A stretch of DNA of 32,000 bases from the NCBI RefSeq assembly GCF_029504745.1, contig NZ_JAQFIQ010000007.1, positions 36,047 through 68,046 on the forward strand, in the 5' to 3' direction. This DNA is from Breznakia sp. PF5-3 (GTDB lineage: Bacteria; Bacillota_I; Bacilli_A; Erysipelotrichales; Erysipelotrichaceae). A program made the translations under genes and the position numbers. Positions 1 to 32,000 of this stretch are shown one piece after another. The number at the start of each line of letters is the position of its first letter. Positions within the stretch are counted from its first letter, which is position 1. The notes beneath the pieces are model-generated. The model was given only the letters and a program-made list of their open reading frames with translations, ran no database searches and had not been told where the DNA came from.

Positions 1-458
1 GGGCAAATTTGATGTGGGCTTCATCATTAGCAATCAATGGTTTGATTTCATGTGGTTGTGGAAAAAGTTGGAGTTGTCATCCAATGGAACATGTATTAAG
101 TGCATATTATGATGTAACCCATGGAGCAGGATTAGCGATGCTAACACCAAAATGGATGACGTATATTTTGGATGATAGTACAGTTGATAAGTTTGCTGAA
201 TATGGAATTGAAGTATGGGGAATTGATGCCTCATTACCACCGATGGAGATTGCGAAAACAGCAATAGCAAATACAGAAGCATTTTTCCATTCGCTTGATC
301 TTCCAAGTACATTTGAAGAGATTGGCATTCCAGATACTTCTACACTAGAGGAAATGGCACAGATGGCTGTGGATTCAAAAGGTGGAACAATTAAGGGGTA
401 TCGCAAATTAGAATTCCAAGATGTTGTAAATATTTATCACATGTGTCAAGGGAAGTAG
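1..458 (+). CDS. iron-containing (group III) alcohol dehydrogenase, C-terminal part; 5' end lies left of the window; butanol-dehydrogenase-like
   Basis: The frame of track ORF 9..458 stays open to the window edge. LMWASSLAINGL...HPMEHVLSAYYDVTHGAGLAMLTPKWM matches the conserved His-rich metal-site region of Fe-ADHs. From memory it is closest to clostridial BdhA/B. Confidence 0.85.
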   Translation, partial: ANLMWASSLAINGLISCGCGKSWSCHPMEHVLSAYYDVTHGAGLAMLTPKWMTYILDDSTVDKFAEYGIEVWGIDASLPPMEIAKTAIANTEAFFHSLDLPSTFEEIGIPDTSTLEEMAQMAVDSKGGTIKGYRKLEFQDVVNIYHMCQGK

Positions 459-515
459 ATTAACTACTTTCCTTTTCTTATGGACGAATACGAATAAGCC
501 TTTTATAATAATACT

Positions 516-1043
516 ATGAAAAAAGTTACAGAACAGGCTCAAGAGCTGTTATTAAGATCCAAAAATAAACAAATAGCGATTGATTTTACTTGTGGCAATG
601 GAAACGATACATTCTTTTTGGCAAGTGCTTTTAAGGAAGTGCATGCTTTTGATATTCAAGAAATGGCGATTAAAAACACCCAAGAATTATGTGCACAATT
701 TACAAATGTAAATCTTCATTTGACATCACATAGCAACTTTGATAATTATGTAGAAACCTTTGATGCAGGTATTTTCAATCTTGGATATTTACCTCATGGA
801 GATGAAAAGATTACAACGGATGCAATGGTTGTAATTGATACATTAGAGAAATGTTGGAAGCATCTTACAGATGGTGGCAGGATTGTATTAGTTTTATACC
901 CAGGATTTAAATATGGTAAAAAAGAAGCAGAAATAATCGAAAAATATTGTCAATCATTAGCAAGTAAACACTTTGATATATTGAAGGTACAGTTGTTGAA
1001 CCGAAACCACGCTCCCTATATTCTTTGTATTGAAAAAAAATAA
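516..1043 (+). CDS. class I SAM-dependent methyltransferase, YtqB/MnmM ('putative rRNA methylase') family
   Basis: The SAM-binding motif is DFTCGNGNDTFFLA. FNLGYLPHGDEKITT, VLVLYPGFKYGKKE and the C-terminal PYILCIEKK parallel B. subtilis YtqB as I remember it. Confidence 0.7.
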   Translation: MKKVTEQAQELLLRSKNKQIAIDFTCGNGNDTFFLASAFKEVHAFDIQEMAIKNTQELCAQFTNVNLHLTSHSNFDNYVETFDAGIFNLGYLPHGDEKITTDAMVVIDTLEKCWKHLTDGGRIVLVLYPGFKYGKKEAEIIEKYCQSLASKHFDILKVQLLNRNHAPYILCIEKK

Positions 1044-1094
1044 AGCAATGAAACTTTTTTACCATTGGTTTCGTTTCATAAGTAGAGGTAACTT

Positions 1095-1877
1095 ATGAAA
1101 CATATAAAAGCAATTATATTGGGTATCCTTATCGTTTCCTTAATGGGATGTAATTTCACAAACTCAACAAAACCATCGACGATAAGTAAGGAATCAACAG
1201 TTCACTATTACCCCAAAACATACGATATTGAACTAGCCAAAGAAAAGGGATTAATCAGTGAGGATTTGGATACGTTGAGTGAGTATTATCTAGAAGTACA
1301 AGGCTTATATCGAATTGTGTTAGAGGATAAGTTAAAAAGAGAACTAGACTTGGGAAATTTTGAAAAGAAACTGGAAGAACTAGATACGTATTTTCAACCG
1401 TATCTTGGCAAGGTTGATAAATATGAAGGATATCAACAATTTACAACGATGGATTTGCCATATTTGTTTTTACGTAATAATCTTCATATTGAAAATTTAA
1501 GCGATGAAGATTTGGAATTGCTTATTCAAAAATTAACCATAGAAGATCCAATTCATGATAAAGACTTGGTAGCTTTAGTAGATCGAACGTTTCTTTCGGT
1601 ATTACAAGTAAACCAATATGGTGATAAACCAACGGATAAGGATACAAGTATTTTCTATAATACACATTGGAGTTCTTGCTGTGCACTTGAACCAGAATTG
1701 GAAGTAAAAAGAGATACAATTGTTATTGAGGTTCGAGTGGATATGCAATACGATGAGAACGGTAATGTTTTAGATGGATACAGCGAAGCTGCTAAACAGC
1801 TTGAAAAAACGATAGCAGAATTTAAAAAGCAAGCGAATAAACAATACACTGTAGATGTGCTTTATTATTGGGACTAG
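1095..1877 (+). CDS. lipoprotein of unknown function
   Basis: Signal peptide with lipobox (ILIVSLMGC). GGT-rich RBS (agtagaggta) upstream. No family recognised. Confidence 0.7.
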   Translation: MKHIKAIILGILIVSLMGCNFTNSTKPSTISKESTVHYYPKTYDIELAKEKGLISEDLDTLSEYYLEVQGLYRIVLEDKLKRELDLGNFEKKLEELDTYFQPYLGKVDKYEGYQQFTTMDLPYLFLRNNLHIENLSDEDLELLIQKLTIEDPIHDKDLVALVDRTFLSVLQVNQYGDKPTDKDTSIFYNTHWSSCCALEPELEVKRDTIVIEVRVDMQYDENGNVLDGYSEAAKQLEKTIAEFKKQANKQYTVDVLYYWD

Positions 1878-1881
1878 TGTT

Positions 1882-1905
1882 ATTTCATTATATGAAATTG
1901 TTTTT
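1882..1905 (+). terminator. weak AT-rich intrinsic terminator after the lipoprotein gene
   Basis: atttcat (1882-1888) / atgaaat (1892-1898), 3-nt loop, then tgttttt. The stem has only one G:C pair. Confidence 0.4.
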
Positions 1906-1932
1906 AATAGAAATAAGCGTATAATTTAAAGT

Positions 1933-3276
1933 ATGACAAAAAAAGCAAAGATGTTTAATGAGCAACAACTAAAAAGACTGATTCTACCTTTGATTGTAGA
2001 ACAGTTTTTAGCGATTTCTGCCGGAATCATCGATACAATTATGGTTTCCTCTATTGGTGAGAGTGCAGTAAGTGGTTTATCTTTAGTCGATAGTATTAAT
2101 ATTTTATTGATTAATATTTTTGCGGCTTTAGCAAGTGGTGGAGCTGTTGTAGCAAGTCAGTTTTTAGGAAAAAACAATCGTGAAAAAGCAAAAGATACGT
2201 GCAAACAACTTGTATATGCAGTATCTTTTATTGCTATAATCATCATGATTTTATGCTTAGTATTTAGAACAAATATTTTATTAGCAATTTTTGGTAATGT
2301 GAATGCAGATATCATGGATTATGCAATTACATACTTTATTCTTTCAGCTCTTTCCTACCCATTCATTGCCCTTTATAATAGTGGGGCTGCTATCTTTAGA
2401 TCAATGGGAAATTCTAAGATGCCGATGCAGATATCACTTTTGATGAGTATTGTAAATATCATTGGAAATAGTATTTTTATTTTTGTTTTTCATATGGGAG
2501 TTGTAGGAGCTGGGTTAGCAACCTTATTTTCAAGAATTTTGGGAGCAGTGATTATTTTATACCGATTAAGAAATCCAGAATTACAAATCTATATTGAAAA
2601 ATATCATAAGTTTCATTTTGATTTTTCAATTATTAAGAAAATCTTACAAATTGGAATTCCAAGTGGTTTTGAGAATGGAATATTTCAAGCTGGGAAAATA
2701 GTTGTACAGAGTCTTATCTCAACCTTTGGAGCAGCGTCCATTGCTGCAAATGCAGTAATTGTAAACTTTAGTTCCTTTATGATTATTCCTGGTGCTGCCA
2801 TGGGTTTAGCCATGATTACAGTGGTTGGGCAATGTGTTGGGGCAAATGAATATGAACAAGCCAAATATTACATTCGAAAACTTATGAAGTATGCGTATCT
2901 TTCAGTCTTTATTACAACCCTTTGTATATTGTTGTTGAAAGGACAATTATATCATCTGTATTCTTTGAGTGACAAGACGATGTCGATTGCCAATGAATTG
3001 ATTCTTATTTGTGCTATTGGAAATGTCTTGTTTTGGCCAATGGCATTTACGTTCCCTAACAGTTTGCGAGCAAGCAATGATGCAACTTATTCCATGATTA
3101 TTTCCATCATATCAATGTTTTTATTCCGGGTTGGGTTGTCTTACGTATTGGCATATCAATTTGATATGCAAGTAGATGCAGTATATTATGCGATGTTAGT
3201 GGATTGGGTATTCCGTGGTACATGCTTTTTCTTACGCTATAAAAGTGGCCGATGGATGTATCGAAAATTAGTTTGA
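1933..3276 (+). CDS. MATE family efflux transporter
   Basis: 447 aa and polytopic (about 12 hydrophobic segments). The N-terminal LILPLIVEQFLAISAGIIDTIMVSSIGESAVSGLSLV is typical of MATE/NorM-DinF proteins. Confidence 0.85.
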   Translation: MTKKAKMFNEQQLKRLILPLIVEQFLAISAGIIDTIMVSSIGESAVSGLSLVDSINILLINIFAALASGGAVVASQFLGKNNREKAKDTCKQLVYAVSFIAIIIMILCLVFRTNILLAIFGNVNADIMDYAITYFILSALSYPFIALYNSGAAIFRSMGNSKMPMQISLLMSIVNIIGNSIFIFVFHMGVVGAGLATLFSRILGAVIILYRLRNPELQIYIEKYHKFHFDFSIIKKILQIGIPSGFENGIFQAGKIVVQSLISTFGAASIAANAVIVNFSSFMIIPGAAMGLAMITVVGQCVGANEYEQAKYYIRKLMKYAYLSVFITTLCILLLKGQLYHLYSLSDKTMSIANELILICAIGNVLFWPMAFTFPNSLRASNDATYSMIISIISMFLFRVGLSYVLAYQFDMQVDAVYYAMLVDWVFRGTCFFLRYKSGRWMYRKLV

Positions 3277-3302
3277 TGTGATACTATAGAAATGGTGAAT
3301 TT

Positions 3303-5630
3303 ATGAAACGTTATAAACCAGATACTACCTGTGGACTTACAAGCGAACAGGTAAAGGAAAGAATAAAGCAAGGGCTTGTAAATGTTACAAGCATGAATAA
3401 AACAAAATCTTATAAGCAGATTATTTTTGATAATTTGTTTACGCTTTTTAATTTTGTAAACATAGTGTTAGCACTCATCATATTGCCAACAGGATCTTAT
3501 CGAAATTTATTGTTTTTAGGAGTTGTTGTTTCCAATTTTGTAATTGGTACTTTTCAAGAGATTAGAGCTAAACGAACATTAGATCAAATTGCAGTTGTCG
3601 TTTGTTTAAAAGCAATGGTAATTCGGGATGGAAAGGTTGATGAAGTAGCAGTTGAAGATGTAGTATTGGATGATTTAATTCAGTTGAAAACAGGAAATCA
3701 AATTGTGAGTGATAGTATTGTAAGAGAAGGAATTCTTGAAGTGGATGAATCTTTATTGAGTGGTGAAAGTAAAGTAATTGTCAAACAAGTAGGAGATTTC
3801 TTGTATTCGGGGAGTTTTGTGGTCAGTGGCGAGGCGATTGTCCAAGTGGATCGTGTTGGTGATGATAATTATGCTGCGAAGATTACAAGTGATGCTAAGC
3901 AGTTTCAGCGATACCCTTCTGAATTACGTGATTCACTAAATAAAATTATTAAAATAATTGGGATTATAATTATTCCTTTGGGATCATTGATGTTTATTCA
4001 AAGTCATTTTTTTAATGGAAATAGTTATAGTGATACAGTATTGAATATGGCAGCTGCTTTAATTGGAATGATTCCTGAAGGATTGGTTATTTTGACGAGT
4101 ATTGCTTTGACAGTAGGAACGATTAATCTAGCAAGACATAAAACCTTAGTACAAGAATTATATTGTCTAGAAACTTTAGCTAGAGTAGATACATTATGTT
4201 TGGATAAAACAGGAACGATTACGGAAGGAAAGATGGAAGTAAAAGAAGTTGTAGTTCTTAGTGATGATGATATTGATGAAATCATGGGAAACTATGTTCG
4301 CTCGATGAGTGATGACAATGCAACCTTTCTGGCATTGAGAAATCATTTTGAAGAAATTAATACTTTTGAGTTTATTAGTAAAAAGCCATTCTCGAGTAAA
4401 CGAAAATACAGTGGTGCAGTTTTTACCTGTGCAACTTATGTTTTAGGGGCTTTTGAATTTGTTTGCAATCACCCAGAAAAATATCAATCGATTATCGATG
4501 ATTTTAGTGAACAAGGATATCGAGTCATCGTTTTAGCGAAGTCGAATAAAACGATAGAAGAAGCATTACCAGATGATTTAGAAGTGATAGCAGTCATTGC
4601 TTTGGCAGATAAAATTCGTGATAATGCGAAAGAAACATTGGCTTATTTTGATGAACAAGGAGTTACTATTAAAGTAATTTCTGGAGATAATCCACTGACG
4701 GTAAGTAAGGTAGCCAAACGCGCAGGGGTTAAGCAATCGCAAAAGTATTTGAATGCATCCCAATTGACGAATGTGGAAATTACCAAGCAAGTTGAAGAAT
4801 GTGCTGTCTTTGGACGGGTTAGCCCTGAGCAAAAAAAGATGATGGTCAAAGCATTAAAAGAACATAAACATATCGTAGGGATGACAGGAGATGGAGTAAA
4901 CGATGTCTTAGCTTTTAAAGAAGCTAATATAAGTATTGCGATGGCCAGTGGTAGTGATGTGGCAAAGGCGAGTGCTAACTTAGTACTATTGGATAATAAC
5001 TTTGATGCATTGCCATATGTTTTAAATGAAGGAAGAAGAGTAATTAATAATGTTGAAAAGGTAGCTACGCTTTTCTTAACTAAAACCATTTTTTCATTAA
5101 TCTTAGCGTTTTTGGTGTTAATCGTAAATGTTGATTATCCTTTTATTCCCATTCAACTAACTATTGTTTCCTCTTTAACGATTGGTTTTCCTGCGTTTGT
5201 ATTAGCATTAGAACCAAATCATGATCGAGTAAAAGGAGCCTTTTTAGAAAATATTATGAAAGTAAGTCTTCCAGCTGCGCTTAGTGTAATCATAGCTATT
5301 ATTTATGTTATGGTGTTATTCAAATGCAAGCATATTGATATGACGATTTCTAGACAGTTAGCCTTTCTAACGATATCCTTAAATGGACTTATTGTCTTGG
5401 CAAAAGTAGCTAGACCATTTAGTAAACTTAGATTGGCATTGTTTATTTCTATGAGTGTACTTTTATTTGTTTGTGTTACGATTTTTCATCGGTTCTTTGA
5501 AATTCCTGTATTAAATATTTTTGCTTTATCGTATTACCCAATTGTTGTAATTGCCATATTATTGGGAGTATCATACGGAGGAAGAAAAATTGTAGAATAT
5601 CTTATTAATTTAAAAAGAAATAAAAGATAG
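3303..5630 (+). CDS. cation-translocating P-type ATPase (HAD-IC family)
   Basis: Phosphorylation motif CLDKTGTITEG, hinge motif MTGDGVNDVLAFKEA, TGES-like SGES, and N- and C-terminal TM bundles. Ion specificity cannot be read from the sequence. Confidence 0.9.
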   Translation: MKRYKPDTTCGLTSEQVKERIKQGLVNVTSMNKTKSYKQIIFDNLFTLFNFVNIVLALIILPTGSYRNLLFLGVVVSNFVIGTFQEIRAKRTLDQIAVVVCLKAMVIRDGKVDEVAVEDVVLDDLIQLKTGNQIVSDSIVREGILEVDESLLSGESKVIVKQVGDFLYSGSFVVSGEAIVQVDRVGDDNYAAKITSDAKQFQRYPSELRDSLNKIIKIIGIIIIPLGSLMFIQSHFFNGNSYSDTVLNMAAALIGMIPEGLVILTSIALTVGTINLARHKTLVQELYCLETLARVDTLCLDKTGTITEGKMEVKEVVVLSDDDIDEIMGNYVRSMSDDNATFLALRNHFEEINTFEFISKKPFSSKRKYSGAVFTCATYVLGAFEFVCNHPEKYQSIIDDFSEQGYRVIVLAKSNKTIEEALPDDLEVIAVIALADKIRDNAKETLAYFDEQGVTIKVISGDNPLTVSKVAKRAGVKQSQKYLNASQLTNVEITKQVEECAVFGRVSPEQKKMMVKALKEHKHIVGMTGDGVNDVLAFKEANISIAMASGSDVAKASANLVLLDNNFDALPYVLNEGRRVINNVEKVATLFLTKTIFSLILAFLVLIVNVDYPFIPIQLTIVSSLTIGFPAFVLALEPNHDRVKGAFLENIMKVSLPAALSVIIAIIYVMVLFKCKHIDMTISRQLAFLTISLNGLIVLAKVARPFSKLRLALFISMSVLLFVCVTIFHRFFEIPVLNIFALSYYPIVVIAILLGVSYGGRKIVEYLINLKRNKR

Positions 5631-5664
5631 GATAGTGTATAATGATAGGGAAGTAGGTGATTTG

Positions 5665-6159
5665 ATGTATGAAAAATGTATAGCGTTATTAAAAGAACGT
5701 GGTGTAGAAATTGAAGATATTGTTGATTGTGTCTTTTATTTACAACGTGGACATATTGATGATACAGATGCTGCATCGATAAGTGAAACAGTAAAGAAAG
5801 TAATTGATAAGCGTGAAGTTCAACATGCAATCATTACAGGTATTTGTTTGGATAAGATGAGTGAACAGCGTATGCTGGTGGATAAAGATTTAGAAGATAT
5901 TTTAAATCGCGATGAATCACTATATGGAATTGATGAAGTACTAGCATATGGGATTTGTAATTTATATGGTTCTATAGCTCTTACTAATTTTGGATATATC
6001 GATAAGGCGAAGTATGGAATTATCAAAGAGTTAAATGATCATATGGATAATCATAATGCCTGTCATACATTTTTAGATGACATTGTAGGTGCGATTGCAG
6101 CTAGTGCTGCTAGTCGTATTGCTCATAATAAAAAGGGACCAGAAGATGAAACATTGTAA
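5665..6159 (+). CDS. phosphatidylglycerophosphatase A family protein (YutG-like)
   Basis: LLKERGVEIEDIV..YLQ, KREVQHAIITGI, LYGIDEVLAYGICNLYGSIALTNFGYIDK and FLDDIVGAIAASAASRIAH track B. subtilis YutG as I recall it. I moved the start to ATG 5665, which follows aggtga; the track's GTG 5635 lacks an RBS. Confidence 0.65.
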   Translation: MYEKCIALLKERGVEIEDIVDCVFYLQRGHIDDTDAASISETVKKVIDKREVQHAIITGICLDKMSEQRMLVDKDLEDILNRDESLYGIDEVLAYGICNLYGSIALTNFGYIDKAKYGIIKELNDHMDNHNACHTFLDDIVGAIAASAASRIAHNKKGPEDETL

Positions 6160-6574
6160 ATGGATGCTTGCACTGTTGTCACTTACATTTATCATCACAG
6201 GTTGTTTTAATTCAAGGAATAGTGAAAAAAGCATGGAGATTGATGCAGAAACGGTTATTGAAAAGACAGTTAACCGAGAGACTTTTTTATTATTGATTGT
6301 GAATGATGATTGTGATCCTTGCGAGGATTTAATGTCGTTGATTAAAGTTCCACTGGCAAAAAACCAAATAACTTTATATAGGCTAAATTACGCTGATGTG
6401 AGTAATGATATGGCAGATCAGTTACAATTGATGTTAACATCATATTCTTCATGGCCAGCACTTGTATATGTGAAGGATGGAGAAGTTTATAGTGGTAGTG
6501 TTTATGAATATTCACTAGATCCAGAAGGGTGGGAAACATGGTTGATCAATCAGGGATTAATTCCACAAAATTAA
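6146..6574 (+). CDS. lipoprotein with thioredoxin-like CxxC motif
   Basis: The likely start is MKHCKWMLALLSLTFIITGC (lipobox), which overlaps the upstream stop. A CDPC motif follows a beta-strand-like LLLIVNDD, as in thioredoxin-fold proteins. Confidence 0.55.
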   Translation: MKHCKWMLALLSLTFIITGCFNSRNSEKSMEIDAETVIEKTVNRETFLLLIVNDDCDPCEDLMSLIKVPLAKNQITLYRLNYADVSNDMADQLQLMLTSYSSWPALVYVKDGEVYSGSVYEYSLDPEGWETWLINQGLIPQN

Positions 6575-7350
6575 TACAAGATAATTTAATTACTAAGGAT
6601 GATTTAGTTGAGCATTTTAAAATGCTAGGCATTCAAAAAGGAATGCTTGTTTATATTCAATCATCACTTAACTATTTTTCGTATGTCTGTGGAGGGAATC
6701 GTACAATTATTGAAGCCCTTCAAGATGTTGTAGGTTATGATGGTGGTATTGTAACAAATGCTTTTACTAAGGATAATAAAGATCCATTAAATCGTGATCT
6801 TCAGGTTTTTAAACCATATCAGATTGAAGTTATCCGTGATGCTATGCCAGCATTTAATAAAAAGCTGTGTGCAAGTAAAAATAAACTGGCAGATCAAATG
6901 ATGCGTCATGATGGTGTTTTCCGCTCAAACCATCCAACCCATTCGTTTGTCGCATGGGGTAAATATGCAAAATTGATTTGTGATAAGCAACCCTTGCATT
7001 TTCCTTTAACGTCAGAGTCACCACTTGGGAAAGTGTGTGAATTAAATGGCTATATCTTACTTTTAGGAGTAAAATATGAGGCTGCTGATATTTTTAAGAT
7101 GACAAGAGTGAATGATAAACAAACTCCTATTCGCATTGTTTCTAGTCCAATTGAAAGACGGGGACGCAAGAGTTTTATCAATATGTTGGATTACGATTAT
7201 GAAAAGAAAGAGATCCAAGAAATTCAAGATATGATGAATGAGAGACAGATTGTGAAAGAAACCTATATTGGAAGAGCACGTTGTCGATTATTCAGTGCAA
7301 AAGAGGCAGCTACTTTGGCAAGTGGGTTCTATCATACTCATAAAAAATAA
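6538..7350 (+). CDS. AAC(3)-family aminoglycoside N-acetyltransferase-like protein (YokD-like)
   Basis: LGIQKGMLVYIQSSLNYFSYVCGG..TIIEAL, HPTHSFVAWG and SPLGKVCELNGYILLLGV match the AAC(3) fold consensus. ATG 6538 follows gggtggg. Confidence 0.8.
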   Translation: MVDQSGINSTKLIQDNLITKDDLVEHFKMLGIQKGMLVYIQSSLNYFSYVCGGNRTIIEALQDVVGYDGGIVTNAFTKDNKDPLNRDLQVFKPYQIEVIRDAMPAFNKKLCASKNKLADQMMRHDGVFRSNHPTHSFVAWGKYAKLICDKQPLHFPLTSESPLGKVCELNGYILLLGVKYEAADIFKMTRVNDKQTPIRIVSSPIERRGRKSFINMLDYDYEKKEIQEIQDMMNERQIVKETYIGRARCRLFSAKEAATLASGFYHTHKK

Positions 7351-7368
7351 GCAAAAAAATATGCAATG

Positions 7369-7407
7369 TGTATTGTTCGGCATTATCGAACGATATACAT
7401 TTTTTTT
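7369..7407 (+). terminator. intrinsic terminator after the acetyltransferase gene
   Basis: tgtat-t-gttcg (7369-7379) pairs with cgaac-gat-ataca (7387-7399) and is followed by T8. Confidence 0.55.
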
Positions 7408-7434
7408 GACAAGTTTGGATTTTAATATTTTAAT
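7406..7434 (+). promoter_or_regulatory. possible housekeeping-sigma promoter for lepB
   Basis: TTGACA (7406-7411), 17 nt, TTTAAT (7429-7434). It lies about 160 nt upstream of the lepB ATG. Confidence 0.3.
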
Positions 7435-7593
7435 TATATACAGTAAACGATTTTTGGATGGTTTTTTCGATATGATAAAAACAAGACAAAAAAAGTGATA
7501 TTCATAGCAAATGTTACTATTTTAAATCGCATTGATTTAGGATAATCTTACAGGTAAATAAACAAATTGCTATAATCTTCGAGGGGTTAAAGG

Positions 7594-8154
7594 ATGAAGA
7601 AACTTAGAATCAGGAGTGAATATGTCATTTTTATTTTGAGAATGTTTGTAATCTTCAGCGTTCTTGTTTTTGTTGTAACTACTTTTATCTTTCGAACGGT
7701 GCGAATCAATGGACAAAGTATGGAACCAACATTACAAAGCGGAGAATATGCATTTTCAAACAGATTGGCAGCAGATGAAGGGAATATCAATCGATTTGAT
7801 GTAATTGTAATTGATAACATTGAAGAAGATTATGTGGTGAAAAGAGTAATTGCACTCCCCAATGAAACCATATCTTACAAAGATGGAAAGTTATATATTA
7901 ATGGTGAATGGTATGAAGAACCATTCTTAGATCAAGAATATATTGCTTTGCATACAATGAATAATCAAATTACTTTTACGCAAAATTTTGGACCAATCAC
8001 ATTAGGTGAAAATGAATATTTTGTACTTGGTGATAACCGATTGAATTCAAAAGACTCTCGGGTCGTTGGTCCAATTCCTGAAAAAGACATTGTTGCAAAA
8101 GATGTAATTGTAGTATATCCGCTAAATAGTATACGTGTAGAAAGTTCCAACTAA
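7594..8154 (+). CDS. lepB: signal peptidase I
   Basis: N-terminal TM helix, catalytic Ser box NGQSMEPTL, Lys box VKRVIALPNETI, and GDNRLNSKDSR. Confidence 0.9.
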   Translation: MKKLRIRSEYVIFILRMFVIFSVLVFVVTTFIFRTVRINGQSMEPTLQSGEYAFSNRLAADEGNINRFDVIVIDNIEEDYVVKRVIALPNETISYKDGKLYINGEWYEEPFLDQEYIALHTMNNQITFTQNFGPITLGENEYFVLGDNRLNSKDSRVVGPIPEKDIVAKDVIVVYPLNSIRVESSN

Positions 8155-8180
8155 TTTTTTAATTATTGGAACCTTTTTTG
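8144..8180 (+). terminator. intrinsic terminator overlapping the lepB stop codon
   Basis: gttccaa (8144-8150) / ttggaac (8166-8172), 15-nt loop, then cTTTTTT. Confidence 0.6.
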
Positions 8181-8196
8181 TTTATTTCCGTCAATA
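8168..8196 (+). promoter_or_regulatory. ECF-type promoter candidate A1 (GGAACCTTTT-N-CGTCAATAT) in front of sigma-fusion gene A
   Basis: GGAACC 8168-8173, 15-nt spacer, CGTCAATA 8189-8196. The same bipartite motif recurs at 14749 and 20787. Confidence 0.55.
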
Positions 8197-8221
8197 TGTT
8201 AAGAAAGGATGAAAATGGAAT

Positions 8222-9547
8222 ATGAGCAGATTGAAAAAAGAAGAGATTCAAAAATTTCTAGATGGAGACGATAGTGTTTTTCCTGAGATTTTTGCTGCTT
8301 ATCGTAATAAGATTAATTATCTTGCGATAGAAATCTTACGAAACCAGGCAGATTGTGAGGAAGTAGTTCAAAATACGTTTATTAAAATCATTACCAAACG
8401 TAAGGATTTACGTGATGCTAGTGCTTTTAATACATGGATTTATCGAATTGCTTACAACGACTGTATGGATATATATCGGCAAAATAAAAAGGGTAAAACA
8501 GGTATGAATAATGACTACACTCTAGAAAATTATTCTGACAACAAAGGAGAGCCAAACGATGTGGTGAGTAAAAAGGCAATTTTAGAAGCAATTCAAAGCG
8601 AAATTGATGGCCTTCCAGAGGATATGAAACAAGTGTGTTTGTTAAGATTCGTTGGTGAATGTAGCCTTGAAGAAATCTCTGAAATCATGAGTATTCCAAA
8701 AGGCACAGTAAAGAGTAGGCTAAACAGGGCAAAAGTAAAACTTCGAGAAGGGCTGGTTGATAAGCATGTGACTCCAGCAATCTATATGTCATTGTCATTT
8801 ACACCTTTGGTATTTAAGTTGTATGCATCGTTAGTAAAACAACAAGAGATGCAACCACTTGTAGAAACAAAAGTTGCTAAAGTTATTGAAAACGCAACAG
8901 GAGTAACAGCAGGAGTAACGGTCGCAAGCGGAGGAATGATTATAGGATTTGGTAGTGCAGTAATAGGAACATCTATATTATTAGCATTATTTGGCACTTA
9001 TACGATTATAAATCCAATTATTGATCAAACGGCTGAAGTTGTAAAAATTGAGGAAATCAATTATTTGAAAGATCTTACAAATGAAAATTTGCAGATTGTT
9101 CTCATGTTCAGTGGAGAACCAGATGCAAAAGATATTAGTATAACATTTGTTGATGAAAATACAACGATCGAGGCTGAATCCGTTGACAATGAAAACTACA
9201 TGTTTGTTGCGAAGGCGAATGGAACATATCATGTAGAGTATGGTGGGGTAGCACAGGATATCAAAGTTGATAACATTGACAAGCAAAGCCCTAAATTGAA
9301 AAGTTTAGAAAAGGAAGAAGGATTACTTAAGATTATAGGTAGTGATGATTTTTCTGGCATTGATTTCGATAAATCATACGTTGAAGAGGGTTCCAATAAG
9401 TTTGATTTGATCAAAATTGATGATACATCTGCATTTTTCAAAGATGCAGTTAAGAAAAAGGCAAAGCTGTATTTGTATGATAAGGTAGGAAATTACCAGG
9501 TCTATGAGATCAATGCAACAGATACAGTGAGCAATACAGATGGGTAG
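8222..9547 (+). CDS. ECF-type sigma-70 family factor fused to a TM helix and a C-terminal extracytoplasmic domain (paralogue A)
   Basis: Region 2: EEVVQNTFIKI..FNTWIYRIAYNDCMDIYRQ. Region 4: LPEDMKQVCLLRFVGECSLEEISEIMSIPKGTVKSRLNRAKVKL. One hydrophobic helix (GGMIIGFGSAVIGTSILLALFG, about 8927-9007) is followed by about 180 aa homologous to the tail of the 21744 gene. Confidence 0.85.
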   Translation: MSRLKKEEIQKFLDGDDSVFPEIFAAYRNKINYLAIEILRNQADCEEVVQNTFIKIITKRKDLRDASAFNTWIYRIAYNDCMDIYRQNKKGKTGMNNDYTLENYSDNKGEPNDVVSKKAILEAIQSEIDGLPEDMKQVCLLRFVGECSLEEISEIMSIPKGTVKSRLNRAKVKLREGLVDKHVTPAIYMSLSFTPLVFKLYASLVKQQEMQPLVETKVAKVIENATGVTAGVTVASGGMIIGFGSAVIGTSILLALFGTYTIINPIIDQTAEVVKIEEINYLKDLTNENLQIVLMFSGEPDAKDISITFVDENTTIEAESVDNENYMFVAKANGTYHVEYGGVAQDIKVDNIDKQSPKLKSLEKEEGLLKIIGSDDFSGIDFDKSYVEEGSNKFDLIKIDDTSAFFKDAVKKKAKLYLYDKVGNYQVYEINATDTVSNTDG

Positions 9548-9647
9548 TTTCATAAAATTAGGTCTATGAAACAATACACTGTATATCCATAAAGCAATTT
9601 ATGGAGAAGTGAAAGATTATAAAATTAGAATGGAGGGAGTGAAAGTT

Positions 9648-12600
9648 TTGAGACGTAAATACGTAAAAACATTAAAGATGTTTAAAAGGTGTTTTCTTAC
9701 AGCACTGGCATTAGGTATTACACTTACGGCAATAAACCTGCCAAAAATGGATATCCATGCTCAAACAGAGGATGTTCGCTATGATTTGCAAACGGAATTA
9801 AGCGAAGATAAAAAAGAACTTCGTATTGATTTATTAGCTTATGCAAATAGGAATGATGTTGAAATAACGGCGATTGGTAACCCTGATGGGACCATCACGG
9901 ATGGAGCAAAAACGTCATATGTTTCTGTAACAAATGAAACATTGACATTTGTGGTGAACTACAAAATATTAGAAGAGAAAGATGGAAAAATAAAAGAAAT
10001 CTCAAAGACAAAAGAAGTTGAATATGAGGTGGATCAATTTGGTAAAGAAGAAGAGGCACAGCCTCAAGCATTAAGTGATCCATTGGCACCATTTTCATCT
10101 TTAAAAGCAAATATGAGTTTTAGAAATGCTTTTAATGTATCTCATACAAAAGATGGGTTATACTATCTTTCTGATAATTCTATGGAATTAGGGTATCACT
10201 ATAATGAATATGTGAAATTTTTGCTTAGCAAAGCACGTTGTACTACATCAAAGTATTGGGAAGGCTGGTATGCGAAGTTTGCTGCAGTATCAAAATATAA
10301 AGTTGATTTCTCAAAAGATTTTAAAGTTACAAACGTAATATCTTCAAATCCAACATTATATGGAGATGGGTTCACGTTAGGATTTCAAACAGATCCAAAC
10401 TTTACATATACAACAGGTAAAGGGGGTTCTATAGGAGTTTACCGTAATGGTAGTGACTATGGGGCTCGCAATGGTGTAGTATTTGAAGTTGATTATCATG
10501 ATAACTCTCCAGATGGAATGTGGCATGATATAGGATTAGGTGGAAATCACTTAGCAATTCATACAACGGATGCTTATGGAAATGAATCAACTCCAGTTGC
10601 TTCTTGGTTCGGTGTAAAACACACAGGAAGTCTAACTGCATTCAATGTGACTTGGACAATTACAGATAAAGCTACAAACACTGGGACATTGACATTTACA
10701 TATGGAACATACAATTTGAAATATACAAATTTCAGACCACATGAAGTATTTGGTGGGTCAGTAAACAATCCTACAGCAGCATATTTAACATATACTGGAG
10801 TAATCTTGAAAGATTATGGTTCAAATAACAAACCATTCCAAATCACAATGACAGATTATTCTTATCTTGAAGATGAAGTAACTGCAAGTGATGGATTTAT
10901 TACCCAAACTCAAGCAAAAGCTTTGGCAAACCAAAATGGATTAATTCTTTATAACAATGCATCTGCAGTTTCTACTGCTGGAGATAGTGTTACACCTACG
11001 GTTTCAACACCTGCATGGAGCAACATTAAATCTGGTTTAGTAGGTACTTATGATGTGACATATGCTTATGGAACAGCATCAAAAACAGTAAAATTAAGCG
11101 TAATTAAAGATGGATCAATCATTTCACCAAACAAGGATTTCTCACTTTATGCAGAAAATGCTTCCTTGTTACAAAGTGAAGCAATTGCATTAAGTTCAAT
11201 GAATGATTTAGTATCTGTTCATGATGCAAGTGTAACGATGGCAAATGGAACGCTTCTTGCACCAAATGCAACAACAAGTGCTTGGTCATCAATCAAAGCT
11301 GGGGTTGTAGGAAATTACGTGATTACTTTCTATTATGGAACAGGATCAAACTACACAGCAAAAAACGTTACATTATCAGTTGTTGCTGATAAGAAACATG
11401 AAATATATGCAAGTGATGGATTTATTACCCAATCACAAGCTAAGGCACTTACGAGTATGCAAGGATTTATTCCTTACAACCAAGCAAAAGTAATTACTAA
11501 TGAAGGTGTTACTACGGTGCCAAGTACCGTTGCTACGAACTATTGGAATGAAATTAACACAGGAACAATCGGTTCTTATAACGTTACATATTCTTATGGA
11601 TCAGGAACAGCAAGAGTATCAAAAACAGTAAAATTAAATGTTGTGAAAGATGGAACTGTGTTCCCTCCAGATAACAGTTTTGCATTATATGCAGAAGATG
11701 GTTTTATTAAACAAAGTCAAGCAAAAGCACTTACATCAACAAGCCAATTAATACCTTATAACAATGCGAGCGTAACATTGGCTGATGGAAGTAGTGATGT
11801 ACCATTCGTTAGTTTAAATACTTGGTCAAATATTGTGAGTGGAACGATTGGTAGCTACGATATCGTATATATGTATGGTGCTGGTGCTAACCTTAAATAT
11901 AAAGTTGTGAAATTAAACGTTATTGAAGATGGTGGTATTATTGCACCAGATAAGAGTTTTGCATTATATGCAGATAATGGAACGATTTCACAAACCCAAG
12001 CATCTGCACTTACAGGTACATCACAATTAATCCCTTATAACAATGCGAAAGTAATTTTGGCGAACGGAACACGTGCAGAACCAAATGTATCTGCTCCAAC
12101 GTATAGCGAAATTGTGAGTGGGGTTGTAAAGACTCATAAAGTTACATATAGTTATGGAGTGCTTACAAACAAAGTATCTAAAGAAGTAGACTTACAATTA
12201 ATTGCTGATAAGCGTCATGAAGTTCGCGCAGAAGATGGCTTCATTTATGCAACACAAGCGAAAGCATTAACAAATCAAAGTGAATTAATTCCATTTAATA
12301 GTGCAAGTGTTATAACAAACACTGGTCAAAGTGCACAACCGGTTGTAACAACAGGAAGTTGGGCTAACATTGTAGCTGGGGTAACTGGTTCATATGATAT
12401 TACTTATAGCTATGGAAGTGGAACAACACAAGGATCAAAAACAGTAGTCTTGAATGTTGTACCAGATGGAACAATATTCCCACCAGATAAAGCATTTGCA
12501 GTATATGCAGAAGATGGTTTAATCAATGTGGAACAAGCGAAGAAGTTAACAGCACAAAAAGATCTTATTCCATATAACTCAGCATATGTAATGTTGAAAA

Positions 12601-14645
12601 ATGGAACGATTGTAGATCCAGATGTATCTACTTGGGATTGGGTAAAAATCTCAGCTGGAATTGAAGGAACATATGATGTTAACTATGGTTATACAATTAT
12701 GCCGAATACGGTTCAAAAAGGTGTAAAACTTACTGTAACAAAAGGTACAACACCACCAAGTAATTCATTCTCATTATATGCTAGAGATGGATTTGTATAT
12801 GAAGATCAAGCAAAAGCATTTACTGCCCAAAAAGATATGATTCCATTCAATGATGCTTTTGTAACATTGAAGGATGGATCAAGTGTAGATCCACAAGTTG
12901 CAACACCTCATTGGTCAGCAATTAAGGATGGAACAATTGGTTCATATCCAGTAACATATGGTTATACAAAGGGTAGTGAATCATTATCAAGTGTTGTGAA
13001 ATTGAATGTTGTAGAAAATGGTTCTACCATTTCACCAGGACAAGATTTTGCAATTTATGCTAAGAATGGAATTATTCAACAATCATCTGCACAAGCATTG
13101 ATTAGCTTGAATGATTTAATTCCTTACAATGGTGCAAAAGTTACCCTTAAAGATGGTAGTGAAGCTACGCCAACGGTAACAACAGCAGATTGGACAGCAA
13201 TTCGTGCAGGAGTATTGGGTACATATTCAATTACCTATAGTTATGGTAGTGGTACGAATACAGCATCTAAAGTGGTAACACTAAGAGTAGTACCAGATGG
13301 AAATCCTTCACCAGAAGGAGACTTCATCTTATATGCTTCAAATGGATTCATTTCAAAAGAGCAGGCGATGGCTATTACAAGTCAAAAAGATTTGATTCCA
13401 TATAACAAAGCATCCGTTATCAAGGACGATGGTAGCGATGCAGAACCATCTGTATCAACAACTAGTTATGCAGATATTAAAGCTGGTAAATTAGGTGTTT
13501 ACAATGTAACATATCGTTATGGATTTGGTACAAACTTAGTTTCAAAAACAGTGAAACTTACAGTTCATGATGGTACTCCTTCACCAGGAGGAAATTATGT
13601 ATTAAATGCTAAAGATGGTTTAATTTCTAAAAGCGAAGCAAAAGCATTAAGTTCAACAGCAGACTTAATTGCAATTAACGACGCATCTGTTTGGATGAAT
13701 GATGGATCAACTGATGTTCCAGTGGTTACAATGCTACCACTTAATTGGTTATCTTTAAATGAAGGTATTATCAATAGCTATCCAGTTCTTTATAGTTATG
13801 GAAGTGGTAGTGATTATACACAAAAAACAGTTCGTGTAACAGTGTATGATGATGGTGGTATCATATCTCCAAATAAAGACTTTGTATTAAATGCTAAGAA
13901 TGCAGTATTAACACAAAGTGAAGCAAAAACTTTAACAAGTGCAAGTGACTTAACCGTTTATAATGATGCTCTTGTTAGTTATGCAAATGGTAACAAAGCA
14001 ATTCCAAATACAACAGCTACAGAATTTGCTTCTATTAAAAGTGGTGTAGTAGGAACTTACAATGTAACATATGATTATGGTACAGGATCTAATTACACAG
14101 AAAAAGCAGTGAAATTAGTAGTTGTAAAGGATGGCGCATTGATTGCACCAGATCGTAGTTTTGCGATTTATGCAGAAGATGTAACATTGAATCAAGATGA
14201 GGCACGCGCATTGACAAACAAAAATCAAATTACAAGTTTGGCACACGCGATGGTCTATATTGCAGATGGAACAACAGCAACACCTACGTTGTCACTTCCA
14301 GATTGGGATGATATCAAAGCAGGTATTTCAAATGATTATGCTGCTGATTTCACATATCAAGATGTAACAGGTAGTATTAATATAAAAGTTACGCAAGAAT
14401 ATGTAACAAGATATCTATTTGACTATGATAATAACAAACGTATTGATGTTATTGATTATGCTTATTTTGCAAGTTACTATAGTGGTGCAACACCAATGTC
14501 TCCATTGGCTTGGGCATTAACAGATTACCCACCAGGAGATGGACGTATCGATGTTATCGATTTAGCACACTTTAAACGTCATTACAGCGATTCGACACTT
14601 CCATTGGTTGAAGTAGAAGTACCAGCAGATTGGCGCTTAGAATAA
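9648..14645 (+). CDS. giant secreted protein: signal peptide, small N-terminal module, L-type-lectin-like domain, 13 x ~90-aa repeats, C-terminal dockerin-like module
   Basis: One uninterrupted frame. The track starts at GTG 9609, but TTG 9648 sits 8 nt after GGAGGGAG and yields a normal signal peptide (RRKYVKTLKMFKRCFLTALALGITL). Domain evidence is given in the separate entries. Confidence 0.9.
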   Translation: MRRKYVKTLKMFKRCFLTALALGITLTAINLPKMDIHAQTEDVRYDLQTELSEDKKELRIDLLAYANRNDVEITAIGNPDGTITDGAKTSYVSVTNETLTFVVNYKILEEKDGKIKEISKTKEVEYEVDQFGKEEEAQPQALSDPLAPFSSLKANMSFRNAFNVSHTKDGLYYLSDNSMELGYHYNEYVKFLLSKARCTTSKYWEGWYAKFAAVSKYKVDFSKDFKVTNVISSNPTLYGDGFTLGFQTDPNFTYTTGKGGSIGVYRNGSDYGARNGVVFEVDYHDNSPDGMWHDIGLGGNHLAIHTTDAYGNESTPVASWFGVKHTGSLTAFNVTWTITDKATNTGTLTFTYGTYNLKYTNFRPHEVFGGSVNNPTAAYLTYTGVILKDYGSNNKPFQITMTDYSYLEDEVTASDGFITQTQAKALANQNGLILYNNASAVSTAGDSVTPTVSTPAWSNIKSGLVGTYDVTYAYGTASKTVKLSVIKDGSIISPNKDFSLYAENASLLQSEAIALSSMNDLVSVHDASVTMANGTLLAPNATTSAWSSIKAGVVGNYVITFYYGTGSNYTAKNVTLSVVADKKHEIYASDGFITQSQAKALTSMQGFIPYNQAKVITNEGVTTVPSTVATNYWNEINTGTIGSYNVTYSYGSGTARVSKTVKLNVVKDGTVFPPDNSFALYAEDGFIKQSQAKALTSTSQLIPYNNASVTLADGSSDVPFVSLNTWSNIVSGTIGSYDIVYMYGAGANLKYKVVKLNVIEDGGIIAPDKSFALYADNGTISQTQASALTGTSQLIPYNNAKVILANGTRAEPNVSAPTYSEIVSGVVKTHKVTYSYGVLTNKVSKEVDLQLIADKRHEVRAEDGFIYATQAKALTNQSELIPFNSASVITNTGQSAQPVVTTGSWANIVAGVTGSYDITYSYGSGTTQGSKTVVLNVVPDGTIFPPDKAFAVYAEDGLINVEQAKKLTAQKDLIPYNSAYVMLKNGTIVDPDVSTWDWVKISAGIEGTYDVNYGYTIMPNTVQKGVKLTVTKGTTPPSNSFSLYARDGFVYEDQAKAFTAQKDMIPFNDAFVTLKDGSSVDPQVATPHWSAIKDGTIGSYPVTYGYTKGSESLSSVVKLNVVENGSTISPGQDFAIYAKNGIIQQSSAQALISLNDLIPYNGAKVTLKDGSEATPTVTTADWTAIRAGVLGTYSITYSYGSGTNTASKVVTLRVVPDGNPSPEGDFILYASNGFISKEQAMAITSQKDLIPYNKASVIKDDGSDAEPSVSTTSYADIKAGKLGVYNVTYRYGFGTNLVSKTVKLTVHDGTPSPGGNYVLNAKDGLISKSEAKALSSTADLIAINDASVWMNDGSTDVPVVTMLPLNWLSLNEGIINSYPVLYSYGSGSDYTQKTVRVTVYDDGGIISPNKDFVLNAKNAVLTQSEAKTLTSASDLTVYNDALVSYANGNKAIPNTTATEFASIKSGVVGTYNVTYDYGTGSNYTEKAVKLVVVKDGALIAPDRSFAIYAEDVTLNQDEARALTNKNQITSLAHAMVYIADGTTATPTLSLPDWDDIKAGISNDYAADFTYQDVTGSINIKVTQEYVTRYLFDYDNNKRIDVIDYAYFASYYSGATPMSPLAWALTDYPPGDGRIDVIDLAHFKRHYSDSTLPLVEVEVPADWRLE
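10101..10884 (+). other. L-type (legume-like, ConA-fold) lectin-like domain
   Basis: YGDGFTLGFQTDPN...GKGGSIGVY...ARNGVVFEVDYHDNSPDGMWHDIGLGGNHLAIHT follows the remembered consensus aDGlaF...gggG.lG...n..vaVEFDt..N...D....HigI. Confidence 0.55.
10887..14380 (+). repeat. 13 tandem in-frame copies of a ~90-aa (~270-bp) module
   Basis: The recurrent pattern is LYA-DGFI-Q-QAKALT----LIPYN-A-V-L-DG----P-V----W--I--G--GSYDVTYSYG-G----K-VKLNVV-DG. The copies are diverged at DNA level. Confidence 0.85.
14418..14588 (+). other. dockerin-like module (two Ca-loop/helix segments)
   Basis: FDYDNNKRIDVIDYAYFASYY ... GDGRIDVIDLAHFKRHY. Asp/Asn sit at loop positions 1, 3, 5, 9 and 12, as in dockerin EF-hand-like repeats. 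Confidence 0.7.
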
Positions 14646-14700
14646 GCGAATATCGTAAATTTACATCATCAATTGATGTAGAAAGTATAGCTTTAGGTAA

Positions 14701-14728
14701 AGAGGATGCTAACGCATTCTCTTTTTTT
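14701..14728 (+). terminator. intrinsic terminator after the lectin/dockerin gene
   Basis: agaggatgc (14701-14709) / gcattctct (14714-14722): 9 bp including one G:U pair, loop taac, then a T-run of 6-7. Confidence 0.75.
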
Positions 14729-14748
14729 ACATTTTTTTATGAATTTAT

Positions 14749-14777
14749 GGAACCTTTTGCGCTGGATTCCGTCGATA
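14749..14777 (+). promoter_or_regulatory. ECF-type promoter candidate A2 (GGAACCTTTT-N-CGTCGATAT) in front of the cohesin-like gene cluster
   Basis: GGAACC 14749-14754, 15-nt spacer, CGTCGATA 14770-14777. It lies downstream of the 14701 terminator and about 55 nt before ATG 14835. Confidence 0.55.
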
Positions 14778-14834
14778 TTACAGAAAGGAGCATTTTACAT
14801 TGTAATTTTTATTTTATGTAAAGAGGAGGACGAA

Positions 14835-16367
14835 ATGAAATTGAAAATAAAGAGTAATAAATTCAAGATCCTGGCAGTTGTAGTTTTGGCTGCTATTGTG
14901 GCAATCCCAAGTATGTTGGCAGCAAAGCCTATGGATACGAAAGCGGATGAAGTAGATGGCGAACCTACTTTTGATATTGCACCAATACATCAGGTAACTA
15001 GAAATGATGGAGGAGGAGCATATGGAACACATGCTCAACAAAGCTATGTAGAAGATGGTGTTCAATATTATCGTAATGGCGATATTATTGAAGTAAGCAT
15101 CATGCTTCCTAAAGGACACGGTGCGACCGTATTCCAAGATGTTGTAAAATATGACGAAGAGAAATTAACATTAATTTCACCTTTCACAGATATTAAAGCA
15201 ACATTATCTAAAAACTATTTAGATAAAAGATGGTCAACAGAAGTGTCAAACCCAAATGCAGATACTTCACGTATTTTAGTATTTGGATCAGCAGCAGATT
15301 TTACAACTGGTGCTGAATACCAAGGTGGTAGTGTTGCTAGAATGTATTTCCGCGTTAATAATAATGTGGAATCTGATGCAGGTACAGCAATTACATTTGA
15401 ATTCCCAGAATTCCAAACCGCTGGATATTCAAATGGAAAAGTTGTATATACACACAGAGGATATGATGCAAATAACGATGCAGCTACTGCATTCTATCAA
15501 GCAGAACCAGTTACAATATATGCAAAAACACCTTCAAAAACAGTAAATGCACCAACCCTTAACTTGAAGAATAGTTCAGCAACTATTTATGAAGGAGATT
15601 TATTTGATCCAGCTTCATACATAAGCAATGCTTCTTGTGAGGTTGATAAATCAGTAAGCAAAGACACTGTTGATATTAGTGAAGGAACTGGAGTTTATAC
15701 AAAACATCAACCAGCAGCTGGAACTTATGTTTATAAATACAGCGTAACAAGTAGTACAGGAAAATCAACAGAGAAACAATTGTCTTTAAAAGTAACAGCA
15801 AGAACATATACAGTTGCTTCTATCGATGTAGATTCTAAAAAAATATCATTGCCTGTTGGAACAGCAAGTTCTGATTTAGAAGCAATGATTAATGAGATGA
15901 AAAAAGAAGACTTTAATGTAACTATTACTTGTAATGATGGTTCTAAATTTGTTGTTCCAGGAAAAGTATTGAATGGAAAAACAGATACTTACCGTATTGA
16001 TGAAAACGATAAGTTATTAGCACAAACATTTAATGTTAACTTTACATTAGCATTGCCACTTGTTTCTTATGGAACAGATGGATCAAGAATTGTAACGCCA
16101 TACAATGGAAGTTCAAGTTTTGTAAGTAATGTTGGAAATGGAAGAGCGGATGCAAAAGTTCCTGTTATTATCGGTACAGGTAATTCAGGAGGAAACAATA
16201 CTGGAGGAAATTCTTCAGGAAAACCATCTACTGCACCTACAGCAGGAAGTAGTAATGGTAGTGGTTCTGCAGCTTCAACAGGGGATACAACAAATGTAAC
16301 ATTCCTTGCAGTATTAGCTATTTTATCAGCAGGATTTATCGTACGTTCAAAATTTAAAAAACAATAA
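14835..16367 (+). CDS. surface protein: signal peptide, cohesin-like domain, Ig-like region, G/S/N-rich linker, C-terminal sorting-signal-like tail
   Basis: The real start is ATG 14835, after aagaggagga. The track's 14706 extension crosses a terminator and a promoter. Signal peptide KILAVVVLAAIVAIPSMLAA. The tail is STGDTTN plus a hydrophobic stretch plus RSKFKKQ. Confidence 0.85.
   Translation: MKLKIKSNKFKILAVVVLAAIVAIPSMLAAKPMDTKADEVDGEPTFDIAPIHQVTRNDGGGAYGTHAQQSYVEDGVQYYRNGDIIEVSIMLPKGHGATVFQDVVKYDEEKLTLISPFTDIKATLSKNYLDKRWSTEVSNPNADTSRILVFGSAADFTTGAEYQGGSVARMYFRVNNNVESDAGTAITFEFPEFQTAGYSNGKVVYTHRGYDANNDAATAFYQAEPVTIYAKTPSKTVNAPTLNLKNSSATIYEGDLFDPASYISNASCEVDKSVSKDTVDISEGTGVYTKHQPAAGTYVYKYSVTSSTGKSTEKQLSLKVTARTYTVASIDVDSKKISLPVGTASSDLEAMINEMKKEDFNVTITCNDGSKFVVPGKVLNGKTDTYRIDENDKLLAQTFNVNFTLALPLVSYGTDGSRIVTPYNGSSSFVSNVGNGRADAKVPVIIGTGNSGGNNTGGNSSGKPSTAPTAGSSNGSGSAASTGDTTNVTFLAVLAILSAGFIVRSKFKKQ
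14961..15531 (+). other. cohesin-like domain, copy 1
   Basis: GDIIEVSIMLP..ATVFQDVVKYDEEKLTLIS..RILVFGSA..GGSVARMYFRV..GTAITFEF, compared with remembered CipA cohesin GDTVNIPVRF..CDFVYSYDPNVLEIIEI..KIIVFLFA..GVFATIVAKV..SVIKFVEV. Confidence 0.6.
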
Positions 16368-16381
16368 AAGAAAAGACAGAT

Positions 16382-16412
16382 GTAGAAAAGGTGTTTTATA
16401 CATCTTTTCTAC
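16382..16412 (+). promoter_or_regulatory. intergenic stem-loop without U-tract (two alternative registers)
   Basis: gtagaaaag (16382-16390) pairs with cttttctac (16404-16412). Alternatively agatgta (16378-16384) pairs with tacatct (16399-16405). It is followed directly by the RBS aggaggg. Confidence 0.4.
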
Positions 16413-16427
16413 CATGTAGGAGGGAAA

Positions 16428-19400
16428 ATGAAAAAATTCTTTAAATTATTTATCGCTGCATTTATAGCAGTAACATGTATTGTTCCTTTACAAAGTATTT
16501 CAGCGGCTTATGGAGATCCAGTAGAGCCAATTTACCAAATTTCACGTAATGATGGTGGAGGGAAATATGGAACACATAAGAACCCTGATTATAAAGAGGG
16601 AACTACACAATATTACCGTGATGGAGATATTATCGAGGTAGATTTCAGATTACCAGCTGATTCAGGAGTTCAAATTTATAACCAAGTTATTAAATATGAC
16701 TCAGATCAGTTAGATTTATTATCATCAGATACAGATATTACAGGTACTTTATCATCTACTTTCACAAGTAAGAATTGGTCAAGTACAACAGCAAGAGACA
16801 ATAATGACAATGAAAAAATCTTAGTTTATGGGGGAAGTAATAACTTTGGAAACCCTGATACAAAAGATTATACAGGTGGAACGATTGCTAAGGTTTACTT
16901 CAAAGTAAAAAATGGAGTTGAATCAACAGCAGGAACACCAATTACATTTGAATTTATGAATTTTCAAACAGCAGAGTTTAAAAATAACAAAGTTTCTTAT
17001 ACACATATAGGATATGATCCTAACAACGATGCAGGAACGGTATACTATACAGCTCCTTCACAAACCATTCAAGTAAAGAAACCAAGTGTAACATTTAGTG
17101 CTAATGATGGATTTATTACACAAAGCCAAGCAAAAGCATTAAATACAAAGAATGATTTAAAAGCTTATAATGATGTAAGTGCAAAATTAACTGATGGCAC
17201 TAATATTGATGTGACAACAGATGCACAAAACTTCAATGATATTAAAGCTGGAAAAATTGGTTCTTATGATGTGACATATGGATATACACATGATGGAAAT
17301 TCAGATAGTAAAAAAGTAAAATTAAATGTAGTATCTGATGATGCAGTTATCTCACCAGAGAAAAATTTTGCTTTATCAGCAGAACATGCATTTATTACTG
17401 CATCGGATGCGAAAAAGTTAACGAATAAAACACAATTGATTTCACTTAACAATGCAAAAGTAACATTGAAAAATGGTACTAACGCTACACCTAATGTAGA
17501 TGCACCTGCATTTGCTTCTATTCAAGCAGGAAGTGTTGGAACTTACGAAGTTACTTATAGTTATGGAAGTGGGTCTGATACAGCAAGTAAAAAAGTGTTT
17601 GTAACGGTTGTGAAAGATGGTTCGGTGATTTCACCTAACAAAGATTTCTCACTTTATGCAAAACATGGATTTATTAAGAATACAGAAGCTAAAAATTTAA
17701 CAAGTAGAACTCAATTGATTCCATATAACAATGCAGAAGTTACACTTGTAAATGGAGATAAAAGAGATCCTAGACCAACAGTAACAGCTGCTGAATGGTT
17801 ATCAATTACTTCTGGTATTAAAGGAAGTTACAATGTTCTTTATGAATATGGTGATGGAGCAAATGAAACAAGCTTGGTTGTTAAAATAACAGTCATTGAT
17901 GAAAACGATCCAATCTCACCAAACAAAGAAGCAAGTCTATCTGCACAAGATGTTGAGCTTAGTGAAACAGAAGCAAAAGCGCTTACATCAAAGAATGATT
18001 TGATTGCTTTAAATAAAGCGTCTGTTACATTATCTGACGGTTCTGTGGCAACACCAACGATAGCAAGTGTTGATTATGCTAGTATAGTATCGGGTAAAAT
18101 TGGAATTTATCCAATTACATATACATATGGTAGTGGTCAAGGAAAAGTTGATAAGACAGTAAATGTAATCGTTAAAGAAGATAAAAAACATGTAATTACA
18201 TATGAAGATAAGATTATTACTGTTGATCAAGCAAAAGCATTATCTAGTAAAGATGATCTTAGAGTGGTAAACAATGTTCAAGTAACAGCAATTGATGGAT
18301 CACATCCAAATGCAGTTGTTGATGCACCAACATGGAGTTCTATTAAAGATGGTAAATTAGGAACATACACAGTTACTTATAGTTATGGATACGGAGATAA
18401 ATTAGTATCTGTAAATGCAAAAGTTACAATCGTTCCAAATGGTTCAGAAATTGATGATAACGCAAGTTTATATGCGCAAAATGGATTCCTTGAACAATCA
18501 TCTGCAAAAGCACTAGTAACTAGAAATGATTTAATTCCTTATAATGCAGCGTCAGTTACATTATTAAGTGGTGGAACAGCAACGCCAACGGTTGGAATGA
18601 GCGCAGGAGATTGGTACTTATTGTCGGCAGGAGAATTAGGTTCATATGATGTTGTTTATTCATATGCAAGTTTAAGCAAACGTGTTCTTGCAACAGTAAT
18701 TAAAGATGGATCTATCGTTTCTGAAGATAAGACAGCAAGTTTATATGCAGAAAATGCATTTATTGAATCAAGCAATGCTAAGAAATTAGCAAATAAAGAA
18801 GCACTTAGAGCATATAACAAAGCGTCTGTAACATTAATTGATGGTAGAACAGCGAACGCAACAGTAGATGTTGCAGCTGCTGATTGGTTAGCAATCCAAC
18901 AAGGAACAGTTGGAGCATATGACATACTATATACATATGGAAGTGGAGATGGACAAGTTAGCAAGCGTGTAAAAATTGTTGTTATCGATGATGATCCAAT
19001 CATTTCTCAAGATGGGAAAGTTGCATTGAATGCAGTTGATGGTGAAATTGCGGATACGGATGCAAAGAAAGTTACAAGCAAAGAAGACTTGATTCCATAT
19101 AACAGTGCAAAAGTTACATTGGAAGATGGAACTATCGCTAAATTGGATGTAACAATATCTACAAGTAGCTTAAATGCTATTAAAGCAGGTACGTTAGGTA
19201 CTTATACTGTTACATACTCTTATGGAAGTGTTGGAAGCCCAAGTTATGTAAGTAAAACAGTAAAATTAGAAGTTGTAATTAAAACAAGAGCAATTCATAT
19301 GTTTGACTATGATGATAACAAACGTATTGATGTTATTGACTTAGCACATTTCAATAGAATTTATTCTAATTCTATGAATGTTTCTGCATATGATTTAATG

Positions 19401-19523
19401 TTAACTGACTTCAACAAAGATAAACGTGTTGATGTTATTGATTTAACACAGTTTAAATATTACTATTCTAATTCATTGATTCTTCCACCAACAGTGGATG
19501 TACCAGTTGAAATAATTCCATAA
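16428..19523 (+). CDS. secreted protein carrying both a cohesin-like domain and a dockerin-like module, separated by 8 x ~90-aa repeats
   Basis: RBS aggaggg. Signal peptide FIAAFIAVTCIVPLQSISA. Domain evidence is given in the separate entries. Confidence 0.9.
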   Translation: MKKFFKLFIAAFIAVTCIVPLQSISAAYGDPVEPIYQISRNDGGGKYGTHKNPDYKEGTTQYYRDGDIIEVDFRLPADSGVQIYNQVIKYDSDQLDLLSSDTDITGTLSSTFTSKNWSSTTARDNNDNEKILVYGGSNNFGNPDTKDYTGGTIAKVYFKVKNGVESTAGTPITFEFMNFQTAEFKNNKVSYTHIGYDPNNDAGTVYYTAPSQTIQVKKPSVTFSANDGFITQSQAKALNTKNDLKAYNDVSAKLTDGTNIDVTTDAQNFNDIKAGKIGSYDVTYGYTHDGNSDSKKVKLNVVSDDAVISPEKNFALSAEHAFITASDAKKLTNKTQLISLNNAKVTLKNGTNATPNVDAPAFASIQAGSVGTYEVTYSYGSGSDTASKKVFVTVVKDGSVISPNKDFSLYAKHGFIKNTEAKNLTSRTQLIPYNNAEVTLVNGDKRDPRPTVTAAEWLSITSGIKGSYNVLYEYGDGANETSLVVKITVIDENDPISPNKEASLSAQDVELSETEAKALTSKNDLIALNKASVTLSDGSVATPTIASVDYASIVSGKIGIYPITYTYGSGQGKVDKTVNVIVKEDKKHVITYEDKIITVDQAKALSSKDDLRVVNNVQVTAIDGSHPNAVVDAPTWSSIKDGKLGTYTVTYSYGYGDKLVSVNAKVTIVPNGSEIDDNASLYAQNGFLEQSSAKALVTRNDLIPYNAASVTLLSGGTATPTVGMSAGDWYLLSAGELGSYDVVYSYASLSKRVLATVIKDGSIVSEDKTASLYAENAFIESSNAKKLANKEALRAYNKASVTLIDGRTANATVDVAAADWLAIQQGTVGAYDILYTYGSGDGQVSKRVKIVVIDDDPIISQDGKVALNAVDGEIADTDAKKVTSKEDLIPYNSAKVTLEDGTIAKLDVTISTSSLNAIKAGTLGTYTVTYSYGSVGSPSYVSKTVKLEVVIKTRAIHMFDYDDNKRIDVIDLAHFNRIYSNSMNVSAYDLMLTDFNKDKRVDVIDLTQFKYYYSNSLILPPTVDVPVEIIP
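16506..17073 (+). other. cohesin-like domain, copy 2
   Basis: It aligns residue for residue with copy 1: SRNDGGGKYGTH, YYRDGDIIEVDFRLP, IYNQVIKYDSDQLDLLS, KILVYGGS, GGTIAKVYFKV, GTPITFEF, YTHIGYDPNNDA. Confidence 0.6.
17091..19281 (+). repeat. 8 tandem in-frame copies of the same ~90-aa module as in 10887-14380
   Basis: Examples are NDGFITQSQAKALNTKNDLKAYN...GSYDVTYGY and LYAKHGFIKNTEAKNLTSRTQLIPYNNAEV...GSYNVLYEYG. Confidence 0.8.
19302..19469 (+). other. dockerin-like module
   Basis: FDYDDNKRIDVIDLAHFNRIY ... DFNKDKRVDVIDLTQFKYYY. Confidence 0.7.
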
Positions 19524-19552
19524 ACCTTATGATAATGAAGGGAAGGTTATTT

Positions 19553-20629
19553 ATGAGAAAACTAAAAAAACAAATAGCTATTCTTACAGTATTGATAATT
19601 GCATTCATTACTTGTGCTAGCCCTTTACAGGCTGTGCATTATTCACAAGTGCCAAGTAATAATGGGGGACACCGTTTGCAAAATTCAATTGCATATGTAG
19701 GAGGTGGAAGAGCACCATTTACAGAAAATGGAGTGACGTATTATAATGCAGGAAATGTGATCGAGCTAACGGTCACATTACCTGCTAATACATACGCAGT
19801 ATCTTTGCAAGAAATCATTACCTATGATTTAAATCAAGTAGATTTGGTAACAAGTTTTAATGATATTCGTCAAACCTTTGGGCAATCCCTTTTGAATGAA
19901 GGATGGGCACAAGATGTATTTAAGATGAATGGAAACAATAATCAAATTTTACTTTCTGCAGCAGGAAGTGATTGGACTAATCACTCAAGTATTGCTGGTG
20001 GAGTTGTAGGAAAGATACGTTTTCGAATCAAAGAACAAACAACAACTAATGTTGGAACAAATATCAACATTAATTTTGTTTATCAAATTGCAGGAGCAAA
20101 ACCAAATGGAAAAGGGTTGGCATATATTCATGCTGGATATGATCCAAGCAATGAAGGCGGTACCTATCAAGTATCTGCACCAACGATTTCAATTGCGGCT
20201 CATAAGATACCATCTGCACCAACGACACCTACCAATCCTGAAAAACCTACTGATCCAGTCGTGGATTATCATCCAAGTGTTGTGATCGATAAGGAAATCA
20301 GTGAAAGTAAGAAAAAAGAGATTGCGGCAATTACAGCGAAACGGGATTATTCATTCGCAAAATCGAATGATTTTATGAATGGAAAGAATTCGTATCGAAA
20401 TATTGCGAAAATGTTGATTGATCAAATGGTAAAGACAAAAGATAAAATCAAATATCAAACATATGAGTTTAAAGATCAATATTTAGATATAAAGGCTAAG
20501 AAGACAATTGTGAAAACTACTTGTTATACACATTATCTTTATATCGGGATGAGTTTTGTAGTAATTTTTGTAACATATGGTTATAAAAAATATTTAGAAG
20601 CGAATCGTAAAGTGAAATGGAGGTCTTAA
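19553..20629 (+). CDS. membrane-anchored cohesin-like protein: signal peptide, cohesin-like domain, Pro/Thr linker, C-terminal TM helix plus basic tail
   Basis: The probable start is MRKLKKQ at 19553, after gggaagg. Linker PSAPTTPTNPEKPTDP. C-terminal YLYIGMSFVVIFVTYGY followed by KKYLEANRKVKWRS. Confidence 0.8.
   Translation: MRKLKKQIAILTVLIIAFITCASPLQAVHYSQVPSNNGGHRLQNSIAYVGGGRAPFTENGVTYYNAGNVIELTVTLPANTYAVSLQEIITYDLNQVDLVTSFNDIRQTFGQSLLNEGWAQDVFKMNGNNNQILLSAAGSDWTNHSSIAGGVVGKIRFRIKEQTTTNVGTNININFVYQIAGAKPNGKGLAYIHAGYDPSNEGGTYQVSAPTISIAAHKIPSAPTTPTNPEKPTDPVVDYHPSVVIDKEISESKKKEIAAITAKRDYSFAKSNDFMNGKNSYRNIAKMLIDQMVKTKDKIKYQTYEFKDQYLDIKAKKTIVKTTCYTHYLYIGMSFVVIFVTYGYKKYLEANRKVKWRS
19634..20207 (+). 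other. cohesin-like domain, copy 3 (most divergent)
   Basis: YYNAGNVIELTVTLP..VSLQEIITYDLNQVDLVTS..QILLSAAG..GGVVGKIRFRI..GTNININF..YIHAGYDPSNEGG. Confidence 0.55.
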
Positions 20630-20632
20630 TTT

Positions 20633-20782
20633 ATGAACTGTGGATATGACATGATGGCTTTGATATTATTCTTTATTACCGTGTTTGTTTGTAGCTTTTA
20701 TATCATGAAATTAAAGCGTCAACATGCACAAAGTAATGTCTTACATGATCAATTTTCAAAATATTTTAAAAAAAATGATTAA
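20633..20782 (+). CDS. possible 49-aa single-TM small protein (not in the ORF track)
   Basis: ATG 20633 lies about 10 nt after ggagg and 4 nt after the upstream stop. Sequence: MNCGYDMMALILFFITVFVCSFYIMKLKRQHAQSNVLHDQFSKYFKKND. Confidence 0.4.
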   Translation: MNCGYDMMALILFFITVFVCSFYIMKLKRQHAQSNVLHDQFSKYFKKND

Positions 20783-20786
20783 AAAC

Positions 20787-20816
20787 GGAACCTTTTTCGG
20801 ATTATAAGCGTCTCAA
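20787..20816 (+). promoter_or_regulatory. ECF-type promoter candidate A3 (GGAACCTTTT-N-CGTC)
   Basis: GGAACC 20787-20792, 16-nt spacer, CGTCTCAATA from 20809. The spacer is one nt longer than in A1 and A2. Confidence 0.4.
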
Positions 20817-20992
20817 TAATGAAGGGTAAATTATTTATCCTTTGCGGATATAGTTATTTTGCAATACAACAATTACTATTAAATATCATAACCGAATATT
20901 TATTCAATCGAAATTAATCCTTTCTTTATTCGATGGTATCAATTAGCCCTCAGTAGTTGGATGTATACTAAATGATTATCTTTCGCAACTAG

Positions 20993-21073
20993 ATATCGCT
21001 ATCAACTAATTAAATACGCCTTCCCTGAACAATACATGTATTTAGTTAACCCCGATAGCGATATATTTTTTTT
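20993..21073 (+). terminator. long imperfect hairpin plus T8 abutting the RBS of the next gene (attenuator-like)
   Basis: atatcgctatc (20993-21003) pairs perfectly with gatagcgatat (21054-21064). Further inner pairing is possible (aactaa/ttagtt, taaatac/gtattta). T-run 21066-21073, then GGAGG 21074-21078 and ATG 21085. Confidence 0.5.
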
Positions 21074-21084
21074 GGAGGAATAAA

Positions 21085-21546
21085 ATGAAAAAAATTATAA
21101 TTAGCTCAATTTGCTTTGTTGCATTACTAGCTGGATGTTCTTCTGGTAGCAAGGGAAGTGAAAAAGTTTGTACAATGACACAAGGAGCTAGTGATGAATT
21201 AGAAGAAAAAATTACCATTTCTTATGATGGAGATACAGTAACAACCATTGTTTCAAAGACTACCATTGATGTAGAAAAAACGAAAACAGGTACAACAATG
21301 GAGGATTTAGAAAAGCTTGCAAAAGATGTTGATAAAGTTTATAACGCTATCAAGGGTGTAAAGTATACATATGAAAGCAAAGATAAGAAATTCTATGAAA
21401 CGATAACTGTAGATATCAAGGAAGAGAATATGGAAGAATTACAAAACAAGGGAATGATTAATATGTATGTTGATGAAGATGGAAAAATCTTAAAAGCTGA
21501 CAAATTGATTGATTTCTTGAAAGATTCAGGAATGAAGTGTAAATAA
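21085..21546 (+). CDS. YehR/DUF1307-like lipoprotein
   Basis: Lipobox FVALLAGCSSGS. About 150 aa with ITISYDGDTVTT...IKGVKYTYESKDKKFYETITVD and a C-terminal ...LKDSGMKCK, matching the pattern I recall for DUF1307 lipoproteins. Confidence 0.7.
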   Translation: MKKIIISSICFVALLAGCSSGSKGSEKVCTMTQGASDELEEKITISYDGDTVTTIVSKTTIDVEKTKTGTTMEDLEKLAKDVDKVYNAIKGVKYTYESKDKKFYETITVDIKEENMEELQNKGMINMYVDEDGKILKADKLIDFLKDSGMKCK

Positions 21547-21558
21547 TGAATATAATAC

Positions 21559-21594
21559 AAAGATAGAACAATTTATAGTTTTATCTTTTTTTTT
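21559..21594 (+). terminator. intrinsic terminator after the lipoprotein gene
   Basis: aaagatagaac (21559-21569) / gttttatcttt (21578-21588) with one mismatch, 8-nt loop, then a T-run to 21594. Confidence 0.7.
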
Positions 21595-21665
21595 GTGTCA
21601 TTTTTGTTTGGTTTTATAACTAATATACTCATATGAAGTAAGTTTTAATATAAAATAAAAAAATA

Positions 21666-21696
21666 ATGAACCATTTTTATGTTTATTTCAACTAAT
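21666..21696 (+). promoter_or_regulatory. ECF-type promoter candidate B1 (ATGAACC-N16-CAACTAAT) in front of sigma-fusion gene B
   Basis: ATGAACC 21666-21672, 16-nt spacer, CAACTAAT 21689-21696. The identical half-sites and spacing recur at 26872. Confidence 0.5.
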
Positions 21697-21743
21697 TATA
21701 TGATAGGTTATATTTTTGTCATGTATTGAAAGGGGGCGATGCT

Positions 21744-23045
21744 ATGATGAGAAAAGTGGATGTGAAATATGTAGAAGCACTTCAACGCGGTGATTTGGAG
21801 GCTTTTAATGTAATTTACGATTATTATAAGAATTCCATTTATTTTTTTGTACTTAAATTTGTTGGTAATCAACAAGATGTTGAGGAAGTAGTACAAGATA
21901 CGTTTGTCAATGCATATCGAAATATCAATATGTTGAAATCTTTGGATGCTTTTCATTCATGGCTTTTTAGTATTGCTTACAGCCAAGCACAAATGGTATA
22001 TCGAAGAAAATCACATGGTAATCTGATTGATGGGAATCTAGAAGAAATTGCTAAGGTTGAAGATTCACAAAAAAAAGAAATTGAAAATAAAGATATTCTT
22101 GGAGCTGTAGAAGATGAATTGTATAAATTGCCTGCAAAATATTCACAAGTAGGACAATTGAAATACTTTGAAGAACTTTCGGTAAAAGAAATTGCAGAGG
22201 TCTTAAGTATTCCAGTCGGAACGGTTAAAACTAGATTAATGCGAATTAGAAAGATGATATCTCCTGGTTTAGAAAAAAGAGGATATACACCAAAGAAATA
22301 TTTTGGGTTTGCATTTACACCGCTTCTTTACCAAGCCTTTACAGCAATGATTAACAATCATACATTGTCTGCTGAGCAATCAGTGTCAACGTTCAATACG
22401 ATTCAAGAGAAGATTACTACTGGAGGAGGAACGGCCTTGTTGAGTGGTGTTTCTGCGACAGGTGCTATGGCATCTGCAGGTGTTAGTGCAGTAAATAAAG
22501 CAATGATTGGAGCAACTCTTATGGCAAGTGCAGTAGGTGGTGTTGTCATTTATCAAAACTTACATACGGAAGCTGCAGTAATTGAAGATATTGTATATTA
22601 TCAAGATCTAACAAATAAGGATATTGAAGTTGCGGTTCTTTGCAATAAAGAAATTGGTAGTGCGGATATTGATGTGTCGTATAACGAAACACCAGTCGTA
22701 TTTCGTATAGAGGATAATAAGGTATTGTTTGATGCCAAAGATAATGGTGAATATAAGATTAGTTTAAATGATGAAAATCAAGTCCTTACCATTGATAATA
22801 TTGATAAGGAAGTTCCATTGATTCATAATGTGGCATATGATAACGATTTACTAAAAATTGAATTTGATGATGCAAATGCAATAGATTATCAAAAATCATA
22901 TGTAAACTTTAATGAAAAATCATATACAATTTCAAAGCAAGGAACCGTTCATGAAAAATTGGATGGTGAGTTTGAAGTTGTGTTGTATGACTTGGCAGGG
23001 AATAAAGTCGGCTATAAGATAGACTTAAAGACATACAAAAATTAG
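21744..23045 (+). CDS. ECF-type sigma-70 family factor fused to a TM helix and a C-terminal extracytoplasmic domain (paralogue B)
   Basis: Start ATG 21744, after aaaggggg. Region 2: EEVVQDTFVNAY..FHSWLFSIAYSQAQMVYRR. Region 4: LPAKYSQVGQLKYFEELSVKEIAEVLSIPVGTVKTRLMRIRK. TM helix AMIGATLMASAVGGVVIY. The tail is homologous to paralogue A (DLTN, NGxY, IDNIDKxxP, LLKI, IDxxKSYV, LYDxxGN). Confidence 0.85.
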   Translation: MMRKVDVKYVEALQRGDLEAFNVIYDYYKNSIYFFVLKFVGNQQDVEEVVQDTFVNAYRNINMLKSLDAFHSWLFSIAYSQAQMVYRRKSHGNLIDGNLEEIAKVEDSQKKEIENKDILGAVEDELYKLPAKYSQVGQLKYFEELSVKEIAEVLSIPVGTVKTRLMRIRKMISPGLEKRGYTPKKYFGFAFTPLLYQAFTAMINNHTLSAEQSVSTFNTIQEKITTGGGTALLSGVSATGAMASAGVSAVNKAMIGATLMASAVGGVVIYQNLHTEAAVIEDIVYYQDLTNKDIEVAVLCNKEIGSADIDVSYNETPVVFRIEDNKVLFDAKDNGEYKISLNDENQVLTIDNIDKEVPLIHNVAYDNDLLKIEFDDANAIDYQKSYVNFNEKSYTISKQGTVHEKLDGEFEVVLYDLAGNKVGYKIDLKTYKN

Positions 23046-23056
23046 AGGGGTAAAAG

Positions 23057-24226
23057 ATGATAAAAAAGAAGGGCGCAAAAATTAGTTTTTTAATCATGTT
23101 AATAATTGCTTTGTCATTTATTACTTCTTTTTCTGTAAATGCAGACTCGTTTTTTGATTTACATATTTCTATCAAAGCTGAATATCAAGGGGAAGCAATT
23201 CAAAGTCATACCAAGATTCCTTATGGAAGTAATGTTCGAGTGCATATAGATATTTCAAACCAACAGGGGAATCTTACATCTAAAGTTAAATTAATACCGA
23301 AAGAAAGTATGGAATTTCTTTCGTATCAAAACAGTGAAGCCCAAATCAATGGTGTTTTGCTTAGTGCTAATGAATATCAACAATTACTTAATGATGGATA
23401 TTCATTAGCACTGGGAAGTACACCAACAACGATTGCATTGAATGTAAAGTCGACAGGTTCTACAAGAAGTAAAATGTCAGCCGATATCAAAGTTTCTTCG
23501 ACATCTATAAGCAATCGAAACTCTTATGAAATTTTTGAAATGCCAATACATGGAGATTTTAAGAGTAAAGAAACAGGTCCTCAGAATGCTTATCGAATCG
23601 CTTTATATGACGATGCGTTAAGTTTGATTGATGCTTTTGAAGTAACTCATAATGAGGTGTTTACATTACCAACGTTTACTCGTTATGGTTCTACGTTTGT
23701 AGGGTTTAATACAAAGCCAGATGGAACAGGTAAATATTTTATTCGTGGAACCGTTAATAAGGCTACTAATTTTTATGCTGTTTACAGCACAAACAAATAC
23801 AAAGTCACCTATTACATAAATGGAAGTGTATATATGGTAGATTATGTTAATCATGGTGAAGATGCACAAAATATTATTCCTTCCACTAAGGAGAGTGAAG
23901 GGAATAACTTTTTGCGTTGGGAAGGAAATCTAAATGCTGTTGATAGTGATCGTGATGTGTTTGCAGTGTTTGAGAAAAAAGCAACCTTTCGCACTGGGAT
24001 CGATTACTATATGTATATGATGGAACGAGGTTCTGGACGTCATAATGCGGATGGTGGAGATAGTTATAAACCAGATATTAATCTGTTTTTTGATGCCCTT
24101 ATAGGGAAAATGCAAACATCCAATGAGTTTGTGAAGATTCTTTTCAGTACGATTCCTCTAATGTTGATTTTAGGGGGATGGTCTATGTACTTTTATAAAA
24201 AACGTTATGGAAGGAAAATATCATGA
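23057..24226 (+). CDS. surface protein with Listeria-Bacteroides (Flg_new-type) repeats and a C-terminal TM anchor
   Basis: Signal peptide. FTLPTFTRYGSTFVGFNTKPDGTGKYF...NFYAVY and YKVTYYINGS...NNFLRWEG...DVFAVFE fit the repeat consensus (P.r.GytF.GW...dG......lyA.w). C-terminal IPLMLILGGWSMYFY plus KKRYGRK. It starts 12 nt after the sigma gene stop. Confidence 0.75.
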   Translation: MIKKKGAKISFLIMLIIALSFITSFSVNADSFFDLHISIKAEYQGEAIQSHTKIPYGSNVRVHIDISNQQGNLTSKVKLIPKESMEFLSYQNSEAQINGVLLSANEYQQLLNDGYSLALGSTPTTIALNVKSTGSTRSKMSADIKVSSTSISNRNSYEIFEMPIHGDFKSKETGPQNAYRIALYDDALSLIDAFEVTHNEVFTLPTFTRYGSTFVGFNTKPDGTGKYFIRGTVNKATNFYAVYSTNKYKVTYYINGSVYMVDYVNHGEDAQNIIPSTKESEGNNFLRWEGNLNAVDSDRDVFAVFEKKATFRTGIDYYMYMMERGSGRHNADGGDSYKPDINLFFDALIGKMQTSNEFVKILFSTIPLMLILGGWSMYFYKKRYGRKIS

Positions 24227-26847
24227 AAAAATTAGAGGGAAAATGGATTAAAGTAGCGACTATAATTTCAATATGTATGATTGCTATTTTAGTAAAGAGT
24301 ACCTATATGGTATTCAGTGAAAACACAAAATATCTTGATTATGAAGTTATGCGTGATCAAGTAAATCCAATTGCTTATATTGTGTTTGATGTTCATAACG
24401 CTGCAAATGAAATTGAATCGATAAAGGACCCAGAAGGAAATTTATTGGATTTACAAACAGCGCGTTACACAGTTGAGGAAAGTGGTGAATATGTCTTTAC
24501 GATTCGTTATATAGAGGCTAATGAGACAAAGGAAGTCACACAGGCAATTGCAGTGGATATTGTAAAACGTCCACAAGCGCGTGCGCTAGGAAGACAACTT
24601 GTACCAGATGAAAATTTTTATAATTATTTGATTAGCGAAAAAGGATTACCGACAGATTTTACACAAGCAGATCTTGCAAGTGTTGATTATATCGATTATA
24701 TGACATCTGATCCATCCTTACGGATTAATAGCATTCAAGGAATTGAATACATGAGTAATCTTACACATGTTTATTTGAATGACCAAAATCTATCGTCTTT
24801 ACAACCAATGAAAGATACCATTTATCCAAAACTAACAATGTTAGAGTTTAACAATTGGAATACAGGGACAAACGCCATTCATGATTTATCCTTGCTTACC
24901 AAAAGTAGATTTCCACAATTAAAAGGTCAAATTATGTTTAATAATAATGGCATTACAGATGAGCATTTAACAACCTTACCAACAAGTGATGGTATTGAAA
25001 AAGCCCAATTTCATTTTCAAAATAATAATATTTCTAGTTTAGAAATATTTCGTCATTATTCAGACTTAAAAGAGTTGCATGTACAACACAATCAGATTGC
25101 TGATTTAACACCATTATCAACTTTGAGAAATGTGGAAATTCTTCAACTTTCAAATAATCTAATTGTAGATGTTTCCCCTTTGACAACGATTCAAAGTATT
25201 TCGAATGCTTCTTTATATTTAAATAATAATCAGATTGTTGATTTATCACCATTACAATCCTTTACAGGATCTATTTATGCCCAGACATATCATCCATCTA
25301 TTGATCCTTATCATGATCCAGATCAAAATTATGGACAGCAGATTTATTTGAATGAACCAATTTATGGTGACAAGAAGACGAAAACAATTAAAGTGTATGC
25401 AACAGGTAAAAATCGTGATGGAAATGCGATTCCCTTTGAGTGTGAAGGAAATCTAGTTGAAGAGGCAGAGATAACACTTCTTGATTTAGATGATACCTAT
25501 ACATATACATCGTCTTTGATTGAATATGATACAAGGTATCAAAGTGTGACTACGCAACCTATCATATGGTGGGATAATCCAATCATTACAATGGATGCTT
25601 TAGAAATTTTCACTGATACAAATTATGATTTGTTAACGGGTGTAGAAGCGATAGATACCTTAGGTAATAGTTTAACCACAAAAGTATCTATTCACGATAG
25701 GGGGAGCTTTAAAAGCGATGTACCAGGAACTTATGAAGTTCAATATAAAGTGGTAGATGAAAGAAACTATGAAACGATTCAGACACGTATTATCAAAGTA
25801 CATGGTCAACCAATTCTTAAAATGGAAAACCAACGTTTTAATGTTGATGATTTCTCTAATATAAATATAAATCAACATGTAAATGCATATTGGATGCAAG
25901 CACAGGATAGTCCTAATCAAAGTGCTCAAAAAGTAGCAATTGAAGATAAAGACTTAAGCTATGATATTATTTTAGGACCAGATAAGCAATTTCAAAAAGT
26001 AGGGATTTATAAAGTGAAGTTCACAGCAAAAGCTGGAACGGTATCAAAGAGTAAAGAAGTATCCATTTTATTGAGTGATGCATCTAGTGTTCAAGATATC
26101 TTGAGTAGTGTTCTTATTGCTGCTGATAGTATTCAAATAAATTATCAAGATATTAATGCTTTGAATCCTTCACAATTGCTACAAAGAAGTAATGCTAATG
26201 CTTTTAAGATAGATAAAAATACGAGTGATGAAATTTTAGGATTTCGTAACATCAAGCAATCTATAAAGGTTCATGAAAAACAATATGAGCAAATAAAAAA
26301 ATGTGGACCTGAAGGTGGGGTCTATCCACTAATTATCTATGTGAATGCAGATGGAATAGAGGTTAGTAAAGAAATAATGGTGGTGGTATATGGAACCAAT
26401 ACACCAAAAGTAGAAGATGAAAAGCTAGTTATCACGGCAAAAGATTTTTCACTAAGTGAAGCGGATGCGAAAACAATTACAGATGAGCAAGTAAATGAAC
26501 TAGCACAAGCAAAAGCTTTATTACTGACAAATGATGAATTCATCTATGATATTAGATGCAATGAAGAAGAATTAAAAGAAATAAGAAAAGGTAAGGGTGG
26601 CACTTATAATCTTACTTTTACAGCACAGCATTTTGAAGATGAAGAATATGTAAGTGCTACAACCAAAGTGAAAGTAAAAGTGAATGCAAACATTTATGGA
26701 AAATATCAACAAAAAAAGAATATATCTAGTACGCTTGCAAAAGCATCTGTAGCGGCAGGAGATACAACCGATATAAGCCTTTATATGCAGGTATTGGTTG
26801 TGTTTGGTATCTTTGTTTTGCGCAAGTTGAAGAAAAAAATATTTTAA
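24223..26847 (+). CDS. internalin-like leucine-rich-repeat surface protein with Ig-like (DUF5011-type) domain and sorting-signal-like tail
   Basis: ATGA overlap with the upstream stop. LRRs include LKELHVQHNQIADLTPLSTLRNVEILQLSNNLIVDVSPL. The Ig-like segment is DLLTGVEAIDTLGNSLTTKVSI...PGTYEVQYKVVDERN. There is one copy of the ~90-aa module (ITAKDFSLSEADAKTIT...GTYNLTFTA). The tail is AAGDTTD plus a hydrophobic stretch plus RKLKKKIF. Confidence 0.85.
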   Translation: MKKLEGKWIKVATIISICMIAILVKSTYMVFSENTKYLDYEVMRDQVNPIAYIVFDVHNAANEIESIKDPEGNLLDLQTARYTVEESGEYVFTIRYIEANETKEVTQAIAVDIVKRPQARALGRQLVPDENFYNYLISEKGLPTDFTQADLASVDYIDYMTSDPSLRINSIQGIEYMSNLTHVYLNDQNLSSLQPMKDTIYPKLTMLEFNNWNTGTNAIHDLSLLTKSRFPQLKGQIMFNNNGITDEHLTTLPTSDGIEKAQFHFQNNNISSLEIFRHYSDLKELHVQHNQIADLTPLSTLRNVEILQLSNNLIVDVSPLTTIQSISNASLYLNNNQIVDLSPLQSFTGSIYAQTYHPSIDPYHDPDQNYGQQIYLNEPIYGDKKTKTIKVYATGKNRDGNAIPFECEGNLVEEAEITLLDLDDTYTYTSSLIEYDTRYQSVTTQPIIWWDNPIITMDALEIFTDTNYDLLTGVEAIDTLGNSLTTKVSIHDRGSFKSDVPGTYEVQYKVVDERNYETIQTRIIKVHGQPILKMENQRFNVDDFSNININQHVNAYWMQAQDSPNQSAQKVAIEDKDLSYDIILGPDKQFQKVGIYKVKFTAKAGTVSKSKEVSILLSDASSVQDILSSVLIAADSIQINYQDINALNPSQLLQRSNANAFKIDKNTSDEILGFRNIKQSIKVHEKQYEQIKKCGPEGGVYPLIIYVNADGIEVSKEIMVVVYGTNTPKVEDEKLVITAKDFSLSEADAKTITDEQVNELAQAKALLLTNDEFIYDIRCNEEELKEIRKGKGGTYNLTFTAQHFEDEEYVSATTKVKVKVNANIYGKYQQKKNISSTLAKASVAAGDTTDISLYMQVLVVFGIFVLRKLKKKIF

Positions 26848-26871
26848 AAATAATATTTTTTTCGAAATTTC

Positions 26872-26902
26872 ATGAACCAAATTTTTAATGACATCAACTA
26901 AT
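26872..26902 (+). promoter_or_regulatory. ECF-type promoter candidate B2 (ATGAACC-N16-CAACTAAT) in front of the giant adhesin gene
   Basis: ATGAACC 26872-26878, 16-nt spacer, CAACTAAT 26895-26902. It lies about 55 nt before ATG 26956. Confidence 0.5.
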
Positions 26903-26955
26903 AAGGTGACGAAGTGATGCTTTGACTTTATCACTGGTTGACGGAGGGTGAAAAA

Positions 26956-29900
26956 ATGTCTAAAAACAGTCAAAAATTTAAGTCTAGAATAGAAATGAAA
27001 ATATTTAAAGTATTTTTATCTTTTGTTCTATTTTTCACTTCAATAGGGATCTCATCGCTAGTAGCAGATGTTTTGCTAGTTAGTAATGCAGACGATGTTG
27101 AAGAGGTTGAAAAAGTAGAGGAGGAGGAACAGGTAGAAGAACCATCTGAAGAAGAAGAAACTTCTGAAGAAACACCTCCTGAAGAGGAAGCTGAAGAAGA
27201 GGAAGAAGATCTTCCTGAAAAACAGACATATGATCGTCAGACTCGAGCGGGTCCAGTTGCGATTGTAGGTAGTTGGGCAGAGTTAGTTGCTGCTTTAAAT
27301 GATACAGATGTGTCTGAAATTACCTTTAGCTCAAGTATTAGTAGAGGTACTAGTACAACAAGATTACCAGCAATCTCAAGAGATTTGGTGATTAATGGTA
27401 ATAACAAGACATTGGATTTTGGTACTTCAACAACCGTTGAAGCAAATTACCGTGGTTTCGAGTTAGGAAATGTAACAACAGATCATAAATTGGAAATCAA
27501 AAATCTTAATGTAAATAAGATTGGTAGATCTTATTCAGCAGTTACAAGATATGAAGCATTTGTAAATACTGGTCTTAGTGGTAATTCAAATACTGCAGGT
27601 GATGGTAGTAGTGCAGCCAAGAACAGTATTCACTGGACAGTGCATTTTGATAATGTAAACAACAATGCTGTTGCAGCGCAAAACACTGCATCATCACTTG
27701 CTTCCGTAGAAAATGGAACGATTGTATTATCAGGTAATGTTAACTGGGCTACCAACTATAAAGGTAGATGGGAACAAGACCATGCACGTCGTGCAGGGAT
27801 GGTTATACGTTCTAAAGATGTTCATGTAACAGCATCTCCGAGTGGGACAGCTACAAATGTTAAATTGTATGCAAATAACACATATGGTGCTGCATCAAGT
27901 TATGGATATAATCCAGCACTTGTATTAGTACCAAGTAATGTTTTTGCTAACAGTAGCAGTGGTGGATATACAGCAAGCCTTGTTGTAGATAGTGGATCAA
28001 ACCTATATGCAGAATCACAAGGTAGTTATACACCAGCGGTTGTAATGAATATTATTGAAAAACAATTACAAGCAAATGAAACTTCAACAAATGGTGCTAA
28101 AGTACAAATTACAGGTGGAAGTACAGCAAGTCTTGTAGCCAACCGTAATGGGTATGAAGGTGCTTATGGAGGTACTTTGAGTGTTGCAGGTAGAAATGCA
28201 TCAGCAGGGGACCAATCTAATGGTGAATGGGATACACGTGAAGCTACGATTTCAGTAGATGGTGGATCAACATTAAACCTTGAAGGTAAAAAGACAACGG
28301 CACTTACAGTACAGGTTACTGGAGGTAAAGTAAGAGTTGCTGGGCAAGGATCTAAGTTAAATGTAGATTCTGCTACCGATGTAGAAAACATTGGTACTGG
28401 TGGTGACTTTAATTCAAGTTATGCCAATTCTGATGGTATTTATGCTGCCATTCGTTTCCGTTGGGTAGGAAATCAAATTCTACATGCTACTGATGGTGGT
28501 GTAATTAATGTAAGAAAACATACTGGTAATGCGATGCTAATTCGTTTTGGTAAGGGTGAAAATAACTCTTTCTATGCAACGAATGGTGGACGCGTATATA
28601 TGTGGAACGCTGGGGATGGAACACCACGTGATGCAGCAACAAGTAGAGATTCATACAATGCACCACTACAAGGATATAACAAAGGTGTTGAATATGATGC
28701 AAGTGGTTTCACATTCCAAGTTGAAGGTGAAAAGAGTTCAGTAGAAATCTATGCGGATAATGGGGCAGCGATTGATGCAACAGGACACGCAAACGGAACT
28801 ATTAATATTGGTAAAGGTTCAATTTTTGTTGCCAAAGGACAAACGGGAACAAATAAAGCTGCAATTTTTAAAGCAGGTGCTAATACTACATTTAATATGG
28901 ATGAACCAATTTATTATGATTTTGCTAATACACGTGATCAAAACAACGAAGGTGGAGCAATTTTAGATCTAGGTTCAGGAAGTACATTTGATGCTTCAAA
29001 AGTAGATATGGCAGTTTGGAAAAAAGGAACTCGTCATAATGGAAATGCTACGAATAACTGGCCTTTCTTAAGTTTCTCACTAAGTGGTACAAACTTGATG
29101 AATGTAAATTCAACACGTAGTGATTTCTTAGATAAATATCTAGGTATTTCATCGTATTCACGTATGAATGGTAATAATGCACAAGTTATTATTACAAACC
29201 TAGCAAACTATACACCAGAAAATGCTGATAAATATGTATTCTTTAGTGCAACTGTTCCTGAGGGAATGGACCAAACAGGTCGTGCAGCTATGGATGATGA
29301 AGTATATGTAGAAGTATTAGAAACAAAAGCAGATGGTACAACTCGTACATTACAAGGAGTAAGTGCTACTGATACACGTTATGATGGTGTTAATAAACAA
29401 GGATTGATTAAAGTTGATTTAAAAGGTGAATTTGCACTTCCTGGTACAAAATATGAAGTTATTTCAGCGTATCGTGGAAATCCAAATGAACCAGAACAAC
29501 AAAGACATTCAGAAGCACAATATTTACAAGCAAACCCAATTACAGTAGTTGATACTACACCTCCACTACCTGTAAAATTAGATGGTCTTGTGTATGCAAA
29601 TACAAAAACCGTTACGGGAACTTGGGATATTGATGCAATTCACAACAATGATAAACCAGTGAAATTAACAGTGACATTAAATGGAACACAATTAGCTGGA
29701 GAAGGAACACTTTCAGGTGAAGGTACATCTGGAAATGCAGGAAAATGGAGTTATACATTCCCAAATGGTACAACATTAAAAGAAGGCGATGTATTACAAT
29801 TTTTTGTAGAAGATGCAAAAGGAAACAAAAATCCTGCAGCAACGAAAACATATCATGATACAACACTAAATGAAGGAACGAAAGTAACTGTTACAAAAGT

Positions 29901-32000
29901 TCGTTATGAAGTAATTGCAAGTGATGTTATCGTAGGTAAAGAAGATGCAAAGCTTATCCTTACAGATGCAGATTTGAAGAGTAAAGCAAAAGCTAGCGGA
30001 CGTGATGTTATTGATAGTAAAGCTGCAGATATTATCGTTTTAGAATCAAATTACAAACCTGAACCAGGTACATATAAAGTTACCTTTGCAATTGAAGCAG
30101 AACAAGATGTACAAAAAACAGTAACGTTCAAAGTATTACCATTTGATGAAGTTATTGTATCTGACAACTATGTTTTAGCTGCAAACAATGTATCTACCTA
30201 TACAGGTGAAGCAAAGAAGATTGCAGATAGTACAAGCTATGCAGAATCAAAATTAAAAGAATTATCAGGTGCGAAAGCATGGGCAAAATCAACTGTATTA
30301 TCAGATTCTTTTGATCCAGCAACAACACCAAGTGTTGGTGTATCATTGAGCTCACATACAGTAGTAGGGTCAATCGGACTTTGGGATGCAACGTTTGCAG
30401 TAACAAATGAAACATCAACAAAATTACCAATTGATGTTAGAGTTATCAATGGTAGTGAACCAAAATTAACAGTTGAACCAACTTACATGAATATTCCAGT
30501 AGGTGGAACATATGATTATACATATGGAGTAAGTGCAATTGATGATGAAGATGGTGATCTTACAAGTAAAGTAACATCTACAGGAACTGTAAATGTAAAT
30601 GCAGAAGGTGTATATATTATTGTGTACACAGTTACGGATAAAGATCACAATTCAGTAAGTAAGACAAGAGTTGTAACAGTTGGTGATTATATACCAGGAG
30701 AAAAATATTTCTTTAAGGTTAACAACTTTGTAATCTTGAAAAAAGATGTTAAGGGAACAGATGCAGAAATCCTAGAAAAAACAGGAGCGCAAGCTTGGGT
30801 TATGGAAACAGGACTTCCAGTTCCAACATCTGATTTAGAAGTAAGAAACAACGGTGGTTATAAAGCTGAAGTTGGAGATTACAAAACAACAATTTCAGTG
30901 AAAGGTGCAACTTCTGCAAAAGATAAAGTTGAACCAACTGCAAAAGTAGTAGATGGAAACGTAATCGACGAGGGAGATAAATATACACTTGTTGCTAGCA
31001 ACATCGTAATGACAGTAGATGAAGCTAAAACGATGACAAGTAATGCGAAATTAATTGATAAAGCAGCAGCGAAAGCATTTAAGAAAAAAGATTTAAGTGC
31101 AGGAACTGTAAAAGTAGATGCCAGTGGAACTAACTTCAAAGCTGAAGAAGGTGACTACAAAGCAACATTCTATGTAGGTGAAGAAGAAGCGACAAGAGTA
31201 GAAATTAAAATCAAAGTAATTGATGGAGATATCATTGATCATGGAGATGAATATACAATTGTAGCGAAACATGTACAACTTACAAGAAGTCAAGCAGAAG
31301 CATTAACTGATAATGACTTAATTAGTAGAGCAAAAGCAAAAGCATTCAAACGTGATGATATGAGTGTAGCAACAGTAGCGGTTACACATGATGTAGGATC
31401 AACTGTAGGAACATACTCTGCAACATATCATGTAGTAGAAGAACCAACTACAAAAGTAGATGCAGATGTTAAGGTTATCAATGGTAGTGAACCAAGATTA
31501 ACAGTTGAACCAGCTTACATGAATATTCCAGTAGGTGGAACATATGATTATACATATGGAGTAAGTGCAATCGATGATGAAGATGGTGATCTTACAAGTA
31601 TTGTAAAACCAACAGGAACTGTAAATGTAAATGAAGAGGGAGTATACCCAATCGTTTATACCGTTACAGATAATGATCACAATACCGTAAGCAAAACAAG
31701 AGTTGTAACGGTAGGAGATATTATTCCAGGTGAAGACTACTTATTCAAAGCAAGTAACTATGTAATCTTGAAGAAAGATGTTAAGGGAACAGATGCAGAA
31801 ATCCTAGAAAAAACGGGAGCGCAAGCTTGGGTTAAAGAAACAGGACTTCCAGTTCCAACATCTGATTTAGAAGTAAAAGACAATGGTGGTTATAAAGCTC
31901 AAGTTGGAGATTACAAAACAATTATTTCGGTAAAAGGTGCAACATCGACAAAAGATAAAGTTGAACCAACTGCGAAAGTAGTAGATGGAAATGTAATCGA
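26956..32000 (+). CDS. giant adhesin, 5' part (>1680 codons, open to the window edge): signal peptide, Glu-rich spacer, pectate-lyase-like/beta-helix adhesive region, Ig-like domains, ~344-aa super-repeats
   Basis: This ORF is not in the ORF track because it has no stop in the window. I translated it by hand from ATG 26956 (RBS ggaggg 26943-26948) and met no stop. MSKNSQKFKSRIEMKIFKVFLSFVLFFTSIGISS. EEVEKVEEEEQVEEPSEEEETSEE. VAIVGSWAELVAALNDTDVSEITFSSSI...RDLVINGNNKTLDFG resembles pectate-lyase-like adhesive domains of Gram-positive adhesins. PKLTVEPTYMNIPVGGTYDYTYGVSAIDDEDGDLTSKV...VYTVTDKDHNSVSKTRVVTV is DUF5011/Ig-like. Confidence 0.85.
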   Translation, partial: MSKNSQKFKSRIEMKIFKVFLSFVLFFTSIGISSLVADVLLVSNADDVEEVEKVEEEEQVEEPSEEEETSEETPPEEEAEEEEEDLPEKQTYDRQTRAGPVAIVGSWAELVAALNDTDVSEITFSSSISRGTSTTRLPAISRDLVINGNNKTLDFGTSTTVEANYRGFELGNVTTDHKLEIKNLNVNKIGRSYSAVTRYEAFVNTGLSGNSNTAGDGSSAAKNSIHWTVHFDNVNNNAVAAQNTASSLASVENGTIVLSGNVNWATNYKGRWEQDHARRAGMVIRSKDVHVTASPSGTATNVKLYANNTYGAASSYGYNPALVLVPSNVFANSSSGGYTASLVVDSGSNLYAESQGSYTPAVVMNIIEKQLQANETSTNGAKVQITGGSTASLVANRNGYEGAYGGTLSVAGRNASAGDQSNGEWDTREATISVDGGSTLNLEGKKTTALTVQVTGGKVRVAGQGSKLNVDSATDVENIGTGGDFNSSYANSDGIYAAIRFRWVGNQILHATDGGVINVRKHTGNAMLIRFGKGENNSFYATNGGRVYMWNAGDGTPRDAATSRDSYNAPLQGYNKGVEYDASGFTFQVEGEKSSVEIYADNGAAIDATGHANGTINIGKGSIFVAKGQTGTNKAAIFKAGANTTFNMDEPIYYDFANTRDQNNEGGAILDLGSGSTFDASKVDMAVWKKGTRHNGNATNNWPFLSFSLSGTNLMNVNSTRSDFLDKYLGISSYSRMNGNNAQVIITNLANYTPENADKYVFFSATVPEGMDQTGRAAMDDEVYVEVLETKADGTTRTLQGVSATDTRYDGVNKQGLIKVDLKGEFALPGTKYEVISAYRGNPNEPEQQRHSEAQYLQANPITVVDTTPPLPVKLDGLVYANTKTVTGTWDIDAIHNNDKPVKLTVTLNGTQLAGEGTLSGEGTSGNAGKWSYTFPNGTTLKEGDVLQFFVEDAKGNKNPAATKTYHDTTLNEGTKVTVTKVRYEVIASDVIVGKEDAKLILTDADLKSKAKASGRDVIDSKAADIIVLESNYKPEPGTYKVTFAIEAEQDVQKTVTFKVLPFDEVIVSDNYVLAANNVSTYTGEAKKIADSTSYAESKLKELSGAKAWAKSTVLSDSFDPATTPSVGVSLSSHTVVGSIGLWDATFAVTNETSTKLPIDVRVINGSEPKLTVEPTYMNIPVGGTYDYTYGVSAIDDEDGDLTSKVTSTGTVNVNAEGVYIIVYTVTDKDHNSVSKTRVVTVGDYIPGEKYFFKVNNFVILKKDVKGTDAEILEKTGAQAWVMETGLPVPTSDLEVRNNGGYKAEVGDYKTTISVKGATSAKDKVEPTAKVVDGNVIDEGDKYTLVASNIVMTVDEAKTMTSNAKLIDKAAAKAFKKKDLSAGTVKVDASGTNFKAEEGDYKATFYVGEEEATRVEIKIKVIDGDIIDHGDEYTIVAKHVQLTRSQAEALTDNDLISRAKAKAFKRDDMSVATVAVTHDVGSTVGTYSATYHVVEEPTTKVDADVKVINGSEPRLTVEPAYMNIPVGGTYDYTYGVSAIDDEDGDLTSIVKPTGTVNVNEEGVYPIVYTVTDNDHNTVSKTRVVTVGDIIPGEDYLFKASNYVILKKDVKGTDAEILEKTGAQAWVKETGLPVPTSDLEVKDNGGYKAQVGDYKTIISVKGATSTKDKVEPTAKVVDGNVI
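30434..32000 (+). repeat. near-identical 1032-bp (344-codon) in-frame tandem repeat, at least 1.5 copies before the window ends
   Basis: gttatcaatggtagtgaacca occurs at 30442 and 31474. Long identical runs follow, for example cttacatgaatattccagtaggtggaacatatgattatacatatggagtaagtgcaat. The twin antisense track ORFs 30466..30648 and 31498..31680 are offset by exactly 1032. Confidence 0.85.

Follow-up and report, generated by a model that had tools for sequence, protein, structure and literature searches.

The promoters of Bacillus ECF sigma factors have been defined experimentally as tgaAACnTTTT ... CGTC, and in B. subtilis the CGTC promoters with a T-tract are read by up to four ECF sigmas (PMC5758882). 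Selectivity among the B. subtilis paralogues lies in the -10 tetramer (CGTC, CGAC or CGTA), and an autoregulatory copy stands 5' of the sigma gene (PMC5758882). Fused ECF sigmas have been described as IutY of P. putida (ECF243) and SCO4117 of Streptomyces (ECF52), and also in ECF48 and ECF53, with precedents for their release by proteolysis given in the same review (PMC8999054). In the Sigma I/RsgI systems of Clostridium thermocellum and its relatives, paralogous autoregulated sigmas with individual promoter variants are each paired with a membrane sensor bearing an extracellular domain and control cohesin/dockerin surface complexes (PMC6056542, PMC10328401). In sigma V/RsiV and sigma P/RsiP, the site-1 cut is made by a type I signal peptidase (PMC4183432, PMC6066255, PMC8844934).

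The locus analysed here lies in a 32-kb stretch of DNA (the window, 32,000 nucleotides) from the insect-gut lineage Breznakia, and its regulator, sigma A, matches a protein of Breznakia sp. PF5-3 at 100% identity. Features of the window are collected in the table. Sigma A is of the ECF type, as originally predicted, since it carries sigma-70 regions 2 and 4 only (PF04542, PF08281; Pfam) and passes the ECF superfamily model TIGR02937 with 94.8 bits against a cut-off of 42.9. The cut-offs of the SigW equivalog models were not reached (NF007223, 114.5 against 209 bits; TIGR02948, 97 against 243 bits); sigma A is not an orthologue of SigW, and surface-assembly proteins, not envelope-stress functions, make up its putative regulon. 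Unlike the B. subtilis ECF sigmas, it is fused to its own membrane sensor: an ECF domain (residues 1-180) is followed by a conserved juxtamembrane stretch (~185-205), a TM helix (~239-257) and a tandem Ig-like ectodomain (~272-435). A hydropathy scan found a single membrane segment, at 239-257 (Kyte-Doolittle 2.17), which is kept across the family, and the AF2 model of the ectodomain (pLDDT 88.9) consists of two beta-sandwich domains. Sigma A would be a single-pass membrane protein whose sigma domain lies in the cell and whose two Ig-like domains face outward.

Features of the window (positions counted from its first letter)
Feature	Position	Strand	Remarks
Type I signal peptidase (S26) gene	7594-8154	+	Directly 5' of sigma A; PF10502 E=1e-43; TIGR02227 148 bits
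Site 1, putative sigma A-dependent autoregulatory promoter	8168-8192	+	Window scan; kept 5' of orthologous sigma genes; GGAACC 8168-8173 (-35 GGAAC 8168-8172), T-tract 8174-8179, -10 CGTC 8189-8192; predicted start near 8199-8201; downstream SD AAAGGA 8204-8209
Sigma A	8222-9547	+	441 aa; Pfam regions 2/4, TIGR02937, hydropathy, AF2, Foldseek
Secreted 1678-aa protein	9609-14645	+	Follows sigma A; ~75-aa repeats, C-terminal dockerin-like module
Intrinsic terminator closing the sigma A-dockerin transcription unit	14699-14724	+	11-bp stem with 4 GC pairs, then T-run
Site 2, putative sigma A-dependent promoter of the cohesin-like operon	14749-14773	+	Window scan; orthologue conservation; GGAACC 14749-14754 (-35 GGAAC 14749-14753), -10 CGTC 14770-14773
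SD-like AGAAAGGAGC	14782-14791	+	~9 nt past the site 2 -10; present in all aligned cohesin-operon sites
Cohesin-like protein 1	14835-16367	+	510 aa; N-terminal domain common to the paralogues
Cohesin-like protein 2	16428-19523	+	1031 aa; AF2 model, Foldseek
Cohesin-like protein 3	19529-20629	+	366 aa; C-terminal TM anchor
Small ORF	20633-20782	+	49 aa, single TM; last in cohesin operon
Site 3	20787-20812	+	GGAACCTTTTTCGGATTATAAGCGTC, that is GGAACCTTTT-N12-CGTC; same position kept in L001 (20906-20930)
Structured leader	20818-21084	+	~265 nt, downstream of site 3; MFE -59.9 kcal/mol, z = -4.43
DUF1307 lipoprotein gene	21085-21546	+	Last of module A; PF06998 E=2e-10
Sister motif 5' of sigma B	21667-21692	+	TGAACC-N16-CAAC(TAAT); window scan
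Sigma B, second sigma-TM fusion	21747-23045	+	Downstream of the sister motif
Second sigma B-type motif	26873-26898	+	TGAACC-N16-CAAC(TAAT); 57 nt 5' of the ORF at 26956

This arrangement resembles that of IutY and SCO4117, in which an N-terminal ECF domain, a TM segment and an extracytoplasmic C-terminus are joined in one polypeptide without a separate anti-sigma gene; none was found adjacent to the sigma gene in any locus (Pfam, locus gene tables). In contrast to IutY and ECF52, however, sigma A has no ZAS, FecR-like or carbohydrate-binding domain, and its ectodomain is the tandem Ig-like pair. Residues 180-238 contain no Cys and a single His, Pfam and NCBIfam gave no FecR-like domain and Pfam nothing beyond regions 2 and 4, and the linker shows nothing recognisable as a protease site, an anti-sigma domain or a zinc motif. 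The hosts differ too, IutY and ECF52 belonging to Proteobacteria and Actinobacteria and sigma A to the Erysipelotrichales (Bacillota), with many paralogues per genome. Foldseek matched the ectodomain to generic Ig tandems only (butyrophilin, MET, Fabs), and a ligand assignment from the fold was dropped. Homology of the ectodomain to proteins of the regulon was likewise rejected, as an hmmsearch of the window with the ectodomain profile recovered only sigma A and sigma B, apart from negligible partial hits to the long target of sigma B.

The window contains three copies of the pattern GGAACCTTTT-N11/12-CGTC (at 8168, 14749 and 20787) against 0.00 expected, each of them on the + strand and in intergenic DNA, and every exact GGAACCTTTT in the 32 kb (three occurrences) has a CGTC partner. 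The looser GGAACN14-18CGTC also gave three matches, against 0.17 expected; chance matches are therefore far too improbable. The original prediction had described a motif with two sites, and it is real, but a third copy went unlisted: site 3, directly behind the cohesin operon and ~270 nt 5' of the DUF1307 lipoprotein gene, has a spacer one base longer than the others (17 nt against 16 nt). Sites 1 and 2 show the 15-nt gap from GGAACC to CGTC that had been proposed (16 nt from AAC to CGT); the 30-nt strings quoted for them end at 8197 and 14778, a slip of one base, so that the site 1 string lies 24 nt, not 25, from the ATG at 8222. The proposed likeness to classic ECF promoters was borne out by the Bacillus consensus, with AAC, one base, a T-tract and CGTC 16-17 nt on, as in the B. 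subtilis sigma W/X/M/V class, and with a copy 5' of the sigma gene itself (PMC5758882). The -35 differs, being GGAAC(C) where B. subtilis has TGAAAC.

Orthologous Breznakia/Coprobacillaceae loci were compared, 319 kb of family loci being scanned. The strict motif gave 19 matches against 0.49 expected (block shuffles, maximum 3), all 19 intergenic and oriented with the downstream gene, the -35-like element preceding the -10-like one (scans and locus gene tables). In a footprint alignment of 18 sites from nine loci, invariance (18/18) was confined to GAAC, the T-tract (TT) and, within the -10 tetramer, G and C, with AAC-C/T-TTT(T) likewise found at every site; the -35 and -10 positions are fixed while spacers and flanks diverge freely, and the flanking 'ttc' and '(A/G)ATAT' of the motif as originally drawn were not kept at the aligned sites. 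At equal spacing the orthologue -10 tetramer reads CGTC, CGCC or AGTC. A copy lies 25-45 nt 5' of the sigma ATG in the window and six orthologous loci (L001, L003, L005, L010, L011 and L091), in keeping with the autoregulatory position that had been suggested; autoregulation in all family members was rejected, because the sigma genes of L004 and L089 have no proximal motif. The copy placed before the cohesin-like operon was also upheld, lying after a terminator and 5' of the first cohesin-like gene both in the window and in L001, L003, L004, L005 and L010, five orthologous loci. The motif accompanies the sigma gene through rearrangements in L003 and L004. In L004 the sigma gene is divergent from the surface-protein genes, and a motif copy on the respective strand accompanies both the dockerin gene and the cohesin operon; since the dockerin gene, once split from sigma, acquired its own copy, the claim that all these genes form one regulon is supported. 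In the window itself no terminator-like site lies between the sigma A stop (9547) and the start of the dockerin gene (9609), as had been stated.

The -10 element changes together with the sigma factor. CGCC replaces CGTC at every site seen in L005, L010 (both sites) and L091 (sigma-proximal site only), and region 2 reads 'AFNVWLYRIAYHN' in exactly the sigmas of these three loci, where the others have 'AFN[TS]W[IV]YRIAYN'. The pairing of CGCC with this region 2 was forecast for P0004 and then borne out. As the co-variation is restricted to one clade, it counts as a single evolutionary event.

Sigma A belongs to a network of paralogues. The sigma B variant, TGAACC-N16-CAACTAAT, has two copies in the window, the second preceding an ORF that starts at 26956 and is longer than 1681 aa; the relative of sigma B in L008 has two copies of an equivalent motif with GAACTAA. 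The original prediction had not linked the sigma B sister motif to that of sigma A, and the membrane tether of sigma A, which has no separate anti-sigma factor, had escaped it. L089 is a complete paralogous cluster in the same genome, in which the variant GAGAACTTTT-N12-CGTC stands 5' of both the dockerin gene and a pilin-like gene. Each paralogue cluster has its own -35/-10 flavour (GGAACC/CGTC, GAGAACT/CGTC, TGAACC/CAACTAAT or TGAAC/GAACTAA), and selectivity in the -10 tetramer, known from B. subtilis, takes here the forms CGTC, CGCC, CGAC, CAAC and GAAC (PMC5758882). At least three related sigma fusions are present in the source genome, among which the P0007 cluster likewise uses CGTC, B. 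pachnodae has about eight such paralogues, and the family comprises at least 60 sequence clusters, multiplied within genomes. What is new here is the family of fused sigmas with its network of paralogues; the promoter type is standard, textbook ECF.

Taken together, these sequence comparisons make it likely that RNA polymerase equipped with the sigma domain of the adjacent sigma A reads the three GGAAC(C)TTTT-N-CGTC sites as ECF-type promoters. Region 4 would read the -35 GGAAC and region 2 the -10 CGTC 16-17 nt on, the T-tract downstream of the -35 would help to position the DNA, and transcription would start ~6-9 nt past CGTC. We consider it improbable that the sites, while of ECF type, are read mainly by another ECF sigma (P0007 or an unlinked envelope-stress sigma) and that sigma A is a mere target. 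The sharing of CGTC/T-tract promoters by up to four B. subtilis sigmas and the number of related fusions in the source genome and in B. pachnodae, together with the CGTC of the P0007 cluster, speak for such a reading; yet the -10 variant shifts along with region 2 of the linked sigma in the CGCC lineage, each paralogue cluster retains its own -35 or -10 flavour, and the motif moves with the sigma gene in the rearranged loci L003 and L004. Since the CGTC -10 is promiscuous in Bacillus, another ECF sigma or P0007 could nonetheless contribute.

That the motif is instead an operator for a response regulator or repressor, with transcription starting at nearby unrecognised sigma-70 promoters, is very unlikely. 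Weak sigma-70 promoters can hide in AT-rich intergenic DNA, and read-through from the signal peptidase promoter could transcribe sigma A. However, the half-sites are asymmetric, with one orientation toward the gene in all of the strict matches, the spacer keeps to the 16-17 nt of ECF promoters, and the sigma is the only regulator conserved across the loci. The cohesin operon, moreover, begins ~110 nt past the strong terminator that the original prediction had correctly placed before site 2; the promoter-like scan found no sigma-70-like + strand site between that terminator and the first cohesin-like gene, and upstream of this gene nothing but the motif is conserved. Least credible is a remnant of duplicated intergenic DNA without regulatory role, for although sites 1 and 2 both have a AGAAAGGA(G) block ~9 nt downstream and the whole cluster is duplicated within the genome, the sequence between and around the blocks is unrelated among window sites and orthologues alike, neutral DNA would not hold -35 and -10 invariant at 39-72% protein divergence, and co-variation with sigma region 2 would not be expected of it.

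On recognition by sigma A, the position of site 1 suggests positive autoregulation of sigma A together with expression of the giant protein that carries the dockerin-like module, while site 2 would restart transcription past the terminator for the three cohesin-fold proteins and the small membrane protein. Their labels in the original prediction fared unevenly: 'cohesin-like' is carried by the fold and 'dockerin' by Pfam in orthologues, but the 1678-aa protein showed no lectin family or structure in Pfam or among PDB sequence hits. Its sole match was a sub-threshold N-terminal one to NCBIfam List_LCP_LPXTG (62 against 175 bits); Dockerin_1 (PF00404) is recorded on its orthologues in L003, L004 and L089. 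A duplicated F-hand pattern, DxDxNxxIDxxD, can be made out, and it can be aligned with a double-dockerin chain. Cohesin-like protein 1 carries a signal peptide, and near its C-terminus a hydrophobic segment precedes a basic tail. Cohesin-like protein 2 has the layout of an adaptor, with a cohesin-fold domain at the N-terminus, ~75-aa repeats and a dockerin-like module at the C-terminus; it scored 18.2 bits against Dockerin_1 (PF00404; cut-off 22.9), with a weak Big_3 match as well. No homologues of its cohesin-like domain were returned from a word-indexed protein database, and the domain model was therefore built on the three window paralogues only; with this model, of moderate confidence (pLDDT 65.5), the best 29 Foldseek PDB matches were all cohesins (E 3e-6 to 2e-4, TM <=0.67 on target). 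Cohesin PF00963 matched 3/8 members with a best E of 0.0018, below the Pfam gathering threshold, and the best PDB match of the cohesin-like profile was again a cohesin (E = 0.1). The 49-aa ORF that ends the operon has 71% identity to its counterpart in L001 and a positional analogue in L089, and is an annotated gene in both. No catalytic domains were found among the regulated proteins, the combined products of which would form a non-enzymatic cohesin-dockerin assembly at the cell surface.

The AGAAAGGAGC element behind site 2 is distinct from the ribosome-binding site of cohesin-like gene 1, which is AAAGAGGAGG at ~14821-14830. By analogy with the STAB-SD concept (PMC4113751), we infer that it is a candidate 5' mRNA stabiliser. 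A leader peptide after AGAAAGGAGC was rejected, because reading frames and stops differ between the window, L001, L003 and L004.

Site 3 would drive the DUF1307 lipoprotein gene through a structured leader, which begins with a 5' hairpin and has an attenuator-like appearance, as a terminator-like stem and U-run stand just 5' of the RBS. The leader has conserved patches, and a base change in L001 leaves the 5' hairpin intact. Rfam searches of the whole window at gathering scores came back empty, and at permissive E-values the leader matched only a chance snoRNA (E = 1). A long leader shared by the sites was rejected, those after the motif in L004 and L006 being unalignable with that of site 3. 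A DUF1307 homologue likewise ends the paralogous cluster in L089.

In our proposed mechanism the ectodomain would sense an extracellular signal and the sigma domain would then be released to act at the three promoters. Activation by proteolytic release is probable by analogy with IutY and ECF52, whose sigma domain is likewise expected to be freed by regulated proteolysis, and a membrane-tethered sigma A would have no obvious way to function without release. The signal peptidase gene directly upstream of sigma A recalls sigma V/RsiV, also a Firmicutes system with a single-pass regulator. An S26 gene lies 54-121 nt 5' of the sigma gene, in the same orientation, in 9 of 21 family loci, mostly of one lineage. 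In contrast, the peptidases acting on sigma V and sigma P regulators are housekeeping enzymes, genetically unlinked, which cut a separate anti-sigma factor. A part for the linked peptidase in sigma A activation is offered as a hypothesis only; alternatively, it may process the secreted proteins of the regulon. The S26 gene and sigma A are probably co-transcribed from the sigma-70-like promoter site at 7547-7576, which follows a terminator at 7365-7401, and basal expression of sigma A would probably come from this promoter.

A wider reading is possible, though on balance doubtful. It posits an undescribed class of one-component, membrane-tethered ECF sigmas, with ~8-10 paralogues per Breznakia genome, in which one TM helix and a tandem Ig sensor come without an anti-sigma domain. 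The -35/-10 dialect of each paralogue would be wired to its adjacent cluster, be it cohesin-dockerin, LRR or pilin-like. A dedicated linked S26 peptidase would make the site-1 cut in the ectodomain stalk, after which intramembrane proteolysis would free the sigma. The Ig module, of which giant surface proteins contain up to 31 copies, may serve to sense homotypic cell-surface or host-matrix contacts.

The main interest of the locus lies in its regulator, an ECF sigma that is joined directly to a TM helix and an Ig-like sensor and lacks an anti-sigma domain, which would pack signalling from the cell surface to the promoter compactly into one protein. The position of its putative sites suggests that what the fusion controls are non-cellulosomal cohesin-dockerin surface assemblies, a functional parallel to the control of cellulosomes by sigma I/RsgI through a different architecture. 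Sigma I lacks region 4, combining region 2 with sigma I-C at an A-tract/CGAA promoter (PMC6056542), whereas sigma A has region 4 and T-tract/CGTC sites; RsgI is a separate protein with CBM-type domains, whereas the sensor of sigma A is part of the same polypeptide; and the Sigma I targets are enzymes and scaffoldins, in contrast to the proteins here, in which no catalytic domain was found. The -10 forms CGTC, CGCC, CGAC, CAAC and GAAC and the -35 forms GGAACC and GAGAACT, each paired with a sigma variant, make up a natural specificity series, and such orthogonal sigma/promoter pairs may find use in Firmicutes synthetic biology. For Breznakia, an insect-gut lineage almost without study, the locus provides a clean and testable regulon.

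Pattern searches of the window placed the bipartite GGAACC/CGTC motif at three sites. Sites 1 and 2 both exist where the original prediction had put them, save that its end coordinates were one base out, while the third copy, at 20787-20812, had been missed. At sites 1 and 2, 15 nt lie between GGAACC and CGTC, which equals 16 nt from AAC to CGT. Within the 32 kb the decamer GGAACCTTTT is present three times and no more, each time with a CGTC partner, on the plus strand and in an intergenic position, and the pattern GGAACCTTTT-N11/12-CGTC gave 3 matches against 0.00 expected from dinucleotide shuffles. Sigma A, which together with its paralogue sigma B represents a sigma-TM-Ig fusion protein, has a 100% identical counterpart among the proteins of Breznakia sp. 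PF5-3 (Erysipelotrichales), and the window matches the same genome.

Features of the window around the three copies of the motif
Feature	Position	Strand	Remarks
S26 type I signal peptidase gene	7594-8154		upstream of site 1
Site 1	GGAACC 8168-8173, CGTC 8189-8192	+	pattern search
Sigma A	8222-9547		follows site 1
1678-aa repeat protein	9609-14645		follows sigma A; dockerin-like module at end
Terminator	14699-14724		between 1678-aa protein gene and site 2
Site 2	GGAACC 14749-14754, CGTC 14770-14773	+	pattern search
Three proteins (510, 1031 and 366 aa)			after site 2; common N-terminal domain of ~200 aa
49-aa single-TM ORF	20633-20782		last in cohesin operon; 71% identical in L001, a related locus
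Site 3	20787-20812	+	pattern search; spacer one base longer than at sites 1 and 2
Structured leader, ~265 nt	20818-21084		after site 3
DUF1307 lipoprotein gene			downstream of site-3 leader
Sigma B	21747-23045		paralogue of sigma A, further downstream

As had been claimed, the terminator before site 2 is genuine and a terminator-like site is absent between sigma A and the next gene. Downstream of sigma B come genes for a 389-aa protein and an LRR protein, then an ORF of >1681 aa, and the interval between the DUF1307 gene and the sigma B promoter (21546-21667) contains a weak AT-only hairpin alone.

Orthologous and paralogous loci (L numbers) were gathered through exact-protein look-ups and a genome-collection scan. 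Full-length relatives came from Breznakia, Coprobacillaceae and Erysipelotrichaceae genomes only, with about eight paralogues in B. pachnodae DSM 16784 alone. The copy predicted in front of the sigma gene recurs in six loci besides the window (L001, L003, L005, L010, L011 and L091), but this putatively autoregulatory copy is missing in two family loci. The motif also precedes the first gene for a cohesin-like protein in L001, L003, L004, L005 and L010, and follows the small ORF, as site 3 does, in L001. A strict pattern, run over 319 kb of family loci, matched 19 times where block shuffles led one to expect 0.49 (maximum 3), and scans combined with gene tables placed all 19 matches in intergenic DNA, in the orientation of the downstream gene. 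In an alignment of 18 sites, no columns are unchanged throughout except those of GAAC, of two T's in the T-tract, and of G and C in the -10 tetramer. The spacers vary freely, as do the flanks, and the 'ttc' and 'RATAT' originally included in the motif have no conservation elsewhere. The suggestion that the cohesin and dockerin genes form one regulon gained support from L004, a rearranged locus where sigma is divergent from the surface genes; there the motif accompanies both the dockerin gene and the cohesin operon, in each case on that unit's own strand.

The proposed ECF-type anatomy likewise stood, with AAC, T-tract and CGTC agreeing with B. subtilis ECF promoters, which have in common a -35 AAC and a -10 CGT (PMC5758882). 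In B. subtilis a homopolymeric T-tract one base past AAC boosts several ECF holoenzymes, and the -10 tetramer sets which paralogue reads the promoter, CGTC being shared, CGAC sigma X-specific and CGTA sigma W-specific (PMC5758882). The anatomy of the Breznakia motif is identical, and the Breznakia paralogues vary at the same positions. In L005 and L010, CGCC replaces CGTC at the sigma-proximal and cohesin-operon sites alike, and the sigmas of these loci carry the region-2 variant AFNVWLYRIAYHN where CGTC sigmas have AFN[TS]W[IV]YRIAYN. For P0004, a retrieved protein with the same variant, CGCC was foretold and then found on its contig. The CGCC lineage is one clade and thus represents one evolutionary event, in which two promoters and the sigma changed jointly.

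Other paralogues have dialects of their own. A TGAACC-N16-CAACTAAT motif precedes the sigma B gene (21667-21692) and recurs at 26873-26898, 57 nt 5' of the >1681-aa ORF starting at 26956; at both corresponding sites a relative of sigma B in L008 has GAACTAA. Intergenic TGAAC-N17-CGACTA[AG] was found with the B. pachnodae paralogues of L012, L014, L017 and L020 and in the MTC7 locus L016. The genome of the window holds a further complete cluster, paralogous to the first (L089; Breznakia sp. PF5-3, JAQFIO010000033.1, 1-18365), which comprises pilin-like genes, an S26 peptidase, the sigma P0007, a dockerin protein, three cohesin-like genes, a small ORF and DUF1307, and its 59-aa ORF is the positional analogue of the 49-aa ORF of the window. 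Its dialect, GAGAACTTTT-N12-CGTC, is placed ahead of the dockerin gene and again ahead of a pilin-like gene; a proximal motif is absent from its sigma gene.

On this comparative evidence, the three sites most likely act as promoters for RNA polymerase that bears the domain of sigma A. Another ECF sigma could read them, since CGTC is promiscuous in Bacillus, but the locus-specific dialects and the co-variation of sigma with the -10 tetramer favour the linked sigma. It is unlikely that the motif is an operator for a different regulator, given that it is asymmetric, with a spacing fixed at the ECF value and an orientation that does not change, and that nothing else is conserved from the terminator to the cohesin operon. 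The footprint pattern contradicts, and excludes, a neutral repeat remnant.

Sigma A contains sigma-70 regions 2 and 4 only. With the ECF superfamily model TIGR02937 it scores 94.8 bits, above the cut-off of 42.9, but it remains far beneath the equivalog cut-offs of SigW, SigX, SigM and SigV. Beyond the sigma domain it extends for 260 residues, with a conserved juxtamembrane segment, one strong transmembrane helix (residues 239-257) and an ectodomain of two beta-sandwich domains (AlphaFold, pLDDT 88.9), for which Foldseek returned generic Ig tandems only. The linker is without cysteine and is therefore not a ZAS zinc finger, a FecR domain is absent, and no separate anti-sigma gene adjoins sigma in any locus. 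An exhaustive ectodomain profile search gave at least 60 clusters (50% identity) of equal length and domain position, and the two inspected were both sigma-TM-sensor proteins. The tandem-Ig module also occurs in up to 31 copies in giant surface proteins of 1,000-8,000 aa, and in stand-alone proteins of ~200 aa which lack a sigma domain and have just a short tail and one TM helix besides the module (P0090-P0233, among them P0102, P0106 and P0196).

The common N-terminal domain of the three proteins after site 2 fell under the Pfam cohesin threshold; nevertheless, the 'cohesin-like' label is backed by the fold, as the top 29 PDB matches of its model, built on three sequences only and of moderate confidence (pLDDT 65.5), were cohesin modules (Foldseek, E to 3e-6). 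'Dockerin' has support through orthologues, Dockerin_1 being recorded for those of the 1678-aa and 1031-aa proteins, and a duplicated calcium-binding repeat is visible in the sequence, while 'lectin', as applied to the 1678-aa protein, found no support from Pfam or a PDB sequence search. Catalytic domains were not detected in any part of the module, and the cohesin-dockerin assembly is therefore considered non-enzymatic. The proteins encoded at 9609-14645 and 16428-19523 contain many tandem units of ~75-95 aa (DGFI.Q.QAKALT ... Y.V.Y.YG.G ... K.VKL.V), a weak Big_3 match being their sole family match. The 510-aa cohesin-like protein (~16270-16364) and the 874-aa LRR protein (~26750-26844) both end in '...(S/A)(T/A)GDTT', a hydrophobic stretch and a basic tail, resembling a signal of non-LPXTG type for cell-wall sorting or membrane anchoring.

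Two elements lie downstream of the motifs. An SD-like AGAAAGGAGC at 14782-14791, ~9 nt past the -10 that precedes the cohesin operon, is conserved in the equivalents from L001, L003, L004, L005 and L010, is distinct from the gene's own ribosome-binding site and is followed by no conserved upstream ORF; in this it is similar to STAB-SD, the stabiliser at the 5' end of B. thuringiensis cry3A mRNA (PMC4113751). The site-3 leader folds far better than shuffles (z = -4.43), with a 5' hairpin kept despite a base change in L001, and with a long terminator-like stem ATATCGCTATC...GATAGCGATAT at about 20990-21070 and a U-run directly before the ribosome-binding site. It had no match in Rfam and is a candidate attenuator or riboswitch-like element.

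Transcription would start ~6-9 nt past CGTC. Site 1 would then give a ~22-nt leader holding the Shine-Dalgarno sequence of the sigma gene, and would provide positive autoregulation of sigma A together with expression of the dockerin protein, basal sigma A expression being possible from a sigma-70-like promoter before the signal peptidase gene. Site 2 would restart transcription past the terminator for the cohesin operon, and site 3 would supply the DUF1307 gene through the structured leader with its terminator-like hairpin; read-through from site 3 into sigma B may create a sigma A-to-sigma B cascade. On the precedent of IutY and of the ECF52 group, in which a fused sigma is released by proteolysis (PMC8999054), we infer that tethered sigma A is activated by regulated proteolysis that frees its sigma domain. 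In 9 of 21 family loci (the window, L001, L003, L005, L007, L010, L011, L016 and L091), sigma has as its conserved, co-oriented upstream neighbour, at 54-121 nt, a gene for type I signal peptidase, and in 2 more such a gene is nearby. Because RsiV and RsiP receive their site-1 cut from signal peptidase (PMC4183432, PMC6066255, PMC8844934), this linked S26 peptidase is a candidate site-1 protease of the tethered sigma; alternatively, it may be dedicated to processing the secreted proteins of the regulon.

In the library searched, no paper dealt with cohesins or sigma factors of Breznakia. The promoter adds a new member to a class that is well known, while the sigma A regulator is a new version of the rare sigma/anti-sigma fusion theme, differing in its tandem-Ig sensor in place of a ZAS or FecR domain, and in its occurrence in Bacillota with many paralogues. 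The network is parallel in function to sigma I/RsgI control of the cellulosome (PMC6056542) but different in construction, its predicted target being a non-enzymatic cohesin-dockerin assembly.

Follow-up and report, generated by a model that had tools for sequence, protein, structure and literature searches.

Predicted one-chain transmembrane ECF sigma factors with tandem Ig-like ectodomains, fused counterparts of split sigma/regulator pairs, in surface-protein cassettes of Breznakia sp. PF5-3

Sigma factors joined in one chain to an anti-sigma factor have been described before, in IutY and the ECF52 proteins among others. IutY of Pseudomonas putida (ECF243) consists of an N-terminal ECF sigma factor, one membrane span and an extracytoplasmic C-terminal domain, has relatives with separate sigma and anti-sigma genes, and owes its activation to sequential cleavage by Prc and RseP (PMC8999054, PMC5411451). 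It has a FecR-like anti-sigma/periplasmic domain and serves iron uptake in a Gram-negative organism, together with a TonB-dependent outer-membrane receptor. The actinobacterial groups ECF52, ECF48 and ECF53 (e.g., SCO4117 of Streptomyces coelicolor) likewise continue from the sigma domain into a span and an outside domain; proteolytic activation has been proposed for them and is unproven (PMC5826349, PMC8999054). Their extensions start with a zinc-finger anti-sigma motif (ZAS-type, HxxxCxxC) and contain proline-rich and carbohydrate-binding parts.

The SigI/RsgI systems of Clostridium thermocellum and Bacillus comprise many autoregulated pairs with paralogue-specific promoters that control subsets of cohesin/dockerin genes; the anti-sigma factor RsgI crosses the membrane once and carries a sensing module on the outside (PMC10328401, PMC10575876). 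The sigma70 subfamily formed by SigI is a separate one, and besides an N-terminal domain of its own RsgI possesses an autoproteolytic SEAL domain. In the Firmicute ECF systems SigV/RsiV and SigP/RsiP (Bacillus, Clostridioides), type I signal peptidase is the site-1 protease for the anti-sigma factors RsiV and RsiP, and RasP is the site-2 protease (PMC4183432, PMC8844934). Sigma and anti-sigma factors are separate proteins there, the signal peptidases are not encoded beside the sigma genes, and the DUF4163/DUF3298 domains of RsiV bind lysozyme. In the class II systems CnrH/CnrY and EcfG/NepR, a very short helical cytoplasmic element clamps sigma2 and sigma4 closed.

The window analysed here, the whole 32,000-nt stretch from Breznakia sp. 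PF5-3, contains two genes, P1 and P2, each encoding a single chain of sigma factor, span and outside domain, an architecture kept in about 100 distinct homologues. The original prediction had recognised this architecture and presented it as a departure from the norm; such a fused design had already been described for IutY (ECF243) and ECF48/52/53 (PMC8999054, PMC5411451). The two proteins are composed as follows:

8222-9547, plus strand: P1, sigma-TM-ectodomain fusion of 441 aa, uninterrupted ORF
8291-8491, plus strand: P1 sigma2, aa 24-90
8585-8749, plus strand: P1 sigma4, aa 122-176
8762-8956, plus strand: P1 linker, aa 181-245
8957-9013, plus strand: P1 predicted TM span, about aa 246-264
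9044-9526, plus strand: P1 tandem Ig-like ectodomain, aa 275-435
21744-23045, plus strand: P2, second sigma-TM-ectodomain fusion, 433 aa, uninterrupted ORF
21816-22013, plus strand: P2 sigma2, aa 25-90
22107-22256, plus strand: P2 sigma4, aa 122-171
22500-22556, plus strand: P2 hydrophobic span, aa 253-271
22575-23030, plus strand: P2 ectodomain, aa 278-429

P1 and P2 are intact paralogues that align from end to end (28% identity, E 6e-57), and each has a complete ECF sigma domain. Regions 2 and 4, expected to be complete in both, were matched by Pfam Sigma70_r2 (E 7e-11 for P1, 1e-10 for P2) and Sigma70_r4_2 (8e-13 and 1e-12), regions 1.1 and 3 being absent, and TIGR02937 (sigma70-ECF) scored 95 and 90 bits against an NCBIfam cut-off of 42.9. 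None of the NCBIfam equivalog cut-offs was reached by either protein, the top match being SigW with 114 vs 209 bits. ECF sigma structures were the top Foldseek matches of the P1 model. The motifs of regions 2.1-2.4 and 4.2 are invariant across the family, including D44, E47, Q50, T52, F53, F69, W72 and the sigma4 helix-turn-helix. For P2, a GGGGG ribosome-binding site precedes the ATG at 21744, and the alternative TTG start at 21726, taken from the ORF list, is probably not used. Pfam found zero domains in the C-terminal 260 aa of P1 and P2. The motifs named beforehand for the juxtamembrane and tail regions (FTPL, DLTN, NGxY, NIDKxxP, IDxxKSY, YDxxGN) were all located, and most of them vary little or not at all across the family.

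Unlike IutY, P1 and P2 have a tandem Ig-like ectodomain, come from a Gram-positive host of the Erysipelotrichales with no outer membrane, and lie among surface-protein targets; neither FecR nor DUF4880 was matched in Pfam and NCBIfam, and the window has no TonB-dependent receptor gene. The linker differs from the extensions of ECF48/52/53 in having no Cys/His motif and no family match: conserved Cys or His is absent from its alignment columns, as is a zf-HC2 match. The suggested echo of SigI/RsgI held for the logic of multiple paralogues serving surface assembly and for dockerin- and cohesin-like domains, which score weakly; membership in that system was rejected, the best sigma matches being ECF families and the RsgI_N and SEAL features being absent. 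P1 and P2 differ from it as ECF-type, fused proteins with an all-beta Ig-like juxtamembrane domain. No sequence relationship to SigV/RsiV or SigP/RsiP was found.

The conserved linker of about 60 aa leads to a single hydrophobic peak. The 19-residue Kyte-Doolittle maximum is 2.17 in P1 (aa 239-257) and 1.52 in P2 (aa 253-271), the latter weakly hydrophobic and borderline; 100 distinct homologues give a median of 1.89, with 96 of them at or above 1.4. A Lys usually sits just before the span at its cytoplasmic edge in the homologue alignment, and K+R averages 1.83 before the span vs 0.89 after it in 100 homologues, a bias consistent with an N-in/C-out orientation. Based on hydropathy and this charge bias, P1 and P2 appear to be single-pass proteins with the sigma domain inside. 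Small residues are abundant in the span, and AlphaFold modelled this segment at low confidence, drawing neither the P1 nor the P2 span as a helix. The helical part of the linker, as modelled, comprises aa 185-226 (about 45 aa, three helices), with block-mean pLDDT of about 74-91 for helices 193-207 and 212-226, the second helix being the highest. No known anti-sigma domain family was found in the linker or in the split partners described below (Pfam, NCBIfam), and known anti-sigma and sensor families gave noise alone in linker and tail, e.g., CopC at E 0.04. A four-helix domain of the class I anti-sigma type (ASD, about 80-90 aa) was rejected as well, since a linker of about 45-60 aa is too short and has no family match. 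An Asn-Pro after the span, considered as an RsgI-like autocleavage site, occurs in 17 of 100 homologues and is absent from P2, so that it was discarded as a trait of the family.

An exhaustive profile search with the region from the linker to the C-terminus gave 678 matches at E<=1e-3, against 6 proteins alone from a word-index search with the C-terminal alignment. Homologous fusions, which the original prediction had proposed to look for in related genomes, were found as about 100 distinct full-length proteins of 405-470 aa that match both the sigma HMM and the ectodomain HMM, with a hydrophobic peak between. The named homologues, few in number, are all from Breznakia, Coprobacillaceae or Erysipelotrichaceae; the related-locus search gave 4 loci by alignment and none by P2 alone. 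Breznakia genomes carry several paralogues each, with at least three beyond P1 and P2 (P0007, locus L017 and P0122) and at least five in the PF5-3 lineage. In addition, three separate clusters (P0208, P0203, P0214) have split forms, in which a gene for a short cytoplasmic tail, a TM span and an ectodomain homologous to that of the fusions directly follows a separate ECF sigma gene of 188-191 aa. The two genes overlap in L005 (11 nt) and L019 (8 nt) and are 8 nt apart in L018, and an AGGAGG ribosome-binding site is present at the L005 partner gene. When concatenated, the L005 pair is colinear with P2 end to end (29% identity, E 4e-35). The presence of such pairs in relatives identifies the tail as the cognate membrane regulator of the sigma factor; by homology, the C-terminal part of P1 and P2 corresponds, in fused form, to what is a regulator gene of its own in those relatives.

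Both fusions adjoin genes for secreted and membrane proteins, and predicted ECF-type promoters lie between them:

7594-8154, plus strand: gene for a type I signal peptidase (S26), immediately before P1, Peptidase_S26 E 1e-43 (Pfam)
8168-8192, plus strand: predicted ECF-type promoter 1a, GGAACCTTTTTT-N-CGTC, upstream of P1, kept before the orthologues in L001 and L011
9609-14645, plus strand: gene for a 1678-aa repeat surface protein with signal peptide and dockerin-like C-terminus, 61 nt after P1
14749-14773, plus strand: predicted ECF-type promoter 1b, GGAACCTTTT-N-CGTC, before the next operon, at the same place in L001 and L011
14835-20629, plus strand: three surface/membrane protein genes (14835-16367, 16428-19523, 19529-20629)
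20787-20812, plus strand: predicted ECF-type promoter 1c, GGAACCTTTTT-N-CGTC, in the space ahead of the DUF1307 lipoprotein gene and P2, conserved in L001
21085-21546, plus strand: DUF1307 lipoprotein gene, a recurrent cassette member
21667-21694, plus strand: predicted ECF-type promoter 2a, TGAACC-N16-CAACTAAT, upstream of P2, covarying with L014 and L016
23057-26847, plus strand: two genes after P2, their order conserved in L014 and L016
26873-26900, plus strand: predicted ECF-type promoter 2b, TGAACC-N16-CAACTAAT, upstream of the next surface-protein gene
26956 (ATG) to beyond the window end, plus strand: surface-protein gene of >1680 aa, downstream of promoter 2b

As originally stated, no separate anti-sigma gene follows either fusion; genes for signal-peptide proteins come next, after 61 nt and 11 nt. 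The 1678-aa protein matches Dockerin_1 at 20.5 bits, below the cut-off of 22.9, and a paralogous 1086-aa protein in L003 has a precomputed Dockerin_1 match. No terminator separates P1 from this gene, which ends before a terminator-like hairpin at 14699-14724 and is probably co-transcribed with P1. The three genes that come next share an N-terminal cohesin-like domain of about 200 aa, with pairwise E of 1e-27 to 2e-60 and a Cohesin match (E 0.014) that stays below the cut-off; in the middle gene, Big_3 and a dockerin-like end are present in addition. After P2, at 11 nt, comes the gene for a 389-aa signal-peptide membrane protein with Flg_new repeats, followed by one for an 874-aa LRR and Ig-like surface protein; both are predicted to be co-transcribed with P2. 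The DUF1307 family also adjoins sigma-less paralogues in L008 and L017. The stretch from 27000 to 32000, which had appeared free of ORFs, is a long gene leaving the window end. Rfam had no match in the window.

The signal peptidase gene reached 148 bits with sigpep_I_bact (NCBIfam cut-off 47), and its product has the SMEPT, KRVI and GDNRxNSxDSR boxes. Such a gene also lies directly upstream of the sigma gene in L001, in L011 (55% identity) and in the paralogous cassette L017, so that it adjoins four of the fusion genes examined; in L003 the S26 gene is part of a pilin cluster. The adjacency may simply go with the large amount of secretion that these clusters demand.

The original prediction placed each fusion at the head of a surface-protein cluster, which the predicted promoters bear out and extend to probable control of the cluster. 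The predicted promoters upstream of P1 (GGAACC-N-CGTC) and of P2 (TGAACC-N16-CAACTAAT) both combine a -35 of the AAC type with a -10 of the CGT type, as in autoregulated ECF sigma genes. The GGAACCTTTT-N-CGTC pattern has three sites in the window vs 0.21 expected by chance, all intergenic and on the plus strand, and TGAACC-N16-CAACTAAT has two vs 0.04 expected; one copy of each type lies upstream of its own sigma gene. A hairpin follows promoter 1c and is conserved with it in L001. Between genomes the -10 or the -35 shifts in step at both sites, before the sigma gene and before neighbouring surface-protein genes. The P1-type promoters of L011 show a concerted -10 change; within the P1 clade, the window and L001 have CGTC at the two sites, where B. 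pachnodae has CGCC. In the P2 clade the variants are CAACTAAT, CATCTAAT and CGTCTTAC, each common to both sites of one genome, and a fourth cassette has AGAACG-N16-CGTCATA at two sites and AAAACG-N16-CGTCATA at a third. Change in step at both sites argues for working, autoregulated sigma factors, P1 and P2 each regulating its own gene and driving neighbouring surface-protein genes through predicted promoters of its own type.

Taken as a whole, the findings make it probable, though by no means certain, that P1 and P2 are one-chain transmembrane ECF sigma systems, in each of which a functional sigma factor is covalently joined to the single-pass membrane regulator that belongs to it. The cytoplasmic part would consist of the sigma domain (aa 1-180) and the conserved helical linker of about 60 aa, followed by one span and two Ig-like domains outside. 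In the resting state, membrane tethering would keep the sigma factor off, and the modelled linker helices would probably also hold it closed as a short within-chain anti-sigma element. An outside cue acting on the ectodomain would lead to cleavage outside the membrane, for which the adjoining signal peptidase is a candidate site-1 protease by analogy with RsiV and RsiP. A putative site-2 protease would then cut in the span, rich in small residues, and free the sigma domain, which would transcribe its own gene and the adjoining surface-protein operons from a paralogue-specific promoter variant. Of the two modes of activation named in the original prediction, proteolytic release and transcription at the membrane, we thus favour the former, inferred from the described systems. 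A difficulty for it is that the tail of a fused protein would have to be stripped away while the sigma domain escapes degradation.

It is also conceivable that the C-terminal part is no sensor but a structural member of the cohesin/dockerin-like assembly at the surface, or serves as a handle for constitutive turnover, with the fusion coupling the amounts of sigma factor and surface protein by constitutive processing in place of control by a signal; we consider this unlikely. The tail of 160-180 aa in the original prediction proved to be about 160 aa and mutually homologous as described, and is to be corrected to two tandem beta-sandwich (Ig-like) domains, all-beta and modelled by AlphaFold at pLDDT 92-98, with seven beta strands and zero helices in the juxtamembrane one. 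Ig-like repeats of this type abound in giant surface proteins, and no ligand-binding family was recognisable by Pfam or by fold search, which returned generic tandem-Ig matches alone (butyrophilin, Met, OSCAR, CbhA Fn3) and no functional lead. Sigma-less versions, consisting of span and ectodomain alone (P0108 in Breznakia sp. PF5-3, P0120 in Thomasclavelia), lie within the same kind of cassette as the fusions and indicate a role for the ectodomain without sigma. Against such a role as the main one stands the strictly conserved pairing of sigma factor and partner, split or fused, which is a sigma/anti-sigma hallmark; the autoregulated predicted promoters moreover imply a switch-like circuit. 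The motifs NGxY, NIDKxxP and YDxxGN, invariant on the ectodomain surface at 20-30% identity across the family, fit a conserved interaction. Between the ectodomain and the regulated neighbours, weak partial matches alone were found (E 3e-4), to repeats of the gene at 26956.

Alternatively, the sigma factor could be active while tethered, the full-length protein bringing RNA polymerase to the membrane with no cleavage, so that the adjoining genes for secreted proteins are transcribed there, and the ectodomain modulating it by conformation or clustering. ToxR and CadC act on DNA from the membrane; we know of no membrane-acting tethered sigma factor of such a kind. The linker is long (median about 61 aa before the span in 100 distinct homologues), the targets all encode signal-peptide or membrane proteins that would insert co-translationally near the membrane, no conserved cleavage motif was found between span and ectodomain in 100 homologues, and the problem of stripping off a covalently attached anti-sigma tail would be avoided. 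We nevertheless judge tethered activity quite unlikely. IutY, the sole characterised fused sigma factor, needs proteolytic release (PMC8999054). The sigma factor of the split forms is free, which means that function in this family does not depend on tethering, and the partner acts as a regulator that binds would. Furthermore, the AlphaFold model of P1, built on an 88-sequence alignment, has sigma2 and sigma4 in a closed arrangement that would be incompatible with core binding: it compares with CnrH-CnrY at TM 0.75 (4.2 Å), with RpoE-NepR at TM 0.76 (3.7 Å) and with SigW-RsiW at TM 0.71, and does not fit sigma in the holoenzyme (rmsd about 26 Å). The best superpositions are on the CnrH/CnrY and EcfG/NepR complexes (4cxf, 5uxx; TM 0.75-0.76), those of a predicted model and without sequence similarity. 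Free ECF sigma factors are often drawn closed by AlphaFold. A more far-reaching version, which we likewise hold to be quite unlikely, is a large natural set of mutually insulated single-chain sigma factors that never leave the membrane, where giant surface proteins would be transcribed, translated and secreted at one site and the ectodomain would report the assembly state; if true, membrane-acting sigma factors would be the sigma counterpart of ToxR-type membrane-bound regulators.

An artefactual origin of the fusion, either from a frameshift in sequencing or assembly that merged sigma and anti-sigma genes or from decay to a pseudogene, could be imagined from the split versions in relatives and can practically be dismissed, as both ORFs proved uninterrupted when a frameshift or hidden stop was looked for, frame and length are kept by the two window paralogues, at least three other Breznakia ones and about 100 homologues from independent assemblies, and the junction residues G182, P185, Y188, S190 and P195 are conserved as protein.

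Returning to the one-chain sigma/regulator system that we favour, what is new here is a large undescribed family with its ectodomain, no recognisable anti-sigma domain and many paralogues per genome. The literature searched contained no description of a Firmicute system whose sigma factor itself, rather than a separate anti-sigma factor, would be the substrate of intramembrane proteolysis. The occurrence of the same sigma/regulator system in split and fused form offers a natural experiment on how covalent tethering alters sigma control, and the paralogues, each with its own promoter variant and surface cassette, are a compact example of sigma insulation. The fusions are a possible source of orthogonal one-protein sensors linking an outside cue to transcription. 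For Erysipelotrichales of insect and animal guts, they would provide a regulatory handle on cohesin/dockerin-like and LRR surface proteins.

The stretch matched Breznakia sp. PF5-3 (Erysipelotrichales), and the retrieved protein P0001 was 100% identical to the first of the two fusion proteins analyzed here:

8222-9547, forward strand: P1, 441 aa, ORF without interruption
21744-23045, forward strand: P2, 433 aa, ORF without interruption

Pfam identified Sigma70_r2 and Sigma70_r4_2 in both proteins (E about 1e-11 to 1e-13) and no other recognisable domain. Both passed the NCBIfam ECF superfamily model TIGR02937 (95 bits for P1 and 90 for P2, cut-off 42.9), while no NCBIfam equivalog cut-off was reached, the nearest being SigW (114 vs 209 bits). 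P1 and P2 are paralogues over their full length (28% identity, E 6e-57). C-terminal to sigma4, each contains a conserved stretch, or linker (family consensus KG(Y)xPxxY(F)S(F)xxxP, then hydrophobic residues), a hydrophobic peak (Kyte-Doolittle 2.17 in P1; P2 is borderline at 1.52) and approximately 160 aa of beta structure, the ectodomain. The original prediction of sigma factor, membrane helix and tail in one polypeptide was therefore correct, as was its statement that neither fusion is followed by a separate anti-sigma gene: no small gene fit to encode one was found 3' of P1 or P2.

A word-index search returned about 15 full-length relatives, and an exhaustive profile search, run with the region from the linker to the C-terminal end, returned 678 proteins at E<=1e-3, of which 263 had E<=1e-10. 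Homologous fusions in relatives, which the original prediction had proposed to look for, were represented among the sequences retrieved by ~100 distinct proteins of 405-470 aa matching both the sigma HMM and the ectodomain HMM. These homologues, together with at least five paralogues in the Breznakia PF5-3 lineage (P1, P2, P0007, the copy in the fourth cassette L017, and P0122), exclude a frameshift artefact joining sigma and tail; the earlier concern that a frameshift splits the ORF was thus not borne out, given a sizeable family with the same architecture. All named members come from Breznakia, Coprobacillaceae, Erysipelotrichaceae or Thomasclavelia, and the majority of the sequences are metagenomic. 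Across the ~100 distinct fusions, the median distance from the sigma4 end to the span was 61 aa, and the hydropathy peak had a median of 1.89 (>=1.4 in 96/100). A lysine sits where the span meets the cytoplasm in 52/87, and K+R residues are twice as common N-terminal to the span as C-terminal to it, a bias that fits a predicted N-in/C-out topology.

Shorter proteins, forming three separate clusters, consist of a 40-60-aa cytoplasmic tail, which aligns with the second linker helix of the fusions, a span and a homologous ectodomain. Each of the following is encoded directly 3' of a separate ECF sigma gene (188-191 aa):

P0208, 244 aa, cluster of 13 members on >100 contigs
P0203, 255 aa
P0214, 251 aa

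The sigma and partner genes are closely linked:

L005, 11-nt overlap, AGGAGG ribosome-binding site
L019, 8-nt overlap
L018, 8-nt spacing

This is the layout of a classical sigma/anti-sigma operon. When concatenated, the L005 pair (435 aa) aligned with P2 colinearly and end to end (29% identity, E 4e-35). The fusion tail is probably the sigma's own regulator, covalently joined. A third form lacks the sigma and comprises a ~20-aa cytoplasmic tail, a span and a tandem ectodomain as in the fusions:

L017 667-1311, P0108, from Breznakia sp. PF5-3 itself
L008 6001-6615, P0120, from Thomasclavelia

These sigma-less paralogues may be decoys or co-receptors. Their genes lie inside the same type of cassette, after the DUF1307 lipoprotein gene, a place held in the window by P2.

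An AlphaFold model, built with an 88-sequence alignment, had a mean pLDDT of 84. Block means were 88-97 for the sigma domains outside the sigma2-sigma4 loop and ~74-91 for the linker helices (193-207 and 212-226, the second being highest); the span fell below 50, and the ectodomain, modelled as two beta sandwiches, reached 92-98. Foldseek matched the ectodomain to generic tandem Ig or Fn3 pairs only, and the linker matched no anti-sigma family in Pfam or NCBIfam. The modelled sigma2/sigma4 resembled sigmas taken out of anti-sigma complexes, i.e., CnrH-CnrY (TM 0.75, 4.2 A), RpoE-NepR (TM 0.76, 3.7 A) and SigW-RsiW (TM 0.71), and did not superpose on a holoenzyme sigma (rmsd ~26 A). The model weakly suggests a closed sigma state, clamped by a short intrachain element; the clue is weak because AlphaFold tends to close free ECF sigmas. 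The linker helices are separated from the span by a charge-poor Gly/Ala/Ser/Thr-rich tract (P1 aa 227-245, window 8900-8956; P2 aa 225-252), with a family median of 0.41 G+A+S+T vs 0.22 for the whole protein. Unrelated sigma-TM fusions, P0017 and P0083 among them, have a very long tract of this kind. As pure speculation, the tract might be a stop signal for a processive protease, so that the tail is trimmed and the sigma spared.

Gene order was kept across orthologous and paralogous cassettes. The P1 type runs from an S26 signal peptidase through the sigma fusion and a giant repeat protein whose C-terminus is dockerin-like to three proteins with a common ~200-aa cohesin-like N-terminal domain, and ends with a membrane peptide of 49 aa and a lipoprotein of the DUF1307 family; the P2 type comprises the sigma fusion, a Flg_new-repeat protein, an LRR and Ig-like protein and a giant surface protein. 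The shared N-terminal domain (window 14835-20629; pairwise E 1e-27 to 2e-60) gave a sub-threshold Cohesin match (E 0.014), and Dockerin_1 scored 20.5 bits against a cut-off of 22.9; the content suggests that this gut bacterium of the Erysipelotrichales may build a cohesin-dockerin assembly on its surface. Two proteins (window 14835-20629 and 9609-14645) end in a dockerin-like double EF-hand repeat. The small ORF 20633-20782, which closes the P1 cassette, encodes a ~49-aa single-span peptide (MNCGYDMMALILFFITVFVCSFYIMKLKRQ...), and L001 (the orthologous Breznakia locus), L003 and L008 each have a called gene in the corresponding position, with products of 49-59 aa.

Two ECF-type promoter variants were spotted by reading the intergenic regions of the window. 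Variant 1, GGAACCTTTT-N-CGTC, occurs at three sites vs 0.21 expected by chance, all retained in L001, and variant 2, TGAACC-N16-CAACTAAT, at two sites vs 0.04 expected:

8168, variant 1, 30 nt 5' of P1
14749-14773, variant 1, between a terminator-like hairpin (14699-14724) and the true start ATG 14835 of the next gene
20787, variant 1, third site
5' of P2, variant 2
5' of the >1680-aa gene starting at 26956, variant 2

ATG 14835 has an AGGAGG site in front of it and is the first codon of a signal peptide. The start assigned mechanically to this ORF, ATG 14706, is almost certainly incorrect, since it would place the hairpin and the promoter inside the ORF. In B. pachnodae (L011), the promoters of the sigma and of the ~515-aa gene both have CGCC for CGTC, with TGGAACCTTTT kept. 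Within the P2 clade, the -10 is CAACTAAT in the window, CATCTAAT in L014 and CGTCTTAC in L016, identical within each genome at the sigma and big-gene promoters. L017 has AGAACG-N16-CGTCATA at two sites and AAAACG-N16-CGTCATA at a third. Such concerted change within genomes is what sigma/promoter co-evolution would be expected to produce, and is our strongest promoter argument; it also points to mutual insulation of the paralogous sigmas. Judged from these sites, the fusion sigmas appear to be functional and to regulate their own expression.

The sigma and ~515-aa-gene promoters share a conserved AGAAAGGA box, placed 9-11 nt 3' of the -10 (window 8202-8210 and 14786-14794; equivalents in L001 and L011). 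At the former it could be the ribosome-binding site; at the latter it lies ~40 nt 5' of the real one, and may be a promoter-duplication relic or belong to the promoter that the sigma recognises. Within ~10 nt 3' of the third type-1 promoter comes another conserved element, AATAATGAAGGGTAAA...TTTA(T/C)CCTT (window 20812-20845, L001 20930-20960), which in L001 forms a terminator-like hairpin with a T-run. It could terminate the upstream operon, act as an attenuator or belong to a short RNA. In L003, which holds the cassette of P0007, the third paralogue, a GAACTTTT-N-CGT promoter (422-446) also precedes a pilin-like cluster (559-6614; DUF7601 and FctA proteins and an S26 peptidase), so pilus genes may also be under P0007 control.

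The best-supported reading is that the fusions are one-chain sigma/anti-sigma signalling proteins. The sigma would be kept off at the membrane until two successive cuts, the first outside the membrane and the second within it, release it to act on its own and the cassette promoters; the proteolysis as a whole, the triggering signal and inhibition by the linker are our inference. The candidate for the first cut is the neighbouring signal peptidase, encoded directly 5' of the sigma fusion in four cassettes; signal peptidase makes this cut in RsiV and RsiP (PMC4183432, PMC8844934). Small residues (G+A+S+T) make up 42% of the span. Two less likely readings are that the sigma is active while tethered to the membrane, and that the tail has a structural or constitutive role. 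An Asn-Pro pair at the outer span edge (P1 aa 264-265, window 9011-9016) is shared by the P1 clade and two split partners, P0208 and P0256; it occurs in only 17/100 family members and is absent from P2; it resembles the RsgI autocleavage dipeptide but in another structural context.

The novelty first attached to a sigma fused to its own membrane sensor was overstated. The fusion principle is already known from IutY (ECF243), a sigma/anti-sigma fusion activated by Prc and RseP, and from actinobacterial ECF48, ECF52 and ECF53 with zinc-finger and transmembrane extensions (PMC8999054, PMC5411451, PMC5826349); among the modes of ECF regulation, C-terminal extension ranks second in frequency (PMC7826278). 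Further ECF sigmas, 336-608 aa long (P0017, P0083, P0020, P0034, P0053, P0054), carry a span and a similar post-sigma4 motif (hydrophobic residues, Tyr/His, hydrophobic residues, Pro, more hydrophobic residues), but quite different outside domains, e.g., BspA-type LRR_5, so that sigma-TM fusions appear to be a wider class with swappable ectodomains. The proposed echo of SigI/RsgI holds as a functional parallel, with insulated paralogues and cohesin/dockerin-like cassettes, but the Breznakia fusions fall outside that family. No description of the Breznakia-type fusion family was found in the literature searched. What is new is the family itself, its lineage, the tandem Ig-like ectodomain with a short unclassified linker, and the occurrence together of split, fused and sigma-less forms with many putatively insulated paralogues tied to cohesin/dockerin-like surface cassettes.

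Follow-up and report, generated by a model that had tools for sequence, protein, structure and literature searches.

Four neighbouring genes (A, B, C and D) of the gut bacterium Breznakia sp. PF5-3 (Erysipelotrichales) encode three cohesin domains of a very divergent subfamily and two dockerins, and they are likely to constitute an enzyme-free surface-display system with predicted cohesin-dockerin pairing. Gene calls placed all four on the plus strand of a 32,000-nucleotide stretch of DNA (hereafter the window), and all are annotated as "hypothetical". The original prediction, which covered positions 9648-20629, is confirmed as to the four genes and the presence of both kinds of module, whereas its span was too short: the unit extends from about 7594 to 21546, taking in regulatory and accessory genes as well (Table 1). 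If the interpretation is correct, the plug-and-socket principle of the cellulosome has been reused without enzymes, for long lectin-tipped surface stalks.

Gene organization of the locus

Table 1. Features of the locus, in window coordinates
Feature	Position	Strand	Remarks
Type I signal peptidase (Peptidase_S26)	7594..8154	+	Pfam PF10502, E 1.2e-43
ECF promoter motif 1 (GGAACC-N15-CGTC)	8168..8192	+	Upstream of the sigma-fusion gene; same position in L003 and L011
ECF sigma factor fused to a TM segment and a ~180-aa extracytoplasmic Ig-like domain	8222..9547	+	Sigma70_r2, r4_2
Gene A	9630-14645	+	1671 aa; dockerin-bearing cargo protein: signal peptide, LCP-like N-domain, L-type-lectin-like head, Big_3-like repeats, dockerin
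LCP-like N-domain of A	~9672-10070	+	
L-type-lectin-like head of A	~10284-10718	+	Sub-threshold Pfam match, PF18483
Big_3-like repeats of A	10878-14408	+	13 copies of a ~92-aa repeat, same kind in C
Dockerin of A	14403-14645	+	Two Ca-loop + helix segments; Dockerin_1 24.8 bits as isolated tail (cut-off 22.9)
Terminator-like hairpin and T-run	14699..14724	+	After gene A; 11-bp stem with 4 GC pairs, then TTTTTACATTT; consensus match only
ECF promoter motif 2	14749..14773	+	Upstream of gene B; same position in L003, L009, L010 and L011
Gene B	14835-16367	+	510 aa; anchoring protein: signal peptide, cohesin, ~210-aa middle, G/S/N-rich linker, sorting-signal-like tail
Cohesin-like domain of B	14961-15531	+	AF2/Foldseek and family profile; no Pfam match alone
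Sorting-signal-like tail of B	16275-16364	+	
Gene C	16428-19523	+	1031 aa; adaptor: signal peptide, cohesin, Big_3-like repeats, dockerin
Cohesin-like domain of C	16506-17073	+	Paralogue of the B domain; no Pfam match alone
Big_3-like repeats of C	17094-19283	+	8 copies
Dockerin of C	19281-19523	+	Dockerin_1 27.0 bits as isolated tail (cut-off 22.9)
Gene D	19553-20629	+	358 aa; membrane-anchored cohesin protein: signal peptide, cohesin, Pro-rich linker, ~90-aa conserved region, TM helix, basic tail
Cohesin-like domain of D	19634-20207	+	Paralogue; Pfam Cohesin 18.7 bits as isolated domain
C-terminal TM helix of D	~20531-20584	+	Hydrophobic helix, followed by the basic tail
Small single-TM protein	20633..20782	+	49 aa; directly 3' of D; 44-59-aa homologues after D in L003, L005, L007 and L009
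ECF promoter motif 3	20787..20812	+	Upstream of the DUF1307 gene; similar in L003 and L009, one mismatch in L011
DUF1307 lipoprotein	21085..21546	+	PF06998, E 2e-10; lipobox-like N-terminus

The ATG at 14835 was taken as the start of gene B, where it is preceded by the ribosome-binding site AAGAGGAGGA. It was preferred to the start of the longer ORF originally proposed, from 14706, which begins within the terminator-like hairpin.

A divergent cohesin subfamily in proteins B, C and D

As originally described, three paralogous domains of about 190 amino acids occupy the N-terminal parts of B, C and D and align with one another over their full length. In BLASTP comparisons, the B domain showed 50% identity to that of C (E 2e-65) and 32% to that of D (E 2e-32). 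The Pfam Cohesin cut-off (PF00963, 24.1 bits) was not reached by any isolated domain: D scored 18.7 bits (E 0.002), and B and C gave no match. Homology to verified cohesins was established through the family profile. Pfam Cohesin matched 13 of 21 family members at E<=1 (best 4.8e-6), and the 21-member profile (A3) aligned with nine Pfam-verified cohesin domains in HHalign at 97.7% probability (E 1.4e-12, 97 columns). The same profile matched 3l8q, a type II cohesin (E 1e-6), and 3fnk (2.7e-4) in an hmmsearch of the PDB. Additionally, a three-sequence profile (A1) retrieved the multi-cohesin scaffoldins P0021-P0024 from 1.84 billion proteins, with E-values of 8e-7 to 4e-4.

The jelly-roll expected from the sequence pattern was recovered with moderate confidence (TM-scores of 0.45-0.6). 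The AF2 model of the B domain (pLDDT 72.6, pTM 0.73) is nearly all beta and has the flattened beta-sandwich fold of cohesins, and its best 50 Foldseek matches in the PDB were all cohesins (E 3e-6 to 4e-4, TM 0.40-0.58 on normalisation to the query length), headed by the ScaC cohesin 5lxv (E 3e-6). The B, C and D domains are a very divergent cohesin subfamily, undetected at the Pfam cut-off. The subfamily is a separate one, restricted to Erysipelotrichales. Only 19 clusters of it exist among 1.84 billion representatives.

Dockerin modules of proteins A and C

The C-terminal tails of A and C share 48% identity (E 8e-21), and both exceeded the Dockerin_1 cut-off (PF00404), in agreement with the original assignment; the cut-off was passed by the isolated tails only, the full-length scans of A and C giving 13.3 and 18.2 bits. 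Orthologues scored 30.5 (P0002), 26.6 (P0017), 25.2 (P0005) and 23.0 bits (P0003). All eight tails tested matched Dockerin_1 (best E 4.4e-13), and a profile of these eight found the PDB dockerins 8x39 (E 1.8e-10) and 2vn5 (E 1.9e-6).

The Ca-loop strings first quoted are present in both tails. D/N at positions 1, 3, 5, 9 and 12, claimed for all loops, was found in both loops of C (DYDDNKRIDVID and DFNKDKRVDVID) and in loop one of A (DYDNNKRIDVID). The other loop of A, (D)YPPGDGRIDVID (DYPPGDGRIDVID), departs from this pattern: with a one-residue insertion its positions 1 and 3 are non-canonical, and only positions 5, 9 and 12 are kept.

Conservation and co-variation across eight loci

Eight loci were compared, comprising three paralogous loci of this genome (the window, L005 and L009) and loci of other Erysipelotrichales. 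The same set was found in all eight (cargo A, anchor B, adaptor C and membrane-anchored D), with orthologues in other genera. Each locus has exactly three cohesin ORFs (B, C and D) and a dockerin on C, and a dockerin was present on A in all seven loci where A was captured. Cohesin and dockerin modules occurred nowhere else in the stretches of the eight loci. Neither a dockerin-bearing enzyme (in the window or the other seven) nor a multi-cohesin scaffoldin was found, each scaffold protein carrying a single cohesin. Moreover, module polarity is constant: every cohesin lies N-terminally and every anchor or dockerin C-terminally, with the cargo head at the N-terminal side. The second paralogous locus adjoins an FctA-type pilin cluster.

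The modules co-vary within loci. Identity between the A and C dockerins was 47.2% within a locus versus 37.8% in permuted pairings (6 of 5040 permutations reached the observed value), and that between the B and C cohesins was 50.1% versus 39.0% (1 of 40320). Residues 10-11 of both dockerin segments, which are specificity positions of type I dockerins, are locus-specific and agree between A and C in five of the seven loci; in L003 and L010 the two dockerins do not share recognition residues. Among the three loci of this genome they read VI/VI (window), SV/MV (L005) and SY/SY (L009). Because the B and C cohesins, and likewise the A and C dockerins, are more alike within than between loci, one specificity per locus is suggested, and head-to-tail chaining of C would be possible on the same grounds. 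The D cohesin co-varied neither with the B or C cohesins nor with the dockerins.

Anchors and cargo

The cohesin-like proteins B and D have different predicted anchors, as originally noted. Protein B ends in ...AASTGDTTN, 17 hydrophobic residues and RSKFKKQ; both the hydrophobic span and the basic tail of a sorting signal are present, with the motif ASTGDTTN instead of LPXTG, and the tail scored 13.1 bits against the LPXTG_anchor model TIGR01167 (cut-off 15.9). The motif xTGDTT(N/D) also occurs in B orthologues, in the LRR protein of the window and in one pilin of L005. No sortase gene was found in the window, and the ~210-aa middle region of B matched no family. Protein D ends in a TM helix and the basic tail KKYLEANRKVKWRS, and its architecture is kept in P0006-P0009 and P0014-P0016.

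The sole anchor candidate in the sequence of protein A is its dockerin. The cargo was originally described as a lectin-like domain plus Ig-like repeats. The Big_3-like repeats bear out the latter, and the former received weak support: the head matched Lectin_L-type_dom (PF18483) over profile positions 38-178 of 215 with an E-value of 1.6e-7, although its 31.8 bits are below the cut-off of 78.3. A PDB sequence search with the head gave no match, and its single-sequence AF2 model reached a pLDDT of 32. Protein A also matched NF053816 (E 4.8e-17), under the cut-off of that model. Family scans of proteins A-D found no glycoside hydrolase or CBM family, in line with the initial reading. Lectin-like heads are found in the window, L003 and L011; the head of L005 has another sequence and that of L010 yet another, whereas the LCP-like N-domain, repeats and dockerin are kept in the loci where the head differs. 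The cargo head of A is swappable between loci.

Regulation and accessory genes

The product of the sigma gene scored 94.8 bits against TIGR02937 (cut-off 42.9) and belongs to the ECF family, to whose usual architecture the TM segment and the extracytoplasmic domain are additions; the hydrophobic stretch GGMIIGFGSAVIGTSILLALFGTYTII is present in its translation. All loci with a captured upstream region have a sigma-fusion gene of this kind within them or next to them. The motif GGAACC-N14-17-CGTC has three matches in the window versus 0.01 expected, a number reached in none of 100 shuffles. These three sites are probably the promoters from which the neighbouring membrane-tethered ECF sigma factor drives expression. 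The DUF1307 lipoprotein, whose gene is also found in L003, L004, L007, L009 and L011, is a probable member of the regulon.

A signal peptidase homologue adjoins the sigma gene in L003 (where the gene end is visible), L007, L009 and L011. Its counterpart in the window contains, by eye, SMEPT, KRV and GDNRLNSKDSR, presumably the S26 catalytic boxes.

Proposed assembly

Cohesin-dockerin binding, its pairings and its Ca2+ dependence are predicted here from the sequences. Proteins A, B, C and D would all be exported through Sec. Protein B would be fixed to the cell wall by its sortase-type C-terminal signal, with putative cleavage by a sortase, and D would be held in the membrane by its C-terminal helix, each presenting one N-terminal cohesin that faces outward from the cell. 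Docking of the C dockerin in an anchor cohesin would carry the cohesin of C outward to the tip of an Ig-like stalk of eight repeats, and docking of the A dockerin in the C cohesin (or in B directly) would put the L-lectin-like head on top of a further 13-repeat stalk. The outcome would be a long, non-covalent, Ca2+-dependent adhesin fibril running from the wall through B, one or more copies of C, and A to the ligand, which might be a glycan bound by the head.

A bolder version, which we put forward tentatively and regard as rather doubtful, has C form the shaft of a pilus-like fibre with non-covalent joints that is polymerised head-to-tail from a B base. Since each locus keeps its B and C cohesins alike, and its A and C dockerins too, one C molecule should be able to insert its dockerin into the cohesin of the next. 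A chain of C might then grow from wall-anchored B until A, with a dockerin but no cohesin, caps it; A carries the swappable adhesin head. Breznakia sp. PF5-3 would in that case build three mutually orthogonal fibres, each with its own membrane-tethered ECF sigma factor.

Alternative explanations

The modules might be homologous without binding each other, the cohesin-like domains acting as ligand-binding or structural heads and the dockerin-like tails as Ca2+-dependent stabilisers or wall-binding tails. Genome surveys commonly turn up cohesin-like and dockerin-like modules outside cellulosomes whose function is unknown, the family here is highly divergent and stays below the Pfam cut-off, and the D cohesin lacks co-variation with the dockerins. 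Nevertheless, this explanation is unlikely: all eight loci keep strictly to three cohesins and two dockerins in one operon, the polarity is just what docking needs, the pairs cohB/cohC and docA/docC have been homogenised locus by locus, and A would be left with neither wall nor membrane anchor.

It is quite improbable that the locus encodes an enzyme-complex scaffold of the cellulosome, amylosome or mucinolysome type, in which B, C and D mainly receive glycoside hydrolases or peptidases that bear dockerins and have their genes elsewhere in the genome, with A as just one accessory binding subunit, although every natural cohesin-dockerin system so far characterised in gut Firmicutes serves to organise enzymes (PMC5301203, PMC4611034, PMC12997984) and the dockerin search covered the eight loci only. 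A dockerin-bearing enzyme is encoded in none of the eight, which fits the initial view of modular adhesin display rather than a cellulosome; L010 has a 2334-aa GH31 protein next to D, but it carries no dockerin. The single cohesin per scaffold protein and the small number of clusters in the cohesin family also speak against such a scaffold. Moreover, the dockerin recognition residues differ among the three loci of the genome and match within a locus, a pattern that fits self-contained sets, one per locus, better than a pool of enzymes common to all.

A resemblance due to chance or to the composition of repetitive surface-protein genes of low GC content, to which the sub-threshold single-sequence Pfam and PDB matches and the RHS-repeat protein P0020 among the weak profile matches might point, is already refuted by the pairwise E-values of the paralogues (2e-32 to 2e-65), the HHalign probability, the Foldseek matches, the two dockerin tails above the curated cut-off and the orthologues kept in other genera, and its likelihood is negligible.

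Comparison with known systems

The proposed enzyme-free display system would have the division of labour of sortase-assembled Gram-positive pili, namely a tip-only component (A), a component that is both donor and acceptor (C) and a wall-anchored base (B), with a signal-peptidase gene nearby. Pili have covalent sortase joints, in contrast to the non-covalent Ca2+-dependent cohesin-dockerin contacts predicted here, and the likeness is one of analogy only, the proteins of the locus not being homologous to pilins. Clostridium perfringens modules (PDB 2jh2, 2w1n and 2jnk/2ozn), which were among the structural and profile matches, are likewise cohesin-dockerin pairs of a host-associated Firmicute outside plant cell-wall degradation. 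They join secreted enzymes (toxins) into complexes, and they have no cell anchors, repeat-stalk adaptor or lectin cargo.

In the amylosome of Ruminococcus bromii, Sca2 combines a cohesin with a sortase signal, and Amy4/Sca1 carries both a dockerin and the cohesin to which that dockerin binds (PMC4611034). The sortase-anchored single-cohesin protein has a putative counterpart in B and the cohesin-plus-dockerin protein one in C, and the demonstrated self-recognition of Amy4/Sca1, with its predicted multimerisation, is a precedent for the proposed chaining of C. However, Amy4 is an amylase, the complex degrades starch and is encoded at scattered sites of the genome, whereas C appears purely structural and the present genes form a compact operon in three putatively orthogonal copies.

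A further close relative in design is the sca cluster of R. flavefaciens, where the sortase-anchored, single-cohesin ScaE displays the non-enzymatic CttA via an X-dockerin and ScaC is a one-cohesin, one-dockerin adaptor (PMC5301203). As predicted for the present locus, one cluster there supplies a single-cohesin protein on the wall, an adaptor with cohesin and dockerin, and a binding protein without catalytic activity; CttA is displayed by a C-terminal dockerin and has a role in adhesion, as proposed for A. In structure, the B domain is matched best by the cohesin of ScaC (5lxv). Unlike the present locus, which encodes no dockerin-bearing enzyme, the sca system carries about 200 of them on the multi-cohesin ScaA and ScaB. 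Conversely, this locus has long Big_3-like repeat stalks, an L-lectin-like head, a second, membrane-anchored cohesin protein, predicted regulation by a fused ECF sigma factor and a cohesin subfamily that is undetected by Pfam and restricted to Erysipelotrichales. The original note knew of no characterised system with this architecture; precedents do exist (PMC5301203, PMC4611034).

Gene content and architecture of the locus

Genes A, B, C and D, which encode a dockerin-bearing cargo protein, a putatively wall-anchored cohesin protein, an adaptor with both cohesin and dockerin, and a membrane-anchored cohesin protein, respectively, all lie in one orientation and are annotated as "hypothetical protein" in Breznakia sp. 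PF5-3 (GCA_029504775.1, contig JAQFIR010000007). The ATG start of B at 14835 is preceded by the ribosome-binding site AAGAGGAGGA; an alternative longer ORF, with its start at 14706, opens within the terminator-like hairpin. A Big_3-like, Ig-like repeat of about 92 aa was found by jackhmmer 13 times in A and 8 times in C, and both arrays abut the dockerin directly, without a linker. The four proteins share a polarity: each cohesin takes up an N-terminal, distal position, the anchors and dockerins sit at the C-terminal, proximal end, and the cargo head is N-terminal.

Features of the locus and its flanks (positions in the window unless another locus is named)
Feature	Position	Strand	Remarks
Aminoglycoside 3-N-acetyltransferase family gene	6529-7350		PF02522, E 1.1e-44; just upstream of locus
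Strong terminator-like hairpin	7365-7401		After the acetyltransferase family gene
Type I signal peptidase	7594-8154	+	Directly upstream of sigma fusion; catalytic boxes intact by eye
GGAACC-N14-17-CGTC	8168-8192	+	Ahead of sigma-fusion gene
ECF sigma factor + TM segment + extracytoplasmic Ig-like domain (~180 aa)	8222-9547	+	
Gene A	9630-14645	+	1671 aa; dockerin-bearing cargo
Terminator-like hairpin	14699-14724	+	Just ahead of the motif before B
GGAACC-N14-17-CGTC	14749-14773	+	Ahead of gene B
Gene B	14835-16367	+	510 aa
Non-canonical sorting signal	16275-16364	+	In B; recurs in B orthologues
Gene C	16428-19523	+	1031 aa
Gene D	19553-20629	+	358 aa
Single-TM protein	20633-20782	+	49 aa; 3 nt after D
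GGAACC-N14-17-CGTC	20787-20812	+	Ahead of DUF1307 gene
DUF1307 lipoprotein	21085-21546	+	Conserved neighbour
Flg_new-repeat protein	23057-24226		Second cassette; C-terminal TM helix
LRR/Ig-like protein	24223-26847		Second cassette
Non-canonical sorting signal	26740-26844		LRR protein, AAGDTTD
Giant ORF	26956 to beyond window end		Pectate_lyase_5 and Ig-like matches; 1681 aa in source record
Non-canonical sorting signal	L005 4043-4690		FctA-like pilin, PSTGDNTD

Cohesin and dockerin modules

The N-terminal domains of B, C and D (14961-15531, 16506-17073 and 19634-20207), predicted to be cohesin-like paralogs, aligned end to end; by BLASTP, the B domain shared 50% identity with that of C (E 2e-65) and 32% with that of D (E 2e-32). 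The Pfam Cohesin model did not bear out the assignment, as D scored 18.7 bits, below the cut-off of 24.1, and B and C gave no match, whereas family profiles did reach cohesins. A three-sequence profile gave only E 0.4-0.9 against PDB cohesins, and against 1.84 billion representative proteins it retrieved only 19 family clusters, followed by Pfam-confirmed multi-cohesin scaffoldins (E 8e-7 to 4e-4). A 21-member family profile matched, in the PDB, type II cohesins from ScaB of Acetivibrio cellulolyticus (3l8q, E 1e-6; 3fnk, 2.7e-4), and HHalign aligned the family with nine Pfam-verified cohesin domains over 97 columns (97.7% probability, E 1.4e-12). The protein P0020, an RHS-repeat protein with a weak profile match, was taken as a false positive. 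The B domain, modeled with AlphaFold2 at moderate confidence (pLDDT 72.6, pTM 0.73), showed the expected fold: every one of the first 50 Foldseek matches in the PDB was a cohesin (type I, II or III), led by 5lxv, the cohesin of the ScaC adaptor (E 3e-6). From the profile comparisons and the predicted fold, we conclude that the B, C and D domains are true, very divergent cohesin homologs and make up a separate subfamily, which exceeds a type I cohesin in length by about 50 residues. This subfamily is lineage-restricted and overlooked by standard models.

The C-terminal tails of A and C (docA and docC) shared 48% identity (E 8e-21). As anticipated in the original prediction, both matched Pfam Dockerin_1 when isolated, A with 24.8 bits and C with 27.0 bits against a cut-off of 22.9. 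The full-length proteins scored under the cut-off, which is presumably why only some paralogs are named dockerin proteins at NCBI. All eight tails examined matched Dockerin_1 (best E 4.4e-13), and an eight-tail profile matched the solved dockerins 8x39 (1.8e-10) and 2vn5, 4fl4 and 1daq (1e-5 to 1e-6). The proposed pattern of D/N at calcium-loop positions 1, 3, 5, 9 and 12 held with one exception: the second loop of A has a one-residue insertion (YPPGDGRIDVID) and keeps positions 5, 9 and 12 only. At the level of sequence, the similarities among the domains and among the tails are real and far above chance.

Distribution and conservation of the locus

Named relatives were found solely in Erysipelotrichales (Breznakia, Thomasclavelia and Coprobacillaceae MAGs). 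Seven further loci were compared with that of the window: L003 from a Breznakia MAG, L005 and L009 as PF5-3 paralogs, L007 from Thomasclavelia, and L004, L010 and L011 on metagenomic contigs. The PF5-3 genome (GCA_029504775.1) thus holds three paralogous sigma/A/B/C/D loci, namely that of the window, L005 (contig JAQFIR010000009) and L009. Six-frame HMM scans detected in each locus exactly three cohesin ORFs, with the B, C and D architectures, and a dockerin on C; an A-type dockerin was found wherever the A gene was captured, and no further cohesins or dockerins were detected in the scanned stretches. The proposal of adhesin display rather than a cellulosome agreed with the count of dockerin-bearing enzymes in the eight loci, which was zero. 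A 2334-aa GH31/F5_F8_type_C protein with a sorting-signal-like tail lies directly after D in L010 (11477-18481) and carries no dockerin.

Cargo heads and anchors

The N-terminal region of A (9672-10070) matched NCBIfam NF053816, the N-domain of the Listeria "putative cellulose-binding protein LCP" (E 4.8e-17), with 62.5 bits, under the 175-bit cut-off. Of the cargo suggested in the original prediction, the Ig-like (Big_3-like) repeats were borne out, whereas the lectin-like head gave a PF18483 match that was sub-threshold (E 1.6e-7). Sub-threshold L-lectin-like heads were shared by the window, L003 and L011. The head of the L005 cargo protein (6697-9957) differs and looks like a beta-helix by eye, and that of the L010 cargo protein (1852-5037) is of a third, unassigned kind; both cargo proteins keep the LCP-like N-domain, repeats and dockerin, and the A heads therefore appear exchangeable. 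The A head (10095-10877) had no match among PDB sequences, and its single-sequence model was unusable (pLDDT 32).

The sorting-like signal of B is ASTGDTTN rather than the canonical LPXTG. A non-canonical signal, [A/G/S/K][S/T/A]TGD[T/N]T[N/D], which precedes a hydrophobic span and a basic tail, was observed in B and in other surface proteins (table). Its recurrence suggests a lineage-specific sortase motif. No sortase gene was found within the 32-kb window. L005 directly adjoins an FctA/DUF7601 pilin cluster bearing its own Peptidase_S26 gene.

Co-variation and predicted pairing

Identity between modules of the same locus was compared with that after permutation across loci. Cohesins of B and C (cohB and cohC), whose identity reached 81% in Thomasclavelia, and the two dockerins were more alike within loci.

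Within-locus and permuted identity of module pairs
Pair	Within-locus	Permuted	Permutations reaching observed
docA vs docC	47.2%	37.8%	6/5040
cohB vs cohC	50.1%	39.0%	1/40320
cohB vs cohD	29.9%	28.5%	2763/40320
cohC vs cohD	29.0%	28.9%	17583/40320

An old split into A and C types followed by independent descent predicts no such within-locus excess, and the observed one thus speaks for either gene conversion or selection for a shared partner. Residues 10-11 of both dockerin segments, the classic specificity positions of type I dockerins, were compared in the same loci. L003 and L010 were exceptions, in which these residues differ between docA and docC.

Dockerin residues 10-11 (first / second segment)
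Locus	docA	docC
Window	VI / VI	VI / VI
L004	LL / LL	IL / IL
L005	SV / MV	SV / MV
L007	IS / IG	IA / VG
L011	IL / VL	VL / VL
L009	A not captured	SY / SY

The PF5-3 paralogous loci differ in these recognition residues (VI, SV/MV and SY). Additionally, B and C carry matching locus-specific signatures in the predicted beta-6-equivalent strand, presumably on the dockerin-binding face as in the CipA cohesin, and this is a lead only. Mirror-tree comparison of cohesin and dockerin distance matrices gave weak correlations, with too few loci, and is given no weight here. The sequence patterns suggest that each locus has a single specificity group, {cohB, cohC} x {docA, docC}, and that one PF5-3 cell has three cohesin-dockerin systems orthogonal to one another.

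In the simplest chain, wall-anchored B (or membrane-anchored D) would hold C and C would hold A, and the lectin-like head would sit at the tip of at least 21 Ig-like repeats. The polarity of all four proteins fits such hierarchical docking. Given one specificity group per locus, docC could also bind the cohesin of another C, which could give B-(C)n-A chains; such self-recognition has been shown for Amy4 of R. bromii (PMC4611034).

Conserved neighbors and probable sigma control

The span of 9648-20629 originally assigned to the unit was too small, since conserved neighbor genes lie at both ends. The signal peptidase gene upstream of the sigma fusion is kept in the window, L003, L007, L009 and L011, and a single-TM ORF (44-59 aa) follows D in L003, L005, L007 and L009 as well. 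The signal peptidase could process A-D as their dedicated leader peptidase. It could instead be, by analogy, the site-1 protease for the sigma fusion; signal peptidase acts as site-1 protease on RsiV in Bacillus subtilis.

A second sigma fusion of the same design lies at 21726-23045 (29% identity, E 2e-17), and each fusion stands ahead of a surface-protein operon. The second surface-protein cassette (21726-32000) opens with this gene. In its extracytoplasmic domain, the sigma fusion showed no similarity to the cargo N-terminal domains (E 5.7 and 15).

The 32-kb window has exactly three copies of the motif GGAACC-N14-17-CGTC, where 0.01 would be expected, all of them intergenic and on the + strand. 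Four other loci (L003, L009, L010 and L011) have it at equivalent positions, and L005 has it before A. The motif belongs to the GAAC...CGTC class characteristic of ECF promoters and probably serves as promoter for the adjacent ECF sigma factor. Together, the three sites and their equivalents in other loci suggest an autoregulated sigma regulon, and the layout suggests three transcription units: sigma-A, B-C-D-small ORF, and DUF1307.

Comparison with known cohesin-dockerin systems

To our knowledge, cohesin-dockerin pairs are known almost only from the organization of polysaccharide-degrading enzymes in Clostridia, and our literature search found no such system in Breznakia or Erysipelotrichia. 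The locus is a compact, self-contained operon in which the cohesin-dockerin joint appears to serve adhesin assembly and display alone, in gut symbionts of another class than Clostridia. If binding is confirmed, the joint gains a wider functional range, three natural orthogonal pairs from one cell become usable in protein engineering, and non-covalent fiber assembly on a Gram-positive surface becomes tractable, with a one-polypeptide sensor/sigma regulator attached.

The closest known system is the sca cluster of R. flavefaciens, in which the sortase-anchored, single-cohesin ScaE presents CttA, a non-enzymatic binding protein, via an X-dockerin, with ScaC as an adaptor that has one cohesin (PMC5301203); Sca2/Amy4 of R. 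bromii is likewise similar (PMC4611034). Both serve enzyme complexes, whereas the eight loci compared here contain no dockerin-bearing enzyme. Moreover, the Breznakia system differs from both in its long repeat-array stalks, its extra, membrane-bound anchor, its undetected, lineage-restricted cohesin subfamily, an operon with a fused sigma factor and a signal peptidase of its own, and three diverged copies per genome.

Follow-up and report, generated by a model that had tools for sequence, protein, structure and literature searches.

Two copies of a bipartite element, TGAACC-N16-CAACTAAT, stand before the sigma B gene and before a giant adhesin gene of the same Breznakia cassette, and we consider it highly probable that both are promoters read by RNA polymerase containing sigma B. 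Judging from the sequence, the element is almost certainly an ECF-type promoter, with TGAACC as its -35 and CAACTAAT as its -10 element. What makes it significant is its C-rich content, its intergenic location twice within a single cassette and, most of all, comparative evidence from related loci.

Two sites with identical half-sites precede the sigma B and giant adhesin genes

In the window, by which we mean the whole 32-kb stretch of DNA analyzed, ATGAACC-N16-CAACTAAT was read exactly twice, at 21666-21696 and 26872-26902, on the + strand and with a 16-nt spacer in both cases (Table 1), just as an earlier note on this DNA had claimed in describing two sites with identical half-sites and spacing. 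The sigma B start codon lies 48 nt downstream of site 1 and that of the giant adhesin 54 nt downstream of site 2, which falls inside the 108-nt gap between the end of the LRR gene and the giant ORF. Whereas the full 15-base gapped pattern had these two exact matches in the window, its frequency was 0.00 in 100 dinucleotide-preserving shuffles, and allowing up to three mismatches added just two further matches, both intragenic and poor. A further 26 kb, taken from two other contigs of this genome, contained no additional copy, the scan covering 58 kb in all. The spacers of the two sites share 8 of 16 positions and their 30-nt flanks 11 of 30 on each side, which we judged to be about what chance gives in AT-rich DNA; the sites are therefore not copies of a longer repeat.

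Scanning for sigma-70-type promoters (TTGACA-N16-18-TATAAT-like) gave no + strand match at either site, and no structured RNA in the window matched Rfam at gathering thresholds. Site 1 is located downstream of a hairpin with a T9 run, a likely intrinsic terminator that would separate the sigma B transcription unit from the DUF1307 gene.

Table 1. Positions of promoter elements, genes and the predicted terminator in the 32-kb window.
Feature	Position	Strand	Remarks
Motif A (GGAACC-N15-CGTC) before sigma A	8168..8192	+	Paralogous promoter, used for comparison
Sigma A gene, 441 aa	8222..9547	+	Sigma B paralogue of the same architecture; 28% identity over full length
Motif A copy before 510-aa surface protein gene (NCBI start 14835)	14749..14773	+	
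Motif A copy (N16), ~270 nt upstream of DUF1307 lipoprotein gene adjoining the sigma B cassette	20787..20812	+	
Hairpin and T9 run, likely intrinsic terminator after DUF1307 gene	21559..21594	+	Folding -12.4 kcal/mol, z-score -3.2
Site 1, -35 element (A)TGAACC	21666..21672	+	Predicted sigma B autoregulatory promoter; sequence read
Site 1, -10 element CAACTAAT	21689..21696	+	Sequence read, shuffle count, family alignment
Sigma B gene, 433 aa	21744..23045	+	Pfam Sigma70_r2 and r4_2, TIGR02937, AlphaFold model, PDB fold matches, hydropathy
Flg_new (Listeria-Bacteroides repeat) protein, 389 aa, cassette gene 2	23057..24226	+	Signal peptide, C-terminal membrane anchor
LRR_4 and Bact_surface_Ig-like surface protein, 874 aa, cassette gene 3	24223..26847	+	4-nt overlap with previous gene
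Site 2, -35 element (A)TGAACC	26872..26878	+	Predicted sigma B-dependent promoter of giant adhesin gene
Site 2, -10 element CAACTAAT	26895..26902	+	Sequence read, shuffle count, family alignment
Giant surface protein, Pectate_lyase_5 adhesive domain and Bact_surface_Ig-like repeats	26956..32000	+	Cut by contig end

Motif A (GGAACC-N15/16-CGTC), a related element mentioned in the earlier note, is real as well, with three copies in the window against 0.05 expected. Its spacer at 8168, TTTTTTGTTTATTTC, resembles the spacer of site 1, ATTTTTATGTTTATTT. The element at sites 1 and 2 (motif B) had been called distinct from motif A, and the -10 elements do differ (CAAC versus CGTC); however, the difference amounts to a two-base variant of the family consensus, with changes at exactly -12 and -11, and the intermediates CGAC and CATC are found in relatives. 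Because the copy of motif A at 20787 precedes DUF1307, the gene flanking the sigma B cassette, the regulon of motif A would reach the edge of that cassette.

Paired sites recur in related cassettes

Relatives in Breznakia and in metagenomes have a common cassette of a sigma factor, a Flg_new protein, an LRR protein and a giant adhesin, and in most of them xxAACx-N16-NNNCxxAx precedes the sigma operon as well as the adhesin gene. In L081, L083, L084, L086, L088 and L089, one copy of the motif precedes the sigma operon and another falls in the gap of 100-290 nt that leads up to the giant gene; in L211 the second site precedes the gene that follows the Flg_new gene, with the contig ending just past that site. 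Altogether, 12 loci gave 22 sites that can be aligned in a single register, in which only the -35 hexamer and the -10 octamer carry information. Invariant in all 22 sites are the AAC of the -35 element, the C at position 4 of the -10 octamer and, three bases further on, an A, but the relatives' sites were gathered by a pattern that already required AAC and C..A, so that only the triplet before the C and the flanks were free to vary. Cassettes of this kind number at least four in this genome (those of sigma A, sigma B, P0004 and P0012), and the earlier note's picture of just two parallel systems is thus too small.

The -10 triplet varies together with a sigma residue

Across the family, the variable -10 triplet reads CGT, CGA, CAT, CAA, GAA or TAT. 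The two sites of a locus had the same triplet in 8 of 10 loci compared to 2.0 expected (permutation p = 9.5e-5, a value that overstates independence since the loci are related; about five independent co-changes can be counted). Matched pairs include CAA/CAA in the window, CAT/CAT in L081, CGT/CGT in L083, GAA/GAA in L089, TAT/TAT in L211 and CGA/CGA in L003, in contrast with the mismatched L086 (CGAC/CATC) and L004 (CGTC/TATC).

According to Todor et al. (bioRxiv 10.1101/2020.06.23.168245), the residue equivalent to Asn84 of RpoE sets the bases at -12/-13, with Asp corresponding to -13C/-12G. This residue is Asp in sigma A, which has CGTC, and Met in sigma B, which has CAAC. Among the sigma factors compared, Asp (sigma A and P0007) and all other S, T, E or R residues pair with -12G (11 of 11), while -12A was seen only with Met, Leu or Lys (sigma B, P0002, P0006 and P0008); the rule fits 15 of 16 sigma factors, the exception being L001, where Leu occurs with CGAC. 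The Lys56 equivalent is Lys in sigma A and Asn in sigma B, and across the compared sigma factors this residue did not track cleanly with the -11 base. The promoters of the family and its sigma factors have visibly changed together. The proposal in the earlier note that the motif comprises the -35 and -10 elements of a promoter for a paralogous ECF sigma factor is supported by every in-silico test that could be applied, namely by the ECF sigma gene downstream, the conserved placement, the triplet co-variation and the Asn84-equivalent residue.

Sigma B and its cassette genes

Sigma B, which is 100% identical to P0001 of Breznakia sp. PF5-3, passes the TIGR02937 model with 89.9 bits (cut-off, 42.9 bits). 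Pfam, TIGR02937 and fold matches identify sigma domains 2 and 4 only, with neither domain 3 nor region 1, and the closest solved structures are those of SigW, AlgU and sigmaE. After the ECF domains come a linker, a single stretch that probably spans the membrane (residues ~254-272) and a pair of Ig-like beta domains (~280-431). The putative membrane segment is an uncharged 19-residue window with a hydropathy score of 1.52, compared to 2.17 for the clear hydrophobic helix of sigma A, while the beta domain at 280-431 was modelled confidently by AlphaFold. Residues 184-226 form three helices with a conserved FxPxxxQAF-like segment in a low-confidence part of the model (pLDDT <50), and no anti-sigma domain (ASD/ZAS) in sigma B was matched by Pfam or NCBIfam.

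The Flg_new gene keeps its position in L081, L083, L084, L086, L089 and L211, and the position of the LRR gene is likewise kept in homologous loci. In the paralogous P0004 cassette in L084, the giant protein is 4841 aa long. A Peptidase_S26 gene lies directly 5' of sigma A and of the P0005 sigma gene, the sole hint on proteolysis.

Proposed circuit and alternative explanations

ECF sigma factors usually autoregulate from a promoter directly upstream of their own gene (PMC3817407). Site 1 would drive transcription of sigma B together with the Flg_new and LRR genes as one operon, creating positive autoregulation, while site 2 would provide a separate sigma B-dependent start for the very long adhesin gene. 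Both transcription from the two sites and its dependence on sigma B are what we infer from sequence. Sigma domain 4 would bind TGAACC and domain 2 would bind CAACTAAT, with transcription predicted to start near 21702 and near 26908. Since ECF sigma factors recognize a single flipped-out base at -10 (reviewed in PMC8103513), the C at octamer position 4, namely C21692 and C26898, is the predicted flipped-out base, and the CAA before this invariant C would comprise the specificity-giving bases at -13 to -11. Sigma B itself, which combines sigma domains with a membrane segment and an Ig-like ectodomain on one polypeptide, may act as a sensor. It probably stays tethered to the membrane until an external signal releases or activates it, most likely through proteolysis as in fused sigma/anti-sigma factors such as IutY. 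The CAAC/CGTC difference at -12/-11, together with the Met/Asp change, likely keeps the sigma A and sigma B circuits apart, and insulation of sigma B from the sigma A circuit is plausible on these grounds. However, insulation does not hold throughout the family, since L001 and L003, which are paralogues in B. pachnodae, both carry CGACTAAT in promoters that are nearly the same.

The sites could instead be ECF-type promoters that are not private to sigma B, with sigma A or another paralogue reading them as well to produce cross-talk or a cascade. Motifs A and B hardly differ in their -35 halves (GGAACC versus TGAACC), B. subtilis ECF sigma factors overlap widely at CGTC promoters (PMC5758882), and both the B. 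pachnodae promoters and the copy of motif A before the DUF1307 gene fit this explanation. We nevertheless regard it as unlikely, because the -10 elements of motifs A and B differ at precisely -12 and -11, the two sigma factors have different residues at the equivalents of both Asn84 (Asp in sigma A, Met in sigma B) and Lys56 (Lys in sigma A, Asn in sigma B), and a likely terminator stands between DUF1307 and sigma B. ECF promoters are also described as very sensitive to single-base changes (Todor et al., bioRxiv 10.1101/2020.06.23.168245), and the co-variation within loci would be difficult to account for if each site were open to all of the paralogues.

It is very improbable that the motif is not a promoter at all but belongs to a dispersed repeat or is bound by another DNA-binding regulator, whether repressor or activator. 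The octamer CAACTAAT alone does occur three more times in the window (8148, 20043 and 21003), with the copy at 21003 lying within a large inverted repeat, but none of these extra copies has the -35 half, and the octamer count is compatible with chance (5 observed versus 2.3 expected). A dispersed repeat unrelated to transcription, which the earlier note had named as a result that would speak against it, is likewise at odds with a motif present in two full copies only, with unrelated spacers and flanks and without further copies on the other contigs scanned. In addition, the half-sites form neither a palindrome nor a direct repeat, both the AAC-N16-C geometry and the spacing to the start codons fit ECF promoters, and co-variation with a sigma specificity residue would be unexpected for another regulator. 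Chance coincidence in AT-rich intergenic DNA has a negligible probability: although some identical 7-N16-8 pair is not rare in itself (~13 pairs in a random 32 kb by first-order Markov simulation), a second copy of this C-containing 15-mer is expected only ~1e-4 times as estimated from base frequencies, the shuffles contained none, and equivalent paired sites recur in relatives. The comparative data effectively refute it. Promoters read by sigma B remain our preferred reading of both sites.

Comparison with known systems

More broadly, and quite tentatively, the cassette may belong to an uncharacterized family of self-contained sensor-and-adhesin modules, several per genome, in which a membrane-tethered ECF sigma factor with an Ig ectodomain drives its own giant adhesin and which are mutually orthogonal through paired changes at -13 to -11 and at the Asn84 equivalent. 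If so, different adhesins in one cell would have independent switches, and the family would offer a natural, ready-made set of orthogonal sigma/promoter pairs, including the rare -12A class.

The sites resemble the ECF promoters of B. subtilis in having an AAC-containing -35 element, a spacer of 16-17 nt that is often T-rich beside the -35 and a -10 element of the C-G/A-T/A-C type, and in lying directly 5' of a sigma gene. The autoregulatory promoters there read TGAAAC-N16-CGTA for sigW, CGAC for sigX and CGTC for sigM and sigV. Paralogues in B. subtilis are distinguished by one or two -10 bases, and changing two -10 bases turns a sigma X promoter (CGAC) into a sigma W promoter (CGTA) or the reverse (PMC5758882). 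In contrast, the -10 element here is CAAC (-12A), while the -10 elements named in that study all begin with CG. Of the solved structures, SigW comes closest to sigma B in sequence and fold, but sigma B is fused to its own membrane and ectodomain part rather than paired with a separate anti-sigma factor, and its predicted targets are neighbouring adhesin genes instead of an envelope-stress regulon dispersed over the genome.

Region 2 of sigma B models onto region 2 of E. coli sigmaE (RpoE; PDB 4lup and 2map) with target-normalised TM-scores of 0.84-0.86 and ~31-32% identity. At the -12/-11 contacts, however, sigma B has Met in place of Asn84 and Asn in place of Lys56. The upstream -10 bases are CAA here, set against the sigmaE -10 element, which reads GTC at the corresponding positions. 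RpoE requires a flipped-out cytosine at -10 (PMC8103513), the position at which cytosine is invariant in the 22 family sites.

Fused sigma/anti-sigma ECF factors include P. putida IutY (ECF243) and the actinobacterial ECF48/52/53 such as SCO4117, for which proteolytic release is expected to activate (PMC8999054). Like IutY-type fusions, sigma B would place an N-terminal ECF sigma factor, a membrane span and an extracytoplasmic C-terminal domain on one polypeptide. Pfam recognized no anti-sigma or zinc-finger domain in it, and its linker is modelled at low confidence. It differs in its ectodomain of paired Ig-like domains and in its host, a genus of Bacillota (Erysipelotrichales). This architecture is matched by no extension-bearing ECF group that the 2021 classification describes in its main text (PMC7826278). 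The local-regulator class of Todor et al. (bioRxiv 10.1101/2020.06.23.168245) is a statistical category whose accessible description does not include the sigma B family or its cassette; like that class as described there, the predicted circuit has a small regulon of few promoters within a few kb of the sigma gene, and sigma gene and targets may move together as one unit.

A functional analogy is offered by the cellulolytic clostridia. There, sigmaI-RsgI modules have an outward-facing sensor domain, are autoregulated and control genes for very large extracellular or surface proteins. As here, several paralogous alternative sigma modules occur per genome (PMC10575876). The likeness is one of analogy only, since sigmaI belongs to a different sigma-70 subgroup, uses other promoter elements and has RsgI as a separate protein. 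As a type of circuit, the arrangement proposed here is ordinary bacterial control, set in an unstudied family.

The sigma B cassette and its surroundings

The window covers the final 32 kb of its contig, whose end cuts the giant gene of the sigma B cassette. Sigma B carries Sigma70_r2 and r4_2 domains and scores above the cut-off of the ECF superfamily model TIGR02937, its closest solved relatives being SigW, AlgU and sigmaE. The sigma part is followed by a poorly modelled helical linker; the protein also has a hydrophobic segment without charges (residues 254-272) and an all-beta C-terminal part whose two Ig-like domains were modelled confidently. No anti-sigma domain was recognised in sigma B. 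The Flg_new protein gene starts 11 nt after sigma B and is overlapped by 4 nt by the gene for an LRR/Ig-like surface protein, and a 108-nt gap containing site 2 lies between the LRR gene and the gene for the giant Pectate_lyase_5/Ig-like protein. A hairpin and T9 terminator mark the end of the DUF1307 lipoprotein gene, with site 1 just downstream.

Positions of features in the window
Feature	Position	Strand	Basis or remark
Site 1, -35 half ATGAACC	21666-21672	+	sequence reading
Site 1, -10 half CAACTAAT	21689-21696	+	sequence reading
Site 2, -35 half ATGAACC	26872-26878	+	sequence reading
Site 2, -10 half CAACTAAT	26895-26902	+	sequence reading
Sigma B gene	21744-23045		ATG 48 nt after site 1
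Sigma A gene	8222-9547		28%-identical paralogue of sigma B, layout alike
Peptidase_S26 gene	7594-8154		directly upstream of sigma A
Antibiotic_NAT gene	6529-7350		just upstream of adhesin island
Long hairpin	20993-21085		-21.6 kcal/mol, z-score -3.4
[A/T]-G-D ends	26700-26847, 16220-16367		
Dockerin-like ends	14500-14645, 19400-19523		sigma A cluster

Giant proteins of other organisms (P0097, P0144, P0165 and P0185) contain 17-31 tandem repeats that are homologous to the sigma ectodomain's first Ig-like domain. Homotypic sensing, in which the ectodomain would be homologous to the repeats of its own adhesin, was unsupported, as profile matches to the window's giant, LRR and Flg_new proteins were insignificant.

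The LRR surface proteins and the 510-aa protein encoded in the sigma A cluster end alike, with [A/T]-G-D set ~6 residues ahead of a hydrophobic helix and with a basic tail after the helix (for example SVAAGDTTD... and AASTGDTTN...). This ending also occurs in the relatives' loci L081, L083, L084, L086 and L003 and looks, as read from these sequences, like a C-terminal sorting signal, but not LPXTG. Two further proteins encoded in the sigma A cluster, of 1678 and 1031 aa, have dockerin-like ends (GDGRIDVIDLAHFKRHY and NKDKRVDVIDLTQFKYYY), and a neighbour of the P0005 sigma locus has a Pfam Dockerin_1 domain, which hints at a cohesin-dockerin-type assembly in these Erysipelotrichales. The Antibiotic_NAT gene belongs to the aminoglycoside 3-N-acetyltransferase family.

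Two copies of motif B

The earlier note had described identical half-sites and spacing before sigma B and before the adhesin gene, and our reading bears this out: the spacer is 16 nt at both sites, and the gapped 15-base pattern has two exact matches in the window versus none in 100 shuffles. Allowing up to three mismatches added only two window matches, both poor, intragenic and at chance level. Since simulations gave ~13 shared 7-N16-8 pairs per 32 kb of the window's composition, so that some such pair is common by chance, the weight of motif B comes from its rare C content and its location. The octamer CAACTAAT also occurs at 8148, 20043 and 21003, in all three cases without a -35 half. No sigma-70 promoter was predicted at either site, 5'-leader hairpins 3' of sites 1 and 2 were no better than in shuffled sequence (z-scores -0.7 and -1.1), and Rfam returned no matches on the whole window. 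A metagenome scan for TGAACC-N16-CAACTAAT gave >120 matches on unrelated contigs of 23-69% GC, which we regard as chance and uninformative; none was two-copy, and no homologue of either sigma B or the giant protein was close by.

The 21003 copy lies within a stem of the long hairpin, which consists of an outer stem (ATATCGCTATC/GATAGCGATAT) and an inner stem (AACTAATTAAATAC/GTATTTAGTT). A T8 run follows the hairpin, and the DUF1307 gene's ribosome-binding site and ATG come right behind. The hairpin has no Rfam match, and its place between a motif A promoter (20787) and the DUF1307 gene suggests an attenuator or leader terminator.

Motif and cassette in relatives

A word-index search found 12 full-length relatives, and an exhaustive profile search found no fewer than 150 cluster representatives of full length (E < 1e-51), indicating a larger family. 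Scanning genome contigs with the sigma alignment yielded only five full-length family loci, of which B. pachnodae accounts for four; a further 75 matches comprised the sigma domain only and were left out. Among the genomic contexts of 13 relatives, the four-gene cassette (sigma, Flg_new, LRR, giant) was present in L081, L083, L084, L086 and L089, and L088, L004 and L005 are variants without the LRR gene. In L211, up to the contig end, the sigma and Flg_new genes are present. The pattern xxAACx-N16-NNNCxxAx precedes the sigma gene or operon in nearly all loci and recurs before the giant gene in most. When 22 sites were placed in one register, information was confined to the -35 hexamer and the -10 octamer, with AAC and the C and A at octamer positions 4 and 7 invariant. 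A literature search combining ECF sigma, adhesin and Erysipelotrichia found nothing.

In B. pachnodae locus L005 (10001-11283), a sigma paralogue is apparently split into ORFs of 273 and 137 aa with its promoter motif intact, being either a frameshifted pseudogene or an assembly error.

The first three octamer bases vary by locus (CGT, CGA, CAT, CAA, GAA or TAT) and are the same at both sites in 8 of 10 loci, where random pairing expects 2.0 (p = 9.5e-5). L086 is one of the two mismatches: no motif was found in the short gap right before its sigma gene, TGAACC-N16-CGACTAAC (7222-7251) instead stands ahead of a unit of four genes (bactofilin, a 306-aa protein, S26 peptidase and sigma), and its adhesin promoter is CATCTTAC.

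The -10 octamers on the two sides of individual loci
Locus	Sigma side	Adhesin side
Window	CAACTAAT	CAACTAAT
L081	CATCTAAT	CATCTAAT
L083	CGTCTTAC	CGTCTTAC
L089	GAACTAAT	GAACTAAC
L211	TATCTAAC	TATCTAAT
L003	CGACTAAT	CGACTAAT

Within a locus, the two sites are non-homologous and differ in their spacers, so the simplest cause of this agreement is a shared, locus-specific reader, which on these sequence comparisons would be the adjacent sigma.

The -10 triplet and a sigma residue

ECF sigmas flip a single -10 base out into a pocket (PMC8103513). Here this would be the invariant C, preceded by the variable triplet at -13 to -11. According to passages of Todor et al. (bioRxiv 10.1101/2020.06.23.168245), the RpoE Asn84-equivalent determines which bases are preferred at -12/-13, Asp there favouring -13C/-12G, and a basic residue at the Lys56 position favours -11T. 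Mapped via an ungapped region 2 alignment, sigma A has Asp and Lys, which predicts CGT before the flipped C, exactly as in motif A. In sigma B the two residues are Met and Asn, and the triplet of its promoters is CAA. Family members with -12A all carry Met, Leu or Lys at the Asn84-equivalent (sigma B, P0002, P0006 and P0008). Where that residue is Ser, Thr, Asp, Glu or Arg, as in 11 sigmas, the promoter always has -12G. The sole exception to this rule is L001 (Leu with CGAC). The Lys56-equivalent followed no clean rule with the -11 base across the family.

These results bear on the earlier proposal that motif B is a promoter for an ECF sigma, which is upheld by conserved placement, triplet co-variation and the link to the sigma residue. 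A chance match is excluded by the comparative data from relatives. It is unlikely that the sites serve a separate regulator or belong to a dispersed repeat, given that the motif is asymmetric, has two copies and co-varies with the protein; moreover, spacers (8/16 identical) and flanks (11/30 identical on each side) are unrelated, so sites 1 and 2 are not copies of a longer repeat. Taken together, we conclude that both sites are predicted sigma B-dependent promoters.

Discussion

In the circuit we propose, site 1 would drive positive autoregulation of an operon of sigma B, Flg_new and LRR genes, and site 2 would give the adhesin gene its own start, with transcription predicted to begin near 21702 and 26908. 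A terminator-like site was looked for in the gap before site 2 and not found, so transcription from site 1 may also read through. Activation of sigma B may resemble that of fused sigma/anti-sigma proteins, on which we modelled it and which are released by proteolysis (PMC8999054).

Sigma A and the P0005 sigma each have a gene for a type I signal peptidase (Peptidase_S26) immediately upstream, at 7594-8154 in the window and at 9335-9955 in L086. In B. subtilis, the anti-sigma RsiV is cut at site 1 by signal peptidase. The S26 peptidase could be the releasing protease for the tethered sigmas, or could merely process adhesins.

At least four cassettes with different promoters occur in this genome, and promoters read GGAACC-N15/16-CGTC for sigma A, TGAACC-N16-CAAC for sigma B, TGAACY-N16-CGTCWTAC for P0004 and WAAACS-N16-CGTC for P0012. 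Insulation of sigma A from sigma B is plausible by analogy, because CGAC versus CGTA separates sigma X from sigma W in B. subtilis (PMC5758882) and ECF promoters are described as stringent in passages of Todor et al. (bioRxiv 10.1101/2020.06.23.168245). The B. pachnodae paralogues have nearly identical promoters, so insulation is not universal in the family. The spacers of the sigma A promoter at 8168-8192 (TTTTTTGTTTATTTC) and the sigma B promoter at 21667-21692 (ATTTTTATGTTTATTT) are very alike, which suggests joint duplication of sigma gene and promoter, followed by divergence of the -10. With at least four parallel modules in one genome, the question arises how the choice of surface protein is made.

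For Breznakia, an insect-gut genus without genetics, these predictions offer a concrete circuit for a giant adhesin locus, in which a sensor-sigma would switch on itself and the adhesin. Within the family, the -10 triplet varies in step with a single sigma residue. This compact natural series independently supports the ECF specificity code as given in the passages of Todor et al. and extends it to Met/Leu with -12A, a pairing those passages do not cover. The predicted pair of sites is a known kind of element, an ECF autoregulatory promoter with a local target promoter, and the membrane-tethered sigmas tied to giant adhesin cassettes are an uncharacterised family.
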